Assembly (NCBI GenBank): GCA_041484665.1
Contig: JBGPIA010000001.1
Location: forward strand, 640,001 to 704,000
DNA length: 64,000 bases
Reading direction: 5' to 3'
Source of the DNA: Candidatus Krumholzibacteriia bacterium
GTDB lineage: Bacteria; Krumholzibacteriota; Krumholzibacteriia; JAJRXK01
The notes beneath the pieces were generated by a model. The model searched no databases and was not told the origin of the DNA. It saw only the letters and a list, made by a program, of their open reading frames with translations. This document shows positions 1 to 64,000 of the stretch, in pieces (position 1 is the first letter of the stretch; the number at the start of each line of letters is the position of its first letter). The position numbers and the translations under genes are program-made.

Positions 1-2413
1 CGGCCTTGGCAGCCTCCCAGTTGAGGCGTCGTGCCAGGTCGGGGCTGTCGCTGTTGAACGACACCACCACGCCGCGTTGGTTCATGATCGTCCCGTTGTA
101 GGGAATGGCATCGTACACCTCGAATTTGTAGGCCCACCAATCGGAGAACGATGAAGCCCCGGCGCCGTGGGCGGCGATCTCGTCGGCGACCTTGTACCCC
201 TCCAGCACGTGCTGGAACGTTCCGATCTTCACGCCGAACTGCTCCATCAGGCGGATCAGCATCAGGATCTCGTCCTGCCGGTAGCTGTGACAGTGGATCT
301 TGCGCGTGCCGGCCAGGACCTCGGCCAGAGCCTCGAGCTGCAGATCGCGTCGTGGCGGCACGCCCTTGCCCTTGCGGACCGTGCGCAACTCGTCCCAGGC
401 GCGTTGGTAGTCGGCGGCGGCCGCGAAACGCTCGCGGATCACTTGCTCTACGCCCATGCGCGTGCCCGGGAAGCGCCCCTGCGCACCAGGGGGGGCGTTG
501 GAGCGTTTGGGATTCTCCCCCAGCGCGAGCTTGATGCCCGCCGGCGCGCCGTCGAGCTTCAGCTCCTCGGGCCCCGCACCCCAGCGCAGCTTGATCACCT
601 GGTTCTGCCCGCCGATGGCGTTGGCCGAACCGTGCAGGAGGTTGGCGCACGTCAAGCCGCCAGCCAGCTCCAAGTAGATGTTGCGCGTCTCGCTGTTGAC
701 CACGTCGGCGATGCGCACCTCGGCGGTGCACGAGTGGGTAGCCTCGTTGACGTCGCCCACGATTGCGGCGTGGCTGTGGCAGTCGATCAGCCCGGGCGTC
801 AGCTGCTTGCCCGACGCGTCGATCACGAGTGCGTCGGCGGGCGCGGCGATCCCGCTGCCCACCTGCACGATCTTGCCCCCGCGCGCCAGCAGGTCGGCCT
901 GCGTGAGCGTCCCCTGCGGGCCGCAGGTCCACACGCGGGCGTTGCGCACCAGCACCGCGGGCGGTGCCTGCAGCGGCCCGCGGTCGGCGAACGGCTCGCG
1001 CGCCACGCGGGCAGCGGGCGGCTTCTTGTCGGCCTGCGCTCCGCCGGCGGGCTGATCGCCGGGCTTCTGCGCATCCTGCTTCTGCTCGTCCTGCTCGCTG
1101 CGCGGCGGGCTGGGGTAGCAAGCGCCATCGATCCACACCGAATCCACGCGCACGTCGTCGTCCAGCAGCGCGCCGGCGAGCACGGTGAGGTTGGCGATCC
1201 GGCCGGCCTCGCTCGTGCCCAGGCGGTCTTGCACCCGGTAGATCTGGGCGGGCACGGTGGTCAGCGCTGCCAGCGCCAGATCGTGGGTCAGCCCGCGATC
1301 GCGCGCGGCGCGCAGCTTCTTCCAGAAATCGCCGCGGTCCTTGAGACCCTGCGTGGTGAGGGCGAACGGCAAGCCCAGTCTGGCCACCAGCGCCGGGTTC
1401 TCCGCGGACCAGTCCCAGGCGCGCAGCTCGTCGAGGGAGATCTGCACCCAGTCGGCGTCCTGATCGACGCGCGGCACATCGGGAAACGTAAGCGGCAGGA
1501 TCAACGGAACCCGGACCGCGCGGATGAGATCGGGGCGCCGCCACTCCTCGCCCGTGGAGACCAGCACCGGATCCACCCCCAGCTCGCGGCAAACGCGCGC
1601 CGCGCGGTCCTCCATCAGCACGCCTGAGGCTGCCAGCAGCACCGGCAGAGCGCGCGACACGACCGGCTGCAGCGCCTCCAGCGCGGGATCGTACTGCGGC
1701 CGCTCGCGGGTGCCGGGATGCTGCGCGTAGTCGGCCTGGTCGTCGTGGTAGTGGCGCGCGTCGAGCATCATCTGCCGGAAGCACGCGATCGCGCCCATCG
1801 TCGATCCCGGATAGCTGCGGGAGTCCTCTCCGGCGGGCTCGAACGCGGCCGCCATGGCGATGTCGGCGGCAATCACTGCCTCATTCGGCGGGACGTCTGC
1901 CAGCCCGGCCAGGGCCGCCGTCCCGCGCACCGCCCCCGGCGCCGGCACGAAGCACGCCGCGGTGTACCCGAGCCCGCGCAGCTCGCGCCGCAGTTCGATT
2001 GCGGGAGCGAGTCCCACCACCGCGCGGCGCTCGGGGCGGACGCGCGAATACGCGGCGCTGGGGCCCGCGACGCCGGGATCGGAGTCGCTGCCGTCGGGGC
2101 GGGCGGCCTCCTTGTCCTCGTCGTAGGCGCGCTCCAGGTAGGGCTCGATGAAGCCCGCGTACACGGTGAGCCCCTTGCCGTCCCACAGGCGCGCATCGGG
2201 GGGGATCGCCACGCGGTCCGCCGGCCCCACCGCGCTGATGCGGCCATCGCGCATGACGATCGTGCCGGGATCGACCGTCCGGCCCGGCGCGACCACCACC
2301 TTCGCGCCGCGCAGCGCGTGGACGCGCGGAGGCCCGGCATGGGCGTGCGCGGCCGTCCCGATGGAAATGCCCACGAGAAGTGCCGCCGCGGCCGGCGCGC
2401 CGGCCCGGTGCAT
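1..2413 (-). CDS. Secreted tandem two-domain amidohydrolase family protein (3' end runs off the window)
   Basis: Not in the ORF track. Manual translation gives MHRAGAPAAAALLVGISIG..HALRGAKVVVAPG..GTIVMRDGRI, second domain TPGLIDCHSH, and TFQHVLEGYKVADEIAAHGAGASSFSDWWAYKFEV..SFNSDS. Start could be a slightly upstream GTG. Confidence 0.9.
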   Translation of the reverse strand, partial: MHRAGAPAAAALLVGISIGTAAHAHAGPPRVHALRGAKVVVAPGRTVDPGTIVMRDGRISAVGPADRVAIPPDARLWDGKGLTVYAGFIEPYLERAYDEDKEAARPDGSDSDPGVAGPSAAYSRVRPERRAVVGLAPAIELRRELRGLGYTAACFVPAPGAVRGTAALAGLADVPPNEAVIAADIAMAAAFEPAGEDSRSYPGSTMGAIACFRQMMLDARHYHDDQADYAQHPGTRERPQYDPALEALQPVVSRALPVLLAASGVLMEDRAARVCRELGVDPVLVSTGEEWRRPDLIRAVRVPLILPLTFPDVPRVDQDADWVQISLDELRAWDWSAENPALVARLGLPFALTTQGLKDRGDFWKKLRAARDRGLTHDLALAALTTVPAQIYRVQDRLGTSEAGRIANLTVLAGALLDDDVRVDSVWIDGACYPSPPRSEQDEQKQDAQKPGDQPAGGAQADKKPPAARVAREPFADRGPLQAPPAVLVRNARVWTCGPQGTLTQADLLARGGKIVQVGSGIAAPADALVIDASGKQLTPGLIDCHSHAAIVGDVNEATHSCTAEVRIADVVNSETRNIYLELAGGLTCANLLHGSANAIGGQNQVIKLRWGAGPEELKLDGAPAGIKLALGENPKRSNAPPGAQGRFPGTRMGVEQVIRERFAAAADYQRAWDELRTVRKGKGVPPRRDLQLEALAEVLAGTRKIHCHSYRQDEILMLIRLMEQFGVKIGTFQHVLEGYKVADEIAAHGAGASSFSDWWAYKFEVYDAIPYNGTIMNQRGVVVSFNSDSPDLARRLNWEAAKA

Positions 2414-2626
2414 CAGAAGTAGCCCGCAGGAGAGTCTGGTGGAGGACACGGAACACCACCCCGATGTGCTCTGGAGGGTTGTGTGAAGGAGCCCGGGCGC
2501 GGGGGATGAGGGTGGCCCAGGCGACGGCGACGAGCATACCGGCGGAGGTGGCAGCGCGGCAACGCCTGGGATCGTCACTGCGCCCTTGCCGGAAAGGCCC
2601 GCGCGCGGTTCCCTGGCAGGGAGGTC

Positions 2627-3526
2627 ATGGGGATTGAACCAGTCATCATCGCCCATCGCGGCGCTTGTGCACGCGCGCCCGAGAACACCCTCGAGGCGTT
2701 CCGGCTCGCGGTCGAGCAGGACGGAGCGCAGGGGCTGGAGCTCGACGTGCAGCGCACGCGCGATGGCATGGTGGTGGTCCTGCACGACGAGACGCTCGAG
2801 CGCACGACCGACGGCGCTGGGCCGGTTGCCCAACTCGACTGGTCCGCGGCGCGCGCGCTCGATGCTGGCTATCGTTTCCAACTGCAGCCCCAGGCCAGCA
2901 GTGGGGAGTTCCCCTGGCGCAGGCGCGGTGTGCGCATCCCGGCGCTGCGCGAGGTGCTCGAGCAGTTCCCGGCGATCTGGATTTCGATCGACCTCAAGCG
3001 CGGCGACCCGCGAACGGAGCGGGCGGTGGTGGCACTCGTGCGCGAGCTGAGCGCCCACGACCGCGTGGTGGTTGGAGCCGAGGCGCACGCGGCCGCGCTG
3101 CGCCTGCGCGCGCTCGCCCCCGAGCTCGCAAGCTTCTTTAGCCGCCACGAGGCGCAGCGCTTCTACCTCCGGCATCGGCTGCGCTGGTGGCGTGGGTACC
3201 GGGCGCCCGCGCGCTCGCTGCAGATTCCGGCGCGTTTCCGCGGGCTCGATCTGGGGGCGATCCGGTTGATCGCGGACGCCCACCGCCTCGCGGTGGCCGT
3301 ACGCTACTGGACGGTGAACGACGAAGGCGAGATGGCGCGGTTGCTGGCCCTGGGGGCCGACGGGATCATCACCGACGACCCCGCCCGGCTGCGGGCGGTG
3401 ATCGGCCGCATGCAGCGCAGAGCGCCGCCCAAAGTGGCAGGCGGGACGCCGCCCGCGGCATCCGGGCGGGATTCGATGGCGGGGCTGGGTCCGGTGACGC
3501 AGCAGAGCCCGCCGGCGGATGCTTAG
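2627..3526 (+). CDS. Glycerophosphodiester phosphodiesterase (GDPD)
   Basis: IIAHRG..PENTLEAF, GLELDVQRTRDG.VVVLHDETLERTT, WTVND, GADGIITDDP; GGAGG RBS. Confidence 0.95.
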   Translation: MGIEPVIIAHRGACARAPENTLEAFRLAVEQDGAQGLELDVQRTRDGMVVVLHDETLERTTDGAGPVAQLDWSAARALDAGYRFQLQPQASSGEFPWRRRGVRIPALREVLEQFPAIWISIDLKRGDPRTERAVVALVRELSAHDRVVVGAEAHAAALRLRALAPELASFFSRHEAQRFYLRHRLRWWRGYRAPARSLQIPARFRGLDLGAIRLIADAHRLAVAVRYWTVNDEGEMARLLALGADGIITDDPARLRAVIGRMQRRAPPKVAGGTPPAASGRDSMAGLGPVTQQSPPADA

Positions 3527-6330
3527 CGCACCACGACGAAACGGCCGATCACGCGGTCGAAGGCCGTGTCGTTCGACTCCACGGCGAAGAGATAGATGCC
3601 GCTGGTGATCTCCCGCCCACCGCCCGAGATCAGGTTCCAGGAGAGCGAGCCGTTGCCGGCCGTTCCGTCGTGCCACAGCTCGGCCACGAGGTCGCCGGAC
3701 AGGGTGAAGATGCGCACGCGGTTGCGCGCGAGCGGGAGGTTGCGGAACTCGATGCGCACGCCCGTGGGATCGCCCGGCGCTGGGTGGACCTGGTAGAACT
3801 CGGCGAGCGCCTCGCGCGTGGCGGGGTTGGGAACGACGTAGACGTTGGAACCGTGGCGGGCGCGGTCCTGCGCCGACTGCGCTTGCGAGCGGGGAATCGC
3901 GAAGTGGAAGTTCCCCTGGGGATCGCCGGCGAGACCCGGACCGAGCGGCTGCGCGCCGGACTGCGGGTCCAGCTCGAAGTCCGTGCCCGTGACCGAGTAG
4001 AAGTACCAGCGTCCGTCGTGCACCTCGCGGTCCACGTACTCGAGGAACCCGCCCCCCTTCTTGTGGACGAACAACGTGTCGAGCTGGTCGTAACAGCACT
4101 CCCAATCCTGCAGGGCGGCGTAGCGCTCGCCCAGCGGCGTCAGCGTGCCCAGCTCGTCGCGGTAGCGGATGTGGTGCCCGGCCGGCAGGGCCGGGTTCTC
4201 CGCGACGATGCGGTCCAGCAGGACGTTGAGATCGGCGAAGCGCGCCGCCTCCGGCGACCCTTCGCGCAGAACGCGCGGCGTGTAGCGGATGGCCTCCAGC
4301 CCGGTATTGGGTCCCAGCGGCAGCTTGTAGACCTGCGTTTCTCCGCTGGAAAGCTGCCGCCGGAAGAGGAAGGAGTCCACCACATCGAACCCCGCGATCA
4401 GCCGCCACTGACGCGACGCCGGGCCGTTGGCGATCGACGACCCCACGGGCCGCGTCCAGTTGTCCGCGCGCCAGACCTGATATCCCTCGAAGTCCACCAG
4501 GCCCCGGCGCGGGTCCTTGCGCGACTCGTCAGCATCGTCCCAGTACACGTGCACCCGGTCGTGGGTCTCCCACAGCCGCAGCCCCGGCGCGAGAGGCGCG
4601 ACGTTGGTGAGCCACGGCACGTGGAACTCGCGGCCCCCGACGCCCGTGCAGCCGGCGAGCGAGTCCTCGGGGGCCCCCATGCCGTCCTGCCAACACTCCT
4701 GCGCCCCCCGCAACTGCTGCAACGCACAGTCGTTGTCGATGTAGACGCAGCCGCGCGCGTCAAGATCCTCCGCGGTCACCAACTGGGGCAAGATGGGCGG
4801 GCTCACGAGGCTGTCGCCGCAGTCCCGGTCCAAACTGAAGATCGGGTTGAGCGGGCCAGGCGGGCCCAGGTCGGACATGCAGACCTTTGTCTCACGCCCC
4901 ATGAGGCCCGTCGACGGGTCGTTGTCGCGGTCAAACCAGGCACCGTAGAACGTGAGGGCGGCCTCGGCCGCGTTGCGTTGGAGTCCGTCCAGCCCCGCGC
5001 CCACCACGATGGCAGCCTGCACGTGGATCTCGGTGCCCGGCCGCAGCGGCGTGAATGGGCCGGTCGAGATCAGGAAGGCGTAATCGGCAGCCTGGCTGGG
5101 ATCGGTCGGGTACCGGTCGATCTGGTCGTTGGACAGGAAATAGTAGCGTTCATAGTCGCCGTAGTCCGCGCTCCAGTCGAACGGAGACCTTATTGGGAAG
5201 AGCTGAAAGCTGCGCACCCGCGCCGTGCGCGGCGCGCGCTCGCCCGAGGGGTCGGTGTTGTGCCCCAGGAACATGACGCCGATGTATCCCCCGGCGCGTC
5301 CGCTGTCGCCGTCGGCGTCGTACATATAGCCCATCGAGAGCGGCACCCAGCTTCCGTCCGGCGCGCGCACGCGCCCCTGCCAGAAGCCCGGCAGATCGTC
5401 GTCGCTGATGTTCGCGCGGGAGCGTGGGCCGATGTCGCAGTCGGAGAAAAGGCCAACGTAGACGCCCTGCAGGATCTCGGTACCGACGTTGCGGATCGTG
5501 AACTCGAAGCCGACGAAATCGTCGGCGTCGTCGTTCTCCCACTGGTAGCTGTCCTGGACGACCTGCAGGCCGAGCGGCTCGTGGTCGGGACGGAGCTGGC
5601 GGAGCGCTGGCCAGTCGTCGCGCATCTCGCAGCGGAAGTGCTGGTGGCTGATGGCGGCGTAGTCCTCATCGATACGGCCATCGAGATCGTCATCGAGCCC
5701 GTTCCTGGGATCCTCGTTCACGCGGCCGTCGCCGTCGTCGTCCTCGCCGGGCTCCGGGTAGCGCAGCCCGTTGGGCTCGCCCTCACGCATGCGGTAGATC
5801 GTGTCCAGGGGATCGTCGGGGTTGGAGATCAGCTCCGTGGCGTACTGGCCGGTCGTGACGTACGGAAGGCCGTTCTTCAGCGCCCCAACCCACAGCCCGG
5901 CCGCCCACAGGTAGTCCACGCCGCTGCCCGCCGGCCACATGGCCGAGGGCGCGTTCGAATAGGAAGCGTGTAACGTGGGTCGGGAGCCGATCAGCCCCCA
6001 GTTCGTGATGTTGAGCTGCAGCTCGCCGACGTTGTGCACGAAGGAGCCGTCGATGATTTGGATGCCGCGTTCGTCGGCGGGTTGGACATCCGCTTTCCCG
6101 CGAAGATCCCAGGCCGCGTGGACCGCCGCGGCCGGAGCCAGGCCGATCAGGGCGCTCAGGGCCCAAAGAGCCCAGCCGGCCCAGGCTGAGATGACGGGAA
6201 AGCGCGCGGGAACGCGGGGGCGTTGATGGAGCGAGGCGCGACTGGCATAGAGCTGCGCATCACACGGCGCTGGACGCAGCGGACCCGTCTCCACCGACCG
6301 CAGCGGGTCACCGGGGGAACGCGGCAGCAC
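3523..6330 (-). CDS. Large secreted protein with acidic Ca-binding-like DxDxDG repeats and C-terminal FlgD-Ig/T9SS-like domain; true start uncertain (probably downstream of 6330)
   Basis: Hydrophobic signal-like segment (WALWALSALIGLAPAAAVHA), HNVGELQLNITNWG, DDDGDGRVNED/DDDLDGRIDED, C-terminal VYVVPNP..IFTLSGDLV..SWNL..SGIYLF..GRFVVVR. Confidence 0.85.
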   Translation of the reverse strand: MLPRSPGDPLRSVETGPLRPAPCDAQLYASRASLHQRPRVPARFPVISAWAGWALWALSALIGLAPAAAVHAAWDLRGKADVQPADERGIQIIDGSFVHNVGELQLNITNWGLIGSRPTLHASYSNAPSAMWPAGSGVDYLWAAGLWVGALKNGLPYVTTGQYATELISNPDDPLDTIYRMREGEPNGLRYPEPGEDDDGDGRVNEDPRNGLDDDLDGRIDEDYAAISHQHFRCEMRDDWPALRQLRPDHEPLGLQVVQDSYQWENDDADDFVGFEFTIRNVGTEILQGVYVGLFSDCDIGPRSRANISDDDLPGFWQGRVRAPDGSWVPLSMGYMYDADGDSGRAGGYIGVMFLGHNTDPSGERAPRTARVRSFQLFPIRSPFDWSADYGDYERYYFLSNDQIDRYPTDPSQAADYAFLISTGPFTPLRPGTEIHVQAAIVVGAGLDGLQRNAAEAALTFYGAWFDRDNDPSTGLMGRETKVCMSDLGPPGPLNPIFSLDRDCGDSLVSPPILPQLVTAEDLDARGCVYIDNDCALQQLRGAQECWQDGMGAPEDSLAGCTGVGGREFHVPWLTNVAPLAPGLRLWETHDRVHVYWDDADESRKDPRRGLVDFEGYQVWRADNWTRPVGSSIANGPASRQWRLIAGFDVVDSFLFRRQLSSGETQVYKLPLGPNTGLEAIRYTPRVLREGSPEAARFADLNVLLDRIVAENPALPAGHHIRYRDELGTLTPLGERYAALQDWECCYDQLDTLFVHKKGGGFLEYVDREVHDGRWYFYSVTGTDFELDPQSGAQPLGPGLAGDPQGNFHFAIPRSQAQSAQDRARHGSNVYVVPNPATREALAEFYQVHPAPGDPTGVRIEFRNLPLARNRVRIFTLSGDLVAELWHDGTAGNGSLSWNLISGGGREITSGIYLFAVESNDTAFDRVIGRFVVVR

Positions 6331-6699
6331 CGCCTCACCCCGCTTCGACGTGGGAGCCTTGGACCGTGCTCAATATGGGGCCCGGGCGGGCGCCGGGCAA
6401 GAGCAGTTGGGGTCGAGCGGCCAGCCTGCGCACGTGCGCCCCAGGCGTTGCCACGCCCGTAGAATGCTGTGGAGGGAACGCCGTCGGGACAGGTACGCTG
6501 CGACGTGACGGCAGGTGCGTGCCGTCGCACACGGCCGCCGTTGGGCGGCCGTCGCGCATCGCGCAGGCACAGGGGACTGCGGCGTGGACGGAATCCTCCA
6601 GCCACGATCGCACGCGACCCCACGTGCGGCACTCGGTGGGTGACGGACTGCAGCGACCAGGTGGGCGGCCGAGTGGAAACGCAGGCGACCCCGCGCGGG

Positions 6700-8367
6700 A
6701 TGCGCGCGCCGTTTCGGCATCGCGACTTCCGCTTCCTCGTGGCGGGCCAGGCCATCTCGCAGACGGGCGACTGGCTCTACAACGTCGCGCTGCTGGTGCT
6801 GGTGTTGCGGATGACGCACTCCCCCACGTGGGTCGCCGCCGCCGGCATCGTGCGATTGCTACCGTACGTGGTGTTCGGGACGTTGGGCGGTCTGATCGCA
6901 GACCGCTACCCACGCAAGCGCGTGATGGTCGTGGCGGATCTGGCGCGGGCCGGGCTGATGGGGCTGCTCGTCGTCGTGGCCCTCACGTCGGGGTCGGCAG
7001 CGCTGGCGATCCTGCTGGCCGGCGCCTCGACCATGTTCTCGGTGGCCTACCACCCGGCCGAGGATGCCGCGCTCCCGCTGCTCGTGGAGGAGGACGAGCT
7101 CTCGGCGGCGAACTCGATCACGTCCACCATCCAGAACCTGTGTGTCGCTCTGGGTCCGGCAGTTGGCGGCGTGCTGCTGATGCTGGGGTCGCCTGCCATG
7201 GCGTTCGCGGTGAACGCCGTGACGTTTCTCGGGTCCGCCGTGGCGATCTCGCAAATCAAGACGGAGCTGGGGCCCTCCGCTGGCGCTTCCGACGCGCCCG
7301 ACAGGAAGTCGCCCACCACGTGGATGCGCATCCGCGAGGGAATCGAGCCGGTCCGATCCTCGGCGGGCGTCCTGGTGCTGGTCGTGGCGTGGGGTGCCAA
7401 CGGGTTCCTGGACGGCGCGCAGATCGTGCTGTTCGCCCTGCTGGCAACCGGCCGGCTGGGGATCGGCGAGGGGGGAATGTCGTTCCTCTATGCCGCGCTG
7501 GGCGTAGGCGGGGTCCTCGCGGCGGGCCTCGCGCACCGGGCCGCCAGCCGCCCGCGGCAGGGACTCGCGCTCGCGATGGCGACGTTTGCCACGGCGTTCG
7601 CGTTCGCCGGGCTCGCGTTCACGCGCACACCGGCTCTGGCCTACGTGCTGGCCGCCATCGACGGCGCGGCCACGATCGTGCTGGACGTGCTCGTCGTCAC
7701 GTCGATCCAGCGGATGCTGGGCAACGAGGTCATGGGGCGGGCGCTCGGGGCGGTGGACTCCCTGGTGGTAGGCCTGGTCCTCGCTGGATCGGTGGTGACG
7801 CCTCCGATCGTGGCAGTGGCCGGTGTGCGGGCGGCGGTGTTGGTGTCCAGCACGCTCGTGGCGTCGGTCGGCATGCTGCTGCTCGTGCGGGCTCGGGCGA
7901 TCGACCAGCGCGCCGCCGCGCGTGTCGAGCGGCTGGCGCCGCGGGTCAAGCTCCTGGACTCACTCGATATCTTCATCGGCGCGTCGCGCGCGACGTTGGA
8001 GGCCTTGGCCGAGGAATTGACGAGGGTATCTGCGCCCGCCGGCACGGTGGTGATCCGCGAGGGCGACGAGCCCGACGACCTGTTCGTGGTGGGCTCCGGG
8101 CAGCTGTTGGTGACGACCGTGGGCCGCGGCCGCGTGGGTGAGCTGAAGGCGGGCGAGTACTTCGGCGAAATCGGCCTGCTGCACAGGATCCCTCGGACCG
8201 CGACCGTCACGGCTTCGACTGACTGCGAGCTGTACCGGATGCGCGGCGAGAGCTTCCTGCGCTTGGTGAACGAAGGCGGGTCGCAGTCCTCGAGCCTCTT
8301 GAGCAACCTGCAGTCTCGGCTCGCGAGCACGCGCGCAGCGCGCCGTGCGGAGCCGGCCGCGCCGTGA
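6700..8367 (+). CDS. MFS transporter fused to a C-terminal cyclic-nucleotide-binding domain
   Basis: FRHRDFRFL, GGLIADRYPRKRVMV MFS motif A, many TM segments; C-terminal VIREGD..LFVV.SG..GEYFGEIGLL..PRTATV. Confidence 0.92.
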   Translation: MRAPFRHRDFRFLVAGQAISQTGDWLYNVALLVLVLRMTHSPTWVAAAGIVRLLPYVVFGTLGGLIADRYPRKRVMVVADLARAGLMGLLVVVALTSGSAALAILLAGASTMFSVAYHPAEDAALPLLVEEDELSAANSITSTIQNLCVALGPAVGGVLLMLGSPAMAFAVNAVTFLGSAVAISQIKTELGPSAGASDAPDRKSPTTWMRIREGIEPVRSSAGVLVLVVAWGANGFLDGAQIVLFALLATGRLGIGEGGMSFLYAALGVGGVLAAGLAHRAASRPRQGLALAMATFATAFAFAGLAFTRTPALAYVLAAIDGAATIVLDVLVVTSIQRMLGNEVMGRALGAVDSLVVGLVLAGSVVTPPIVAVAGVRAAVLVSSTLVASVGMLLLVRARAIDQRAAARVERLAPRVKLLDSLDIFIGASRATLEALAEELTRVSAPAGTVVIREGDEPDDLFVVGSGQLLVTTVGRGRVGELKAGEYFGEIGLLHRIPRTATVTASTDCELYRMRGESFLRLVNEGGSQSSSLLSNLQSRLASTRAARRAEPAAP

Positions 8368-8373
8368 GCCCGC

Positions 8374-10635
8374 TCAGCCACCCAGCCGGTAGCTCGCGAA
8401 CATGGCCAGCGCGCGGCTGGCGCGGTCGATCTTGCGGTAGACCGGGATGCCGGCGCGCTGCAGCAGCAGCACACTGGGGTCGTACAGGCGCCCGCTGTCG
8501 ATGGCGAACACCAGGGGTTTGCGCGTCAGCCGTGAGACCCGGATCAGCTCGCCGGGCAGCGAGTGCATGGCGAACACGTTTTCCTCGTGGATGCCGACGG
8601 GATCGGGCGCGAGGATATCCAGTCCCGGCGTCGCCGGGATCGCGGACACGATCAGCAGGTCCACCTCGGGAGCCGCGGCCACGATCTGGACCGCCTCGAT
8701 CAGGTGCGCGGTATCGGCCATGGGGGTGGCGTCCACCGGGTTGCCCGCGTGGGCGATCTCCGGCAGCACCTCGCGCAGGGCCTTGCGCGTGGCAGCGCTG
8801 AATTGCGCCAGCTCCAGCGTGTACAGATGGTCGCTGACCGCACCCGCCTCGAAGCCGGCGTTGGTCACCACGCCCACCCGGCGCCCGGTCACCTCGCGAT
8901 CCTCGAGCATGGAGAGGGCCTTGGTGGCGTCCTCGAACATATTGAGCGTCTCACACACCAGCGCGCCCGCCTCGGTCAGCAACGCGCGCGCGATGTCGTA
9001 GTCACCCGCCATCGACGCCGTGTGGCTGGCCGCCGCCTGCGCGCCGCCGGCCGTCTTGCCCGCCTTGTAGACGACCACGCCATGCCCCGCCGTGCGCGCC
9101 CGTCGCACCAGCGACAGGAACCGTTGTCCCTCGCCGGGCTGGAACCCCTCCACGTAGAAGGCAAGCACGCGCGCTTGCGGCTCGTGCTGGAGGTAGTACT
9201 CGAAGAAGTCGCAGGCCGTGACATCCATCTCGTTGCCGTAACTGATGGAAGCGCGCGGGAAGATCACGCCATCGAGGTTGCTGGTGAAGCTGACCAGATA
9301 GGCGCCCGACTGGCTGACCGCCGCGAGATTGCTGCCAGGCGCCGCGTGGAACGGCAGCTTGTAGGAGGGCAGGAAGAAGGTGTTGTACTCGTCCTTGCTG
9401 ACAATCCCAAGGCAATTGCCTCCCACCAGGATCACGCCGCCGTCCGCCCGTTCGCGCGAGGCCTGCACGGTGGCCTGGATCCGCTCGGCAAGCTGCTTGC
9501 GGCCGGTCTCGGCGAAGCCGCCCGGGATCAGGATGATCGAGCGCGCCTTGCCGTGGTCCACCAGCCCCTGGATCGCGGCTCCCGCCTGCTCGGCGGGAAT
9601 CGAGACCACCGCCAGATCGACGGTCTCGGGGAGGTCGGCGATGGTGCGCACACACGGGATGTTTTCGATGCGCTCGGCGCTGGGATGCACGGCGTACAGG
9701 TGGCCGTAGGCGATCCCCTCCGACTGCTTGAGATTGCGCAGGATGATCCGACCGGCGTTGAGCGACTTGTTCGACGCCCCGCACACCGCGGCGCTGCGCG
9801 GGTGCAATAGGCGTGCGATGGTGGCGATCGGCCGCGGTGGGCGCGGCGCGGACGGTGGCGGCGCGAGCTTCGCCAGCGCGTCGAGGGCCACCAGCTTGCC
9901 GCCGGACGGCACGATCGGGTTGATTTCCAGCTCTTCCAGCCATGGCTCGTCGCCTTCGGGCGCGAGCGCGCCCAGCGCCGCCAGCGCTGACAGCGCCGAT
10001 GCCAGGGCCGAGCGCTCGACGGGCGCCTTGCGGTACACGCGGCTGGGTTTCAGCGCCAGCTGGCCGAACGGCGTCGCCTCCAGCGCTTCCATCGCGTGCT
10101 GCGCGTCGAAGTCGTGGGCGCTGAATAACAGCCGCGAGGCCCCGCCCGAGAGGCCCGCATACCATTCCGTGAGAAGCCCCCCCATCCCGAACACGAGCAC
10201 CGGGCCAAAGGCAGAGTCACGGCGAAAGCTGAGCAGGAATTCGCTGCCGGGCACCTGCGGCTGCAGATCGACCTTGGCCACCACCAGCACGCCGTGGATC
10301 TCGGCGTCGGGCCGCTTGTCGGCCACCACGCGCAGCATGTCGGCCATCTGCGACTGGATGGCCGCCACGTCGTTCGCCGCCACGCGCACGCCGCCCGCCT
10401 CCGTCTTGTGCGGGATCTGCGGCGAAACCACCTTCAGCACCACTTCCTTGCCAGCCAGGGCTGCAGGCAGGTCGTCAGGCACCTTCGCGCCGCGGGCCAC
10501 GAAACGGTGCGGCGACGTGGCAATCCCCGCGGCCTGCAGCACTGCGTAGGCCTCGTGCTCCAGCAGGATCGTGCGCCCCTCTTGGATCGCGGGGCGCAGC
10601 AGCCTGCGGATCGTGTCGACGGAAGGGGTGGGCAT
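8374..10635 (-). CDS. ADP-forming acetate/acyl-CoA ligase, fused, with ATP-grasp (beta) domain N-terminal to the CoA-binding (alpha) domain
   Basis: LLEHEAYAVL, VVLKVVSPQIPHKTEAGGV, FGPVLVFGMGG, LEINP; then LHPRSAAVCGAS, GGNCLG, SQSGA, AAASHTASMAG (phospho-His). AGGAG RBS before ATG 10635. Confidence 0.92.
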   Translation of the reverse strand: MPTPSVDTIRRLLRPAIQEGRTILLEHEAYAVLQAAGIATSPHRFVARGAKVPDDLPAALAGKEVVLKVVSPQIPHKTEAGGVRVAANDVAAIQSQMADMLRVVADKRPDAEIHGVLVVAKVDLQPQVPGSEFLLSFRRDSAFGPVLVFGMGGLLTEWYAGLSGGASRLLFSAHDFDAQHAMEALEATPFGQLALKPSRVYRKAPVERSALASALSALAALGALAPEGDEPWLEELEINPIVPSGGKLVALDALAKLAPPPSAPRPPRPIATIARLLHPRSAAVCGASNKSLNAGRIILRNLKQSEGIAYGHLYAVHPSAERIENIPCVRTIADLPETVDLAVVSIPAEQAGAAIQGLVDHGKARSIILIPGGFAETGRKQLAERIQATVQASRERADGGVILVGGNCLGIVSKDEYNTFFLPSYKLPFHAAPGSNLAAVSQSGAYLVSFTSNLDGVIFPRASISYGNEMDVTACDFFEYYLQHEPQARVLAFYVEGFQPGEGQRFLSLVRRARTAGHGVVVYKAGKTAGGAQAAASHTASMAGDYDIARALLTEAGALVCETLNMFEDATKALSMLEDREVTGRRVGVVTNAGFEAGAVSDHLYTLELAQFSAATRKALREVLPEIAHAGNPVDATPMADTAHLIEAVQIVAAAPEVDLLIVSAIPATPGLDILAPDPVGIHEENVFAMHSLPGELIRVSRLTRKPLVFAIDSGRLYDPSVLLLQRAGIPVYRKIDRASRALAMFASYRLGG

Positions 10636-10653
10636 CGGGGTGGCTCCTGAGGA

Positions 10654-10737
10654 CTTCTGGTTGGGCTGGGGCTGGGGTGCGCGGGTGGACTGGCGGGTAC
10701 GTTTGTGCTTGGACTGGTGGTTGGAGCGGCGGGTGGA
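10654..10737. repeat. Seven degenerate 12-bp tandem units (minus-strand consensus about TCCACCCGCCAG)
   Basis: Plus-strand units: cttctggttggg / ctggggctgggg / tgcgcgggtgga / ctggcgggtacg / tttgtgcttgga / ctggtggttgga / gcggcgggtgga. Confidence 0.6.
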
Positions 10738-10901
10738 GTCCGTCACGCCCGCCGAACTCCTGGCACTCACGCCGCTTCTGCCGATCACGGACGCAAACAT
10801 GGCAGTTGAGCCACACCGATACAAGGGGTCTCGGGCCGTATCCCCGGGGCGCCCGCGCGCAGGACGGGCTAGCTGCAACCGCATGTGATAGAGTCGATTG
10901 C

Positions 10902-13865
10902 ATGGCACAGCGCTCTGCGGCCTGCCTGGTCGCCCTCTCCTCCCTGCTGAGGGCAGCCGCCGCACCCCATGACACGCGCACTCGCTTCGAGGCCGCAATC
11001 TCCGCGGCCGACCAGACCTATGCCACCACCACCGGAGACACGAAGCGCTCGATCACCCTGCTGGACTCGCTGGTCGCCGACGCGCGCAGCGGGGGCGACT
11101 CCGCCCTCGTACTGCTGGCCGTCTCGGCACGCGGCCGGCAACTGGCCGGCGTCGGCGAGGCGGCGCGCGCCGAAACCGACCTGCGCGCCGCGCTGCGATT
11201 GTCCAGCGCGGCGCGCGATACCCTGCTGCAGTGCAAGGCGCTGCGCTGGCTGGGGTTGGCCATCGCCACGCAGTCGCGCATCGCCGAGTCCGCCTCCTAT
11301 TACACCGAGCTGTTGCGCCTGTCGCTCGCGCGCAAGGACCGACTCTACGAAGGCTACGGCTATTTCGGCCTCGCATACGTCGATCTGTGCGGCGGCAACA
11401 CCGAGGCGGCGCGCCGCGGCTACGAGCGTGCGATCGCCATTTTCCGCGAGCTGGGCCGCACCCGCGACGAGCTCTACGTGCTGGTGGGGATGGGCAGGCT
11501 GCTCGGGGAGGTCGGAGACCTGGAGGCCGCCCGGCGGTGTTTTCTCACCATCGTCGAGCGTGGCCGGCAGGTGGGGGCGCTCCAACCGCAGGTCGAGGCC
11601 CTGAACAATCTGGCCCTGCTCGAGCAGACCATCGGCGACCCCGGCCTCGCCCTGCAGCATTTTCGCGAAGCCTACGGGCTGTCCCGCGCGACGTCGAACA
11701 CCGATGACATGATCATGGCCCGGATCAATATCACAAGTGCCCTGACCCAGCTCGGCCACTTCGACGCCGCCGTTGCGGTGCTGGACTCCGCACTGCAGGT
11801 CTGCCGCGACCAGCACTACGTGGAGAAGGAGGCGTGGGTCCTCGACTACTTTGCAGACTTGAGGCGGCAACAAGGCCGGCCGAGGGAAGCGGAAGGGCTC
11901 TACCGCGCCGCGCTGGCGCTGGGCGGCGCGGTCCCGCCGCCTGTACAAGAGACAACTGTGCTGGGACTGGTGGAGAGCATGGGCGACTCCGTGGCTGCGC
12001 TGGCGACGCTGCGGCAGCACGCGGCCCGGCTGCGCCCGTTTCTCGCTTCGGGCAGAGCCGACCTCTTCGAATGCGAAGAGGGCATCCTGCTCCAGCGTCT
12101 GCGGCGGCACGCGCAAGCCCTGCGTCTGCTGCTGGCGGCGGATCGCGTGGCGCGGCGCACTGGCGCCATCACTGACCGTCTGCGGCCGCTCGTGCACGCG
12201 GCAGAGTGCTGGCGCGCTCTGGGACGACCCGACAGCGCGCTGATCGCGCTGCGGGGCGCCGAGCAGGTGTGGGAGACGCAGCGCGGGCTGCCCCGCGATC
12301 CACAATGGCGCGAGCTGCGCGGAACGCTGGCGCGGCAGTTCTACGGAAGCATGGCCGAGCTGCTGCTGGCCTACCCCCCTGAGCTGCCGCCCCAGGCGCG
12401 CACGCGGCGGGCGTTCGACGCGCTGCAGAAGTTCAAGGCACGCTCCCTGCTCGAGCGCATGACCGGCCCTGGCCTGGCCGCGGGCCACGTTCCGTTACCC
12501 GAGCAGCTGTCGATCCGCACCCTGGCACAAGTCCAGGACGCGGTGCTCGGCGACGGCGAGCTTCTCCTCGATTTCTTCGTCTCCACGGACGCCTCGTTCC
12601 TGTTTGCCGTGACGCGCAGCGAGTGCCGCGCGATCCGGCTGGTCGATGGGCCCGCGCTGGAGACCGCCGTCGCGCTCGCGCGCGACCTGTGGGCGACCGC
12701 GCCGCCGGAGCGCGCGCCCGCCGAGCAGGAGCCGCTCCGGCAAGCCGGGGTCGCGCTCGCGCGCATGCTGCTGGGCGAGGTGAGCGATCTCGTGCGCGCC
12801 AGCCGGCGCGTGATCGTCGCGCCCGATGGTCCGCTCAACCTCGTCGCCTTCGGCGCGCTGCCGGCGCCACGGATGGGGTCCAGCGGATCCGCGTCCGCCA
12901 CCAGATCCGCGGCCCTGGAGGTGGCCAGCCCGGTTTCCCTGCTGCGTGACCGCGAGCTCTGGAGCGTTCCCTCGGCGACCGTGCTCGCGCAGCTGCGGGC
13001 CCGACCAATGGGCGCGGCCGGTGACGTGCACGGACACAACGCGCCCGCCGTGCCGCCGGCGCCGGATCGCATCTTTGCCTGCGCACTCGGCGCGACCGCC
13101 GCCGGCCGCGCGCTACCCGGCGCGGTCGGAGAGGTCCGCTGGCTCGCGCGCCGCTATCGCGGAGTGGATCTCGCCCTGGACGATTTTAGCCGAGGCGGGC
13201 AGGCGCTCGTCGAGGCGCTGCCGGGGCACCGGGTCGTGCATCTGGCGACGCACACCGTGGTCGATGATCAGCGCCCCTGGAACTCCGGGCTGTTCCTCGG
13301 TTCGACCCGTGGCGGCGCCGTGGACGCCTACCTGCGCGCCAGCGAGATCGCCGAGCTGAGGCTTTCGGCCGATCTCTGCGTGCTGTCCGGCTGCGAGTCG
13401 GCGGGCGGCCGCGTACTGTCGGGCGAGGGTGTGCAGGGGCTCTGCGGCGCCTTCCTCAGCGCTGGGGTCCCGGCCGTGCTCGCGACGCTGTGGCCGGTCG
13501 ATGACCGCTCGACGGCGCGCATCGTGCGCGAGTTCTATTGCGCACTTGGCCGCGGCGGCAGCGCCGCCGAGGCGCTGCGCCGCGCGCAGCTCACCGTGGC
13601 CACGGACCCGCGCACGAGCCATCCGTTCTTCTGGGCGGGGTTCGTCCTGACCGGCGACGGCATGGCGCACGTGCGGCTGGCGCGCCGAGTCCCGCCCGCG
13701 GCCCCGGCTTGCGTGGCCGGCGCAGCCCTGGTGGCGATCGTGGCGCTGGCCCGTGCCCGACGTCGACGTCGTGCCCGGCGCAACGCGCGCGACCGGGTGT
13801 TGGCGTCCGCGCCGCTTCGTCGCGCCACCCTGTCCGACGCCGGCGCCACCGAGATCCGTCCGTGA
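10902..13865 (+). CDS. TPR-CHAT (caspase-like, clan CD) protease with C-terminal TM anchor and Arg-rich tail
   Basis: TPR helices (ALNNLALLEQTIGD..ALQHFREA); VIVAPDGPL; catalytic dyad VVHLATH and VLSGCES; TLWPVDD, HPFFWAGFVLTG; C-terminal ACVAGAALVAIVALARARRRRR. Confidence 0.93.
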   Translation: MAQRSAACLVALSSLLRAAAAPHDTRTRFEAAISAADQTYATTTGDTKRSITLLDSLVADARSGGDSALVLLAVSARGRQLAGVGEAARAETDLRAALRLSSAARDTLLQCKALRWLGLAIATQSRIAESASYYTELLRLSLARKDRLYEGYGYFGLAYVDLCGGNTEAARRGYERAIAIFRELGRTRDELYVLVGMGRLLGEVGDLEAARRCFLTIVERGRQVGALQPQVEALNNLALLEQTIGDPGLALQHFREAYGLSRATSNTDDMIMARINITSALTQLGHFDAAVAVLDSALQVCRDQHYVEKEAWVLDYFADLRRQQGRPREAEGLYRAALALGGAVPPPVQETTVLGLVESMGDSVAALATLRQHAARLRPFLASGRADLFECEEGILLQRLRRHAQALRLLLAADRVARRTGAITDRLRPLVHAAECWRALGRPDSALIALRGAEQVWETQRGLPRDPQWRELRGTLARQFYGSMAELLLAYPPELPPQARTRRAFDALQKFKARSLLERMTGPGLAAGHVPLPEQLSIRTLAQVQDAVLGDGELLLDFFVSTDASFLFAVTRSECRAIRLVDGPALETAVALARDLWATAPPERAPAEQEPLRQAGVALARMLLGEVSDLVRASRRVIVAPDGPLNLVAFGALPAPRMGSSGSASATRSAALEVASPVSLLRDRELWSVPSATVLAQLRARPMGAAGDVHGHNAPAVPPAPDRIFACALGATAAGRALPGAVGEVRWLARRYRGVDLALDDFSRGGQALVEALPGHRVVHLATHTVVDDQRPWNSGLFLGSTRGGAVDAYLRASEIAELRLSADLCVLSGCESAGGRVLSGEGVQGLCGAFLSAGVPAVLATLWPVDDRSTARIVREFYCALGRGGSAAEALRRAQLTVATDPRTSHPFFWAGFVLTGDGMAHVRLARRVPPAAPACVAGAALVAIVALARARRRRRARRNARDRVLASAPLRRATLSDAGATEIRP

Positions 13866-13889
13866 CGAATCCGGCGATGAGGTCTCTCT
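13861..13889 (+). promoter_or_regulatory. Putative ECF promoter (GTGA-N16-GTCTCTCT) of the sigma gene, likely leaderless
   Basis: cGTGA cgaatccggcgatgag GTCTC tct; ATG lies 7 nt after GTCTC and there is no obvious RBS between them. Confidence 0.65.
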
Positions 13890-13893
13890 GACC

Positions 13894-14505
13894 ATGGACG
13901 CGGACGACCGTGCCGGGGCCGTGTCGGGGCTGACCGACGACGAGCTGGTCCAGCTCGCCGTACGCGAGACCCAAGCCGGTGGTGGCGGACCGGCCGCCGG
14001 CGAGCTCTTGAGCCGCTACCAGCTGCGAGTCTATCGGTGGTGCCGCCGCTATGCGCGCGACCACGAGCGGGCGCTCGACCTCAGCCAGGACGTCCTGCTG
14101 CTCGCGTACCGCGCGCTGGGCTCCTTCGAAGGGAGGGCGCCGTTTTCGGCCTGGCTGTTCACCATTACGCGACGTCGCTGCATCCGGGCCATGCGGCCCG
14201 TGAGCATGCTGCGTTACGACGACGCCGAGCTGGAGCTGATCCCCGACGACCGCCCTGGAGCCGACCGTGCCCTGGAGGACGAGGATGAGCTGCAGCGCAT
14301 GATGGAGCTCGTGCGCAGTTGCCTCGACCCGGTAGAGCAGAAGGCGCTGATGATGCGCTGCATGGAGCGCATCCCGGTGGATGAGATCACGCAGCTTCTG
14401 GGAATCGCAGCGGCATCGGGCGCGCGCGGCGTCCTGCAGCAGGCACGTCGCAAGCTGCGCGCGGCATCGCACGAGGATGACGCTGGAGACGGGAGAACCC
14501 CATGA
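13894..14505 (+). CDS. ECF sigma-70 family RNA polymerase sigma factor
   Basis: TDDELV, LLSRYQLRVYRWC, ALDLSQDVLL, FEGRAPFSAWLFTITR (region 2); LDPVEQKAL..EITQLLG..ARRKLR (region 4). Confidence 0.93.
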   Translation: MDADDRAGAVSGLTDDELVQLAVRETQAGGGGPAAGELLSRYQLRVYRWCRRYARDHERALDLSQDVLLLAYRALGSFEGRAPFSAWLFTITRRRCIRAMRPVSMLRYDDAELELIPDDRPGADRALEDEDELQRMMELVRSCLDPVEQKALMMRCMERIPVDEITQLLGIAAASGARGVLQQARRKLRAASHEDDAGDGRTP

Positions 14506-15278
14506 GCGAACGATGCCTGACCGTCGAGGAATTGGCGGTGGCCCTGCAGCAGTCGGAGACGAGCCCAGGGCGCCGCCATCTCGCCGGGTGTCCGCGCTGC
14601 CAATCGGTCCTGATGTCCTACCGGGAGTTCCTCGAGCCCACCGCGACGCTCCCCGAGGGGGAGCTGCGGGAGGCCAACGCCAGGTTGCAGGAGCAGCTGG
14701 AGAAGCAGCTCGCTCTGGCCGGGCAGCCGGCGGGGCCGGCGGGGCGCTCGACAGCGGCACGACGCCCGCGTACGCACCGCGCGTGGCGCGACCGCCTCCC
14801 TGGCTGGCGCACGCTGCGCCCCGCGTGGACCGTGGCGCTCGGTGCGCTGGCCGTCGTGGCCGTGATCGCTGCGATCGAGCTCGCGCCCGACCGTTCGCGC
14901 CCGATCGTGTTGCGCGAGCAGGGAGAGCAGCGCGGAGTTCCCACGGGACTTCCGGCGCTGCTCCCAGTCGAGCCCGCGCCGGACGGAGGCTTGACGATTC
15001 GCTGGCAGCCGGTGTCCGGGGCAGATTCCTACGAGGTGCGGGTCTACTCCACGCAGCTGCAGGAGGTCGCACGCCTGGGCCCCGTGAGCGGGACCTCGTT
15101 CCTCTTGCGCCGCGCCGCGCTTCCCGCCGCGGCGGCGCCGGCCGGCGCGCCCGCGGGCACGTCGGCGGGCACGTCCGCCGCGGCGGCGCAGGACACCTTC
15201 CTGGTGCGCGTGGCCGCGCAGCGCGGCGGGGCGCAAATCGGCCTCTCCCACGTGACGAGTGTTCGACTGACGCGCTGA
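14502..15278 (+). CDS. Transmembrane anti-sigma factor (zf-HC2/ZAS N-terminus, TM, FN3/Ig-like outer domain)
   Basis: CLTVEEL..HLAGCPRC (HxxxCxxC); TM VALGALAVVAVIAAI; LTIRWQPVSGADSYEVRVY; ATGA overlap with the sigma stop. Confidence 0.88.
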   Translation: MSERCLTVEELAVALQQSETSPGRRHLAGCPRCQSVLMSYREFLEPTATLPEGELREANARLQEQLEKQLALAGQPAGPAGRSTAARRPRTHRAWRDRLPGWRTLRPAWTVALGALAVVAVIAAIELAPDRSRPIVLREQGEQRGVPTGLPALLPVEPAPDGGLTIRWQPVSGADSYEVRVYSTQLQEVARLGPVSGTSFLLRRAALPAAAAPAGAPAGTSAGTSAAAAQDTFLVRVAAQRGGAQIGLSHVTSVRLTR

Positions 15279-15389
15279 GCGGAACCCACCGTACGCTTCC
15301 CTCCACGCGCGGTCGCCTGTACGTGAGCCGCGATCGACGTGAACTCCCGTGCGCGTCGGCGTGCGCCGGGGTGCGCCCCATCGGCATGG

Positions 15390-15418
15390 TGTGATCCAGC
15401 GCCGACCGCTGTCTCTCT
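15390..15418 (+). promoter_or_regulatory. Putative ECF promoter upstream of fibre gene 1
   Basis: tGTGA tccagcgccgaccgct GTCTC tct (16-nt spacer). Confidence 0.65.
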
Positions 15419-15517
15419 TCGAGCAGAGCCGCCGATCCGCATGCTCCTCATCCCCACGCACGGTCCAGGAACGGCGTCACTCCCGGGCCTGCGACCGACC
15501 CCACAGGAGGGTCAATC

Positions 15518-17434
15518 ATGACTTGGCATTTCTCATCGTCTCCGGCCGCGCTGCGAGCTGTGCTCTCGGCGGTGGCCAGCTTGCTCCTCGCGCTCGATCC
15601 CGCCGGCATCGTTGCGGCCGGATCGCCGCCCAGCGCGGGGCCCGGCGCGCCGGCCCCCGGCAGTGCACGCATTGCCAGCAGCCCGCTCCCCAGGCTCGGG
15701 GTCGCGCCCAAGTCGGCCCCGCCCTCCGGCTTCACCTACCAGGGCCAGCTGCGCAACGGGCTCGGCGTGGTCAGTGGGCCGTGCGATCTCCAATTCTCGC
15801 TGTTCGATGCGCCGGCTGCGGGCGCTCAAGTTGGCACCACCCAGACCAGGCTCGGCGTCACCGTGGACAACGGGGTCTTGACCGTCCAGCTCGACTTCGG
15901 GGCCGGCGCGTTCCAAGGCGACGCGCGGTGGCTGGAAATCGCGGTGCGGTCTCCGTCGGGAGGCGGAAGCTACACCACGCTCACGCCGCGGCAGGCGGTG
16001 ACGGCTGCTCCACAGGCCCTGACGCTGCGCCCCGGCGCGCAGATTCGCACCGCCAGCGAGCCAATCGGGCTCACGGTGAGCGCGTCGGACGTCGCGTGGG
16101 TCGCCCCGGTCGGCGTGATGGCGACCGGCGGCACCAGCACGAATACGTTCCCGGGACAGCCTACCGGTGTGTTCGGTGAATCCGCCAACGGCACCGGGCT
16201 CCTGGGGTACAGCCAGAACGGGATCGCCATCGTGGGTCAATCCGATCTGAACGACGGCGTGCAGGGCATCAGCCAGGGCTCCAACGGGGTGTCCGGCTTC
16301 TCGGCAAAGGTCGGGGCGAGCGGCGTGTACGGCGAGAACAGCGCCGGTGGATACGGAGTCGCTGGACGCGCGTCCGGGAGCGGCATCGGCGTGTTCGGCG
16401 AAAACTTCGACTCCAACGGCTGGGCAGGGCGTTTCAACGGCAGGACGCTGATGAGTGGCGACCAGACTGTGCTCGGAAACCAGATCATCACATTCGACCA
16501 ATCAATTGCCGGTAGCCAGGACGTTGCCGGCGGCCAAACCGTAAGTGGCCCGCTGTCCGCGATGAGCGATGTCAGCGTAGGGGGCAACCAGTCGTTCGGC
16601 TCCGTGACGCGGCAGATGCTGAATCTGTGGGGGACCCAATACGGCGTCGGTGTCCAGAACGCCACCTTCTATTCCCGCAGCGGGGGCGCGTACGCCTGGT
16701 ACCAAGGGGGTACGCACAGCAACAGCCCCAATGACCCCGGACTGGGCGGGATCCCGCTCATGAACCTCAGTGCCAGCGGCAGGCTCAGCACGCTCAGCGG
16801 AATGACCGGTGGCACGCCGACCCCCGGCCAGAGCGGCGTGAGCGGCTCCAACACGGCGGCCTTCGACGCGTCCTTCGGTTCGGCGGGCGTGCTCGGCACG
16901 AGCACCCAAAATGTCGGCGTGATCGCCCAGAGCTCGAACTTCCGCCCCTTCATGGCGTTCGGCAGCAATCTGCTGGATCCAAAGTTCTACATCGAGAACA
17001 ACGGAAACGTGCGCGCCGACGGGACCTTCTCCTCACCGGCGGCCGACTTCGCCGAGATGATGCCGGCCGGTGAAGTCCTCGAGCCCGGCGACGTGCTGGC
17101 GATCGGAGCCGACGGCGCGCTCGTCCGCTCCCGCGCGCCATACCAGCGCAGCGTGGTCGGCGTGTACTCGACCAAGCCGGCGTTCCTCGGCGGATCGCAG
17201 GAAGGTGGCAGGACCGCGGGGCAGGTGCCCCTCGCGGTCGTCGGCATTGTGCCGGTGAAGGTCACGGCTTCCAATGGCCCGATCCGGCCGGGGGACCTGC
17301 TCGTGGCCTCCTCCAGCCCGGGGCGCGCCATGCGCGCCGATGACGCTCCATCCATCGGATCGGTGATCGGCAAGGCGCTACAGCGTCTGGACGACGGCGC
17401 CGGGACAATCCAGGTCGTCATCATGCTCCAGTAG
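15518..17434 (+). CDS. Secreted tail-fibre-like protein 1 with C-terminal Peptidase_G2-like intramolecular chaperone domain
   Basis: Signal-like N-terminus; FTYQGQL..QFSLFDA..LDFG..RWLEIAVR..LTPRQ domain; Gly-rich GVxGxS repeats; RQMLNLWGTQYG; C-terminal ADFAE..EPGDVL..GVYSTKP..VGIVPVKV..GDLLV..IGKAL; CAGGAGGG RBS. Confidence 0.85.
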   Translation: MTWHFSSSPAALRAVLSAVASLLLALDPAGIVAAGSPPSAGPGAPAPGSARIASSPLPRLGVAPKSAPPSGFTYQGQLRNGLGVVSGPCDLQFSLFDAPAAGAQVGTTQTRLGVTVDNGVLTVQLDFGAGAFQGDARWLEIAVRSPSGGGSYTTLTPRQAVTAAPQALTLRPGAQIRTASEPIGLTVSASDVAWVAPVGVMATGGTSTNTFPGQPTGVFGESANGTGLLGYSQNGIAIVGQSDLNDGVQGISQGSNGVSGFSAKVGASGVYGENSAGGYGVAGRASGSGIGVFGENFDSNGWAGRFNGRTLMSGDQTVLGNQIITFDQSIAGSQDVAGGQTVSGPLSAMSDVSVGGNQSFGSVTRQMLNLWGTQYGVGVQNATFYSRSGGAYAWYQGGTHSNSPNDPGLGGIPLMNLSASGRLSTLSGMTGGTPTPGQSGVSGSNTAAFDASFGSAGVLGTSTQNVGVIAQSSNFRPFMAFGSNLLDPKFYIENNGNVRADGTFSSPAADFAEMMPAGEVLEPGDVLAIGADGALVRSRAPYQRSVVGVYSTKPAFLGGSQEGGRTAGQVPLAVVGIVPVKVTASNGPIRPGDLLVASSSPGRAMRADDAPSIGSVIGKALQRLDDGAGTIQVVIMLQ

Positions 17435-17491
17435 GCGCTCCCGGCCGCCCGCCAGCGCGTGGCCGGCTTGGCGCGACGGGTCGTTCGGATT

Positions 17492-17520
17492 TGTGACGTG
17501 GCGTCGCTGGGCGTCTCCCT
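17492..17520 (+). promoter_or_regulatory. Putative ECF promoter upstream of fibre gene 2
   Basis: tGTGA cgtggcgtcgctgggc GTCTC cct (16-nt spacer). Confidence 0.65.
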
Positions 17521-17643
17521 TCCGTCAGCCGGGCAATCCGCTCGATCGGCGGCTCGATCCCCGCGGGCCGGGGGTCTCCCGCCTCTGGCCCGTCACCCTG
17601 GCGCCATCGTTGCGGCGCCTCGCGCCAACCAGGAGGGCTCAGC

Positions 17644-19596
17644 ATGATCCGTCCCACCCGACTCCATCCGGCCGCGCGCCTGCGGCCGAGTCCTTTCAGT
17701 CTCCGCTCGCTCGAGCGCGCGGCGGGCGTCGCGCTCGTCGCCCGTATCGCGCTCGTCGCGTCCGTCACGTTCGTCGCGGCTCTCGCGCTGGTTGCGAACA
17801 TCGCCTCCGCGGCGGGCCCCGCGCACAACGGCGGGCCACAGGGAAGCTCCGCGGGCGGCAGCCCGCGCATGGTCAGCGGCCCCATCCCCGCGGGCGCCGC
17901 GACGATCCAGAGCGCCCTGGGCACGGGCTTCACCTATCAGGGCCAGCTGCGCAATGGTCAGGGTGCCGTGAGCGGTCCGTGCGACTTCCAGTTCTCGCTG
18001 TTCGACGCGCTGACGGCCGGCACGCAGATCGGCTCGACGCAGACGAAAAGCGCTGTGACCGTGGAAAACGGTGTCTTCACCGTGCAGCTCGACTTCGGGA
18101 ACACTGCCTTCACCGGCGATGCGCGCTGGCTGCAGATCGCGCTCCGTTCGCCGGCGGGAGGCGGCGCCTACACCGCGCTCGCCCCTCGCCAGCCCGTCAC
18201 GTCCGCCCCCGAGGCGCTCACGCTGCGGCCCGGCGCGACGATCCAGACCGTTACCGAGCCCGTCGGCGCGACCGTCAGCGCCTCGAACATCGCATGGGCG
18301 AATCCAGTGGCTCTCCGCGCCATCGGCGGCACCGCGACGAACCAGCTGCCGGCCATGCCAACCGGTGTCTATGGCGAGTCCGCCACGGGCGTGGGCGTAT
18401 TCGGCAACAGCACGCAGAGCTACGGGGTGCTCGGCAACTCGGACGCGCAGACCGCCGTCCAGGGGAACAGCATCAACAGCAACGGCGTCGCCGGGATGAG
18501 CTCCAACCCCATTGCCAGCGGCGTGTATGGTGAAAACCTGGCGGGTGGGTTCGGCGTGGCCGGGCGTGCGTCGCAGTTCGGAACGGCCGTGCTGGGCGAT
18601 AACACCGGCGGCGGGCGAGCCGGCCAGTTCAATGGCACCGTCGACGTCAGCGGCGACCAGAGCATCGGCGGCAATCTCAGTTTCGGAGCCGCCAGGCGCC
18701 AGATGCTCAACCTCTGGGGAACGCAGTACGGCATCGGCGTGCAGGACCTCACGCAGTACTACCGGACCGACGGCGGGGCCGGCTTCGCCTGGCACCAGGG
18801 TGGCTCGCACAGCAACACGCAGAACGATCCCGGATCCGGCGGAAGGACGGTCATGACGCTCGACGCGAACGGGCAGCTCAACGTTCCGCTGGGCGGGCTG
18901 AACGCAACCGATGCCAGCGACTATGGCGTGCGCGGAGCTGGTGGCGTCGGCGGGGTATTCGGCTCCACGGCCAATCTCTCCGGAGCGGGAGTCTTCGGCA
19001 TCAACACCTCTGGGGGCGGGAGCTCGTCGGCGGGCGTCTTCGGGCAGGGCAACAACGCGCCCGGGGTGGTCGGCCAGAGCTTCACCTCGCGCCCGTTCGT
19101 CGGGTACGGATCGAATCTGAACGACCCGGTCTTCTACGTCGACAATGCGGGATCCGTACACGCCGACGGGACCTACACGTCGCCGGCCGCGGACTTCGCC
19201 GAGCTGCTCCCCGCCGACGATGGGTTGGAGCCAGGTGACGTGCTCGCGATCGGGGACGACGGCAGACTGCTCCAAAGTGTGCAGCCGTACCAGACCAGCG
19301 TCGTTGGTGTATACTCGGCCAAGCCCGCCTTCCTCGGCGGGAAGCGCGATGTTGCCCAGGGCGTGGGCGGTCCGCAGGCGGACCAAGTTCCGCTGGCGGT
19401 GATCGGAATCGTCCCGGTCAAGGTCACCTCCGCCAACGGACCCATCAAGCCTGGAGACCTGCTGGTGGCGTCGTCGACGCCCGGCCGCGCGATGCGCGCC
19501 GACGTCAACCCGCCCAATGGAACGGTCATCGGAAAGGCGCTCGGACGGCTGGACGACGGAGCCGGCACGATCCAGGTCGTCATCATGCTGCAATAG
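17644..19596 (+). CDS. Secreted tail-fibre-like protein 2 (paralog of 15518..17434)
   Basis: Same architecture, same C-terminal RLDDGAGTIQVVIMLQ, same CAGGAGGG RBS. Confidence 0.85.
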   Translation: MIRPTRLHPAARLRPSPFSLRSLERAAGVALVARIALVASVTFVAALALVANIASAAGPAHNGGPQGSSAGGSPRMVSGPIPAGAATIQSALGTGFTYQGQLRNGQGAVSGPCDFQFSLFDALTAGTQIGSTQTKSAVTVENGVFTVQLDFGNTAFTGDARWLQIALRSPAGGGAYTALAPRQPVTSAPEALTLRPGATIQTVTEPVGATVSASNIAWANPVALRAIGGTATNQLPAMPTGVYGESATGVGVFGNSTQSYGVLGNSDAQTAVQGNSINSNGVAGMSSNPIASGVYGENLAGGFGVAGRASQFGTAVLGDNTGGGRAGQFNGTVDVSGDQSIGGNLSFGAARRQMLNLWGTQYGIGVQDLTQYYRTDGGAGFAWHQGGSHSNTQNDPGSGGRTVMTLDANGQLNVPLGGLNATDASDYGVRGAGGVGGVFGSTANLSGAGVFGINTSGGGSSSAGVFGQGNNAPGVVGQSFTSRPFVGYGSNLNDPVFYVDNAGSVHADGTYTSPAADFAELLPADDGLEPGDVLAIGDDGRLLQSVQPYQTSVVGVYSAKPAFLGGKRDVAQGVGGPQADQVPLAVIGIVPVKVTSANGPIKPGDLLVASSTPGRAMRADVNPPNGTVIGKALGRLDDGAGTIQVVIMLQ

Positions 19597-19606
19597 GAGG
19601 ACCGCA

Positions 19607-20218
19607 ATGCGAACCACGAGACTCCAACGCAGGAGCCCCCGCCCGCCGCTCCTCGCGCTGGCGGGGGCGGCCACGGCGATCGCCCTCGCCACGGCCGCGC
19701 CGGCCTTCGCGCAAACCGGCGGCGGGTACGATCTCACCTGGAACACCATCGACGGCGGCGGAGCGACCTTCAGCACCGGCGGCGGCTTCACCTTGGGCGG
19801 CACGATCGGCCAGCCCGATGCGGGGCTGTTGACCGGCGGGTCGTTCACGCTGCGCGGCGGCTTCTGGGGCGGCGGTCCGGTCGCCACGGGCGTGCCCGAG
19901 CCGGGCGACCGGCCCGGGAACGACCAGCCCGCGCTCCCGCTGGTCCAGCGCCTCTACCCCAATGTCCCCAATCCATTCAACCCGCGGACGGCCATCGCGT
20001 TTGACCTCCCTCATCCCAGCTCGGTTCGGCTGGAGATCTTCAATCTGCGCGGCGAGCTGGTGCGCACGCTGGTGCGCGAGGACCGCGCCCCCGGTCATCA
20101 CACGGTGATCTGGGAGGGAAACGACGACGGCGGACGAGCGGTGGCCAGCGGCTCGTACATCCTTCGCCTATCCACCCAGGAGGGGGTCCACCGGGAGAAG
20201 GTCATCCTGGTCCGTTGA
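19607..20218 (+). CDS. Small secreted protein: Gly-rich beta domain plus C-terminal FlgD-Ig/T9SS-like domain (putative fibre anchor)
   Basis: Signal peptide ending AFA|Q; GGGYDLTWNTIDGGG..GGGFTLGGTIGQPDAG..LRGGFW; NVPNPFNPRTAIAFDL..GELVRTL..WEG.D..VASGSY; AGGAGG RBS. Confidence 0.88.
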   Translation: MRTTRLQRRSPRPPLLALAGAATAIALATAAPAFAQTGGGYDLTWNTIDGGGATFSTGGGFTLGGTIGQPDAGLLTGGSFTLRGGFWGGGPVATGVPEPGDRPGNDQPALPLVQRLYPNVPNPFNPRTAIAFDLPHPSSVRLEIFNLRGELVRTLVREDRAPGHHTVIWEGNDDGGRAVASGSYILRLSTQEGVHREKVILVR

Positions 20219-20490
20219 CCTGACCTTTGTAGGCGTACGCGGGCGGGCGGCGCGTCTGCCGCCGCCCTCCACGTCCCCTCCCCGTACGGGGTGGCCCGCC
20301 CTCCAGCCGGCAAGAAGTTCCCACCCGCCCCGTGCAGCGCTGCCGCGGATGCCCGCGGTGCCCCTCGACCCATCCCGAACTGGCGGTCCGGTACGGGCAG
20401 CCCTGACCGTGTCTTGACATCCCGCTCGGGCTGCGGCCTATTGAAATCCCCCTCGACGGCCGCTGTGGTTGAGCGGCACGTCGTTTGCCC

Positions 20491-21510
20491 ATGCCCGCTG
20501 CGATGCCCGTCACACTGCCGGCCCCTCGGCGCGCGGCGCGCGCTGGCGCCATCGCCCTGCTGCTGGCGACGGGGGTAGGCTGTGGCCGGCCGCCGGACCT
20601 GCCTCTGCGCATCGGAATCAATCCGTGGCCCGGGTACGAGCTGCTCTACCTCGCCGCGGAGAAGGGCTTTTTCGAGCAAGAAGGCGTCAAGGTCCGCCTC
20701 GTGGAATACACGTCGCTGGGCGACACGCGCCGCGCCTTCGAGCTCGGCCGGCTGGATGGCATGACCTGCACCCTCATCGAGCTCAGCGAGGTGCGCCGGC
20801 GAACGCCGCTCTCTCCCAGCGCGGTGCTCGTGCTGGATAACTCCATGGGTGCCGATGTCCTGCTGGCCGGGCCGGGTACGGCATCGGTGGAGCAGCTGCG
20901 CGGGCGTCGCGTCGGGGTGGAGACGGGATCGCTGGGGGTCTACCTCCTGGTGCGGGCGCTGGAGATGTACGGCCTGCGCATGGAGGACGTGGTGCTCGTC
21001 GCCAGCGACCCCCCCAGCATGGGTGCTGACTTCGCCGGCGGAACGCTGGACGCCATCGTGTCCTACCCACCGTACGCCACCGAGATCCTGCGCGACGGCC
21101 GGGCGCATGTGCTGTTCAGCAGCGCCCAGATCCCGGGCGAGGTCGTCGACGTCCTCGCGGTTGACGCCGCTGCGGCTGCGCACCGCGCCCGCGAGCTTAC
21201 CGGCGTGATTCGCGCCTGGGAGCGGGCGCGGGTCTACGCCACCGAGCACGCCGACGAGACGCAGCGCCGCATGGCCGAGCGCGAGCGCGTCTCACCCGAG
21301 GAATTGCGCGCATCGCTGGCCGCGATCCGCATCCTCCCGCTGGCGGAGCAGCCCCCGCTCTTCGCGCCGGGCGCTGCGCTGCAACAGATCTTCGCGCGCC
21401 TGCAGGCGGTCATGCGCGCGACGGGCCAGGACAGCCTGCCTGCCGCTTCCCGCGACGGCGGACCCGCCGTTTTCATCTCCGAACCGCTCGACTCGGCCCT
21501 GCAGCGATGA
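20491..21510 (+). CDS. NMT1/SsuA-like periplasmic substrate-binding lipoprotein
   Basis: Lipobox-like LLATGVGC; LRIGINPWPGYELLYLAAEKGFF; LDNSMGADVL; LRGRRVGVETGS; QIPGEVVDVL. Confidence 0.9.
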   Translation: MPAAMPVTLPAPRRAARAGAIALLLATGVGCGRPPDLPLRIGINPWPGYELLYLAAEKGFFEQEGVKVRLVEYTSLGDTRRAFELGRLDGMTCTLIELSEVRRRTPLSPSAVLVLDNSMGADVLLAGPGTASVEQLRGRRVGVETGSLGVYLLVRALEMYGLRMEDVVLVASDPPSMGADFAGGTLDAIVSYPPYATEILRDGRAHVLFSSAQIPGEVVDVLAVDAAAAAHRARELTGVIRAWERARVYATEHADETQRRMAERERVSPEELRASLAAIRILPLAEQPPLFAPGAALQQIFARLQAVMRATGQDSLPAASRDGGPAVFISEPLDSALQR

Positions 21511-24500
21511 TCGTGCTGCCCCGCATCCGGAGATTCTGCGGATCGTTGGGCTGCCGACTGCTGTTTCCACTAATCGTGCTGGGGTCGGCCGTGGCCGTGC
21601 TGGCCGGCCTGACGGGGCACCGCATGCTGGTGCGGCAGGCGGATCTCCAGCTCGAGCGCCGCGCGAGCGCCGTGGCCGACGCGGTGGTCTATAGCCTGAA
21701 CACCGTGGACAAGTACTCGGAGTTCACCCGCTTCGTCAGCTTCTTGGCCGGCGAGCGCGACATCGAGGCGGTGGTCGTGACCGGCGGCAGCCCGCCGCGG
21801 GTGATCGCCTCGAACAAGGCGGAGTGGAACGGCCGGCTGCTCTCCGACCCGCCGCGCGAGCAGGTGGGGGCCCACCTGTTCGGCGATCTCGCCACCCGTC
21901 CGACCGCGGCGCATCGCCACGACGAGACGGGCATGTACCTGTACAGCAGGGCCTTCGCGCTCCACGATCCTGGGCCGCGCGGCATCGAGCTGACGTCGGG
22001 CATCGTTGCGGTCGAGCTGGCCGCCGACGCGACGGTCGGCCCGGTCACGCGCACCTTTGGCGGGTTGACGGCCCTGCTGCTGGTGGGGATCCTGGTGTTG
22101 TCGCTGATCGTCTACGCCTCCCTGCACCGGCAGGTCCTGAAGCCTACGACTGCCATCCGGCGCGCCATGGAGCGCCGCGCCGCGGGCGATGCGTCCGTCT
22201 ACGCGCCGGTGACCGGCGCGCCGGAGATCGGGGACGTTGCCCGTTCGCTGAATTCCATGCTCGATGCGCTGCGCCAGAGCAGCGAGCGCCTCGAGCTGAT
22301 CGTGCGGGCCACGCGCGACGGGATCTACGACTGGGACATTCCCAGCGGCCGCATCATGCGCAACGAAGTCTACGGCGATGCCTTCGGCGGCGGGAATCCC
22401 GTCCCTACGGACCTGGATTGGTGGCGCGAGCGCGTCCACCCGGAGGACCGGCCGGGCATCGAGGCGAGCCTGCAGGCGGCTCTGTCAGGCCAGGCGCGCG
22501 TGTGGTCCAACGATTACCGCTTCCGCCGCGAGTCGGGCGAGTATGCCTTCGTCCTGGACCGGGGCTTCATCGCGCGCGGACCGGCCGGCGAACCCCAGCG
22601 CATGATCGGCGCGATGACCGACATCACAGCCTGGCGGCAGGCAGAGCAGGAGCGCGACCGTTTCTTCACGCTCTCCCTGGACATCCTCTGCCTCGTCGGG
22701 CTCGACGGCTACTTCAAGCGCGTGAACCCCGCCTTCGAGCGGATGCTCGGCTACACCGGCGACGAGCTCTTGTCCAGACCGTTCGTCGAGTTCGTGCACC
22801 CCGAGGACCTCGAGTTGACACGGCGCGAGTTCGCGAAGCTGGCCGGCGGTACCGAGGTCCGCGCCTTCGAGAACCGTTACGTCTGCAAGGATGGTTCCTA
22901 CCGCTGGCTCAGCTGGTCCTGCCCACCGCCCCCGCCTGGCGAGACGGTCGTGTACGCGGTCGCGCGCGACGTCACCGATCGCAAGCTCGTGGAGAACTTC
23001 CTGCTGCGCACGCGGACCCTGCTGCAGTCATTCGTGGAGCAGACGCCTGCTGCGGTCGCGATGCTCGACAAGGACCTGCGCTATCTGGCGGTGAGCAAGC
23101 GCTGGATGGAGGACTACAAGCTCCCCTATGCCAACCTGCTCGGACGCCATCACTACGAGGTCTTTCCCGAGATCGGCGCGAACGTAGATTGGCAGGAGGT
23201 CTACCAGCGCTGCCTTAAGGGGGAGGTGCAGCGGCGCGAGGAGGATCGTTTCGTGCGGGCGGACGGCACCGAGACCTGGCTGCGCTGGGAGGTCCGCCCT
23301 TGGCTCGAGGAGGACGGCGCAATCGGCGGTCTGATCATGTTCACCGAGGACATCACCGCCCGCAAGCACGCCGAGCAGGCCCTGCAGCTGAGCGAGCAGC
23401 GCTGGCAGTTCGCGCTGGAGGGCTCCGGCGACGGTGTCTGGGACTGGGACGTTGCGGCCAGTCGGGTGTTCTACTCCAGGCGCTGGAAGGAGATGCTCGG
23501 ATACGACGAGCATGACGTCGGGGACGGGCTAACGGAGTGGGAGTCGCGCGTCCATCCGGACGACAAGGCGCGCGTGATGGGCGAGATCGAGCGCCACTTC
23601 CGCGGCGAGACGGCGCAGTACGTGGCCGAGCACCGCGTGCTGTGCAAGGACGGCAGCTTCAAATGGGTGCTGGATCGTGGCAAGGTCATGGGGCGCGGGC
23701 CGGACGGACGTCCGCTGCGCGTGGTCGGTACGCACACCGACATTACCCTACGGCGCCTGGCCGAGCAGGCCCTGCGCGACGCCAAGGAGGCCGCCGAAGC
23801 GGCGAACCTGGCCAAGAGCGAGTTCCTGGCCAGCATGAGCCACGAGATCCGCACGCCGATGAATGGCGTGATGGGAACCCTTGCGCTGCTGCTGGACTCG
23901 CCGCTCAGCGCGGAGCAGCACGAGCTGGCGGAGATGGGGCTGCGCTCGGGCCAGTCGCTCATGACCACGATCAACGAGATCCTCGACTTCTCCAAGATCG
24001 AAGCCGGGCGACTCACGCTGGAAGCGATCCCCTTCGATCTCGGCCAGCTCGTGGAGGAGACGGTACAGCTGCTGGCCCGCCCCGCGGAGCAGAAGCGGCT
24101 CGAGCTCGTCCTGCAGATGGCCCAAGACGTGCCCCGGCGTCTGGTGGGTGACCCGGCACGGATCCGTCAGGTGCTCAACAACCTCATCGGCAATGCCGTC
24201 AAGTTCACCGAGCGCGGACACGTCTGCGTGCAGGTCAGCTGCGAGTCGCCGCGGGCGGGGCGGCCGATCGTGCGCTTTGCGGTGCAGGACACGGGGATCG
24301 GAGTCCCGCAGGACAAGCTCTCGATCATCTTCGACAAGTTCACGCAGGCCGATTCCTCAACGACGCGCCGCTATGGCGGCACCGGCCTGGGTCTGGCGAT
24401 CTGCAAGCTGCTCGTCGAGCTGATGGACGGCCAGATCGGGGTGGTGAGTGATCCGGGCAAGGGCTCGACCTTCTGGTTCGGCCTGCCGGTGACTCCCTCG

Positions 24501-25526
24501 GCCGACGCCGTGCCATGGCGTCCGCCCGATCTGGAGGGCAAGCGGGTGTTGATCGCGGCGCCCCAGCCCGTCGTGCGCCGCGCCCTGTGCGACACCCTCG
24601 AAGGGCTGGGGGCGCAGGCGCAGGAGGCGCAGAGCGCGGAGGCGGCTCTGGAGCTGCTCCGCGCCGCGCACGCAGCGGGCCGCGCGATCGAGCTATTGCT
24701 GCTCGATGAGGACCTTCCCGATGGCTCGGCGCGCGAGATCCTCGCCGCGGTGCAGGGCGGCGCCCGGGTCGGGCAGCCGGCGGTGTTGGCGCTCTACCGG
24801 CTTTCGTCGGGCGGCGACGCGCCCGCGCCGCCGCAGCGCGGCGTCTACGGCCGCCTCTCCAAGCCGGTGCTGCCCGCCCGCCTGGCGGAAGCGCTCGAGC
24901 AGTTCCGACCGGACCCGATCGGGCAGCGCCAGGCGACCCTGACCCAGACGGCGGACTCCGCCGCCGGCCGCGTGCGCGCGAGCGCGCAGCCGCACCGATC
25001 ACTGCCACAGGCGCGGATCCTGGTCGCCGAAGACAATGCGGTGAACCAGAAGGTGGCGGCGAAGATGCTCGAACGTCTCGGTTGCCACGCGGACGTCGCC
25101 GCTGACGGGCGGGAGGCCCTGCGCCGTGCGGCCGAGACGCGCTACGACCTGCTGCTCATGGACTGCCAGATGCCCGACGTCGATGGTTACGAGGCGACCC
25201 GGCAGATCCGCAGCCGCGAGGCGCTCGCGCTGCGCGCCACGCCGCTTGCGCCCAACGGCCGGCACGCCGCGGGTGACCGGGCACCTGGTTCCTGCGTGAT
25301 CGTAGCCATGACGGCACATGCCATGCCCGGCGACCGCGAGCGCGCGCTCGCCGCCGGCATGGACGACTATCTGCCCAAGCCGGTCACGCTGGACAAGCTG
25401 CGCGAGATCCTCACGCGCTGGCTGCCCGGACGGATGCCGGATCCGATCGAAGCGGCGCACCTCGACCCGGTCCAAGTCGGCGGCCCCACGCGCACGGGGG
25501 ACCCGACTGGTTACGTCGGAAAGTAA
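21507..25526 (+). CDS. Membrane hybrid sensor histidine kinase (2 TM, HAMP, 4 PAS/PAC, HisKA, HATPase, 2 REC)
   Basis: [53 protein letters not shown] overlap with the binding-protein gene. Confidence 0.96.
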
Positions 25527-26095
25527 TCGGGGGCGCTGCCCGGCTTCCACTTGATGTTGCAGCCGATGGAGGGGACCTGCTCTGCGGGCGGCCGCCGGCC
25601 AGCCAGCAACGCATCGGCGACGGCGCGCAGGTCCCGCCCGTGGGGCTTCTGCGGTGGCGTCTGCTGCGGGCGGGTCTCGTCGAAACGCCCGCGGTAGACC
25701 AGGCGATGTGCCGCGTCGAACAGGTAGAAGTCGGGCGTACACGCTGCACGATAGGCCTTGGCGACCTCCTGGCTGTCGTCGAACAGGTACGCGAAGACGT
25801 ACCCGCGCCCGGCCTTCTCCTCCTTCATCTTCGCAGGGCCGTCCTGCGGGAAGGCGGCGATGTCATTGCTGCTGATGCCGACGATGGAGAGGCCCTTTTT
25901 CTGGTACTCACGCGCGAAAGCGGCCAGCTCGCCGGCGAGGTGCTGGACGAATGGGCAGTGATTGCACAGGAAGATCACCAGCAGCGGCTGCCCATTGAAG
26001 TCGGACAACCGGACGCTCTTTCCGTCGGTGTCCGGCAGTTGGAAATCGGGAGCCGCGGTGCCCAGCGGCAACATCGTAGAGTTGACAGCAACCAT
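25511..26095 (-). CDS. Thioredoxin-fold AhpC/TSA-like protein
   Basis: APDFQLPDTDG, FLCNHCPFV, AACTPDFYLFD, PSIGCNIKW. Confidence 0.93.
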   Translation of the reverse strand: MVAVNSTMLPLGTAAPDFQLPDTDGKSVRLSDFNGQPLLVIFLCNHCPFVQHLAGELAAFAREYQKKGLSIVGISSNDIAAFPQDGPAKMKEEKAGRGYVFAYLFDDSQEVAKAYRAACTPDFYLFDAAHRLVYRGRFDETRPQQTPPQKPHGRDLRAVADALLAGRRPPAEQVPSIGCNIKWKPGSAPDYFPT

Positions 26096-26225
26096 GGAGC
26101 CTCCTCGTTGCGGTGCGGTCCACGGCAGAATGCTAGCGCAGTCAAGCTCGACAAGCCATCGCCTGCGGGCCGATCATGGCAGCGCGGGCGCGAGGGCCGG
26201 GCGGGTTCGAACGGGGGGCGGGAGC

Positions 26226-27680
26226 ATGACCGTCGATGGATTGCCCAAGGGCACCGAACCGGCTGCGCGCGTGGTGCGCGCGGCAGGAGTGGGCCCGGCA
26301 CGGCGGCGCGGCAGCCGGTTCGCCGTCGCATCGGTGTGTGCGGTGCTGGCCTGCGCTGCGCCGGGTGCCTTGGCCGCGAAACCCACGGTGGCTGGCTCGG
26401 CTGGGCATGCGGCGCCCGGGGACGCGCCGACCACCGAGGAGACCGCCGCCAAGGGAGAGGTGATTTCGGCGATGCTGATCACCGGCGCGCGCGTCCTGGC
26501 CGAGGACGCCGCTGGGTGGCGCGAAGGCGTGGCGGTGCTCGTGCGGGGCGCCACCATCGAGCAGGTTGCACCGCAGAGCCAGCTGCAGGCGCAGGTTCCT
26601 GCGGAGGTGCCGCGCGTGGCGGCCGATGGCCTCTACCTGCTGCCGGGGCTGATGGATCTCCACACCCATCTGCTGCTGCACCCCTACGACGAGACGCCCT
26701 GGAACGACCAGGTGCTCAAGGAGCCGCTCGAGCTGCGCACCATCCGCGCGGTCAACGCCGCGCGCGCGACGCTCGAGGCGGGCTTCACGACCATCCGTGA
26801 CCTGGGAACCGAGGGCGCGGGCTTCGCCGATGTGGCGCTGCGCAGCGCCGTAGCGTCGGGGATGATCGCGGGCCCGCGGATCCTTGCCGCGACCCGAGCC
26901 ATCGTCGCAACCGGTTGCTACGGCCCGTCCGGCTTCGATCCGCGCTGGCCGGTCCCCAAAGGCGCCCAGGAGGCCGACGGCGTAGACGGTGTGCGCAAGG
27001 CCGTGCGCGAGCAGATCGCCGCCGGAGCCGACTGGGTGAAGTTCTACGCCGACTACCGGCGGACCCCGTCGGGCGACGCCACACCCAGCTTCTCGCTCCC
27101 GGAAATGCAGGCCATGGTGGACGAGGCGCGCTCCGCCGGCCTGCCCGTGGCCGCGCACGCGACGACGGACGAGGGGATCCGCCGCGCCGTGCTGGCCGGC
27201 GTCGCCACCATCGAGCACGGCAACGGCGCCTCAACGGCAGTGTTGCAGCTGATGCGAGAGCACGGCGTCGTCCTGTGCCCGACGCTGGCCGCCTCCGAGG
27301 CGTTGGCGCGCTACGCCGGGTGGAAACCCGGCGACGCGGAGCCTGCGCGCCTGCGCCAATCACGGGAGATGTTCGCGCGGGCGCTGCAGGCAGGCGTGAA
27401 GCTTGCCTGTGGCAGCGATGCGGGTGTCTTCGCCCACGGCGCCAACGCGCGCGAGCTGGAGCTCATGGTGGAAGGCGGCCTGCCGCGCGCCGAAGCGCTG
27501 CGCGCGGCGACCGTCGATGCCGCTGCGGTGATCGGACGCGCGAAGGACCTGGGGCGCGTGGCGCCGGGCTTCGTGGCGGACCTGATCGCCACCCGCAACG
27601 ATCCGCTGCAGGACATCGCGGCGCTGCGCGGGCCCGTGCTGGTCATCAAGGATGGGCATAGCGTCGTAGACCGGCGCTGA
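26226..27680 (+). CDS. Secreted amidohydrolase family protein (Xaa-Pro dipeptidase-like)
   Basis: LPGLMDLHTH, GFTTIRDLG, GADWVKFY, VAAHA, IEHG, GSDAG. Confidence 0.92.
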   Translation: MTVDGLPKGTEPAARVVRAAGVGPARRRGSRFAVASVCAVLACAAPGALAAKPTVAGSAGHAAPGDAPTTEETAAKGEVISAMLITGARVLAEDAAGWREGVAVLVRGATIEQVAPQSQLQAQVPAEVPRVAADGLYLLPGLMDLHTHLLLHPYDETPWNDQVLKEPLELRTIRAVNAARATLEAGFTTIRDLGTEGAGFADVALRSAVASGMIAGPRILAATRAIVATGCYGPSGFDPRWPVPKGAQEADGVDGVRKAVREQIAAGADWVKFYADYRRTPSGDATPSFSLPEMQAMVDEARSAGLPVAAHATTDEGIRRAVLAGVATIEHGNGASTAVLQLMREHGVVLCPTLAASEALARYAGWKPGDAEPARLRQSREMFARALQAGVKLACGSDAGVFAHGANARELELMVEGGLPRAEALRAATVDAAAVIGRAKDLGRVAPGFVADLIATRNDPLQDIAALRGPVLVIKDGHSVVDRR

Positions 27681-27818
27681 GTCCGGTCCCGCCCAGGCAG
27701 CTACAGAGCGCATCTCCCCTCACATCGTCGCCGCGCCGTCGGCCGCCCGCAGCCACGTCGGCGTCACAGAATCGGACTGCCACCGCGCCGGCCAGCCTCC
27801 CGCTACAGCCGCTTCCGC

Positions 27819-27933
27819 TGCTGCATATCCAACACGGAAACCGACGCTACTGCTTGGCTTCACGCACGCTGCCGCAGCAGCGATTCCGCAACCGCGGTGT
27901 TGGCAACGCGATGCCGCCTGGCACGACGGCTGC
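27819..27933 (+). promoter_or_regulatory. Putative sigma54 promoter with upstream palindrome (copy A)
   Basis: TGCTGCATATCCAACA at 27819-27834; TGGCACG-acgg-CTGC at 27919-27933 (GG-N10-GC). Confidence 0.55.
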
Positions 27934-27991
27934 GAGTGCGGCTGCGCGTTCGCGGTCAACGCGCGACGCGCAGAGGTGAGGACAGCGGCGC

Positions 27992-28366
27992 ATGGCCAGC
28001 GGCGCAGCCGCGTGTCGGCCCACCTACGATGTGCTGCCCGCCGACGTGGATGACGACGGCTCCCTTCACATCTCCGCTGCCCAAGGAGGGATCGTGACCG
28101 ATCCGACAGTGACCGTTCTCACGCAGTCAATGTTCGTCAACGCTAGTTCCGAGCGATTCTCCGATGTCACCTCCACGTGTCCCGGCGCCAGCGCGTTCCA
28201 CGCGCCGATCAGCGCGAGCCACTGGTTCCAAGGCGGAGGCCAGCGTCCCAACCGGGATGCGGCGGCGTCCCACAACCACGCATTCGCGGGCACGGACAAG
28301 CGGGAAATGCTCAACGCCCTGACGTCGCTCGCCACTGCGGCGCGAGCGCCCGCGGTGCGGCCGTGA
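27992..28366 (+). pseudogene. Chimeric remnant ORF: FG-GAP/CRTAC1 gene fragment fused in frame to a globin C-terminus
   Basis: PTYDVLPADVDDDG..FVNASSERFSDVT aligns without gaps to PTYGVLLVDADNDG..FLNDGTGRFSDAT of 31831..34065; DKREMLNALTSL matches DKREMLSVLASI of 34180..34605. Confidence 0.8.
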
Positions 28367-29472
28367 AGCTGCCGCGCTTTGCACGCTGGGTCGGGCGCCC
28401 CGAGATCGGAGCCTTGGTGGCTAGCCTAGCGGCCACCGCCGTGATCCTCGCGCTTCACTATCGCACGCCACCCGGCGCTTTCGACGTGCACAACCTCCTG
28501 CGCAGGCTTTTCTATGTGCCGGTCGTCACGGCTGGAATCGTCGCAGGAGTGCGAGGAGGCTTGCTCACCGCTGTCGTCGCGAGCGTTGCCTACCTGCCGC
28601 ACCTGCTGCAACTCGCGCGCGCCGGCCAGCCGCCGCTGGATCACGCCCTCGAGCTGATCCTGCTGCTGGTGATCGGCGGCCTGGTGGGAGGATTCGCCGA
28701 CGCCAGCAGACGTGCCCGCGCAGCGGCCGCGGAGCGCGGGCGCCTGGCCGCGCTGGGGGAGGTCGGTGTGGGCTTCATCGCCCAGGTGGAAGGGCCGCTC
28801 GCGGCGGTCGAGGGGCAGGTCGAGACGCTGAGCTTCTTGGCCGACCGCGACGCGAATCTCGCCATGCGGACGTCTGTGGAGATGATCCGAGGCGAGGTCC
28901 GTCGGGCTCGGCGTTTCCTGCTTGATTTGCGCGACCTGGCGCGGAGAACAGAGGGGCGGGTGGGGACGGTGAATCTCTCCGCCCTCCTGGGGGGGATCGT
29001 CGAGGACCTGGCTGCCGATCCACACTCCCCGTTGGACGCCGGCCTGCCGGTCCGACTGGCCACCCTGCCGAGCCAAGCCCTGATCCGGGGCAGTCGGGCC
29101 ACGCTAGCCTATTCGCTCCGGGCCCTGCTGCAGGGCCTGCTCTCCTTCCTTCCCCGGTCCGGCCATCTCGCCATCGCCCTGGTCGCGGACGCTCACACGG
29201 TCATCATGACGCTCACCGCCGACGGGGGACGAAGTTCGCTGCCGGACCTCCGCGACGCGCTCGGCACCGCCTTCGGGCCCGCACCGAGCGATTACAAGTT
29301 CAAACAAGCATTGTGCTTGCACCTGCTCGCGGCCGAGGGCGTGCAGATTGGCGTCCTCCGCCCGTCCAGCACGGTCGCGGTCGTCACACTTCGGTTCCAC
29401 TCAGAGCTACGCCTCGCAACGACGCTCGTCCATCGGCAGGAGCCAGGTCGGCGGCGACTTGAGCGGACGTAA
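28363..29472 (+). CDS. Membrane sensor histidine-kinase-like protein with degenerate catalytic core (pseudokinase)
   Basis: 4 TM with HNLLRRLFYVPV; H-box region RLAALGEVGVGFIAQVEGPL (His replaced by Ala); no N/G boxes; GTGA overlap with the upstream ORF. Confidence 0.75.
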   Translation: MKLPRFARWVGRPEIGALVASLAATAVILALHYRTPPGAFDVHNLLRRLFYVPVVTAGIVAGVRGGLLTAVVASVAYLPHLLQLARAGQPPLDHALELILLLVIGGLVGGFADASRRARAAAAERGRLAALGEVGVGFIAQVEGPLAAVEGQVETLSFLADRDANLAMRTSVEMIRGEVRRARRFLLDLRDLARRTEGRVGTVNLSALLGGIVEDLAADPHSPLDAGLPVRLATLPSQALIRGSRATLAYSLRALLQGLLSFLPRSGHLAIALVADAHTVIMTLTADGGRSSLPDLRDALGTAFGPAPSDYKFKQALCLHLLAAEGVQIGVLRPSSTVAVVTLRFHSELRLATTLVHRQEPGRRRLERT

Positions 29473-29539
29473 CTCGGCAGGACCAGCCAGCTCGCTGGCA
29501 TCCCGGGGTCGGTCCGCTTCTCCAGTGGGGCGTCGAGCC

Positions 29540-29858
29540 ATCCGAGATAGGCCATCAGCCGGTCGAGCCACCGGTCGCACGGATCGGTGTCCATCGAGGG
29601 CACGAGCGGCTCGTCGCGCGATGAAATAGCGGACACCTTTGGGTCCGCAGACGACGTTCCCGCCATGGGCTGCGCCTCAGAACGCCCTGAGGAGAAAGCG
29701 GACAGGTTTGGGTCCGCACCCGCGAACTGCAGCGGCGGTAGGGTGGGCGGCGGCGTCCAACCCAGCCGCCGGAGGGTCTTGCGAACGGCCTTCTCGCTGA
29801 CGCCCGGTTGGACGGCGATCTGGCGGTTGGACAGTCCGCGTGCCTCGCAACGGCTCAC
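29540..29858 (-). mobile_element. Fragment of a putative HTH-containing transposase
   Basis: GLSNRQIA..GVSEKAVRKTLRRLGW HTH and SMDTDPCDRWLDRLMAYLGWLD, recalled from large putative transposases; both ends truncated. Confidence 0.6.
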
Positions 29859-29859
29859 C

Positions 29860-30337
29860 TGGTGCCGGCGAGCTCAGCAGCGCCAACGGCACGTACGGCG
29901 CGCTCCTGTAGATGACGACTTCCATCCAGTGGAAGCGCAGGTTGCCCGCCCAGTCGAGCACCTCGATGCTGTGGTGCACCTGGTGGAAGCGCCACAGCCA
30001 GGGCACGCGGTGCAGCAGGTTATGCACGCTCCACTGGATGAGATCGAGCACGATCAGCGCGACCAGGAACTGCATCAGCGGCGGCCAGCCCGACACCAGG
30101 CCGCGCTGCAGCGCCTGCTGGGCCTGGCTCAGCCCCGAGACGCTGGGCGGACCCAGCGGGGACCCGGGAACGCTGCAGCGCCCCAGCAGCACGCCCAGAG
30201 AAGTACCCGTTGAGCGCAACGTAGGCCAGGTCCAGCAGCCAGGCGCGGCGCAGCACGGGCTGCGGGTTCCAGGGGCGCAGGCGCTCCAGCGCCACGAACA
30301 GGGCGCAGAGGATCAGCAGCCAGTGGACGTATTGCAT
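29860..30337 (-). pseudogene. Sterol desaturase/fatty acid hydroxylase family pseudogene (frameshifted and 3' truncated)
   Basis: MQYVHW..FVALERLRPW..LDLAY in one frame; HNLLHRVPWLWRFHQVHHS..RFHWME His boxes in another frame; ends at the transposase fragment. Confidence 0.85.
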
Positions 30338-30530
30338 GGCATCCGTCGGCGCAGGGTACCACGGCGTGCACGGCAGGGCACACGTCGGGCGCCGGCGGCG
30401 GGACGGGAGCCGCGTGCGCCCACGCCGGCGCGGTGTCGGCCTGGCCGCCGCGCCCACCGCGGCGCATGGCATACATCACAGAATCAGAGGCGCGTCGCAC
30501 ATGTTCGCCGATCTACCGTGAACGGCGAGC

Positions 30531-30645
30531 TGCTGCACATGCAGCACCCCGACGGCCGTGGGTGCTCGACTTCACACAGCCGTCGGCGGCGTCGATCCTA
30601 CAAGTGCAGTGCTGGCAAGATGATGTTGCCTGGCACGAGCGCTGC
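30531..30645 (+). promoter_or_regulatory. Putative sigma54 promoter with upstream perfect palindrome (copy B)
   Basis: TGCTGCA-CA-TGCAGCA at 30531-30546; TGGCACG-agcg-CTGC at 30631-30645. Confidence 0.65.
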
Positions 30646-30727
30646 AGCCGAGATCCGCGTCCGCGGCGACTGTTGCTACGGAAGCGCGCCGGAAAACATC
30701 ACACGGGAAAAGTAGGGAGGGGAGCCC

Positions 30728-31255
30728 ATGCGTCGAGTCGAACTGTGGGCCGCGATCGTCCTTCTCCAAGCCGCTGCCCTCGCGGCCGGGTGCGGAGGCG
30801 ATGATGGAGTGAACGCGGGACAAACCGCTGCTTCACCGGGCCAGGTGCTGCATCAGTCACTCGAGAGTCGCGAGGTGGCCCACCACCAGGCAGCGGTCCA
30901 GGCCACGGACCCGCTCGTTCTCCGCACCGAGACCGCGCGCTACGCCGCGGACATGGACTCCGTCATAAACGGCGTCATGATGGCGACGTGTGGGCAGACG
31001 GGCAGCTCCGGGATGATGGGGATGATGGTCGGCGAAATGGATTCGATGCACGTCGTGATGGGCGAGATAAGAGATTCCGTCCACACGCACCGCGCTCGCA
31101 TGGACACTCTCTCTACGCTCGTCGGGATGCGCGAGGAATGTGAGCAGCACTACGGGGCGATGATGCAGATGATGGATCGGATCGACGGCCATATGCCAGG
31201 CGGTGGAGACCAAGAACCCCCGCCGGATGACGGGCACGGACGCCACCATCCGTAG
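30728..31255 (+). CDS. Met/His-rich helical lipoprotein, probable Cu/Ag-binding
   Basis: Lipobox LAAGC; GMMGMMVGEMDSMH, HYGAMMQMMD, GHGRHHP; strong RBS. Confidence 0.8.
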   Translation: MRRVELWAAIVLLQAAALAAGCGGDDGVNAGQTAASPGQVLHQSLESREVAHHQAAVQATDPLVLRTETARYAADMDSVINGVMMATCGQTGSSGMMGMMVGEMDSMHVVMGEIRDSVHTHRARMDTLSTLVGMREECEQHYGAMMQMMDRIDGHMPGGGDQEPPPDDGHGRHHP

Positions 31256-31336
31256 GCGATCGGGCTCATCGCCGCGGAGGAATCGACAGGGCGGTGCGCG
31301 CCCCGGTGCACTGCCACCGGCTGTCAGGAGAATGCC

Positions 31337-31834
31337 ATGAAGTGCCCAACCTGTGGCCGCGAGATTGGCCGGACCAACCGCTTCTGCGCCGGGTGCGGCG
31401 CGCCCGTCTCGTCGCGCACGCTCACCGCCCGTCCAAACCACCGCATGTTGGCCGGCATTGGCGCGTTCCTGTTCCTTGCGGTCGGATTCGGGCTCGCGCA
31501 GCTCCGCGGGAGCTCTGCGGCACACCCGCCGTGGAACGGCGCGGCACCCGCGCGCTTGCCGGCCCAGGCGCGGCCGGTCGATTCGACGGTCTTGGCGATC
31601 GCCGAACAATTCGACTGTCCTTGCGGCACTTGCCGCGACCCCCTGGCGACGTGCGCATGTGAGCAGCAGAACGGCGCGGTCGAGGTCAAGCAGTTCATCG
31701 CCCACAAGCTCGCCGAGGGCCACCCGAAATCCCACATCGTTGAGCTGGTTAACCAGAAGTACGGCGGTCTGAAGGAGGCGGGGAGTCGCGCCGCGATTCC
31801 TGAGCGGATTCTTTGCATTGGGGGTAAGACATGA
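31337..31834 (+). CDS. Zinc-ribbon + TM + CcmH-like Cys-rich membrane protein
   Basis: CPTCG..FCAGCG; TM; CPCGTCRDPLATCAC..FIAHKLAEG..IVELVNQKYG; AGGAG RBS. Confidence 0.75.
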   Translation: MKCPTCGREIGRTNRFCAGCGAPVSSRTLTARPNHRMLAGIGAFLFLAVGFGLAQLRGSSAAHPPWNGAAPARLPAQARPVDSTVLAIAEQFDCPCGTCRDPLATCACEQQNGAVEVKQFIAHKLAEGHPKSHIVELVNQKYGGLKEAGSRAAIPERILCIGGKT

Positions 31835-34065
31835 AGAATGCGGTTGTTGGTGCCACTCTCGCGGCCGCCGTCGGTCGCCGCCCTCTCCGCCAAGTCGAGG
31901 GCCGGCCGTACCACGGTGTCCCTCGGGGAGCCCTCGTGCTTTCGCTGATGCTCTGGATGGCACTGCATGATACGCCGCGCGTGCTGGCTGCCAGCGCGTA
32001 CACCTTCCACGAGGACAGCGCTGCGCTCCACCTCGACGTCAAGTCCTTGGGCAGGTCGAATGCCTGGGCGGACCTGAACGGTGACCGCCGCGTGGACGTC
32101 GTCGCGGTGAGCCACGACCAGGGGGTCGCGGTGTTCTTCCAAACCGCAGATGGCTTGTTCCAGGACGTGACAAAGACGTGCGGTGCGCGCAGGCGGCTGC
32201 CCACCTACGGCGTCCTACTGGTCGATGCGGACAACGATGGCGACCGCGACATCTTCCTCGTCCACGGAGGCTTCGTTATTGATCCAGTCGTGAACGCATC
32301 CGCACGCTCCCTCTTCCTCAACGACGGAACAGGTCGATTCTCGGACGCCACGCTCGCGTCGGGCCTGGCAGGACCCGGGCGGGGCTTCGGGGCCGTCGCC
32401 GTGGACTACGACCGGGACGGCTGGCTCGACCTGTACTTTACCGGATATGACGCACCGAACGTACTCTTCCACAACAAAGGCGGCGGCGTCTTCCGCGACG
32501 TAACCGAGGACGCGGGCGCCGGCGCACAGGAGGGGCGCGAGGGGTACAGCACTTCCGTGGTGGTGCTGGATTACGACCGGGACGGCTGGGACGACCTGTT
32601 CGTCGCCCAGCGGGACTGGCCTGACGCGGAGCATCCACTCGGCAACAGCGTTCTCCTTCACAATCAAGGTGACGGCACGTTTGTCAACCGAGCGCCTGCT
32701 GCAGGTGTACAGGGATATGGCGGCGATTTCGTGGCCACCTGCGGCGACTACGACGGGGACGGCTGGCCGGACTTGTACGTGGCGACCTTTAACTGGGCGC
32801 CCAACGGCGTACCCGAGACCTCCGACAGCAACCGTCTCTATCTGAATCGACGCGACGGCACATTTCGCGACGCCACCGCCGAAGCTGGTGTGGCGTACAT
32901 CGGGGGAACGATGGGCCTGGCGTCTGGAGACTTCGACAATGACGGTTGGGTCGATCTCTATCTCGGCACTGGAGGCCCCTTTGCGCTGCAGCAGGAGGAG
33001 CAGATCCTGTTCCACAACGAGGGGAACGTCCACTTCGTGCCGGTGCAGGAGGAAGCCGGTGTGTCGCATCTGGGAAGGGGCCACGGGGCGGTTTTCGTGG
33101 ACTTCGACGAAGATGGGGACCTGGATCTCTTCCATTCCCTCGGCGGCTTCTATACAGCAGACCTCGAACGCAGCGCGCTCTACCGGAACAGTGGCGGGCC
33201 CGCCCATTGGATCGCCGTGGAACTGGAAAGCACGCACTGTAACCGAGACGGGGTGGGTGCAGTCGTGGAGGTCACCGCCCAGGACCGGGGCTGGCAGCAG
33301 GAGCTGAGGGCAGGCGATGGTTTTGGATCGATGCCGCCGCTGAGAGCATGGTTCGGACTGGGCGCGACGGCCGCGATCGAGCGGGTCACCGTTACGTGGC
33401 CGTGTGGGGAGAGGCAGAGCCAAGAGCGTCCCGGGGTGGACGGGGTGCTGCACATCCAGGAGCAGTCAGCGCGTCACTCGGGCACGGCTGCAACCGTGCT
33501 GGCCGTCGCAGCCGGCCGGCTGGAGGACGGCGCCGTCTGGCTGGCGTGGCACGACCCGTTCGGCGACGAGCGCGCTGGCGCGTACGCCTTCACCGTGGAG
33601 CGACTCGATGGAGCCGCGTTTCAGGTGCTCAGGGGCTCTCGTCACCCAGACGACGGCGGAAGCGATCACCGGCTCGTGGACGCGGACGCTCCCCGCGACC
33701 GCGGCGTATGCTACAGGGTTTTCACGGAGCCCGGCCTCGGCGTCGCTCTTATCGGCGAAGTCGCGGTTGCCGCATGGGACGCGCCCAGCGAGGCGCTGTC
33801 GTTGCGCGTGTATCCAAACCCCTTCCGGGAACATCTGCAGGTGCAGTACACGCTCCGTGCGCCCGCGTCGGTGACACTTGCAGTCTACTCCGTCGACGGA
33901 CGCCTGGTCCGCCATCTCGAGTGGGGCGAGGGCTCTGCGGGGCGTCACGTCGCGGCCTGGGATGGCACGGACATGGCTGGCGCTCGCGTGGCCGCCGGGG
34001 TGTATCGACTCTCGCTCTCCACCGGCCGGCGCGTAGTCACACGCCCGATCGTCAGGCATCGTTGA
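31831..34065 (+). CDS. CRTAC1-like FG-GAP/VCBS beta-propeller + ASPIC/UnbV + FlgD-Ig C-terminal domain
   Basis: Repeated DYDRDGWLDL/DFDNDGWVDL; NRDGVGAVVEV..WFGLG..VTWP; YPNPFR..DGRLVR..WDG.D..AGVY. Confidence 0.9.
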   Translation: MKNAVVGATLAAAVGRRPLRQVEGRPYHGVPRGALVLSLMLWMALHDTPRVLAASAYTFHEDSAALHLDVKSLGRSNAWADLNGDRRVDVVAVSHDQGVAVFFQTADGLFQDVTKTCGARRRLPTYGVLLVDADNDGDRDIFLVHGGFVIDPVVNASARSLFLNDGTGRFSDATLASGLAGPGRGFGAVAVDYDRDGWLDLYFTGYDAPNVLFHNKGGGVFRDVTEDAGAGAQEGREGYSTSVVVLDYDRDGWDDLFVAQRDWPDAEHPLGNSVLLHNQGDGTFVNRAPAAGVQGYGGDFVATCGDYDGDGWPDLYVATFNWAPNGVPETSDSNRLYLNRRDGTFRDATAEAGVAYIGGTMGLASGDFDNDGWVDLYLGTGGPFALQQEEQILFHNEGNVHFVPVQEEAGVSHLGRGHGAVFVDFDEDGDLDLFHSLGGFYTADLERSALYRNSGGPAHWIAVELESTHCNRDGVGAVVEVTAQDRGWQQELRAGDGFGSMPPLRAWFGLGATAAIERVTVTWPCGERQSQERPGVDGVLHIQEQSARHSGTAATVLAVAAGRLEDGAVWLAWHDPFGDERAGAYAFTVERLDGAAFQVLRGSRHPDDGGSDHRLVDADAPRDRGVCYRVFTEPGLGVALIGEVAVAAWDAPSEALSLRVYPNPFREHLQVQYTLRAPASVTLAVYSVDGRLVRHLEWGEGSAGRHVAAWDGTDMAGARVAAGVYRLSLSTGRRVVTRPIVRHR

Positions 34066-34179
34066 CAGACGGCCACATGCTCGGCGTTGAGATGAGCGGG
34101 TGAACGCACGACATCAGGGAGACGGAAAGGGTTCGGCAACAGCGTGAACCGCCGCGCCCCGCCACACTGACCCAAGAGG

Positions 34180-34605
34180 ATGGACATGCACTCCCTGAGC
34201 CGGTTCTCGCTCTACGAGCGCGTGGGGGGGTTCCCCGGCCTCGCCGCGATCGTCGACGACCTCGTGGAACGACTCTGCGCCGAGCTCTCGCTCGATGCCC
34301 ATGGCGCTCGTTCGTCCGACGATCTGAAGAGATCGCTTCGGGCGCAGAGCATGCACCTGTTGTGCACGGCGGCAGGCGATCCCGGGTTGCTGCTCCGCCG
34401 GCCATGGTTGGACGGAGGAGCGGGCTGGGGGCTGGTCGGCTTCGAGTGGAACACCTTCCTGGCGCAGCTCGAGCGGTCGCTCAGCCGCTTTGCAGTCCCC
34501 GAGGACGACAAACGCGAAATGCTGAGCGTCCTGGCGTCGATCCCCCATCGGCACGTGCATCCACGGTGCAGCCATGAAGCCGCGGCGGGTCATGCGCCGG
34601 CTTGA
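34180..34605 (+). CDS. Group I truncated-haemoglobin-like protein lacking the proximal His; tail apparently frameshifted (ancestral stop 34577)
   Basis: SLYERVGG..IVDD, LLC.AAGDP, EW..F...L..SL..F.VP; Gly at the His-F8 position by manual alignment. Confidence 0.7.
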   Translation: MDMHSLSRFSLYERVGGFPGLAAIVDDLVERLCAELSLDAHGARSSDDLKRSLRAQSMHLLCTAAGDPGLLLRRPWLDGGAGWGLVGFEWNTFLAQLERSLSRFAVPEDDKREMLSVLASIPHRHVHPRCSHEAAAGHAPA

Positions 34606-35443
34606 AGGGCCCGAGTTGGGGGTCGCCACGGCCAGTCTGGCGGCAATTGTCGCGTTACTCCTGCTGCACCATCTCAGCGCTCCCAGCGCCTCCAATCTCC
34701 ACGATCTCTTCCGGAGGCTCATCTACATCCCCGTGATCGTCGCCTTCATCGCGCAGATCCACGGTGACCTCACCACCGTCGAGGGGCGGGCCGAGACGCT
34801 GAGCTTTCTATCCGATCGCAGCGGAGACCTTGCCCCGCGGACTTCTGTGGCGATCATCCGGGGTGAAGTCGGCCGCGCCCGGCGCTTCCTGCTCGACTTG
34901 CGAGACCTCGACCAGAGAACGGAGGGCCGCGTCGGAACGGTCAAGCTCTCGGCGCTCCTGGTCGGCATCGTTGCCGACATGGCTGCCGATCCGCAGGTGC
35001 GTTCGGGGGGTGACCTCCCGGTGCGACTGCTCGCGATTCCAGAGCAGGCTGCGATCCGCGGCAACCGGGCGACCCTGGCCAATTCGCTGCGCGCCCTCCT
35101 GCAGGGGCTTCTCTCCGCGCTTCCACCCTCCGGCCAGCTTGCGGTTGGGCTGTCGCTGGACGATCAGGCAGTCGTCATGACGTTCACCGCCGACGGGGAA
35201 CGAAGCCCGCTGCCGGACCTCCGCGATCCGCTCGGCGCCGCCTTCGGGCCCGCGCCGAGCGATTACAAGTTCCAACAAGCATTGTGCTTGCACCTGCTCG
35301 CGGCCGAGGGCGCGTAGATCGGCGTCCTCCGCCCGTCCAGCACGGTCGCGGTCGTCACACTTCGGTTCCACCCAGAGCCACGCCTCGCGGCGACGCTCGT
35401 CCATCGGCAAGAGCCGGGTGTGCGGCGACCCGGGCGCACGTAA
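34574..35443 (+). pseudogene. Second copy of the pseudokinase gene, with an 80-codon in-frame deletion and a premature TAG
   Basis: Colinear with 28363..29472; CAG>TAG at 35315-35317; homologous frame continues to TAA 35443. Confidence 0.85.
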
Positions 35444-35543
35444 CTCGGTAGCACTGGCCCGCTCGCTGGCATCCCAGAGTCGTTCCGCTTCTCCAGCGCG
35501 GCGTCAAGCCGCGCCCGGGGGATGCTGCCCCGCAATCGCGGGC

Positions 35544-35680
35544 TGCTTCATATGCAGCAGCAGATTCTGGATCTGCTGCCTGCCAAGCAGTCGGGCAAGC
35601 GCCCCCGACCGTGCGCTCCGACCTATCTCGCTCCCCTATAACGAGTTCCACGCATTTCCCGGAGTCGGCCCTCAGGTTGC
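35544..35680 (+). promoter_or_regulatory. Putative sigma54 promoter with upstream palindrome for the cus-like operon (copy C)
   Basis: TGCTTCA-TA-TGCAGCA at 35544-35559; CGGCCCT-cagg-TTGC at 35666-35680 (GG-N10-GC). Confidence 0.6.
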
Positions 35681-35748
35681 CTAGAGCACTCGTACCGCGC
35701 GAGGCGCCCCCGGTCCGGGCGCGAACCAAGAGACGGAGGTCGGCAGCC

Positions 35749-37098
35749 ATGGTGAAGACGGGGCTAGTTTCGGCGGCGTTGCTGCTGCTGCTGGGAGTGG
35801 TGGTTCCTGACGCCCACGCGCAGGAGCCTGCAGCGGAGCCGACCGCGAGCCTGCAGGCATTGCTGCAGGAGGCGCTGGCTGCCAACCCCGAGATCGCGCG
35901 CGCACGGGAGCTTTGGCGCGCCGAGCAGAGCCGTGTGCCCTATGTGGGAGCGCTGGAGGATCCGGTCCTGGGAGTTGGATTCGACGACCAGCCTTTCGAC
36001 CGGGGCCTTCTGGGCAAGCGGGAGGTCTCCCTCAGGCAGGCGTTCCCGTTCCCCGGCAAGCGGTCCGTGATGACCGAGATGGCCACCTGGGACGCGAAGG
36101 CCGCCCGCGAGATGGCCCTGGAAACGATCCGGGAGGTCCTGACTGAGGTCAAGCTGGCGTACTTCGGTCTCTTCATGCTGGAGAGCCAGTTGTCCACGCT
36201 TCGAGAGAGCAACGACGCGCTGCGTGATGTCGTCCAGGTGACCCAGACGCGCTACGAGACGGGCGTCGCTGGCCAGCAGGATCTGCTCCTGGCACAGGTC
36301 GAACGCACTGCGCTCGGCGGTGACGTCCGTCGCCTCGAAGCGCAGGTTCGCGCCGCCCGGGCCAAACTGAACCTCCTGCTCGCCCGCGCGCCGGGCACGC
36401 CGCTGGGCCGCGTCAGTGTCACGGACCTGTCGCCGTTCGTCGCGACGCGCGAAGAGTTGTTGGCCGGAGCTCACGGGAACCGTCCACTGCTGCGTGCCAC
36501 TGAGCATGAGGTCGAGGCGGCCAGGGCCGCTGAGCGGCTCGCCCGCATCGCCTACCGTCCGGACTTCATGGTTTCCGCTGGGTACATGACGACGCCGGGC
36601 ATGGACGACGAGTGGCGGGCCGAGATCGGGCTCACCCTTCCGGTCTGGAAGGGGCGCAAGCAGGACGCCGCCGCAGGCGAAGCCGCCCGGCGTCGCGCAG
36701 CCAGCGAGCAAATGCTCGAAAACGAGCGCAACCGCGTGAGCATGACGGTCGAGGAGCAGTTTGCGGAACTGACCTCCGACCGACAGATCGTCGGGCTGTA
36801 CCGCGACGAGATCCTGCCCCTGGCCGAGCTCGCTTACTCCAGCGCGCGCGCGAGCTATCGGACGGGCCAGGTGACGTTCATCCTGCTGCTCGAGAGCCTG
36901 CGCAAGTGGATCGAGCTCAAGCGCATGTATTACGAGGTCCTCGCCGATGCAGAGATGCGGTTGGCCTCGCTGGAGGCCGCCGTGGGATCCGATCTGGGTG
37001 GAATCCACCTGGACCTGGAGGCCGCTTTGTCAACAAGCCCGCAAGCCGCGGGCGGCAGCCGCTCCGACTCGCACGCCATGGAGGAGAAGAAGCAATGA
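35749..37098 (+). CDS. TolC-family outer membrane factor (CusC-like)
   Basis: LLQEALAANPEI, LEDP, QAFPFPGK, YRPDF..LTLPVW; GGAGGT RBS; first gene of the RND operon. Confidence 0.92.
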   Translation: MVKTGLVSAALLLLLGVVVPDAHAQEPAAEPTASLQALLQEALAANPEIARARELWRAEQSRVPYVGALEDPVLGVGFDDQPFDRGLLGKREVSLRQAFPFPGKRSVMTEMATWDAKAAREMALETIREVLTEVKLAYFGLFMLESQLSTLRESNDALRDVVQVTQTRYETGVAGQQDLLLAQVERTALGGDVRRLEAQVRAARAKLNLLLARAPGTPLGRVSVTDLSPFVATREELLAGAHGNRPLLRATEHEVEAARAAERLARIAYRPDFMVSAGYMTTPGMDDEWRAEIGLTLPVWKGRKQDAAAGEAARRRAASEQMLENERNRVSMTVEEQFAELTSDRQIVGLYRDEILPLAELAYSSARASYRTGQVTFILLLESLRKWIELKRMYYEVLADAEMRLASLEAAVGSDLGGIHLDLEAALSTSPQAAGGSRSDSHAMEEKKQ

Positions 37099-38528
37099 AG
37101 GGCACAGCTATGCCCGACGGAGCGAAGCGCCGAGCCCGCAGGGTGGCGCAACTGCTCCTCAGCATCGCCGTGGCGGTCTCGCTGGCGGCTGTCGGCACCG
37201 GGTGCGGGCGGAAGCAGCAACCGACGAACGGTCAGGCCTCTACGACCAAGCCGAAGCAGATCTACTACTGCCCCATGCACCCGACCTACACGAGCGACAA
37301 GCCGGGCGATTGCCCCATCTGCAACATGCACCTCGTCCTCATGGAGCAGACAACCCCCGCGGAGGCGGCGCCTTCCAGCAGCGGAGAGATGCCGGCTAAG
37401 GGAATGGCGTCCATGGAACACGAGGAACACACGCAGGCGCAGCCAGCGCAGCACGAGGGCCACGTCGACGCCCTGACGCCTGGCGGGGGGGCCTTGACCC
37501 CCGCATCGCCCGTGAAGGGGTACACGCCGGTGAGGATCTCATCCGAGAAGCAGCAGCTCATCGGCGTGAGGCTCGCCCCGGCCGAGGTCGGGCCGATGAC
37601 CAAGACGATCCGCGCCGTCGGCCGCGTCGACTACGACGAATCGCGCCTCCACCACATCCACACCAAGGTGGACGGCTGGATCGGCAAGCTCTACGTCTCG
37701 TACACGGGGCAGCGCGTCGACGAGGGCAACCCTCTCTTCAGCTTCTACAGCCCCGAAATCGTCGCCACCCAGGAGGAATATCTCCTGGCCCTGCAGGCCG
37801 CCGCCAAGGCCCCCGCCAGCGATCCGGCGCGTGACCTGGTCTCCTCCGTGGAGAGGCGGCTGCTGCTCTGGGATCTCCATGGCTCCCAGTTGCACGAGAT
37901 CGCGGACTCGGGCAAGGCCAAGACCTACGTCGACATCGCAGCCCACGCCACGGGCGTCGTGGTGGAGAAGCAGGCGCTCGAAGGCATGCGCGTGATGCCC
38001 GGGGAAGAGCTGTACACAATTGCGGACCTGTCGCGCATTTGGGTGAATGCCGCCGTCTACGAGTACGAGCTTCCGTATGTGAAGCTCGGCCAGCAAGCCG
38101 TCATCACGCTGCCCTATGACGCGAAGCAGAACTTCACGGGCCGCATCTCCTACGTGTACCCGTACCTCGACGAGAAGACGCGCACTGCGCAGGTGCGTCT
38201 CGAGTTCGACAACCCGCATCAACTGTTGAAGCCCGGCATGTTCGCGAATGTCGAGATCGAGATCGCCATGGGGCAGCAGGTAACCATTCCGTCGGACGCG
38301 ATCCTCGACTCGGGCGACCGGCAGCTGGTGTTCGTCGCCAAGGGTGACGGCCTGTTCGAGCCGCGCGAAGTGCACCTTGGCCAACGCTTCGCGGAGCGCG
38401 TGGCCGTCACGGACGGCGTCTCTCCAGGGGAAAGCGTCGTAGTCGGCGCTCAATTCCTCATCGATTCCGAGAGCCAGCTTCGCGCTGCATTAGCCGGGAT
38501 GGGGGCCGCCGGGGAGCACCGGCACTAG
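37095..38528 (+). CDS. cusB: RND periplasmic adaptor with heavy-metal-binding domain
   Basis: YYCPMHP..PGDCPICNMHL; GWIGKL, YSPEIVATQEEYL, LKPGMFANV, FLIDSES. Confidence 0.93.
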   Translation: MKGTAMPDGAKRRARRVAQLLLSIAVAVSLAAVGTGCGRKQQPTNGQASTTKPKQIYYCPMHPTYTSDKPGDCPICNMHLVLMEQTTPAEAAPSSSGEMPAKGMASMEHEEHTQAQPAQHEGHVDALTPGGGALTPASPVKGYTPVRISSEKQQLIGVRLAPAEVGPMTKTIRAVGRVDYDESRLHHIHTKVDGWIGKLYVSYTGQRVDEGNPLFSFYSPEIVATQEEYLLALQAAAKAPASDPARDLVSSVERRLLLWDLHGSQLHEIADSGKAKTYVDIAAHATGVVVEKQALEGMRVMPGEELYTIADLSRIWVNAAVYEYELPYVKLGQQAVITLPYDAKQNFTGRISYVYPYLDEKTRTAQVRLEFDNPHQLLKPGMFANVEIEIAMGQQVTIPSDAILDSGDRQLVFVAKGDGLFEPREVHLGQRFAERVAVTDGVSPGESVVVGAQFLIDSESQLRAALAGMGAAGEHRH

Positions 38529-38655
38529 TCATGGGCCGAGACAGCGGTCCGGATCGACGCAGCGCCCCGCGCCCGGTGGAGATCCGCGAACCCGATTGGC
38601 ACCGAACGAACCTGGCGGGAGCCGAGCCTCGCAGTGACGATGGGAGGAGACGGAC

Positions 38656-41600
38656 ATGATCGAGCGGATCATCGATTACTGTGCGAGGAACAAGTTCATC
38701 GTCTTCCTCTTCCTGTCCGTCGGCCTCGCCGTTGGATTCTGGTCGATGCAGAACATCGGGCTCGACGCCATTCCCGACCTGTCCGACACGCAAGTGATCG
38801 TCTACTCCAGGTGGGATCGCAGCCCGGACATCATCGAAGACCAGGTCACCTACCCCATCGTCACGTCGATGCTGGGAGCCCCGAGAGTGAAGGCGATCCG
38901 CGGGTTCTCGGACTTCGGCTTCTCGTACGTCTACATCATCTTCGAGGAAGGCACCGACATCTACTGGGCCCGCTCCCGAACGCTGGAGTATCTGTCCAAG
39001 ATCATCCCCCGTCTGCCCGAAGGTGTCCGCACCGAGTTGGGCCCCGACGCCACGGGCGTTGGATGGGTGTTCCAGTATGCGCTCATGGATACGACCGGCC
39101 AAAACTCACTAGCGGACCTCCGTTCCTATCAGGATTGGTATCTCCGCTACTACCTCCAGAGCGTGCCGGGCGTCGCCGAAGTCGCCGCTCTTGGGGGCTT
39201 CGTCCGGCAGTACCAGGTCAACGTTAATCCCAATGCCCTGCTGGCCTATGGCGTTTCCACCGGACAGGTGGTGGACGCCGTGCGAAAGGGCAACAACGAT
39301 GTCGGCGGCCGTCTGATCGAGTTCTCCGGCCGCGAGTACATGGTGCGCGGCCGCGGCTATATCAGGTCCAAGGAAGACATCGCCCAGATTGTGGTCGGGG
39401 TCAACGAGAAGACCGGTACGCCGGTACTGGTCAAGAATGTCGCCACGGTCGCGCTGGGCCCCGATCTGCGGCGGGGCGTTGGCGAGCACAACGGCAAGGG
39501 TGAAGCCGTGGGTGGGATCGTCGTCATGCGTCAGGGCGAGAACGCCCTCAAGGTGATCGACCGCGTGAAGGCCAAGCTCGAGGAGATCAAGCCATCGTTG
39601 CCGCCCGGCGTCACGGTCGTCACCACTTACGATCGTGCCATGCTCATCGAGCACTCGATCGACACTTTGAAGGAAACGCTGAAGGAAGAGCTGATCGTCG
39701 TCAGCCTGGTAATCCTTCTGTTTCTGTCACACATCCCCAGCGCCATCATCCCCATCTTCACCCTACCGGCGGCGGTGGTGCTGTCCTTCATCCCCATGAA
39801 GATCATGGGCGTATCCGCCAACATCATGTCGCTCGCCGGCATTGCAGTGGCGATCGGAGCCATGATCGACGCCGCAGTGGTGGTCGTTGAGCAGACCCAC
39901 AAGAAGCTGGAGCACTGGGAAGCGGGCGGGCGCAAGGAGGACTATCGGGAGGTGATCATCACTGCCGTCAAGGAGGTCGGACGGCCCTCGTTCTTCTCGC
40001 TCATGGTCATCGCTGTCTCCTTCCTGCCCATCTTCACCCTCGAGGCGCAGGAGGGGCGCCTCTTCAAGCCGCTGGCCTTCACCAAGAACTTCTCCATGGC
40101 CATCGCCGCCGTGCTGGCGATCACGCTCGATCCGGCCATGCGCTTGCTCTTCACCCATATGCGGGAGTTCTCCTTCCGTCCGCGGTGGCTCGCCAGGAGC
40201 GTGAATGCCATCCTGGTGGGCAAGATCCGAAGCGAGGACAAGCATCCCATCAGCCGACGGCTGTTCAAGGTCTACATGCCGGTTTGCCGGTTCGTGCTGC
40301 GCCACCCTTGGCAGGTGATTGGATCGTCGGTCCTGCTCTTCTCCACGACGTTCTTCGCCTACCATCGGCTCGGCTCGGAGTTCATGCCGCCGCTGAACGA
40401 GGGCGTCATCCTGTACATGCCCACCACCCTTCCCGGGATCTCGGTGACCGAGGCGACACGTCTACTCCAGACGCAAGACAAGATCCTCATGTCCTTCCCC
40501 GAGGTGGAGAGCGTCCACGGCAAGTCCGGCCGCGCCGAGACCTCGACGGACCCAGCCCCATTCTCCATGATGGAGACCGTCGTTACCCTCAAGCCCCAAG
40601 CCCAGTGGCGTCCGAAGCACCGCTGGTACTCGTCCTGGGCGCCCCAGTGGCTCGCTTCCGGGCTGCGCCGGGCTTGGCCCGACCGCATCTCGTGGGACGA
40701 GCTGATCTACGGCGAGCACGGGCTCGATCAAGCGCTGCGTTTTCCGGGAGTCACCAACGCCTGGACGATGCCGGTCAAGAACCGCATCGACATGTTGACC
40801 ACCGGCGTTCGCACTCCGGTCGGGATCAAGGTCTTCGGACAGGACCTGGGTGAAATCGAGAAGATCGGGCAGCACATCGAGGCCGTCCTGAAGGACATCC
40901 GAGGCACGCGGAGCGTATACGCCGAACGCGTAACGGGCGGGTACTTCATCGACTTCGACCTCAAGCGTGAAGAGCTTGCTCGCTACGGTCTGACCATCGA
41001 CGACGCCCAGATGACGATCATGTCCGCCGTCGGAGGGGAGAATGTCACGACCACCGTGGAAGGCAAGGAGCGCTACCCGGTCAACGTCCGCTACCTCGCC
41101 GACTTCCGGACCGACCCCGACCGGCTCTCGCGCGTGCTGATTTCGACCCCCACGGGCGCCCAGATCCCCATCGCACAGGTGGCCGATATCCGCTTGACCA
41201 CTGGCCCCGCCATGATCCGCAACGAGAACGGATTGTTGGCCGGCTATATTTACGTGGACGTTGCCGGTCGCGATCTCGGTGGGTGGGTCAATGAGGCGAA
41301 GTCGATCGTTCGGGACAAGATCAAGCTCCCCACCGGATACACCATCGGCTGGAGCGGTCAATACGAGTTCCTCGAGCGCGTGTTTCGGCGGCTCTCCCTG
41401 GTCGTGCCTCTGACCATCATCCTGGTCTTCGTCCTTATCTACTTCAACACGCGATCCCTGGCGAAGACGGCGATCGTCTTCCTGGCCGTGCCGTTCTCCG
41501 CGATCGGGGCGATCTGGCTGCTCTATGCCCTGGGCTACCACATGTCCATCGGCGTTTGGGTGGGGCTGATCGCGCTGCTGGGCGTCGATGCCGAGACCGG

Positions 41601-41955
41601 CATCTTCATGCTGCTCTATCTCGACCTGGCCTACGAGGATGCGCGCAAGAAGGGGCTCATGCGCGACGTGGCCGATCTCAACGAGGCGATCCTCCACGGG
41701 GCAGTCTTGCGGGTGCGGCCGAAGTTGATGACGGTGGCGTGCGCCTTTGTGGGACTGATGCCAATCATGTGGTCTACCGGGACCGGCGCCGACGTCATGA
41801 AGCGCATCGCCGCGCCGATGGTTGGCGGTCTCTTCACGTCGTTCCTGATGGAGTTGCTGGTCTATCCTGCCATCTACTTGCTGTGGAGGTGGCACTTCCA
41901 CGTAAAGAAGGTGGCCCGCGGGCCGGCGCTCGTGCTGGAAGGGCTGAATCCGTGA
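38656..41955 (+). CDS. cusA: CusA/SilA-type Cu(I)/Ag(I) RND efflux permease
   Basis: LDAIPDLSDTQVI, LGPDATGVGW, GAMIDA, Met triad segments LYMPTT / FSMMET / WTMPV, MKRIAAPMVGG. Confidence 0.96.
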   Translation: MIERIIDYCARNKFIVFLFLSVGLAVGFWSMQNIGLDAIPDLSDTQVIVYSRWDRSPDIIEDQVTYPIVTSMLGAPRVKAIRGFSDFGFSYVYIIFEEGTDIYWARSRTLEYLSKIIPRLPEGVRTELGPDATGVGWVFQYALMDTTGQNSLADLRSYQDWYLRYYLQSVPGVAEVAALGGFVRQYQVNVNPNALLAYGVSTGQVVDAVRKGNNDVGGRLIEFSGREYMVRGRGYIRSKEDIAQIVVGVNEKTGTPVLVKNVATVALGPDLRRGVGEHNGKGEAVGGIVVMRQGENALKVIDRVKAKLEEIKPSLPPGVTVVTTYDRAMLIEHSIDTLKETLKEELIVVSLVILLFLSHIPSAIIPIFTLPAAVVLSFIPMKIMGVSANIMSLAGIAVAIGAMIDAAVVVVEQTHKKLEHWEAGGRKEDYREVIITAVKEVGRPSFFSLMVIAVSFLPIFTLEAQEGRLFKPLAFTKNFSMAIAAVLAITLDPAMRLLFTHMREFSFRPRWLARSVNAILVGKIRSEDKHPISRRLFKVYMPVCRFVLRHPWQVIGSSVLLFSTTFFAYHRLGSEFMPPLNEGVILYMPTTLPGISVTEATRLLQTQDKILMSFPEVESVHGKSGRAETSTDPAPFSMMETVVTLKPQAQWRPKHRWYSSWAPQWLASGLRRAWPDRISWDELIYGEHGLDQALRFPGVTNAWTMPVKNRIDMLTTGVRTPVGIKVFGQDLGEIEKIGQHIEAVLKDIRGTRSVYAERVTGGYFIDFDLKREELARYGLTIDDAQMTIMSAVGGENVTTTVEGKERYPVNVRYLADFRTDPDRLSRVLISTPTGAQIPIAQVADIRLTTGPAMIRNENGLLAGYIYVDVAGRDLGGWVNEAKSIVRDKIKLPTGYTIGWSGQYEFLERVFRRLSLVVPLTIILVFVLIYFNTRSLAKTAIVFLAVPFSAIGAIWLLYALGYHMSIGVWVGLIALLGVDAETGIFMLLYLDLAYEDARKKGLMRDVADLNEAILHGAVLRVRPKLMTVACAFVGLMPIMWSTGTGADVMKRIAAPMVGGLFTSFLMELLVYPAIYLLWRWHFHVKKVARGPALVLEGLNP

Positions 41956-42007
41956 CACAGCCTGATCTTTCGATGTGCGGGTCTAACCTAGATACGGAGG
42001 CGATGCC

Positions 42008-42634
42008 ATGATCTCGAAGCTCATCAGATCCACCAGCGTGGTGCCAGCCATGCTGCTGGCCGTTGCGGTCGTCCAGCGGGGCGCGAATGCTGCGCCCCTT
42101 GCCTCCAACGAGGCGAGCGAGCACCACAGCCAAGCGGCGCAGACGGCAAGCCGCGACTGGCGTGTCGCGGTCGATCAGTTTGCGGTGATCGCAACAATCT
42201 TGGCTGCGGACCACATGGACGGCGTCGACGCACGCGCGAAGGGCATGGCGGAGGCTCTCCAGCCGGTTCCAGATCCGCAGGCGAAGGATGACGGCGCCGC
42301 TCAGCTCCGGGCGATCCACGCCGCGATCGGCTCGCTGGCCACGCCAGGCCTGACGATCGAGGCCGCTCGCGAACGGTTCAAGAAGCTCAGCGGCCTCTTC
42401 GTGTCCGTGGCGGAGAGCAAGTACGTCAAGACGGACAACAGGCCCGAGTACGCGGTGTTCTATTGCCCCATGGCCGAGGCCTCGTGGATCCAGGTCGGCG
42501 ATACCGCGGTGAATCCGTACCTGGGGGCGAAGATGCTGAAGTGCGGTACCAAGGAATCGGTCCTCGGCGGCTCGGGCGCGACGCCAGTCAGGAAAGCGCT
42601 CCACCGGCACGACCCCGGCCATACATGGCACTAG
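42008..42634 (+). CDS. DUF3347-type periplasmic protein (heavy-metal-associated)
   Basis: Signal peptide; ARERFKKLS, YCPMAEASWIQ, NPYLGAKMLKCG. Confidence 0.85.
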   Translation: MISKLIRSTSVVPAMLLAVAVVQRGANAAPLASNEASEHHSQAAQTASRDWRVAVDQFAVIATILAADHMDGVDARAKGMAEALQPVPDPQAKDDGAAQLRAIHAAIGSLATPGLTIEAARERFKKLSGLFVSVAESKYVKTDNRPEYAVFYCPMAEASWIQVGDTAVNPYLGAKMLKCGTKESVLGGSGATPVRKALHRHDPGHTWH

Positions 42635-42701
42635 CGCGATGTCGACGCCGCTGACGGCTCCGTCGTAGTGAGCAGCACGGTGATCACGTTTCGAGACTCG
42701 A

Positions 42702-42733
42702 CCCACGAGGCGGGACAAACTCCGCCTCGCGGG
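42702..42733 (+). terminator. GC-rich hairpin after the cus operon (no U-tract)
   Basis: cgaggcgg ... ccgcctcg stem with flanking ccc/ggg. Confidence 0.3.
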
Positions 42734-42918
42734 GCGTGCTCGGGGTGGGCGCAGCGCGTGGACGCGGCTAGCACCAGCCCTCGGGTTCGCGTAGGGTGTC
42801 GTCGCCGCGCTGAGATCGAGACCTGGAGCACAGGCATCCCAGTTCGTGCCCCACTTTGCGCCGGGGCGTTGTGGCCACCCACAGAGCGAATGCGCACGCC
42901 ATTTCGGCCGGAGGGTCA

Positions 42919-44337
42919 GTGAACGTTTTGCCGAGGAGCCTGGTCGCAGCGTGTGTGCTGTTGGCGGTCGCCGCGCTCATGACGCCGGTCTTGGCCGCCA
43001 GTGCCGCGATGCTCGCTGCGCGTCCACCGGCATTCCCGGAGGCGATGTCCTCGGGATGGACGGATTCCCTCGCGCCGACCGTTCCGAACCCGTTGACGTT
43101 GGATGCCGCGCTGCAATTCGCCCGCACGCAGCACCCTGATCTCGCCGTGCTCGCGGCAGCAGCCTCCGCGGTTCGCGCCGATTCGATCGCCGCCGGGATC
43201 AAGCCGTTCAACCCCGAGCTGGAACTGGGATTCGCGCGCGGGGGGGACTCCTTCACCAGCGGAACCGACGGCACTCTCGACTTCGCGTTACGCCAGGAAA
43301 TCGAGCTATGGGGTAAGCGGGCCCAGCGGCGTGCCGCGGCGGCCGCTCGGTTGCACACGACGCTGGCGGCGCTGGAGGCACGCCGTCAGCAGATCGAGTC
43401 GCATGCGCGGGCCAGCTTTCGGCGGGGACTCTTCCTGCAGGGACGCCTGGCCACCCTACGCGATCTCGCCGCTCTGGACCGCGAGGTCGTCACCTCGACG
43501 CGCGCGCGCGTGCGCGATGAGTCCGTGACACCCCTCACCGGTCGGCTGACCGAGCTCGACTGGCTGCGTGTCGAAGGCGAGCTCGTAAAGGCGGAAAGCA
43601 CTTACCGCCAGGCGCTGGTCGAGCTGGCGCTGGCGCTGGGCGGACATCTACCCGATGCGCTGGTGCTGCAGGGGGACTCCGCGATCGATACGCTGCGGGT
43701 GTCCGAGGATGCGTTGGTCAATGCCGCGCTCGCCCGCCGTCGCGAGACGGCAGCTCTGCGGCTGCGAGTCGCCGAGCGCCAGAGCGAGCTGCGCGTCACC
43801 CAGTTGGAATGGAAGCCCAACCTCACTGTGGGGGCCGGCCTCGCGTGGGAGCGCCAGTCCTTCGGCCGGTCGGACTTCAGCAGCGATCCAGCGATCGTAG
43901 GCGGTATTGCCCAGCTGAGCGCCCACGACCACCTGTGGCAAGCCCGAGTGATCATGCCGCTTCCGCTGTGGCAGAAGAACCAGGGCGCCCAGGCCCGCGC
44001 TGCCGCAGAGGTGCTGCAGGCGCGACGCGAGCTCGATCGCTTCGTCTTCCAAACTGGGATGGACGCGCGAGCAGCAGTGCGTCGATTCAACGATGCGGCG
44101 CATCTCTGCCGGCTGTACGAGACGTGGTCGGCCCCGCTGTGGCGCGACCTTGCCCTGGTGCGCGGTGCGTACGTCGACGGCCGCATCCCGCTCGAGTCCT
44201 ATCTCACGCAGCGGGGGCGACTGGTCGACACGCTCCTGGCACAGCTCGAGGCGCAAGAGGGCTACTGGGACGCTCGCGGCGAGCTGGAGGCGGTCGTGGG
44301 CGCGGATGTCACCCAATTGGCGGCGGGAGAGCGGTGA
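42919..44337 (+). CDS. TolC-family outer membrane factor (CzcC-like)
   Basis: LTLDAALQFA..HPDL, NPELEL, QEIELWGKR, PLPLWQKNQG; GGAGG RBS before GTG. Confidence 0.9.
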   Translation: MNVLPRSLVAACVLLAVAALMTPVLAASAAMLAARPPAFPEAMSSGWTDSLAPTVPNPLTLDAALQFARTQHPDLAVLAAAASAVRADSIAAGIKPFNPELELGFARGGDSFTSGTDGTLDFALRQEIELWGKRAQRRAAAAARLHTTLAALEARRQQIESHARASFRRGLFLQGRLATLRDLAALDREVVTSTRARVRDESVTPLTGRLTELDWLRVEGELVKAESTYRQALVELALALGGHLPDALVLQGDSAIDTLRVSEDALVNAALARRRETAALRLRVAERQSELRVTQLEWKPNLTVGAGLAWERQSFGRSDFSSDPAIVGGIAQLSAHDHLWQARVIMPLPLWQKNQGAQARAAAEVLQARRELDRFVFQTGMDARAAVRRFNDAAHLCRLYETWSAPLWRDLALVRGAYVDGRIPLESYLTQRGRLVDTLLAQLEAQEGYWDARGELEAVVGADVTQLAAGER

Positions 44338-45860
44338 TGAGCCATCGATTCGAGGGCCTGTGGGTCGCGCTTGGAGTGTTGCTGGCGGCCGGTGTGTGCT
44401 TTGCGCACGAAGGCGAGGGGCACGCGATACCAGCGCCCTCAGCACCGAGCGTCGCTACTCTGCACACCATGACCGCTGCCTCGGAGCAGTTCGAGCTGGT
44501 CGTCAAGCATCTCCCGCTGGCGCCCCGCAAACCCGCCACGCTCGACGTCTATCTGAGCGACTTCGACTCCAACGCTCCCGTGACTGGCGCCACGCTTCAG
44601 CTGAGTCTGCGCGCGCGCCGCGGCGGAAGCGAGCTGTGGAGCGGTGTCGCGGTGCCCAGCGACGCCGCAGGCATCTACCATGCCTCACTCGCTCCTGCAG
44701 ACACGGGGACGTTCAACCTGCTCGTCTCAGTGGCGGCAGGCGAGCGGCAGGACCAGTTCGCGCTCGCTGGCGTCGAGGTGAGGCTGGCGGGTGCGGCGCA
44801 ACCCGCGGGCTCGGCCGCCCCTGTGCGAAGGCCCTGGCAGATCGGCCTGTGGGCGCTGGCAGCGTTGGGTGCTCTCGCGCTGCTCCGGCTCCTACGCCGG
44901 CTCTTGCGCCGGCGCCGTCCGGCCGCGCCAACCGCGAGCGCTCTGCTGATTGCCGCGCTTATCGTAGCAGGCGGCACGCTGGGCTCTGCGCACGAGGGAC
45001 ACGACGAGGGTCCCGCGACGTCCGGCCAAAACCTTGCGCCGGGCGATGCGGTCTACCTGGCGAAGGAGTCGCAGTTCCTGCTGGGCATGCGGACCGTGCC
45101 CGCGGAGCTGCAGAGCGTGCAGAAGCACCTCCACGTGCTCGGGCGTGTCGAGCCGCGCAACGGCGGTCAGCTGGAGATCCTCGCCCCCCAGTCGGGGAGG
45201 CTCTACTTCCCTGCCGGCCGGACTCCCGTGCTCGGCGTGAGGGTGGCGCGCGATCAGATCGTGGCGGCGCTGGTCGTCGTGGACTCGCTGCGCCTGCGCT
45301 CCGCGCTGGACGGCGTCGTCATCGACGTGACCGCCGTCAACGGGCAACTCGTCGCCGCGGGGCAGCGCATCATGACGATCCTCGACCCCGCAGTCGTGTG
45401 GGTGCATGCGGACGTCTACGAGCGGGATCTCGCCAGCGTCGAACATTCCAGCGGCGCTCGCATCGCCTCGCCCGCCTACCCGGACCAGGTGCTCACGGGC
45501 CGCCGCGTTGCCTTGGGAGCCACACTGGGCGAGGTGCAAGGCACGGTTGAGGCTTACTTCGAAGTCGGCAATCCCGGCGGCCGGTTGCGCGTCGGAATGC
45601 TCGTAGACGTGGAGATCGAGCAGGGGGGCGTGGAGGCCGCGCTGATCGTCCCTCGATCCGCCCTGGTGGAGAAGGACGGGCGCAGCCTCGTCTTCGTCCA
45701 CACCGCCCCCGAGCGATTCGCTGCGCGCGAGGTATCGGAGGTGGCCAACCTCGGCGAGCGGATCGCGGTGAGGGGAAACCTGAGGGAGCGCGACCGCGTC
45801 GTGATCGCCGGCAGCTACCAGCTCCTCACCGCGCCGGTCGTTGCGGCGGCGCACCCCTGA
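44337..45860 (+). CDS. RND periplasmic adaptor (CzcB-like) with an extra N-terminal beta domain
   Basis: Signal + AHEGEGH; internal TM and second signal-like segment ending SAHEGHD; KESQFLLG; WVHADVYE, LRVGM, VPRSAL, VFVHTAPERF. Confidence 0.88.
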   Translation: MSHRFEGLWVALGVLLAAGVCFAHEGEGHAIPAPSAPSVATLHTMTAASEQFELVVKHLPLAPRKPATLDVYLSDFDSNAPVTGATLQLSLRARRGGSELWSGVAVPSDAAGIYHASLAPADTGTFNLLVSVAAGERQDQFALAGVEVRLAGAAQPAGSAAPVRRPWQIGLWALAALGALALLRLLRRLLRRRRPAAPTASALLIAALIVAGGTLGSAHEGHDEGPATSGQNLAPGDAVYLAKESQFLLGMRTVPAELQSVQKHLHVLGRVEPRNGGQLEILAPQSGRLYFPAGRTPVLGVRVARDQIVAALVVVDSLRLRSALDGVVIDVTAVNGQLVAAGQRIMTILDPAVVWVHADVYERDLASVEHSSGARIASPAYPDQVLTGRRVALGATLGEVQGTVEAYFEVGNPGGRLRVGMLVDVEIEQGGVEAALIVPRSALVEKDGRSLVFVHTAPERFAAREVSEVANLGERIAVRGNLRERDRVVIAGSYQLLTAPVVAAAHP

Positions 45861-45869
45861 GGCGCTCCC

Positions 45870-48800
45870 GTGTTCGATCGCATCATCCGCTTCTCGCTCC
45901 ACAATCGACTCTTCGTGGTCGCCGCCGCGCTGTTGCTACTGATCTATGGCGTGCGCGTGATCCTGATGCTTCCCGTAGACGTGTTCCCCGATCTCAACCG
46001 CCCGACGGTCAACATCCTCGTGGAAGCGCCCGGGCTCGCGCCCGAGGAGGTCGAGACGCTGGTCACCCTGCCCATCGAGACAACGCTCAACGGCGCTCCG
46101 GGCGTGCAGCGCGTGCGGTCCAGCTCCGGCATCGGCCTCTCGATCCTGTTCGTGGAGTTCGCCTGGGGCACCGACATCTATCGCGACCGTCAGCTTGTCA
46201 GCGAGCGGCTGCAGCTGGCGGCGGGGCGGCTGCCGGCGGGCGTCGTGCCGTCGATGGGCCCGGTGTCGTCCATCATGGGCGAGATCATGTTGCTGGCCAT
46301 GGAGAGTGCGGACGGCACGACACCCCCCATGGAGATGCGCACGCTCGCGGACTGGGTCGTGCGCCAACGCCTGCTCACGATCCCGGGCGTCTCGCAGGTC
46401 ATCCCCATCGGCGGCGGGGTCAAGCAGTATCAGGTCCTGACCGAGCCGCAGAAGCTGGCCGCCATGGGCCTGTCGCTCAAAGAGGTGGAGGACGCGGTCG
46501 CCGCGAGCAACCGCAACACCACCGGCGGATATCTGGAGGCCCAGTCGCAGGAGTACCTGGTGCGCAACGTAGGACGCGTGCGCGACTCCGAAGACCTACT
46601 GAACAGTGTCGTCGCCACCCGCAACGGGATCCCGATTCCCCTGCGCGAGGTCGCGAACGTGCAAACCGGCATCATGGTGAAGCGCGGCGACGGCAGCGTG
46701 GACGGCAAGCCGGCGGTGATCCTCTCGATCCAGAAGCAGCCCGGGGCCAGCACGATCGCGCTGACCCGCGAGATCGAGCAGGCGCTGCAAGAGCTGCGGC
46801 CCTCGCTGCCCGCGGACGTGAAACTGCGTCCCATCTTCAAACAGGCTAATTTCATCGAAGCCGCCATCGGCAATGTGGAGCAGGCACTGCGCGACGGCGC
46901 AATCCTGGTCGTGATCGTGCTCGTGCTTTTCCTGCTGAACTTCCGCACCACTGCCATCACGCTCACGGCCATTCCGCTGTCCTTCGTCAGCACGGCCGTG
47001 ATCATGCGGTTGTTCGGTATCTCGATCAATACGATGACGTTGGGCGGGCTGGCCGTGGCGATCGGCGAGCTGGTGGACGACGCCATTGTCGACGTGGAGA
47101 ACGTCTTCCGTCGGCTCAAACAGAATCGGCACTCGCCGCACCCGCGCCCCGCCTTGCAAGTGGTCTACCTCGCGTCGAAGGAGGTGCGTAACTCGATCGT
47201 CTACGCCACCACGCTGGTCGTGCTGGTCTTCCTGCCGCTGTTTGCCCTCGGCGGAATCGAGGGCAGGCTCTTCGCGCCGCTGGGCGTCGCGTACGTGGTC
47301 TCGATCCTCTCGTCCTTCGTCGTCTCCTTGACGGTCACCCCTGCGCTCTGCATGTACCTGCTGCCCCGGGCGAAGGTGATGGCGCGTGAAGCGGACTCCT
47401 TCGTCGTCCGGCACCTCAAGCGTTGGGACCAGCGTCTGCTGCACTGGACCCTGCCGCACCCCCAGTGGGTGATCGGCGCCGCGGCGCTGCTCGTGGCGGG
47501 TGCGATCACGCTGGTGCCGCTGATGGGCCGGGAGTTCTTGCCGCCCTTCAATGAGGGAACCGCCACCATCAACGTAATCGCCACGCCCGGCACGTCGCTG
47601 AGCGAGTCGAACCGACTGGGCACCATCGCCGAGCGGCTGCTGCTGAGCGTACCGGAGGTGATCTCGACCGGGCGCCGGACGGGGCGCGCCGAGCTGGATG
47701 AGCACGCAGAGGGGGTGCACTACACCGAGATCGACGTGGACTTCCGGAAGTCGGACCGCAGGCACGAGGACGTCCTGGCGGACGTCCGGGCCCGCCTGTC
47801 GCAGATCCCGGGCGTGGTGCTCAACATCGGGCAGCCCATCTCCCATCGCCTCGACCACCTGCTCTCGGGGGTCCGGGCGCAGATCGCGGTCAAGCTGTTC
47901 GGGCAGGACCTCAACGTGCTGCGGGCGAAGGCGTCCGAGATCCAGGACGTGATGCGCCAGGTTCCGGGCATCGTCGATCTGCAGATCGAGAAGCAGGTGC
48001 TGGTGCCCCAGGTGCGCATCCAGGCCGACCGGGTCGCGTGCGCCCGCTACGGCCTCACCGTGGGGAGCCTCACCGAAACGCTTGAAACTGCCTTGAACGG
48101 CCACGTGGTGTCGCAGGTGCTCGAGGGTCAGCGCGCGTTCGACCTGCTGGTGCGCTACGACGAGGCGTCGCGCTCGAACCTGGACGCGATCCGCGCCGCC
48201 TTGATCGACACCCCGTCCGGCGCGAAGATCCCACTGTCAGCTGTGGCCCAGGTGGAGAGTGCCCGCGGACCCAACGTCATCCAGCACGAGAACGTGCAGC
48301 GCCGCATCGTCGTCTCGGCCAACGTGAGCGGGCGTGATCTTGGGCGCGTGGTCCAGGAGATCCAGACTGGCGTCCGCGATCGGGTGAAGCTGCCGACCGG
48401 TTACTTCATCACCTACGGAGGCCAGTTCGAGAGCCAGCAGTCGGCCACCAGGCTCATCGCGATCCTGAGCCTCTTCTCTCTGGCGTCCATGTTCCTCGTG
48501 TTGTACTCCCACTTCCGGTCGGTGCCGATCACGCTGCAGGTGCTGCTGAACATCCCCCTGGCGTTGATCGGCAGCGTCGTCGCCGTGTTCCTCACCGGCG
48601 GGACCTTCTCCGTCGCTTCGCTGGTCGGGTTCATCACCCTCACGGGGATCGCCTCGCGGAACACCATCATGATGGTCTCGCACTACTTGCACTTGATGCA
48701 GGAGGAGGGTGAGGCGTTCGACATGCACATGGTGATCCGCGGCTCGCTTGAACGGCTCGTGCCGGTCCTGATGACGGCGCTCACGGCTGGGTTGGCGCTG

Positions 48801-49049
48801 ATCCCGCTCGTGCTCGCCAAGGGGGAGCCGGGCAAGGAGATCCTCTACCCCGTGGCGACAGTGATTCTTGGCGGCCTGATCAGTTCTACGCTGCTCGATA
48901 TCATCGTCACACCCGCCGTTTTCTATCGTCTGGGCCGCCGCTCGGCGGAACGCTACGTCCAGCGCGCGACCCAGGTGGAGTTCGACGCACCCAGTGGCGA
49001 AGGTTTTCCACCCCCTGCCGGTTCCCTCTCGAAAGGAGATCCGCAATGA
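45870..49049 (+). CDS. CzcA/HelA-like heavy-metal RND efflux permease
   Basis: VDVFPDLNRPTV, GELVDDAIVDVEN, GRAELDEHAEGVH, ERLVPVLMTAL. Confidence 0.95.
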   Translation: MFDRIIRFSLHNRLFVVAAALLLLIYGVRVILMLPVDVFPDLNRPTVNILVEAPGLAPEEVETLVTLPIETTLNGAPGVQRVRSSSGIGLSILFVEFAWGTDIYRDRQLVSERLQLAAGRLPAGVVPSMGPVSSIMGEIMLLAMESADGTTPPMEMRTLADWVVRQRLLTIPGVSQVIPIGGGVKQYQVLTEPQKLAAMGLSLKEVEDAVAASNRNTTGGYLEAQSQEYLVRNVGRVRDSEDLLNSVVATRNGIPIPLREVANVQTGIMVKRGDGSVDGKPAVILSIQKQPGASTIALTREIEQALQELRPSLPADVKLRPIFKQANFIEAAIGNVEQALRDGAILVVIVLVLFLLNFRTTAITLTAIPLSFVSTAVIMRLFGISINTMTLGGLAVAIGELVDDAIVDVENVFRRLKQNRHSPHPRPALQVVYLASKEVRNSIVYATTLVVLVFLPLFALGGIEGRLFAPLGVAYVVSILSSFVVSLTVTPALCMYLLPRAKVMAREADSFVVRHLKRWDQRLLHWTLPHPQWVIGAAALLVAGAITLVPLMGREFLPPFNEGTATINVIATPGTSLSESNRLGTIAERLLLSVPEVISTGRRTGRAELDEHAEGVHYTEIDVDFRKSDRRHEDVLADVRARLSQIPGVVLNIGQPISHRLDHLLSGVRAQIAVKLFGQDLNVLRAKASEIQDVMRQVPGIVDLQIEKQVLVPQVRIQADRVACARYGLTVGSLTETLETALNGHVVSQVLEGQRAFDLLVRYDEASRSNLDAIRAALIDTPSGAKIPLSAVAQVESARGPNVIQHENVQRRIVVSANVSGRDLGRVVQEIQTGVRDRVKLPTGYFITYGGQFESQQSATRLIAILSLFSLASMFLVLYSHFRSVPITLQVLLNIPLALIGSVVAVFLTGGTFSVASLVGFITLTGIASRNTIMMVSHYLHLMQEEGEAFDMHMVIRGSLERLVPVLMTALTAGLALIPLVLAKGEPGKEILYPVATVILGGLISSTLLDIIVTPAVFYRLGRRSAERYVQRATQVEFDAPSGEGFPPPAGSLSKGDPQ

Positions 49050-49627
49050 AATTGAAGCTGAATCCGCTGATCATCGTGCTAGCGTTCGTTGACCTCATGC
49101 TGGTTGGCGCCTGCGGCAAATCCGAACCAGCCCAGAAAGCTCCGGGTACCGGACAGCGGCCGCCAGCCGCGGCCGCGTCGACCCCACAGCAGCAGGCCGC
49201 CACGGTCGACCACAATGGCACGGCCGACGAACTCGGCGGCAAGCACGCGGAGGCGTCGGAAAGCGCAGAGGCCGCTGAGCATGGCGGCGGTGAAGCAGTG
49301 GTGCCCGCGGGCACAGCCGCGGGGATCTGGACACAGATCGCCCAAGAGCAGACCAAGCTGCAAACGGTGATGGAATCCGGGCAACTCTCCGACGTTCATC
49401 ATCTGGCCTTCGGAATCCGCGACTTGGTTGTCGCGCTCGCCGGCAAAGCGGGCACACTCCCGCCCACGAAGGCAGCCAGTCTGCAGTCGCTGGTGGAACG
49501 GGTGAAGACTCGCGCTGCAAACCTCGACGAGTTCGGTGATAGCGGCAACCTGGGAGGGGTCAAGCGCGAGTACGCGGCGTTGCAGCAGGATCTCGCGTCG
49601 CTGAAGCAGCTGGTCGGAGGCGTCTGA
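49046..49627 (+). CDS. Helical lipoprotein with His residues, possibly metal-binding
   Basis: Lipobox LVGAC; VHHLAFGIRDLV; ATGA overlap with the RND permease, AGGAG RBS. Confidence 0.75.
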   Translation: MKLKLNPLIIVLAFVDLMLVGACGKSEPAQKAPGTGQRPPAAAASTPQQQAATVDHNGTADELGGKHAEASESAEAAEHGGGEAVVPAGTAAGIWTQIAQEQTKLQTVMESGQLSDVHHLAFGIRDLVVALAGKAGTLPPTKAASLQSLVERVKTRAANLDEFGDSGNLGGVKREYAALQQDLASLKQLVGGV

Positions 49628-49816
49628 GCCCGGGAGGTGAAGCGCTGCGGGCGGGAGCGGGCGCCGGGCTCTCCCCGCCCGGCCATTTCGCTGATCCGGC
49701 CCGGCTTCCCAAGGAACCGGATCTCGTGCAGGAGCGAGATCTCGCGTTGCCCCTTGAGCCATTCCGCCCCTGTGTGCGCGGCCCCAACGCGAGCGCTTCC
49801 GCGCTCCGCTCCAGCG

Positions 49817-51838
49817 CTACCTCACCAGGGCCAGCTCGCGGCTGCGCACGATGGACCCCGCCTCGACGCGACAGAGGTAGGTTCCCGAGGCCACGTCTCG
49901 CCCCCGGTCGTCCCGCCCGTCCCAGCGAATGCCGTGCTCACCTGGCGGCTGCGCGAGGCCGGCCAGGAGCGTGCGCACGAGGCGCCCCGCCGGGTTGTAC
50001 ACCCGGACGCTGACGACTGCCGCCTCGGGCAGCTCGTAGCGGATCAGCGTGGCCGGATTGAACGGATTGGGCACGTTGGGGTGCACGACCAGTCCGCGCG
50101 CTGGAAGCCCCCGCAACGGCGCGCCCGTGGCCCCGCCGGCCGTGACTTGGACGATCACCGCCTCCGAGGGGATGTCGTCCACCATCGCGAAGACCATGTA
50201 GTAGCCCAGGGGCAGCACATTCTCGTCGGAGGGCAGGCTGGCCGTGATGACCGACCCGACCTGCGCCGGCTCCAACACCAGCAGCCGCGGAATTCCGCTG
50301 AACACCCAGTGCGTCGTGACGCCGGTTCCCATCAGGACGACGCTGGTGATCCGCGTGTCCGGCTCGATGGTCAGCTTAATCATCCCGCCGCGCTGCAGAT
50401 CGGTCGCCGCAATGGCTGCAATGCGCGGCCGGACGCCGCGCAGCAGGTACGGCGGCACGTAGGCCTCGATGTCCGACGTCGTCGGCCCGTACTGGAACTT
50501 GATCCGCGTGCCCCCGGTGGTGGCCACACGCCCGTCGCGCAACAGCAGCGTGACGGCGTGATACTCGCGGAACCAGTTCATGTCTGCCACCCGACGCCAG
50601 CGATCGGCGACGGAGTCATAGAGATCGGTCCACTTCACGATCCCCAACGCCGACGAAACCCCGGGCGGCAGCGGGCTCGTTTCGGTCTCGCCGCCCGCCA
50701 CGAGCACGCGCCCGTCGGGCAGCGGCACGACCTCGGTCTGCAAGCGCACCAGTCCGGGGTTCGAGGTGAGGCTCCAGGCCCCCGTCGCCGGATCATAGAC
50801 CTCGCCCATGCTGGCGTTGCCGTCGGGCCCGCGGATGACACCGAGCGCCAGCGCCCGGCCGTCCGCCAGCACCACCAGCGAGTGGTCGCAGTGCCCGGGC
50901 CACGAGCGGTTGGGCTGGTTGAAGTCACCCGTAGGCCGCCACTGACCGGTCGCCGGGTTGTAGAGCTGCGGCGGGGACCATGTGGCCAATACCTCCCCTG
51001 TGTAAAGCAGTGCGCTGGGCGGGAACTCCACGGCGTGCAGCATCGATCCGGTCAGGCTCCAGGTCTGCGTCTGCAGGTCGAAGCGCTCACACGTGGCGGT
51101 GCGCACCGCATCGGGAGCCGTGCCGCCCCCCATGATCAGGAACGAGCCGTCCGCAAGGCGCGCAAGCCCCGGATACCAGCGTCCGGTAGGGGCCTGTAAT
51201 TGCGGCAGCAGCTGCCACGCGTTGGCCTGCGGTGAGTATCGCTTCACCCAGCGGACGGCGTTGCGGAACGAGCCGGGGTCCGCGCCGTCCTGCCCCCCCG
51301 CCATCAGGATGCTCCCGTCCTGCAGCAGGCTGCCATTCATGCACCCCTGCGCCGACGGCGAGCCGGCGGGAAACGACTTGGCGCCGGTGGCGGGATCGAA
51401 GCGGATCGGATCGGTGGTGTCGTGGCAGAAGAACAGCGTGCCATCCGGAAGCAGAATGCCGATGTCGGTCGCGTCGAAGAACTCGGGCGCCGTGGAGCCG
51501 ATGATGTCCCAGCGGCCGGGCTCGGTCTCCGGCTGAAGCGAGAAATCTTGCTGCAGCGGGCCCGCGCCGACCAACGCTCCGGCCTCTAGGTACTGATGCC
51601 TCAGCGCCGCGCAGCCTACTCGGTACGTCCCGGCCAGCGGTACGTCCACGGAGTACGAACCGTCCAGCCCCGAGCGCGTCTCGGTGAACAACGAGAGATC
51701 GGGCAGGAAGACGGTCATGCGCGCGCCGGCGACCGGGAGCTGCGGAGGTGCAGCCTCCCGCACCACCCCACTGACCGTGGCAGCCTCTGCGGGAGCGACT
51801 ACGAGCACGCAGACGAGCAGGCAAGCAAGCCGGTTCAT
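49817..51838 (-). CDS. Secreted galactose/glyoxal oxidase-like copper radical oxidase (kelch + DUF1929-like + FlgD-Ig)
   Basis: GCMNGSLLQDG (Cys), RWYP (Tyr), REYHAV (Tyr-His), TTHW (His), YVPPYL, PLGYYMVF; C-terminal PNPFNP..WDGRD. Confidence 0.88.
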   Translation of the reverse strand: MNRLACLLVCVLVVAPAEAATVSGVVREAAPPQLPVAGARMTVFLPDLSLFTETRSGLDGSYSVDVPLAGTYRVGCAALRHQYLEAGALVGAGPLQQDFSLQPETEPGRWDIIGSTAPEFFDATDIGILLPDGTLFFCHDTTDPIRFDPATGAKSFPAGSPSAQGCMNGSLLQDGSILMAGGQDGADPGSFRNAVRWVKRYSPQANAWQLLPQLQAPTGRWYPGLARLADGSFLIMGGGTAPDAVRTATCERFDLQTQTWSLTGSMLHAVEFPPSALLYTGEVLATWSPPQLYNPATGQWRPTGDFNQPNRSWPGHCDHSLVVLADGRALALGVIRGPDGNASMGEVYDPATGAWSLTSNPGLVRLQTEVVPLPDGRVLVAGGETETSPLPPGVSSALGIVKWTDLYDSVADRWRRVADMNWFREYHAVTLLLRDGRVATTGGTRIKFQYGPTTSDIEAYVPPYLLRGVRPRIAAIAATDLQRGGMIKLTIEPDTRITSVVLMGTGVTTHWVFSGIPRLLVLEPAQVGSVITASLPSDENVLPLGYYMVFAMVDDIPSEAVIVQVTAGGATGAPLRGLPARGLVVHPNVPNPFNPATLIRYELPEAAVVSVRVYNPAGRLVRTLLAGLAQPPGEHGIRWDGRDDRGRDVASGTYLCRVEAGSIVRSRELALVR

Positions 51839-51911
51839 GTGCCAAGCCTTGGGGGACCTGGAGTCTAGCACAATACGGCCTATTTTGGGGGGTGTGCTGG
51901 ACGGCCTGCCC

Positions 51912-52025
51912 ATGTCCACCCTCGCCTGCCACACCGCGGGATCGCTGACGATCGTCGCCGGCGAACCGCTGCACCGCCTACGCGACCGGCTGGGACACTC
52001 CAGCGTGCTCGTGACGTCGCGCTAA
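51912..52025 (+). pseudogene. C-terminal remnant of a tyrosine recombinase/integrase
   Basis: CHTAGSLTIVAGEPLHRLRDRLGHSSVLVTSR* matches RHT.AS....AG.PL..V...LGHSS...T.RY, with TAA at the catalytic Tyr position. Confidence 0.75.
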
Positions 52026-52177
52026 CCCGGAGAAAGTACCGCCCGAGGTCGCAATGCGAATTCCGCCAGAAGTGATCCCGCGGCAACCGGTCTTGTGCGC
52101 CCGGCAGACCCGGCCTATCTTGCCGCTCGACCAACTATCGGCGCACGTCACCTGGAACCCCGCGAGGAGGTAGACCG

Positions 52178-53386
52178 GTGAAAATGCAGCCCGCGTTTCG
52201 CTGCCTGCTGCTCCTCGTTCCAATTCTGTCCCTTCTTCCAGTCCGAACTTCCCAAGCGGTGCCCGCATTTGCCCGGCGCGAGGGGGCTAAGTGCCAGATG
52301 TGCCACTTCCGTCTGCCTGAGCTCAATGAGGACGGGCACTCCTACATCCGGCGCGGCCTTAGAGAGGAACGCCGAGGGATGGCGCCGCAGACGGGGATGG
52401 TCATGGGGACCGGAGAGGTGGCGAAGACTCCGCTCGCCTCCACCGCTCGTCCTCTGGGAGAGGCCCTGCCGCTGAGCTGGCAAGATTATCTAACGGTCAT
52501 GGGGCACCATACCTTCGAAGCGCACCGTCATGCACAGGCCGGGTTTCACTCGGGCATGATCGATGGCTGGATCGGCGGGCCGCTCGATCAGCGCTGGTCC
52601 GGCGTCGCGAACTTCGCGTTCGACATCGAGGCCGGCGGCGTCGAGGTGGAACAGGCGTATGCCCAGTTCAACACCTCTTGGAGTCCACGTTTCGCTTCCC
52701 TTCGCTTCGGCCAACTTCTTCCTTTCGCGGTGCTCTTCAACGGGGGTGGCGCTGGCATGTCGCTGTCTGCGCCCGTCGTCCTGGAGACGCCGTCGAGACC
52801 GCGGAATCCTTGGGCACCTGCGACGCTCCTGCGTGGAGTTGAAATTGGCGTGGTAGACCTGCCCAGTTGGAACGCGTACGTGGGCGCGGGCCAGCCCCAG
52901 ATCGACGATCTCGTGGGTGCCAGCCACACGGATGTCTATGCCAGCGCGGAATACCTCATCGGCAAGAAAGGCAACGCCGTCAGCGGCTTCGGCTACAAGG
53001 GCGAGATCGCAGCCTCTCCCGGACAACCCTCGATCGACTACGAGAGAGTCGCGCTGTTCGCCAATGGCTATGGGCCCAGGACGAAGGGAGTGCTGGGGCT
53101 TCTCTGGGGGAGGGACAGGCCGGCCGGGGGCAAATCCCTGGGCACCGCGGGCGGGTTCCTGCTCGGGGAGGTTCTACTTGCGGAGCGATGGGCCGGGTAC
53201 GTGCGCTACGATTACGTAAACCGGGAGGCCCTTGTTGGAGATGCAGAGACCACTGACGGGCCGACCATTGGTGTGTCCTTCTGGGCACAGACCCAGGTGC
53301 GACTCACGCTCGAATCCCAGTTCCTGAAGTCGACCAGTACGTCCCGAGACCGGAGCGCGATCGCCGAGTTAATGTGGGCCTTTTGA
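52178..53386 (+). CDS. Cyc2-like fused monoheme cytochrome c / outer-membrane beta-barrel
   Basis: Signal peptide; VPAFARREGAKCQMCHFRLPELN; alternating beta-strands; C-terminal Phe (WAF). Confidence 0.82.
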   Translation: MKMQPAFRCLLLLVPILSLLPVRTSQAVPAFARREGAKCQMCHFRLPELNEDGHSYIRRGLREERRGMAPQTGMVMGTGEVAKTPLASTARPLGEALPLSWQDYLTVMGHHTFEAHRHAQAGFHSGMIDGWIGGPLDQRWSGVANFAFDIEAGGVEVEQAYAQFNTSWSPRFASLRFGQLLPFAVLFNGGGAGMSLSAPVVLETPSRPRNPWAPATLLRGVEIGVVDLPSWNAYVGAGQPQIDDLVGASHTDVYASAEYLIGKKGNAVSGFGYKGEIAASPGQPSIDYERVALFANGYGPRTKGVLGLLWGRDRPAGGKSLGTAGGFLLGEVLLAERWAGYVRYDYVNREALVGDAETTDGPTIGVSFWAQTQVRLTLESQFLKSTSTSRDRSAIAELMWAF

Positions 53387-53420
53387 GCCTGCGGGAGGAT
53401 GACTCCTTGGCAACGGCCAT

Positions 53421-53528
53421 ATGGATAGCTACGGGCAAGGCGGCTGGATGGTTCTGTGGTGGATCGGCGGGCTTGCGATCCTGATCGTGCTGGTCTGGTT
53501 TCACGCGAAGAGGCGAGGCGGTAAATAA
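53421..53528 (+). CDS. 35-aa single-TM small protein (not in the ORF track)
   Basis: MDSYGQGGWMVLWWIGGLAILIVLVWFHAKRRGGK*; fills the gap between two co-oriented genes. Confidence 0.6.
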   Translation: MDSYGQGGWMVLWWIGGLAILIVLVWFHAKRRGGK

Positions 53529-53541
53529 GAGGACCCGACAC

Positions 53542-53850
53542 ATGTTGGGCATCGAATACGGGTTCGCGCGCAGTTTGAAGGGTATCTCCTACGGAGCAGC
53601 AAGACAGCGCTTCGAAGTGGCGCTCAAAGAAGCAGGCTTTGGCGTACTCACGGAGATCGATGTCAAGGCCACGCTCAAGGCGCAGTTGGACGCGGACTTT
53701 ACCAACTACTTGATCCTGGGAGCATGCAACCCGACTCTTGCCCACTCGGCGTTGAGCACGGAGCCGGGCATGGGCCTCCTGCTTCCCTGCAATGTCGTGG
53801 TCACGCAGAACTATGACGGTAACGCGGTCGTCTCGAGACGCTGCAGATGA
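53542..53850 (+). pseudogene. DUF302 domain protein, C-terminally truncated
   Basis: GFGVLTEIDVKATLK..YLILGACNP.LA..AL..EP..GLLLPCNVVV; last strand/helix replaced by IS-derived sequence. Confidence 0.8.
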
Positions 53851-53970
53851 GGCTGATCAAGTTCGGCGGAAAGGTCGGGGCGGCGACCCGGCGAAATGTG
53901 CTCCAACTTTCGGCGAGCCATCGGTGGGGTGCCGATTGGACGCGCACGGCGAAGCTCCTGAGCGGGCGCG
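53832..53970 (+). mobile_element. C-terminal remnant of an IS1380-like transposase
   Basis: LETLQMRLIKFGGKVGAATRRNVLQLSASHRW resembles the IS1380 C-terminal TLR.KLIKIGARV....RR..L.L..S.PW. Confidence 0.6.
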
Positions 53971-54156
53971 CGCGCCCGCAGCTTCTCCAGCCCCGGCTCC
54001 CAGCCCCCGGGATCGCAGAGGGATTCGCGGGAGGAGATCCTCAGCCAGCGCACGTACGTGGCTAGATCGATCAAACTGAGTGCCTTGAGAGTCTCGCCGG
54101 CCTGAGTCGCTGCCGCAGTGCGGGCAAGCCGATGGCAGCCAGCCCAGGGAAAAGCG

Positions 54157-56574
54157 ATGAGAGCAGCACGCTTCGCAGAGGAAGCGGCCCGATCGGCAGT
54201 GGATCCCGTGTGCGGGATGAAGGTCGATCCATCCAGGGCGACGCATCGATTCGAGCACGCGGGAGCCGCGTACGTGTTCTGCTCCAGCCAATGCCGCGAG
54301 AAGTTCGCAGCGACCCCGGATGCATGGCTCAGGCCGAAGCCGCCGCGCGGCGGGGATTTCATCCCCGCGGAGCGGCGGGCGGCCGGTCCCTCCAGCGGAC
54401 CGCCCGCCCCCGCTGTTTCAGAAACGACGCCACCAGGGCAGCGGCGCGCGGAACGTGACCTGGTCTACTCGTGCCCCATGCACCCGGAGGTCGTGCGTTC
54501 CGAACCCGGGAGCTGCCCGATCTGCGGCATGGCGCTCGAGCCACGCACGATCGCGGTCGGCCACGAGAAGAACCCCGAACTCGACAGCATGCGTCGCCGG
54601 TTGTGGGCCAGCATCGCTCTGACGCTCCCGCTACTCCTGATCGCAATGGCCGAGGTCGTGCGCCTCCACGCGCTGCTGCCGGCCGCCTCGCCTCGGGTGA
54701 TCACGCTCGTGCAGCTCCTTCTTGCCTCCCCGGTCGTCGTCTGGGGAGCGTGGCCGTTCTTCGTCCGTGGCTGGAAGTCGGTCGCGACGCGCAAGCTCAA
54801 CATGTTCACCCTGATCGGACTCGGCATCTTCGTCGCCTACGGCTACAGCCTGGTCGCCGCGCTTCTCCCTCGGTTCTTCCCGCCTTCATTCCGGAACGCG
54901 CACGGCGAAATTCCGGTCTACTTCGAGGCCGCGGCCGTGATCACCACGCTCGTGCTCCTGGGGCAGGTGCTCGAGCTGAGGGCCCGCAGTCAGACCGGTG
55001 CGGCCATCAAGGCGCTGCTGGGCCTTGCCCCCAAGACCGCCCGCCTGATCCGCAGCGACGGAGGCGAGGAGGACATCCCCCTCGATCAGGTCCGTCCCAA
55101 AGACAAGCTCCGCGTACGTCCCGGCGAGAAGGTACCGGTGGACGGTGCCGTGCTCGAAGGCTCCAGCGCGATCGACGAATCCATGGTCACCGGCGAGTCG
55201 ATCCCCGTGGAGAAGGTCCCTGGAGACCACGTGATCGGCGCGACCGTGAACGGCACCGGCTCGCTGGTGGTGGAGGCGCGCAAGGTAGGTGCTGACACGC
55301 TACTCTCCCAGATCGTCCAGTTGGTGGCCGACGCGCAGCGCAGCCGCGCCCCGATCCAGAAGCTGGCCGATCGAGTGTCGGGCTACTTCGTCCCGGCCGT
55401 GATCGGCATTGCTGCCGTTACGTTCGTGGTGTGGGCGCTGGTCGGCCCGCATCCGCGCATGGCGTACGCGCTGATCAATGCCGTGGCCGTTCTGATCATC
55501 GCCTGCCCGTGCGCGCTCGGACTGGCGACGCCGATGTCGATCATGGTGGCTGTAGGCAAGGGCGCCACCGTCGGGGTTCTGTTCAAGGACGCCGAGGCCA
55601 TCGAGATGCTACGCAAGGTGGACACACTTGTGGTGGACAAGACCGGTACCCTGACGCAGGGAAAGCCCAAGCTCGTGTCAGTGGTGCCCGGCGATGGATG
55701 GGATGAACGTACGGTGCTCCGGTTCGCCGCCAGCCTCGAGCGCGGGAGCGAGCATCCGCTCGCCGCCGCGATCGTCGCCGGCGCCAGCGAGCGCGGGAAC
55801 GAGCTCACGACCGCCGGCGAGTTCCAATCGGCCACCGGCAAGGGGGTAAAGGGCAGCGTCGACGGCCATGCCGTCGCGCTCGGCAATGCGAAGCTCCTCC
55901 AGGATCTCGGCGTCGCTGCGGGCGAACTCGCGCGCCGCGCCGACGCGCTTCGGGCCGACGGCCAGACCGTCATGTTCGTTGCGGTCGACGGCAAGATTGC
56001 CGGTCTCATCGGGGTCGCCGACCCGATCAAGGAAACCACGCCCGACGCAATCCGAAACCTGCACGACGGGGGAATACGCGTCGTGATGCTCACGGGCGAC
56101 AGCCGCACGACAGCCGAAGCGGTCGCGCGGAAACTCGGGATCGACGAGGTCGTGGCCGAGGTCCTCCCCGACCGAAAGGCAGAGGTCATCCGTCGCTTGC
56201 AGCAAGAGCACCGCTTCGTCGCCATGGCGGGCGACGGAATCAATGACGCCCCGGCGCTGGCCCAAGCCCAGGTGGGAATCGCAATGGGCACGGGAACGGA
56301 CGTGGCCATGGAGAGCGCGGGCGTGACCCTGGTCAAGGGTGATCTGCGGGGGATCGTGCGCGCACGGGTCCTCAGTCGCGCCACCATGCGCAACATCCGG
56401 CAGAATCTGATCTTGGCCTTCGTCTACAACTCGCTGGGAGTGCCCATCGCGGCCGGCGTGCTCTATCCGGTCTTCGGGCTGCTCCTCAGCCCCATGATCG
56501 CCGCGGCCGCGATGAGCTTCAGTTCGGTCTCGGTGATTGGGAATGCGCTGCGCCTGCGGCGCCTGACGCTCTAG
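54157..56574 (+). CDS. copA: Cu(I)-translocating P1B-type ATPase with N-terminal YHS and heavy-metal-binding domains
   Basis: DPVCGM..FCS..C (YHS); [44 protein letters not shown]..., MSFSS. Confidence 0.96.
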
Positions 56575-56584
56575 AGAAGCCCGC

Positions 56585-56607
56585 CCCCTTCGCAGGAAGC
56601 GAAGGGG
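56585..56607 (+). terminator. 9-bp hairpin directly after copA (no U-tract)
   Basis: ccccttcgc-aggaa-gcgaagggg. Confidence 0.4.
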
Positions 56608-56739
56608 CAGGCCGGCGAGCGGGTTTCCGACAGCCTCGCAGGTGAGGCCAGCGGGCAGCCGAAGCACCGCTGTGGGGCGCTCCCCTGCGAAAGGTCGCCA
56701 GCCCTCGACAAGACGGCCGCCATCCAGGACTCTCCCCCC

Positions 56740-58053
56740 ATGGGAGCCTCTTCCCGCGCCATTACCGCCTGGTGCTTGTACGACGTCGGCAACTCCGCGT
56801 TCGCCACGACAGTGATTGCCGCGCTGCTCCCCGTCTATTTCAGCGAGGTGGCCGGCGCATCGCTCCACGCCGATCCCGCGCGCGCCCGGGTGCTGGCCAC
56901 CACCACCTGGGCGTGGGCCAACACGCTGTCGCTGGCGGTGGTCGCGGTCGGGTCGCCGCTCCTGGGGGCGGTGGCCGACCTGCGTGGCGGTCGCAAGCGG
57001 CTGCTTGCCGGCTTCGCCGTGATCGGGGCGCTGCTGACCGCGCTGCTGGTGACCGTGGAGCGCGGCGATTGGCTGCGCGCGGCCACGCTGTTCGCCTTCG
57101 CCCAGGTCGCCTACTCGTGGTCCATCGTGATGTACGACTCGCTCCTGCCCCACGTCGCCGATCCCGGCCAGCTCGACCGGGTATCCTCCCGCGGGTTCGC
57201 TTGGGGGTACCTCGGCGGGGGCGTGCTGCTGGCGGCGCAGGTCGCTGCGATCCTCAAACCTCGGTGGTTTGGCCTGCACGACGCTGGCATGGCGACGCGG
57301 CTGTCGTTCCTGACGGTCGGGGTCTGGTGGCTCCTCTTCACGCTGCCGCTGTTGAGGCACGTCCACGAGCGACGTGGACGCACGGTGGTGGCCGGCTCGG
57401 TCCGCGCGCTGGAGCTTCCGCGGCGCACGCTCGCGCTACTGTGGAAGACGCTGCACGAGCTGCGCGGGCACCGCGACGCATTCCGCTTCCTGATCGCGTT
57501 CTGGCTCTACAACGACGGCATCGGGACCATCGTGCGCATGGCCACCATCTTCGGCGCCGAGATCGGCGTGGGGCGCACGACGCTCATCGGCGCCATCCTG
57601 CTGGTCCAGTTTCTGGGCTTCCCGTTCTCGCTCTTGTTCGGCCGGCTGGCGGCCCGCTTCGGGCCCAAGCGTGCCGTGCTGGCGGCTCTCGTGGGCTACG
57701 TGGGAATCTGCGTGTTCGCCACGTTCATGACCTCCGCCCTGCACTTCTGGCTGCTGGCCGTGCTGGTGAGCGTAGTGCAGGGCGGGGCGCAAGCGCTCAG
57801 CCGCTCGCTGTTCGCCGCCATGATCCCCGTAGAGCGCAGCGCCGAGTTCTTCGGTTTCTACGACCTCAGCTCCAAGTTCGCCGGGATCCTGGGGCCGCTG
57901 GTGTTCGCGGCCGCCGGGACGCTGCTGGGCAGCAGTCGGTTCGGCGTGTTGGCCGTGCTCGTGTTCTTCGTGGCTGGCATCGCCGTGCTGAGCACGGTGC
58001 ATCCCGAGCGGTCCGCCGCGCCAGGCGGCCGGCGCGCGGAGGCGCCGTCGTGA
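56740..58053 (+). CDS. MFS transporter, UMF1/Atg22 family
   Basis: [50 protein letters not shown]. Confidence 0.93.
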
Positions 58054-59318
58054 GCGCGGCCGGCTCCGACGACCTCTCCAGGTTCAACCTCGCGCGCGGC
58101 TTCGGCCTCGCCCCGCCGGCGGGCGGCGACCGGCTCCCGAGCGACGTGCGCGCGTGGGGGCTGGTCTCGTTCTGCTCCGATCTCGGACACGAGACGGTGA
58201 CGTCGCTCTTGCCGGCCTTCCTCGCGGGGCTGGGCGCGCCGCCGGCGTCGCTGGGCCTGATCGAGGGCGTCTCGGATGGCGCTGCGACCTTCACGAAGCT
58301 GCTGGGCGGACGGCTGGCCGACCGCTTGCGCCGCCTCAAGCCGCCGGCGATCGCGGGGTACGTTCTGACCGGGCTGGCCATGCCGGCGATCTCCATTGCC
58401 GGCGGCTGGGGCTCCGTGCTGGTGCTGCGCACGCTCGCCTGGCTGGGACGCGGGGTGCGCGCCCCGCTGCGGGACACGCTCCTGGACCGTGCCGTCGCCC
58501 CCCACCAGCGCGGGCGCGCCTTCGGGCTGGAGCGGGCGATGGATCAAGTGGGAGCGGTGGTCGCTCCCTTGACCGCCAGCCTGCTGCTCCACTTCGCTTT
58601 CGGCATACGCACGATCATGGCGTTGGCCGTGGTGCCCGGGGTCACTGCAGCGCTGATCGTGGCACTCGCCGTGCGCGAGCGGGCGCGCCCGGGCCAGCAT
58701 GGAGCGGCGCAGGCCGACGCGCCCAGCGGCGCCGGCCACCGGCCCCTGCCGGGTTCCTTCAAGCGCATGCTGGTGGCGCTGGGCGTCTTCGGCAGTGGCG
58801 ACTTCGCCAAGACGCTGCTGGTGCTGTGGGCGCTCGGGCCGGCGGCGGGCCGGCTGAACCCCGGCGCGATCAGCGTGGCGGTGCTTCTCTACGCTGGCTT
58901 CAATCTGATGACGGTGCTGGCGGCGTGGCTGGGCGGCCGCGCCTCCGACACCGTGGGGCGCAAACCCGTGCTGGTGACCGCGTATGCCGTCGGATGCCTA
59001 AGCAGCATGGTGCCCGTGCTCGCGCGGCCTTCGCTGGCGAGCGCGGCGCTCGCGCTGGGCCTGGCCGGCCTGCTGGTCGGCACGGAGGAAGCCGTGGAGC
59101 GCGCTTGGGCCGCCGATCTGACACCGCAGGGTCGGCGTGGCTGGGCGTTCGGTCTTGTGCACATGACCAACGGGATCGGTGACTTCGTCGCCTCGGTCGC
59201 GGTGGGAGCGCTGTGGACCGCCTTCGGCGCCCGGATCGCGTTCGCCACCGCCGCCGCGCTCATGGTGCTGGGCACCTTGATGACGGCGGCGGTGCCCGTC
59301 CCCCGGCGCACGGACTGA
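58050..59318 (+). CDS. MFS transporter
   Basis: GLVSFCSDLGHE, LGLIEG, GRGVRAPLRD, GRAFGLERAMD; GTGA overlap with the previous gene. Confidence 0.9.
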   Translation: MSAAGSDDLSRFNLARGFGLAPPAGGDRLPSDVRAWGLVSFCSDLGHETVTSLLPAFLAGLGAPPASLGLIEGVSDGAATFTKLLGGRLADRLRRLKPPAIAGYVLTGLAMPAISIAGGWGSVLVLRTLAWLGRGVRAPLRDTLLDRAVAPHQRGRAFGLERAMDQVGAVVAPLTASLLLHFAFGIRTIMALAVVPGVTAALIVALAVRERARPGQHGAAQADAPSGAGHRPLPGSFKRMLVALGVFGSGDFAKTLLVLWALGPAAGRLNPGAISVAVLLYAGFNLMTVLAAWLGGRASDTVGRKPVLVTAYAVGCLSSMVPVLARPSLASAALALGLAGLLVGTEEAVERAWAADLTPQGRRGWAFGLVHMTNGIGDFVASVAVGALWTAFGARIAFATAAALMVLGTLMTAAVPVPRRTD

Positions 59319-59337
59319 TCGGCGTCGGCCGAATGGC

Positions 59338-61395
59338 TCAGTGCAACAACAGCAGCTTCTGCGAGCGATTGCCCTGCGCGGTGCGTAGCCGGCAGACGTA
59401 GACGCCCGCCGGGAGCCGTCGCCCCGCGTCGTCCCGGCCGTCCCACAGCAGCTGGCTTTGCCCCGCTGCGAACGGGCCGTCCCCTAGCATCCGCACGCGG
59501 CGTCCCGCTGCGTCGTACACGGCCACCTGCGCAGTCTGGTCGCGCGGCAGTACGAAGCGCACCAGGCCCCATCCGTTCGTGGGGTTGGGCTGCAGTGGCT
59601 CCAGCACCGGCGAAGTCGAGGGCGCCAGGGTTCCTCCGACGGCCACGGGGCTGCCCGCCACCCGGAACGCATCGATCGCGGGCACGCTCAACCAGTTCCC
59701 TGCCGACGTGAGCGCGCGCGCCTCCAGCGTGTAGACCCCATCGGGCAAGGGCGGCGCGGTCCACGTGAACGCCTCGTCGTAGCCGCCGAAGGCCCCGTCG
59801 TCGGGCGTCGCGCTGAGCCATGGCCAGTTCACAATCCGGCACTGCACGTCGGCAATCGTGACCAGCGTCATTCCGTGAGGCGCGGGCGCGTAGTGCGAAT
59901 TGGGATTGGCGTTGGGAAGGGTGGCGACATGGGCCTGGCCGGTCCAGGTCGGCGTGGCATCGGAGGTCGGGTCGGGCACGAGCGGGTTCAGCGTCACCAG
60001 CGGCTCGGTGTCGAGGATGTCGAGGATGCCGTCGCCATCGGTGTCCCGCCAGCCGATCTGCCTGCGGGACGACGTGCACACGGCGGTGGAGTCGTTCTGG
60101 TTCATCAGGCACACGACGCTCGAGCTGGCGTTGTCCGGGGCGCTCAGGTAGCCCGACCACTGCTGAATGCCTTCGTACTCATCGGTGGCGAAGAAGATGT
60201 GCCCTATCTCGTGCATGGGCACCACACCGTAGTAGCGCTGCCAGTTGTAGGCCCACGTGGAGTAGCGCGCCATGTAGACCCACGGGCCGCCGTAGTAGGC
60301 CCAGGCGTAGCCGCCACCCGAGAACAGCCCCTGGTTGACCGCGGGATCGCTGTCGACGATCACGATGGAGAAGCACCAGTTCGTGTTGAAGGCGTCGCGG
60401 ATCGAGTTGTTGTAGGCAAACCCTTTCTCGAAGCCATTGGCGCCGCTGAATCCCGCGGCGGTCAGCACCTCGTCCATCCAGGTCTTGTCCCACGACTGCG
60501 GGTGCTGGATCGGGACTCCGCTCACGGGCACGTCGGTGTGGACATCCACCACGAACGTCAGGGCGGCTGCGGGACCGCCCTTGCGCACCCAGTTGTCCAG
60601 GCTCGCCATCACGCCGGCCAGCGTCTGGTCCTTCTCCTGCTGCGTCCAATCGTACTGCGAGCCGGCGGCCTCCAGCAGCCAGACGCCCACGGCGCTCGTG
60701 CCCATGAAGAACTCGCTCGTGTCGTAGTACTGGGCGCCATAGGGCAGACGGGCGGAAGTCTTGCCCTGCGCGCGAGGTGGCGATGGCCCCAACGCCACGG
60801 GAAGGGGTCCGGCGTCGGGGAAGGGTGGGCGGCCGCCGTCGTCCGGAACCGGGGGGTGCGGCGCCGCGCTCGCTGTCGCGTCTGCTTGCGTCGTCGAGGG
60901 AGCCGCCGGAAAGACTCCCGACGCGCGCCACTGCACCGCGAGGCTCCACGCCCGGGTGGCGAGCGCGGTCTGCGGTTCCATCGCCACGGCGATCGCCCCG
61001 TTCGCAAGCGCCGCGCTCGCCATCGCCACGTTCGCCGGCGCAGCACCGGCAGAGCCGGATGCGCCGGCTGGGGCTCGCTGGACGCGTGCGATCCAGCGGC
61101 GCAACGGCGGCGCCGCGAGCACTGCGTCGGTGGCGTAGACGACCGCCACCCGGGGGGGCCAGACGACCGACGCGTGGCCGCCCACGGACTCCAACGCGTC
61201 GGCGAACGCCCGCGCGTCGCCGGGAGCGTCCTCGCGCAGCACGACGAAGGCGCAGGAAGCGTCATCCCACGGGGCATCCGCCGCGCCGCAGCGCAAAGCA
61301 AAGGCCGCGCCGACCGCGGTGAGCAAGGCAACCCCGCCGTAGACGGCCAAGGCCAGCCTCAGCCTGGCGAGCGTGGCACATTGCGTGTGCCTCAT
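59338..61395 (-). CDS. Secreted zinc metalloprotease (metzincin-like) with FlgD-Ig C-terminal domain
   Basis: Signal peptide; HEIGHIFFATDEY, downstream CLM Met-turn; QPNP..VYDAAGRRVR..WDGRD..AGVY. Confidence 0.85.
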   Translation of the reverse strand: MRHTQCATLARLRLALAVYGGVALLTAVGAAFALRCGAADAPWDDASCAFVVLREDAPGDARAFADALESVGGHASVVWPPRVAVVYATDAVLAAPPLRRWIARVQRAPAGASGSAGAAPANVAMASAALANGAIAVAMEPQTALATRAWSLAVQWRASGVFPAAPSTTQADATASAAPHPPVPDDGGRPPFPDAGPLPVALGPSPPRAQGKTSARLPYGAQYYDTSEFFMGTSAVGVWLLEAAGSQYDWTQQEKDQTLAGVMASLDNWVRKGGPAAALTFVVDVHTDVPVSGVPIQHPQSWDKTWMDEVLTAAGFSGANGFEKGFAYNNSIRDAFNTNWCFSIVIVDSDPAVNQGLFSGGGYAWAYYGGPWVYMARYSTWAYNWQRYYGVVPMHEIGHIFFATDEYEGIQQWSGYLSAPDNASSSVVCLMNQNDSTAVCTSSRRQIGWRDTDGDGILDILDTEPLVTLNPLVPDPTSDATPTWTGQAHVATLPNANPNSHYAPAPHGMTLVTIADVQCRIVNWPWLSATPDDGAFGGYDEAFTWTAPPLPDGVYTLEARALTSAGNWLSVPAIDAFRVAGSPVAVGGTLAPSTSPVLEPLQPNPTNGWGLVRFVLPRDQTAQVAVYDAAGRRVRMLGDGPFAAGQSQLLWDGRDDAGRRLPAGVYVCRLRTAQGNRSQKLLLLH

Positions 61396-62801
61396 GCGGT
61401 AGACCTCCCGTCCGCGAGCCCCAGGCAACGCAGCGCCAGATCCTTCACACCGGTCATGCGCAGGCCGGGCTGGGCCAAGGCGTGCTGCGGCGCGATCAGC
61501 ACCGGCCCATCCATCGCATCGGCCGGGTCCGTACCGTGGCTGCCGCGGACGGGCGAGGGATCCAGTCCGATCACGTCCATGCGGTAGCGCAGGCCGAGCG
61601 TTTTCTGCACCAGGCGCAGCCCTGCGCGCGCCCTCACGCCCGAGGCGTGCGGATCCAGGAACAGCTCCATCGGATCGTAGCCCGGCTTGCGGTGGATCTC
61701 CACGGTGCGGGCGAAGTCGGGCGCCCGGCGGTCATCGAGCCAGTAGGGGTACGCGAACCAGGCGTCGCGGGCGCTGAAGGCCACGATCTCCCCGGCGCGC
61801 TCGTGGTCGAGTCCGGCCGCGGCGCGCTGCGCGCCGACCAGCACGCGCTCCACGCCGTCGAGGGCCGCGATCGTCTCGGCGACGCGAGGGACCAGTCCGG
61901 GTTCGCTCACGTAGACGTGGGCGGCTTGGTGATCGCAGACGGCGAAGGCCTGGCTGTTGAATGTGTCGAGCACCTCCCCGAACGGGCCGTCGCGCACGGC
62001 CAGCCAGCCGCTCTGGCGCAGCGCGCGGTTCAGCAGGACGGTCCTGCGCACCGGCATGAGGCCGTACTCGCTCACGACGATGGGAGTGGCGCCGGTCTGC
62101 TTCGCCGCATCGAGGATCAACCCGACACAGTCGTCCACCTCACGCAGGCACCGCGCGACGCCGGGCACGTCGGGGCCGAAGCGCTGCAGGTCGTAGTCGA
62201 GGTGCGGGAGGTAGACCAAGGTCAGCGTCGGCCGCTTCGTGAGCATCGTCTGCGTCGCCGCGAGCGTGATCCACTCGGTGCTGGGCAGCCCCGCCTTCGG
62301 TCCCCAGAACGAGAAGAACGGAAACGCCCCCAGCTCCTGCTCCATCTCCTCGCTGAAGCCCTCCGGCGTGCCGTGGATGCCAAACGCCTTCGAGCCATCG
62401 CTGCCGTAATGGGGTTTGGGCGTGAGCGACCAGTCGACCGGCGCACCTTGATTGAACCACCAGAAGAGCTTGGCGCAGGTGAAGTGCTCGCCGCGCGCCG
62501 CGGCCAGGCGGCGCGCCGCGGCGTACAGCGTCTCGGCCTGGATCAGTCGGTTGCTCTGCTGCCAGAAGCGGACCTCCATGGTGTCGCGGTAGAGCCAGCC
62601 GTTGGCGACGATCCCATGGCGCGACGGCAGCTCGCCGGTGAGCAGACTGGCCTGCGCCGTGCACGTGACCGCGGGTAGCACGCCCGCCAGCGGGAGCGCG
62701 GCCCCGGTGGCGGCAAGTTTGCACAGGTGCGGGGTGTCGGGGCCGAGATGGCGGGGCGTCAGGCCCACAATGTCGATGAGGCAGACCGGGTGCAGCGGCA
62801 T
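61392..62801 (-). CDS. Alkaline phosphatase superfamily nucleotide pyrophosphatase/phosphodiesterase (EboF-like)
   Basis: DIVGLT, PAVTCTAQ..LTG..PSRHGIVANGW, YLPHLDYDLQRFGP, SEYG, DHQ.AHVY, HRKPGYDP, RGSHG. Confidence 0.9.
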   Translation of the reverse strand: MPLHPVCLIDIVGLTPRHLGPDTPHLCKLAATGAALPLAGVLPAVTCTAQASLLTGELPSRHGIVANGWLYRDTMEVRFWQQSNRLIQAETLYAAARRLAAARGEHFTCAKLFWWFNQGAPVDWSLTPKPHYGSDGSKAFGIHGTPEGFSEEMEQELGAFPFFSFWGPKAGLPSTEWITLAATQTMLTKRPTLTLVYLPHLDYDLQRFGPDVPGVARCLREVDDCVGLILDAAKQTGATPIVVSEYGLMPVRRTVLLNRALRQSGWLAVRDGPFGEVLDTFNSQAFAVCDHQAAHVYVSEPGLVPRVAETIAALDGVERVLVGAQRAAAGLDHERAGEIVAFSARDAWFAYPYWLDDRRAPDFARTVEIHRKPGYDPMELFLDPHASGVRARAGLRLVQKTLGLRYRMDVIGLDPSPVRGSHGTDPADAMDGPVLIAPQHALAQPGLRMTGVKDLALRCLGLADGRSTA

Positions 62802-63151
62802 GGTGCGACCGTACACCACCGCTCGCACGCGGGCAAAGGCCGCGACGTCGGCGCCCGGCAAGCGGCTGGGCAGTGTCGCACGCGGCCTGCCGCACGGCAG
62901 GGGCGCGTCCCCGCGCGACTATCCGCTGCCAACTCATTGCGGGGCTTCATCTTAAGACTGTTCCGCCAAACCGCTTCCGGGTCGGGGCGCACGCACGTGC
63001 CGTTCACCTGTCGCGCGGCGGCCCCCGGGCGTGGACCGCGCGCGCGCGTTGCCTATACTGATGCAGATGTCCCCAACCAGAGCCTGGCGACTGCATCCGG
63101 CAAGCTGGGCGCAACGGGCCGATCTCGGCGAAGAAAGCGAGCCCCAGTCTC

Positions 63152-64000
63152 ATGGACCGCGAGCAGATCCAGGCCATCCGCACCCTTTACGAGAGCCTGC
63201 CCCGGCTGCACGAGGAGGGTCGCAAGGTCTTCGGACGGCCGCTGACGTTGGCCGAGAAGATCCTCTACAGCCATCTCTACGACCGCTCGTCGGCGCCGCA
63301 GCGCGGCAAGACGGTGGCCGACCTGCGTCCCGATCGGGTCACGATGCAGGACGCCACCGCCCAGATGGCCCTCTTGCAGTTTGCCAGTGCGGGCAAGAAC
63401 CGCGTCGCGCTGGCGACGACCGTGCACTGCGACCACCTGATCCGCGCACGGGTAGGTGCCGGCGCCGACCTCGACGTCGCCAATAATGAGAACCGCGAGG
63501 TCTACGAGTTCCTGCGCACGGTTTCGGCCAAGTACGGCATCGGCTTCTGGCAGCCCGGCGCCGGGATCATCCATCAGGTCGTGCTGGAGAACTATGCGGC
63601 GCCGGGCCTGCTCGTGATCGGCACCGACAGCCACACGCCCAACGGCGGCGGATTGGGCATGCTGGCGATCGGCGTGGGCGGGGCCGACGCGGTCGACGCG
63701 ATGGTCGGCTTCCCGTGGCAGGTGGTGTGGCCGAAGCTGGTCGGTGTGCGGCTGACGGGCGCGCTGAGCGGCTGGACCTCCCCCAAGGACGTCATCCTCA
63801 AGCTCGCCGGGCTGCTCACCGTCAAGGGCGGCACCGGGAGGATCATCGAGTACTTCGGGCCGGGTTGTGCCAACATCTCCTGCACGGGCAAGGCCACCAT
63901 CTGCAACATGGGCGCCGAGCTGGGCGCCACCACCAGCGTGTTCCCCTTCGACGAGCGGATGGCCACCTATCTGCGCGCCACCGAGCGCGGTGAGATCGCG
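63152..64000 (+). CDS. Aconitate hydratase, mitochondrial type (5' part; runs off the window)
   Basis: Not in the ORF track. [82 protein letters not shown]. Confidence 0.96.

Follow-up and report, generated by a model that had tools for sequence, protein, structure and literature searches.

Candidate ECF promoter copies at a TPR-CHAT protease, sigma factor and anti-sigma module: a local regulon and a possible anti-sigma transcript

Genes of the module and the three motif copies

The window, that is, the whole analysed stretch of 64,000 nucleotides, contains a module of genes for a TPR-CHAT protease, an ECF sigma factor and a predicted anti-sigma factor, followed by two predicted fibre-like target genes and a small gene of the secreted type (Table 1). 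The protease carries His (HLATH) and Cys (SGCES) motifs, a hydrophobic N-terminus and, at the C-terminus, a hydrophobic stretch followed by a basic tail; ATG 10902 is its probable start, the frame being open from 10677. The sigma factor has Arg94 and Arg98 at the positions of RpoE Asn80 and Asn84 (alignment to PDB 6in7_B), and no NCBIfam equivalog was found for it above cut-off (best 25 of 61). The Pfam search gave no match for the predicted anti-sigma factor; of its 98 orthologues, 76 have the HxxxCxxC motif and every one has Arg138. Its gene has its own Shine-Dalgarno (SD)-like sequence, and SD-like sequences (<= -5) were found in 78 of 92 members of the family.

Searches of Pfam, PHROG and NCBIfam gave no family for the fibre-like genes, and the best relative of target 2 among PDB sequences has an E value of only 0.49. 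Atlas look-alikes of target 1 are unnamed; one cluster is 17% Peptidase_G2 at 0.89, which is a lead only. The search of 105 other loci gave a partial fibre-gene homologue near the module at L204 only. The FlgD_ig-tailed gene, which begins 10 nt past target 2, is likely co-transcribed with it. Cas families had no match among the 17 window ORFs scanned.

Table 1. Coordinates of genes and sequence features at the locus
Feature	Positions	Strand	Characteristics
TPR-CHAT protease	10902..13865	+	Pfam CHAT 8e-53, TPR_12 1e-17
Copy 1, -35 box CGTGAC	13861..13866	+	includes CHAT stop TGA 13863-13865
Putative SD-like GAGGT for sigma ATG	13879..13883	+	duplex energy -6.3, generic anti-SD
Copy 1, -10 box GTCTCT (-14 to -9)	13882..13887	+	core C13884 T13885 C13886 = -12, -11, -10
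ECF sigma factor, 203 aa	13894..14505	+	Sigma70_r2 1e-16; TIGR02937 above cut-off
Predicted anti-sigma factor	14502..15278	+	HxxxCxxC zinc motif, hydrophobic segment, invariant Arg138, C-terminal domain
Copy 2, TGTGAT-N15-GTCTCT	15390..15416	+	intergenic, upstream of fibre-like gene 1
Predicted target 1, fibre-like, 638 aa	15518..17434	+	signal-peptide-like N-terminus, glycine-rich
Copy 3, TGTGAC-N15-GTCTCC	17492..17518	+	intergenic, upstream of fibre-like gene 2
Predicted target 2	17644..19596	+	paralogue of target 1, 56% identity
Small secreted-type gene with FlgD_ig tail	19607..20218	+	FlgD_ig 3e-11

The motif GTGA-N16-GTCTCYCT, reported three times in the first-pass annotation, is represented by exact matches at 13862, 15391 and 17493, against 0.02 expected (0/100 shuffles), a post hoc statistic, since the pattern was derived from the same three sites; the whole 5.45 Mb genome contains these three copies only. 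As that annotation also stated, the -35 box of copy 1 overlaps the CHAT stop codon, and the last base of GTCTC is 13886, 7 nt upstream of the sigma ATG at 13894. The short form GTGA-N16-GTCTC has the same three matches in the window, all on the forward strand and none elsewhere; window shuffles gave a mean of 0.64 and reached three matches in 5 of 100. Scanned genome-wide, as had been suggested at first pass, it occurs at background frequency, with 19 matches at spacer 16 versus 12-19 at spacers 12, 13, 15, 18, 19 and 21; the codon-phase spacers (14, 17 and 20) give 45-62.

An out-of-sample matrix was trained on orthologous boxes (102 for the -35, 12 for the -10) and on no site from the window genome; it ranks copies 2, 3 and 1 as 1, 7 and 8, respectively, among 35,313 GTGA sites. 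The genome-wide matrix scan gave no excess, with 8 at-threshold sites at spacer 16 (3 of them local) versus 0-6 at twelve other spacers; accordingly, the ECF regulon of the motif is local, not global. The distal site G000:C1:96070 (rank 2), intergenic and upstream of a PKD/FlgD gene, lies inside this background count and was set aside, remaining a candidate; no counterpart was found at the same place before 5 distant homologues in 2 genomes. Hairpins of the terminator or translational-coupling type at the motif sites are no better than those of shuffles (folding z-scores, -1.1 to +0.6); terminator-like matches number 5 versus 2.7 +/- 1.8 in shuffles, and one of them, at 15397-15411, overlaps copy 2.

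Conservation of the candidate promoter and register of the -10 box

Among 208 genomes from an uncultured phylum, 89 contain the TPR-CHAT/ECF switch. The pattern YGTGAY-N14-16-NNSTY, written after earlier ortholog results had been seen, precedes the sigma gene at 95 of 109 loci, against 0-3 of 101-109 for each of eight control windows, the ortholog counts spanning related genomes and hence not being independent; this conservation supports the bipartite ECF promoter proposed earlier. GTGA precedes 104 of 108 other sigma genes (107/633 in control windows), and the spacer among 105 orthologous sites is 16 in 78, 15 in 15 and 17 in 12. A second copy at the module end, mostly preceding secreted FlgD-tailed genes, was found in 41 of 102 loci (controls, 1-2 of 94-102) and falls below the chosen threshold in 61. 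These further copies, together with the lack of a genome-wide excess, support the claim of a local regulon; the literal GTGA-N16-GTCTC does not hold as the family motif: of 108 other sigma genes, just 3 are preceded by it and 11 by GTGA-N16-GnCTC. The three paralogues in this genome have the -35 box in common, and their -10 boxes are GTCTCT, AGATCC and TCGTCT; the C36 paralogue also carries Arg98. A literature search, with subscription journals mostly outside its scope, returned no paper on the sigma family or the motif, and a description of the group may exist.

In the 105-site alignment, the family G-T-C triplet falls on C13884-T13885-C13886, which makes the window -10 box a -12 C variant with a C-T-C core, not a G-T-C core of the '(C)GTC-type' assigned at first pass. 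The G-T-C register was rejected, since position -11 would then be variable (5 T, 5 A and 3 G among 13); after the shift, 12 of 13 have T there. The register was set by residue 98 of the sigma factor together with the mutagenesis in PMC7776599 (Dataset S3).

Mutual information with the bases at -13 (1.13) and -12 (0.69) peaks at residue 98. At sigma-upstream sites, -13/-12 are TG with Asn (31/31), CG with Ser/Asp (49/50) and xC with Arg (13/16); downstream copies match the local sigma, with xC in 8/8 for Arg, CG in 13/15 for Ser/Asp and TG in 10/16 for Asn, the second copies of the Asn class having -12 T in 6/16. The ECF code of Todor et al. 2020 likewise lets the residue at the Asn84 position set -13/-12. 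In its mutagenesis data (PMC7776599, Dataset S3), the best dinucleotides for Arg are GC (0.18) and AC (0.16), with -12 C summing to 0.49; Asp gives CG 0.62 and Ser CG 0.46, and Asn has the highest TG of the residues (0.19), yet still prefers CG (0.40). The bases at -13/-12 track residue 98 as the published mutagenesis predicts. On the sigma tree, which is a quick tree, the Asn label changes 6 times, at least 3 of the changes being forced by starred branches; the Arg class has just 1-2 origins, which leaves the published code as the main support for its covariation.

Predicted transcription starts and the probable product of copy 1

PMC7776599 places ECF transcription starts at a distance of 9 or 10 nt from the -10 base. 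Of 39 target promoters, 34 have a pyrimidine-purine step at +9/+10, counted from that base, and 3 have one at +8; all three window copies have such a step at +10. The Arg class has steps at +9/+10 in 7 of the 8 target sites listed, plus window copy 3, and at sites inside the sigma gene they occur in 16 of 27, near background. The predicted starts are G13896 (copy 1), A15425 (copy 2) and A17527 (copy 3), instead of 13893, 15422 and 17524 as expected earlier. G13896 is the G of the sigma ATG; a C-A step is also present at 13893-13894.

The sequence GAGGT spans the spacer end and the -10 box of copy 1 and lies upstream of its predicted start. SD-like sequences (<= -5) were found at 12 of 13 sigma-gene sites of the Arg class versus 0 of 9 target sites, and in 7 of 13 the sole nearby ATG is at +5, with ATG absent at +8. 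In the family, the last start codon is at or before +3 in 27 of 101 loci and at +4 to +6 in 18 more, so that a start codon at +7 or later is absent in 45 of 101. GTG at 13921 could yield a shorter sigma factor; SD is absent there (-1.1). Because 12 of 13 Arg-class promoters contain the SD-like sequence and 7 of 13 are unable to be leaderless, copy 1 likely yields anti-sigma rather than sigma.

The leaderless, autoregulated transcript proposed at first pass is possible, while the evidence from the window class leans against it. Here the promoter and regulon would be the same, with copy 1 starting at A13894, perhaps mixed with starts at G13896, and giving a leaderless sigma mRNA and positive autoregulation; we consider this less probable than not. 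It agrees with the C-A step and with the family-wide position of the sigma start, which is most commonly +8 from the -10 base (35/105 loci; +7 in 8, +9 in 3), and of the 33 ATG/GTG starts at +8, just 5 are accompanied by an SD-like sequence and 28 are not, as leaderless genes would show. Autoregulation is also common among ECFs (PMC7826278), and DdvS of Myxococcus xanthus drives its own gene. Against this, +8 is a trough in target promoters, 12 of 13 Arg-class sigma genes have an SD-like sequence and 7 of 13 are without an ATG at +8, nearly half of the family loci are without a start codon at +7 or later, and the DdvS promoter PMXAN_7283, with ATG at the same +8, has its RACE-mapped start on the G (PMC6061681).

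That a repressor or a paralogous ECF, rather than the adjacent sigma, reads the motif is improbable: the -35 box is common to the three paralogues and recurs in ECF11, ECF22 and ECF118 (PMC7826278 supplement), and the C36 paralogue shares Arg98, but the -10 bases of upstream and downstream copies follow the local residue 98, and the motif is non-palindromic. It is very improbable that the copies reflect chance or a by-product of the stop codon, the start codon or the terminator-like sequence. The background frequency of the short pattern, the CHAT stop within copy 1 and the terminator-like overlap at copy 2 would fit such an origin, and copies 2 and 3 may derive from one duplication (their upstream regions score 115 versus 77 +/- 10, maximum 111); the out-of-sample ranks and the ortholog and module-end counts contradict it, and the folding and terminator statistics also count against it. 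The stop-codon by-product was rejected, as the TGA closes no long ORF in 80 of 105 loci (an ORF of at least 400 aa in only 25).

Proposed circuit and related systems

We favour, with moderate confidence, the reading in which the copies are promoters of the adjacent ECF sigma factor, copies 2 and 3 drive secreted genes, and copy 1 yields anti-sigma and not full-length sigma. The sigma factor would recognize all three by a YGTGAY -35 box and a G-N-C-T-C-Y -10 box; by known ECF rules, region 4 would contact the family-wide -35 box and region 2 the -10 box, and a single residue would insulate the paralogues. Copies 2 and 3 would drive the two fibre-like genes and the FlgD-tailed gene. The sigma factor would be translated from a longer CHAT-sigma-anti-sigma mRNA via the GAGGT inside the promoter, and the copy 1 transcript, beginning within the sigma start codon, would give more inhibitor, not more sigma. 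By analogy with DdvA, the protease may cleave the anti-sigma factor, with Arg138 as a candidate site; the freed sigma would switch on the secreted genes and, via copy 1, replenish its own inhibitor, resulting in a self-terminating pulse rather than a positive loop.

More tentatively, a promoter that covers both the ribosome-binding site and the start codon of sigma may act across this phylum-wide family as an off-switch posing as positive autoregulation, while a single residue, by reading -13/-12, would keep the paralogues insulated; activated sigma would there also transcribe the protease where its gene comes after. If copy 1 omits the start codon, a motif upstream of an ECF gene does not imply positive autoregulation here, and the circuit would produce a pulse that limits itself; should the anti-sigma-first step not hold, what remains is a local ECF regulon of the ordinary kind. 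The analysis supplies a likely promoter, a specificity residue and predicted output genes for a caspase-like-protease/ECF switch, so its activating signal can be tested with a reporter; the family, whose roughly 100 sigma-promoter pairs fall into three classes, also puts the published ECF code to a natural test.

The closest known promoter is that of Myxococcus DdvS, where DdvS/DdvA also combines an ECF sigma, a zinc anti-sigma and a TPR-CHAT domain, and four local promoters have the form GTAA-n16-CGT (PMC6061681, PMC11506125), near the GTGA-n16/17-YGTC of the window family. DdvS differs in its -35 box (GTAA versus GTGA; the window -10 is GTCTCY with -12 C), and the Asp98 subclass has the DdvS spacing with GTGA. 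TPR-CHAT is fused to the anti-sigma in DdvA and encoded by a separate ORF in the window; the DdvS targets are CBASS/CRISPR, and those predicted here are secreted FlgD-tailed or fibre-like genes. PddvSA, upstream of ddvS, provides positive autoregulation. DdvS is not among the 17 PDB matches of the window sigma.

Nearly half of ECFs control three or fewer promoters, and a promoter over the sigma start codon, as in the window, was not found in the available text of PMC7776599. In Corynebacterium glutamicum, the SigH-dependent promoter PrshA lies within the sigma gene and gives an anti-sigma-only transcript proposed to end the response (PMC3489674). PrshA is plainly internal (rshA transcript of about 370 nt), whereas window copy 1 straddles the start codon and looks autoregulatory. 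E. coli rseAp is a case similar to PrshA.

In the supplement of PMC7826278, ECF54 is likewise found near TPR-CHAT proteins and has a predicted -10 CTCC; it is Actinobacterial, with the -35 GTATCAG, carboxypeptidase-like and subtilase neighbours and no anti-sigma, whereas the window has a predicted anti-sigma directly downstream and the -35 YGTGAY. Similar -35 boxes are listed there for ECF11 (GTGATC), ECF22 (TGTGATTTT) and ECF118 (TGTGAC), with different -10 boxes (CGTA, GCGAAT and AACC, respectively) and with cupin or multi-pass anti-sigmas, without CHAT. The CASP-sigma/Csx30/Csx29 system of type III-E CRISPR (PMC10028731) has a TPR-CHAT protease that cleaves an anti-sigma, as proposed here, and three sigma sites inside the locus, as in the window; unlike the window module, it is cytoplasmic and RNA-triggered.

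The motif copies and their conservation before orthologous sigma genes

Three copies of GTGA-N16-GTCTC, all on the + strand, were confirmed at the places reported by the first-pass annotation. They very probably represent an ECF promoter with a local regulon, a kind of arrangement which is already known. The pattern itself is weak: at least three copies in the window were reached in 5 of 100 shuffles. The genome contains 19 copies, similar to neighbouring spacers out of codon phase, so the motif was not enriched genome-wide. The longer form, GTGA-N16-GTCTCYCT, defined post hoc on the three window sites themselves, is represented by these three in the window (0.02 expected) and by no others in the genome.

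Features of the locus in window coordinates
Feature	Position	Remark
TPR-CHAT protease gene	end 13865	
Motif copy 1	13862	before the sigma gene
ECF sigma gene	13894-14505	
Predicted zinc anti-sigma gene	14502-15278	
Motif copies 2 and 3	15391, 17493	before fibre-like genes
Two fibre-like genes		after the anti-sigma gene in locus order; 56% identical to each other
Small FlgD-tailed gene		after the fibre-like genes in locus order

A close sigma was found in 89 of the 208 genomes of the phylum (137 matches, three of them in the window's genome). For comparison, relatives contributed 101 of their 134 matches, taken in list order with many skipped whose contig was short or broke off at the locus; 5 of 80 further loci (Eisenbacteria, E <= 6e-30) and the genome's own three were added (n = 109). 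The closest record to carry a name was Ca. Eisenbacteria, at 62%. A GTGA is found at a distance of 135-215 nt upstream of one fixed residue of sigma in 104/108 other loci versus 107/633 control windows. The pattern YGTGAY-N14-16-NNSTY is present at the sigma-gene site in 95/109 loci versus 0-3 in eight control windows, which gauge chance and not prior expectation, the pattern having been written after viewing the sequences. Origin of the -35 box as a by-product of the CHAT stop codon was rejected, since its TGA terminates a long ORF in just 25/105 loci.

The -10 box and sigma residue 98

At 16 nt from GTGA, most orthologues contain G-Y-G-T-C-Y in the place of G-T-C-T-C-T in the window; the family GTC therefore corresponds to C13884-T13885-C13886, and the GTC-type -10 box of the first-pass annotation shifts accordingly. 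The highest mutual information with positions -13 and -12 was found for sigma residue 98, eleven after a conserved Trp and, by alignment to 6in7_B, at the position of RpoE Asn84 (numbering from PMC7776599). At the sigma-gene site, Asn is accompanied by TG (31/31), Ser or Asp by CG (49/50), and Arg, the window's class, by xC (13/16); on the tree the Asn label changes six times, and Arg has one or two origins. Among the Asn84 substitutions published in PMC7776599, Arg prefers -12 C (GC 0.18, AC 0.16), Asp and Ser prefer CG, and Asn has the highest TG, although its CG is still greater. Judged from sequence, the window motif is a -12 C variant, accounted for by the known ECF code.

The three paralogues of the genome share the -35 box and differ in the -10 box: GTCTCT in the window, AGATCC and TCGTCT in the modules at G000:C36:8780 and G000:C46 near 3100 (- strand), respectively. 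In neither of the latter two modules did a second copy at the end of the module reach the threshold used; the C46 promoter has the sigma ATG within its spacer. The site TGTGAC-N15-GGATCT at G000:C18:37089 (- strand), one of 16 matches of its kind genome-wide, is similar to the C36 site and lies ~35 nt upstream of a gene for 605 aa. Ahead of an unrelated ECF gene at G000:C1 near 837050 (- strand) stands TGTAAC-N16-CGTCT, which has the form of a conventional ECF promoter.

Second copies and the probable local regulon

Of 102 scorable loci (7/109 were dropped, the contig ending or the anti-sigma end not being located), 41 carry a second copy where the module ends, versus 1-2 in five control windows. 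The -10 class of this copy tracks the local sigma: Arg 8/8, Ser/Asp 13/15, Asn 10/16, with -12 T in 6/16 of the Asn class. Among the 25 downstream ORFs scanned for families, of 35 with at least 150 aa, 15 have a FlgD_ig tail and one a T9SS-type tail; FG-GAP, beta-helix or CARDB repeats are frequent, one is leucyl-tRNA synthetase, and no family was detected at E 1e-6 for four. Scored with a matrix built entirely from sites in other genomes, the window copies ranked 1, 7 and 8 of 35,313; with Asn-class -10 boxes they fall to ranks 6-45 and with Ser/Asp-class to 57-333. The genome scan gave 8 sites over threshold at spacer 16 versus 0-6 at twelve other spacers, hence no excess beyond the three local copies. 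The local regulon proposed earlier was supported. It matches the local-regulator pattern in PMC7776599 and, likewise, the Myxococcus xanthus ECF sigma DdvS, for which PMC6061681 gives four local promoters, GTAA-n16-CGT.

Several further sites were noted. The Asn98 loci L127, L132, L160, L169, L172 and L181 have the gene order sigma, anti-sigma, CHAT and a second copy with -12 T (GTTTCC, GGTTCY); their three scanned targets are 1300-aa FG-GAP/FlgD proteins. In L113, L115 and L123, a strong second copy lies 16-17 nt past anti-sigma, with no ORF >50 aa picked within 320 nt, which may indicate a small RNA, a short peptide or a long leader. In L119 and L124 the second copy is followed, after ~200-230 nt, by a gene for leucyl-tRNA synthetase (by Pfam and by similar N-terminus, respectively); an ATG at +9 in L119 may open a short leaderless ORF. 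In the window's genome, TGTGAT-N15-AACTCT (G000:C1:96069-96095), intergenic, ~120 nt upstream of a PKD/FlgD-tailed gene of 1061 aa, ranks 2 in the genome scan and is a possible distal target; it is not conserved before five distant homologues. Another fibre-like gene beside a FlgD-tailed gene (G000:C1:242500-247000) has no motif upstream.

Copy 1 at the sigma start

The rule given in PMC7776599 is a pyrimidine-purine step that follows the -10 base by 9 or 10 nt. Of 39 target promoters (the 41 second copies minus two inside the anti-sigma gene, plus window copy 3), 34 have the step at +9 or +10 and 3 have it at +8. It is at +10 in all three window copies, predicting starts at G13896, A15425 and A17527 instead of near 13893, 15422 and 17524 as previously expected. 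Position G13896 falls on the last base of the sigma ATG, and a twist of this kind at the sigma start is likely. PMXAN_7283, a DdvS promoter, is laid out alike, and its RACE-mapped start is the G of its own ATG (PMC6061681).

A leaderless sigma mRNA starting at the ATG, as implied by the first-pass annotation, is a less probable reading of copy 1. The commonest sigma start is +8 (35/105), and 28/33 starts there are without an SD-like sequence (scored against a generic anti-SD), as fits leaderless translation; this is not decisive, because starts at -10 and -13 lack it too (present in 0/23). At 27 clearly internal sites, inside the sigma gene, +9/+10 steps give no strong signal (16/27), which counts against transcription of anti-sigma first. 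Against a leaderless sigma mRNA, 12/13 sigma genes of the window's class have an SD-like sequence over the spacer and -10 box, versus 0/9 target sites, and in 7/13 the only nearby ATG is at +5. The last possible sigma start in 101 loci is at +3 or before in 27, +4 to +6 in 18, +7/+8 in 33, +9 or later in 22, and absent in one; where it is at +9 or later, an SD-led ATG/GTG was found in only one locus and a start at +9 in two. A separate SD-like sequence belongs to the anti-sigma gene in 78/92.

Sigma is most likely translated from a longer upstream mRNA. Anti-sigma would hold sigma until a protease cut of anti-sigma releases it, by analogy with DdvA, the anti-sigma of DdvS with a TPR-CHAT domain, and Csx29, the type III-E CRISPR TPR-CHAT protease (PMC11506125, PMC10028731); anti-sigma Arg138 is invariant (98/98). 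Once free, sigma would direct transcription at copies 2 and 3 into the secreted genes and at copy 1 into the anti-sigma gene. Given the promoter and local regulon, this anti-sigma-first step is reasonably probable on sequence grounds; PrshA of C. glutamicum, an anti-sigma-only promoter, is proposed to act likewise, giving an anti-sigma transcript (PMC3489674).

In the Asp98 clade (L139, L141, L143, L144, L147, L150, L152, L163, L165, L171 and C46), the sigma ATG has no SD-like sequence and stands 13 nt upstream of the -10 base. The codon at +8 is variable in these loci, and the promoter is wholly within the sigma gene.

Follow-up and report, generated by a model that had tools for sequence, protein, structure and literature searches.

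Background

In Myxococcus xanthus, the published accounts drawn on here describe DdvA as a fusion of a CHCC zinc anti-sigma factor with one transmembrane (TM) segment and a periplasmic TPR-CHAT region with a His-Cys dyad, acting on the ECF sigma factor DdvS, whose autoregulated promoter is repeated upstream of nearby targets (PMC11506125; PMC6061681). A site-1 cut in the linker following the TM segment, then processing by RseP, has been proposed, and truncated DdvA forms are RseP substrates. The activity of the CHAT domain is undemonstrated in that account, and a site-1 protease role for a periplasmic CHAT was left open because autoproteolysis could not be triggered (PMC11506125).

Cleavage of an anti-sigma factor by a CHAT protein has been described for Csx29 and Csx30 (PMC10028731). 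In this type III-E Craspase, as reported, a separate TPR-CHAT protein (Csx29) binds the C-terminal domain of Csx30 and cuts its linker, altering the activity of CASP-sigma; the system is cytoplasmic, is triggered through Cas7-11 and target RNA, and cuts after Met or Leu (PMC10028731; 10.1101/2022.08.17.504292; PMC9729208). Among the ECF group entries covered from the supplement of a classification, CHAT appears under ECF54 only (PMC7826278). For fibre proteins, the host-encoded MAT fibres of Bdellovibrio (PMC10769870) and gp12 of phage phi29, whose gp12* form is reported to end at residue 691 (PMC6542822), are the described counterparts.

Organization of the locus

The locus lies in a stretch of 64 kb of DNA (the window). 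Six co-oriented ORFs on the + strand, read by a first-pass annotation as a single system, were all confirmed, with gene 2 recognized as an ECF sigma factor as claimed. Features are as follows.

10902..13865, +, TPR-CHAT, 987 aa (Pfam CHAT E 7e-53, plus TPRs)
12654..12767, +, CHAT residues 585-622, predicted to dock on FN3 of the anti-sigma factor (complex model)
13251..13394, +, catalytic dyad His784/Cys831, HLATHT ... LSGCES (conservation, alignment to DdvA)
13862..13889, +, promoter-like site 1, GTGAC-N15-GTCTCTCT (motif search)
13894..14505, +, ECF sigma factor, 203 aa (TIGR02937 75 bits, cut-off 42.9)
14502..15278, +, anti-sigma factor, 258 aa (CHCC zinc domain, one TM, linker, FN3)
14904..14918, +, IVLRE motif, candidate site-1 cut between R and E, Arg138 at 14913-14915 (family conservation)
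15391..15418, +, promoter-like site 2, intergenic, upstream of fibre 1 (motif; PWM 18.1)
15518..17434, +, fibre 1, 638 aa (signal peptide, FTYQG Ig-like domain, Gly-rich shaft, chaperone)
17493..17520, +, promoter-like site 3, intergenic, upstream of fibre 2 (motif; PWM 13.3)
17644..19596, +, fibre 2, 650 aa (signal peptide, FTYQG Ig-like domain at ~90-190, shaft, chaperone 517-650)
19192..19593, +, phi29-gp12-like C-terminal chaperone of fibre 2, from D517, DFAE (fold match to 3GQH)
19607..20218, +, gene 6, 203 aa (signal peptide, fibre-linked domain, FlgD_ig E 3e-11)
19712-19882, +, fibre-linked domain of gene 6, ~57 aa, GGGYDLTW...GGFW (gene pairing)

Between 10500 and 20700 no sigma-70 promoter was found and terminators were not in excess. 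Third-codon-position G+C of the fibre operon was in line with that of its neighbours (0.85-0.88).

A conserved triad with variable cargo

The conserved core of the locus is the triad of TPR-CHAT, ECF sigma and anti-sigma factor. CHAT adjoined the sigma/anti-sigma pair at 18 of 20 loci picked by their sigma factor and at 38 of 40 picked by their anti-sigma factor (56/60 in total), counts drawn from related genomes that are not independent samples (loci L040 and L061 represent one contig). The triad occurred in at least three gene orders, and the anti-sigma family was present in 85 of 151 genomes of the phylum, a group of uncultured bacteria in which the triad is common. No such sigma factor was seen at 9 of 28 CHAT-selected loci, several of them on short contigs.

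A fixed six-gene system was rejected, as no fibre match was obtained at 20 orthologous loci; it is the triad that is conserved, with fibres as an occasional cargo. Fibres flanked the triad in 6 of 88 other loci (0/20, 4/28 and 2/40), with one more obtained by targeted search, and among 40 relatives fibre matches lay on contigs other than those of the sigma matches, one locus aside. The six-gene layout of the first-pass annotation was thus not upheld as one system, and its expectation of linkage held to the extent that fibres sit beside the triad in a few other genomes, with no regular association. As cargo, the triad had FG-GAP, beta-helix, CARDB and LVIVD proteins of diverse kinds that bear the FlgD domain.

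A promoter-like motif shared by the sigma gene and its neighbours

The motif GTGAY-N15-GTCTCYCT occurred three times in the window (13862, 15391 and 17493), with 0.01 occurrences expected for a pattern derived from these very sites, so that the sigma gene and both fibre genes do carry one promoter-like motif as proposed. Site 1 ended 4 nt upstream of the sigma ATG, and its TGA doubles as the stop codon of CHAT; the sigma transcript from this site is probably leaderless. The motif was conserved among the sites while the spacers had diverged. Using site 1 as seed with at most one mismatch, a search of the 5.45 Mb genome returned four sites: the seed itself, those of the two fibre genes and another that is intragenic. 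Motif scores stayed below 9 for seven further fibre or gene-6-like genes that this genome carries away from the triad.

The motif was found upstream of 21/21 orthologous sigma genes, which made up the training set of the matrix, and autoregulation of the ECF factor, as anticipated in the first-pass annotation, is suggested by this pattern. With the matrix trained on these 21 foreign sigma promoters (score cut-off 14), the motif stood ahead of the gene next downstream in 18 of 29 cases versus 6 of 295 other genes. At held-out loci it stood behind the triad in 18/38 versus 16/400 random windows, and lay entirely past the stop codon in 17/38. On this genome the same matrix scored 18.1 for the fibre 1 site, and 10.8 and 13.3 for the sigma and fibre 2 sites, both below the cut-off; 318 sites genome-wide scored at least 13. 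At four of seven other linked loci, which differ in layout, the motif stood upstream of the fibre operon, including a convergently placed operon (L064) with a 24.9-bit site; the remaining three (L139, L243 and L287) lacked it. Judged from these sequence comparisons, the sigma factor very probably drives a regulon of adjacent secreted-protein genes.

Predicted topology and docking, and a candidate cleavage site

The TPR-CHAT protein displayed a weak signal peptide, a TPR array, a CHAT domain (615-919), a hydrophobic stretch (934-950) and a basic tail; the C-terminal TM and basic tail of the first-pass annotation were therefore recovered, and the protein appears to be an exported type I membrane protein. 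The dyad, described there as intact, was invariant in 108/108 homologues (H784/C831) and aligned with H862/C907 of DdvA in a PDB sequence alignment; no PDB protein matched the CHAT domain better than DdvA (E 1e-4). The proposal depended on the CHAT and the anti-sigma C-domain facing the same side of the membrane, and hydrophobicity placed both in the periplasm (87 and 97 of 108 CHAT homologues, 132 of 133 anti-sigma factors).

The anti-sigma factor comprised a zinc domain, a TM segment at about 110-128, a linker and an FN3 domain (145-258), in agreement with the zf-HC2-type protein with an outer FN3-like domain claimed before. Zinc ligands were conserved in most of the 133 family members (C5 in 126, H26 in 121, C30 in 132 and C33 in 132). 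No Pfam match was obtained for the protein, and Pfam, NCBIfam and PHROGs were uninformative; a word-indexed search with its profile gave two proteins, and a full HMMER search recovered the family. Structure modelling and fold searches assigned the outer domain to FN3. FN3 domains filled the list of fold matches, from which Csx30 was absent; it may nonetheless resemble the protein.

CHAT probably binds the FN3 domain, as judged from the complex modelling that had been suggested as a check. The CHAT-FN3 complex scored 0.70/0.69/0.70 versus 0.02 for the best control. Of 157 solved complexes 116 attained this score mark, as did 2 of 215 mismatched pairs. The runs shared at least 37% of contacts with a partner pLDDT of at least 67, and L186, the most contacted residue, was conserved in 128/133 anti-sigma factors. 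The confident contacts excluded Arg138, H784 and C831, any residue they do not name being uncertain. Helices 585-622 may be the counterpart of the three-helix motif missing from DdvA, and lay beyond the reach of the PDB alignments.

Arg138 of the IVLRE motif was kept in 133/133 anti-sigma factors, an invariance that is partly circular because these rows came from a search with a profile that already contained this Arg. It was preceded by L in 113/133 and followed by G in 92/133 (family consensus V-L-R-G), and lay in a low-confidence linker, at a family median of 12 residues past the TM segment. EQRG, the other Arg motif put forward as a cut site, was rejected, with R at that column in only 8/133; the Arg of IVLRE was retained. 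By eye, Arg-Gly also followed the TM segment in several CHAT-linked anti-sigma factors of this genome.

The Asp that binds the P1 Arg in separase (catalytic Cys+41; human C2029/D2070) aligned to A872 of CHAT, a column with A in 65/108 and V in 15/108 homologues of the sequence alignment, and the residue following the catalytic His was T/A/V, not Gly. Unlike a separase-type Arg-specific CHAT, the protein here thus appears to lack that Asp, A872 occupying its position, which counts against an Arg specificity of the separase kind. Cleavage of Arg138 by this CHAT is slightly favoured.

Fibres and a putative export adaptor

The two fibres, annotated earlier as paralogues, were 55% identical. The C-terminus of the fibre aligned with gp12 692-854 (3GQH) at Z 14.4 (rmsd 2.5, 114 aligned residues, 18% identity), and the chaperone of fibre 2 had 3SUC as Foldseek rank 1; the next fold matches were capsid decoration proteins (Z 13.0 and 11.3). 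D517 of fibre 2 was in register with gp12 residue 692, first residue of the cleaved fragment, and in fibre 1 the DFAE motif began at D510, followed by a gp12-type chaperone. Within the fibre family, D and E of this motif were kept in 78/79 and 76/79 members; Glu695 of gp12 is presumably catalytic. The fibres most likely form self-cleaving trimers through this chaperone, given the modelled fold, which fits the trimeric fibres of the first-pass annotation. Fibre 2 was modelled as a monomer with a low-confidence shaft, and the N-domain was a generic Ig-like sandwich (best Z 7.2).

At E 0.01, Peptidase_G2 (PF11962) had no match among the 79 family members; a cluster of the atlas, 17% of whose members bear PF11962, scored 0.88 and serves as a lead only. 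No Pfam S74 match was obtained in fibres 1 and 2, and some family members carried S74 (PF13884). Searching PDB sequences with the fibre profile produced a single match, attributed to chance, and Pfam, NCBIfam and PHROGs were uninformative. Named homologues came from Chloroflexota. Adhesion is, by a little, the preferred role for the fibres.

Gene 6 is, as annotated, a small protein with FlgD_ig. A flagellar link through this domain was rejected, since about 210 proteins of this genome share the same generic C-terminal sorting domain (TIGR04183, 27.6 bits in gene 6, cut-off 23). Both T9SS-type cargo features, signal peptide and C-terminal sorting domain, were present in gene 6, and SprA, PorU, PorV and RseP genes each scored above cut-off in this genome. 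Across the phylum, the gene-6 domain shared one ORF with a sorting domain in 27/30 loci and lay within 1.5 kb of a fibre gene in 23/30, while 0/13 fibre matches carried a sorting domain. An atlas search with the gene-6 domain returned no named family. This pairing suggests on balance that gene 6 is an export adaptor for the fibres, and it may serve as their anchor.

Proposed mechanism and alternative explanations

These data are somewhat better explained by a switch that works through regulated proteolysis and governs a local set of secreted-protein genes than otherwise. Considering domain type and gene order, the CHCC-zinc anti-sigma factor would hold the sigma factor at the inner membrane, and the separate TPR-CHAT protein, in the same membrane and facing the periplasm, would dock on FN3 through helices 585-622. 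A ligand on the TPRs might then activate the His-Cys dyad, so that the linker is cut after Arg138 and the FN3 shield is lost. RseP, whose gene is in the genome and for which this step is demonstrated in DdvA only, would cut the TM segment and free the sigma factor. Strong comparative evidence suggests that the latter transcribes its own operon and the adjacent secreted-protein gene from TGTGA(T/C)-N15-18-GTC(T/C). The cargo here would be two fibres trimerized by a gp12-type chaperone that, from fold and motif, self-cleaves between A and DFAE; gene 6 would probably bind their FTYQG domain and lend the missing T9SS-type sorting domain.

CHAT might instead be a non-cutting co-sensor or shield on FN3, comparable to RseB, that protects the linker and upon a signal allows another Arg-specific periplasmic protease to cut at Arg138, with the regulon unchanged. 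The modelled docking away from the active site and the missing separase Asp are in keeping with this, as are three anti-sigma factors that retain the Arg with no CHAT in the 13-20 kb covered (L046, L242 and L252), although CHAT could act in trans from elsewhere in the genome. DdvA dyad mutants are also reported to be like wild type at rest, autoproteolysis not being observed (PMC11506125). It is nevertheless unlikely: the 108/108 invariance of His and Cys is hard to account for without catalysis, related CHATs cleave anti-sigma factors (PMC10028731), and a CHAT-less sigma/anti-sigma fusion (contig C15, one case) has W in place of Arg.

The switch could also work as described with TPRs sensing phage or predator attack and fibres acting as decoys, shields or weapons, not adhesins. 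The tailspike-like build of the fibres and the control of anti-phage loci by both DdvA/DdvS and Csx29/Csx30, as described, agree with such a role, which is improbable given that PADLOC assigned no family to the sigma factor, anti-sigma factor, fibres and gene 6 and only weak SAVED_CHAT and TPR matches to CHAT, that the cargo elsewhere consists of surface proteins of the FG-GAP, beta-helix and CARDB kinds, and that similar host-encoded Bdellovibrio fibres are described as adhesins (PMC10769870). Very improbable is a recently arrived fibre operon that the triad does not control, the common motif being chance or a duplication relic. The 82 of 88 other loci without fibres and the Chloroflexota homologues would suit it, and sites 2 and 3 may have a single origin because the two fibres are tandem paralogues. 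Against it, the site of the sigma gene retrieved both fibre sites among four genome-wide, the motif was kept while spacers diverged, it recurred before fibre operons of different layouts in 4/7 other linked loci, and third-position G+C matched that of the neighbours. The proteolytic switch with CHAT as the cutting enzyme is retained here as the preferred explanation.

Taken as a whole, a bolder joint reading, less likely than not, is a plug-in switch spread across the phylum: a periplasmic CHAT encoded on its own would grip an FN3 handle, cut an invariant Arg via a non-separase-like pocket and activate whichever adjacent secreted protein bears a copy of the promoter; here, phage-derived self-cleaving fibres without sorting signal would ride a small adaptor with a lineage-swapped sorting tail.

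Comparison with known systems

The fibres resemble the Bdellovibrio MATs in being host-encoded, with a signal peptide, a mosaic trimeric build, an N-terminal beta domain that stays constant, a shaft that varies and a self-cleaving chaperone of phage type (trimer and self-cleavage predicted here); the surface anchor is identified in neither, as far as the MAT description goes. The MAT chaperone is S74, versus the gp12 (G2-type) fold in these two fibres, and that description gives no paired sorting-domain adaptor, unlike the fibres and gene 6 here (PMC10769870). With phi29 gp12 (3GQH/3SUC) they share the chaperone fold and a cleaved-fragment start in register with DFAE (PMC6542822), but they are chromosomal exported proteins, not virion parts, at 18% identity and with no Pfam Peptidase_G2 match. 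The fibre and adaptor pair suggests how a secretion system that recognizes C-terminal signals could remain open to trimeric fibres whose C-terminus is lost.

ECF54 likewise places an ECF sigma gene near a TPR-CHAT gene, but is described as actinobacterial, with subtilase and carboxypeptidase-regulatory neighbours, a GTATCAG/CTCC promoter and no anti-sigma factor named (PMC7826278); here an anti-sigma factor is present, and promoter motif and neighbours are different. Craspase, to which the first-pass annotation likened the triad, shares a separate TPR-CHAT protein that binds the C-terminal domain of an anti-sigma factor and cuts its linker (both steps predicted here), and differs in its compartment, trigger and cleavage residue and, as described, in having no membrane zinc anti-sigma factor (PMC10028731; 10.1101/2022.08.17.504292; PMC9729208). 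The Csx29 model NF041237 scored 10.1 bits on this CHAT (cut-off 300), which is not of the Csx29 family, and no Cas7-11 was seen among annotated neighbour genes.

DdvA/DdvS, with the same parts in fused form, is nearer (PMC11506125). ECF sigma factor, CHCC zinc anti-sigma with one TM (PMC11506125; PMC6061681), periplasmic TPR-CHAT with a His-Cys dyad (topology here from hydrophobicity), proposed post-TM cut before RseP, and repeated autoregulated promoter are all alike. Here CHAT is separate and carries a signal peptide and a C-terminal anchor of its own, and the anti-sigma factor, unlike DdvA as described, has FN3 at its end and an Arg that is invariant. The promoters are GTAA-n16-CGT for DdvS versus TGTGAY...GTCY here, and the targets CRISPR/CBASS versus secreted proteins, a use of the CHAT switch beyond CRISPR, for surface proteins. 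The triad amounts to the DdvA/DdvS switch of Myxococcus in split form, with secreted proteins as its regulon. Enzyme, substrate, predicted cut site, predicted docking surface and reporter promoter are separate parts in this version, so that the question of CHAT as site-1 protease is open to a direct test in vitro or in E. coli.

Conservation of the protease, sigma and anti-sigma triad

The window belongs to genome G000 (5.45 Mb, 94% complete), and all six open reading frames claimed by the first-pass annotation were found in it, on the forward strand:

10902-13865 (+), TPR-CHAT protease
13894-14505 (+), ECF sigma factor
14502-15278 (+), anti-sigma factor with a single transmembrane helix (TM) and an outer FN3 domain
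15518-17434 (+), fibre 1
17644-19596 (+), fibre 2
19607-20218 (+), gene 6, with a FlgD/T9SS-type sorting domain at its C-terminus

Pfam and NCBIfam recognized the TPR-CHAT, the ECF sigma and the FlgD/T9SS-type C-terminal domain, and assigned no family to the anti-sigma or to either fibre. Named homologues of the CHAT protein belonged to Eisenbacteria, Krumholzibacteriota and Latescibacterota.

The six genes had been proposed as one layout, of which the first three (the triad) held as a conserved unit, while the fibres flanked few triads. Of 41 genomes, 21 had a close relative of the sigma; across the phylum, 85/151 genomes had a member of the anti-sigma family (G000 is part of both counts). 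CHAT adjoined the sigma/anti-sigma pair in 18/20 loci selected by sigma and 38/40 selected by anti-sigma, in the orders CHAT-sigma-anti-sigma, sigma-anti-sigma-CHAT or divergent (gene starts outside the window are approximate, being from a simple gene caller). Among loci selected by CHAT subfamily, a sigma was seen in 19 of 28, several of the remaining 9 being short contigs.

G000 encoded 24 CHAT matches and harbored two further intact triads of the window type (contigs C36 and C46). About ten of the 24 had as neighbors an ECF sigma plus an anti-sigma of types other than those in the triad; in several of these anti-sigmas an Arg-Gly or Arg-Ser pair lay some distance past the TM. The set at C6:184127-188309 lacked a clear TM and is possibly cytoplasmic. 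A degraded triad (C1:83347-85219, L004) retained only the final ~75 codons of its CHAT gene, on the opposite strand, and still an Arg in its anti-sigma (QVRA). An orphan CHAT of the window subfamily, with an intact dyad and no adjoining sigma (C16:89214-92183, L005), might work in trans.

CHAT protease and candidate cleavage site

The catalytic dyad H784/C831 was invariant in 108/108 CHAT homologues and aligned with H862/C907 of DdvA, the best PDB match of the CHAT domain, from the Myxococcus xanthus DdvA/DdvS switch. By Kyte-Doolittle hydropathy only, 87/108 homologues had a hydrophobic N-terminal stretch and 97/108 a TM at the C-terminus followed by a basic tail, an arrangement that places the enzyme most likely on the periplasmic side; the window copy itself displayed a weak signal peptide.

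The anti-sigma was ordered as CHCC ligands, single TM (132/133), linker and FN3 domain (best Z 10.0). Just three columns were invariant across the 133 anti-sigma rows: F43, R138 and W168. R138 lies a median of 12 residues past the TM, within the consensus V-L-R-G, and is the Arg of IVLRE, one of two motifs put forward earlier as lying just past the TM; the other, EQRG, showed no conservation and was discarded. The R138 count is somewhat inflated since the search profile for the 133 rows already contained the Arg; a pattern check on the fetched loci found it in 78/79. Cleavage at R138 remains a candidate reaction. In separase, following the accessible text of PMC9729208 and PMC10317155, the P1-Arg is bound by an Asp at catalytic Cys+41 (human C2029, D2070). 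Alignment with yeast and Chaetomium separase placed this position at A872 of the window CHAT, a column in which Asp was absent from the five commonest residues among CHAT homologues, so that Arg recognition would require a different acidic residue, for which the invariant D642, E744, E842 and D868 are candidates. This speaks against a simple cutting model, as does the fact that the accessible part of the DdvA description (PMC11506125) did not demonstrate CHAT activity for that protein.

At C15:73272-74738 (L003), a sigma was fused to an anti-sigma of the family, with no CHAT neighbor, no promoter motif and a Trp replacing the invariant Arg.

The proposed engagement of the anti-sigma ectodomain by CHAT was backed by complex modelling (CHAT 56-922 with anti-sigma 127-258), which scored 0.70, 0.69 and 0.70, whereas the highest of three controls scored 0.02. 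In calibration, 116/157 solved complexes and 2/215 mismatched pairs attained the mark, counts that apply just roughly to our own alignments. Runs shared at least 37% of contacts, with partner pLDDT of at least 67. The predicted interface apposed CHAT 585-622 to FN3 residues 182-188 and 232-253, centered on L186, which was kept in 128/133 anti-sigmas. The model thus supports binding of CHAT to the FN3 domain; R138 and the dyad were outside its confident contacts.

Promoter motif and probable regulon

A two-box motif, TGTGA(T/C) followed after 15-18 nt by GTC(T/C), was found directly upstream of the start in 21/21 orthologous sigma genes examined. Searching G000 with only the two boxes of the window sigma (≤1 mismatch) returned four sites, namely the seed (13862), those before fibre 1 (15391) and fibre 2 (17493), and one intragenic, which bears out the motif said to be shared by the sigma and both fibre genes. 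A matrix built from the 21 foreign sigma sites gave 18.1 for the fibre 1 site, 13.3 for the fibre 2 site and only 10.8 for the window sigma site, and a further seven genes of G000 that were fibre or gene-6-like stayed below 9; the matrix by itself was unspecific (318 genome sites ≥13).

At a cut-off of 14, picked after scores were seen, the motif stood before the gene immediately downstream of the triad in 18/29 cases versus 6/295 other genes, mis-called sigma ORFs having been removed beforehand. It was found in 18/38 held-out loci (40, less 2 dropped at contig ends) versus 16/400 random windows, and in 17/38 lay entirely past the stop codon; such counts over related genomes are non-independent samples. 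The motif was rare before CHAT genes (2/36). A lone TGTGAT stands at 10884-10889, 18 nt upstream of the window CHAT start, its second box unmatched. Strong copies at L041:4525 and L042:11335 lay ~300 bp upstream of a gene behind the triad, whose ~810-aa product looked cytoplasmic rather than like secreted cargo.

Cargo, fibres and proposed export

The gene behind the triad usually encoded a large exported protein in which a FlgD domain was combined with repeats of the FG-GAP, beta-helix, CARDB or a similar kind. The fibre operon flanked the triad in 0/20, 4/28 and 2/40 loci, and at L287 from a targeted search; it adjoined other CHAT subfamilies in 0/131 loci. The motif preceded it in 4/7 linked loci (L064, 24.9; L069, 19.0; L138, 17.4; L251, 14.6) and was absent from L139, L243 and L287. 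Read-through cannot account for the promoter at L064, where the operon is oriented towards the triad. With operons beside few loci and the motif in 4/7, the fibres are a recurrent yet minor cargo.

Fibre homologues numbered at least 821, those listed being ~400-1100 residues long, nearly all with a signal-peptide-like start and some ending in an S74 chaperone instead; both end domains were common to 101 of the 120 listed. In the fibre 2 model, two domains were confident while the shaft was unresolved. Residues 517-648 of this fibre matched the fragment that is cleaved from the C-terminus of phi29 gp12 (chain 692-854; Z 14.4, rmsd 2.5); the mature form of gp12 stops at residue 691 according to the accessible text of PMC6542822. 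In the DFAE motif, D517 was kept in 78/79 rows and E520 in 76/79. The next matches, at Z 13.0 and 11.3, were capsid decoration proteins sharing this fold, which by itself is therefore no proof of self-cleavage; the register with gp12 and the motif argue for it.

The 57-residue N-domain of gene 6 (residues 36-92) adjoined a fibre gene in the first 7/7 cases, had one within 1.5 kb in 23/30 loci, and was fused to the sorting domain in 27/30. The sorting domain was found in 0/13 fibre hits. We infer gene 6 to be a putative adaptor lending the fibre an export signal. In the remaining three loci (L265, L266, L286) other short tails replaced the FlgD domain (one ending LPLVLKN, one containing DGFE, one of the WPS...FYRL type), which we take to be sorting tags of other phyla; the exchange suggests tag swapping, two of the three cases being from a genome with 5% contamination.

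SprA, PorU and PorV exceeded their cut-offs in G000, as a T9SS-like system outside Bacteroidota (PorU adjoining PorV; 8 PorV-family matches above cut-off), and ~210 proteins carried a FlgD-type tail. Our literature search found no description of such a system for this lineage. Further features of the window were:

3523-6330 (-), unannotated 935-aa protein with FlgD-type tail
31831-34065 (+), FG-GAP/ASPIC protein with FlgD-type tail
49817-51934 (-), Kelch/galactose-oxidase-like protein with FlgD-type tail
35611-49049 and 54118-56574, RND efflux genes in two tandem sets (OEP, HlyD/CusB, AcrB-type), together with a P-type ATPase bearing a heavy-metal-binding domain; likely a metal-resistance region

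Comparison with known systems

In a literature whose subscription journals and supplements were covered in part, neither the fibres nor a split triad of periplasmic CHAT and FN3 anti-sigma turned up in any paper, and a description may have been missed. The present analysis contributes a candidate cut site and a predicted docking surface, together with a held-out regulon test and the fibre/adaptor anatomy. Going by the accessible texts, the nearest described cellular proteins to the fibres are the Bdellovibrio MAT adhesins, and the systems that the search on the triad brought up are DdvA/DdvS, Craspase (the type III-E Csx29/Csx30 module), type III-B SAVED-CHAT and ECF54. Although DdvA/DdvS-like in its probable working, the triad is not a member of DdvA/DdvS as defined: its CHAT is not fused to the anti-sigma, and its promoter and targets are different.
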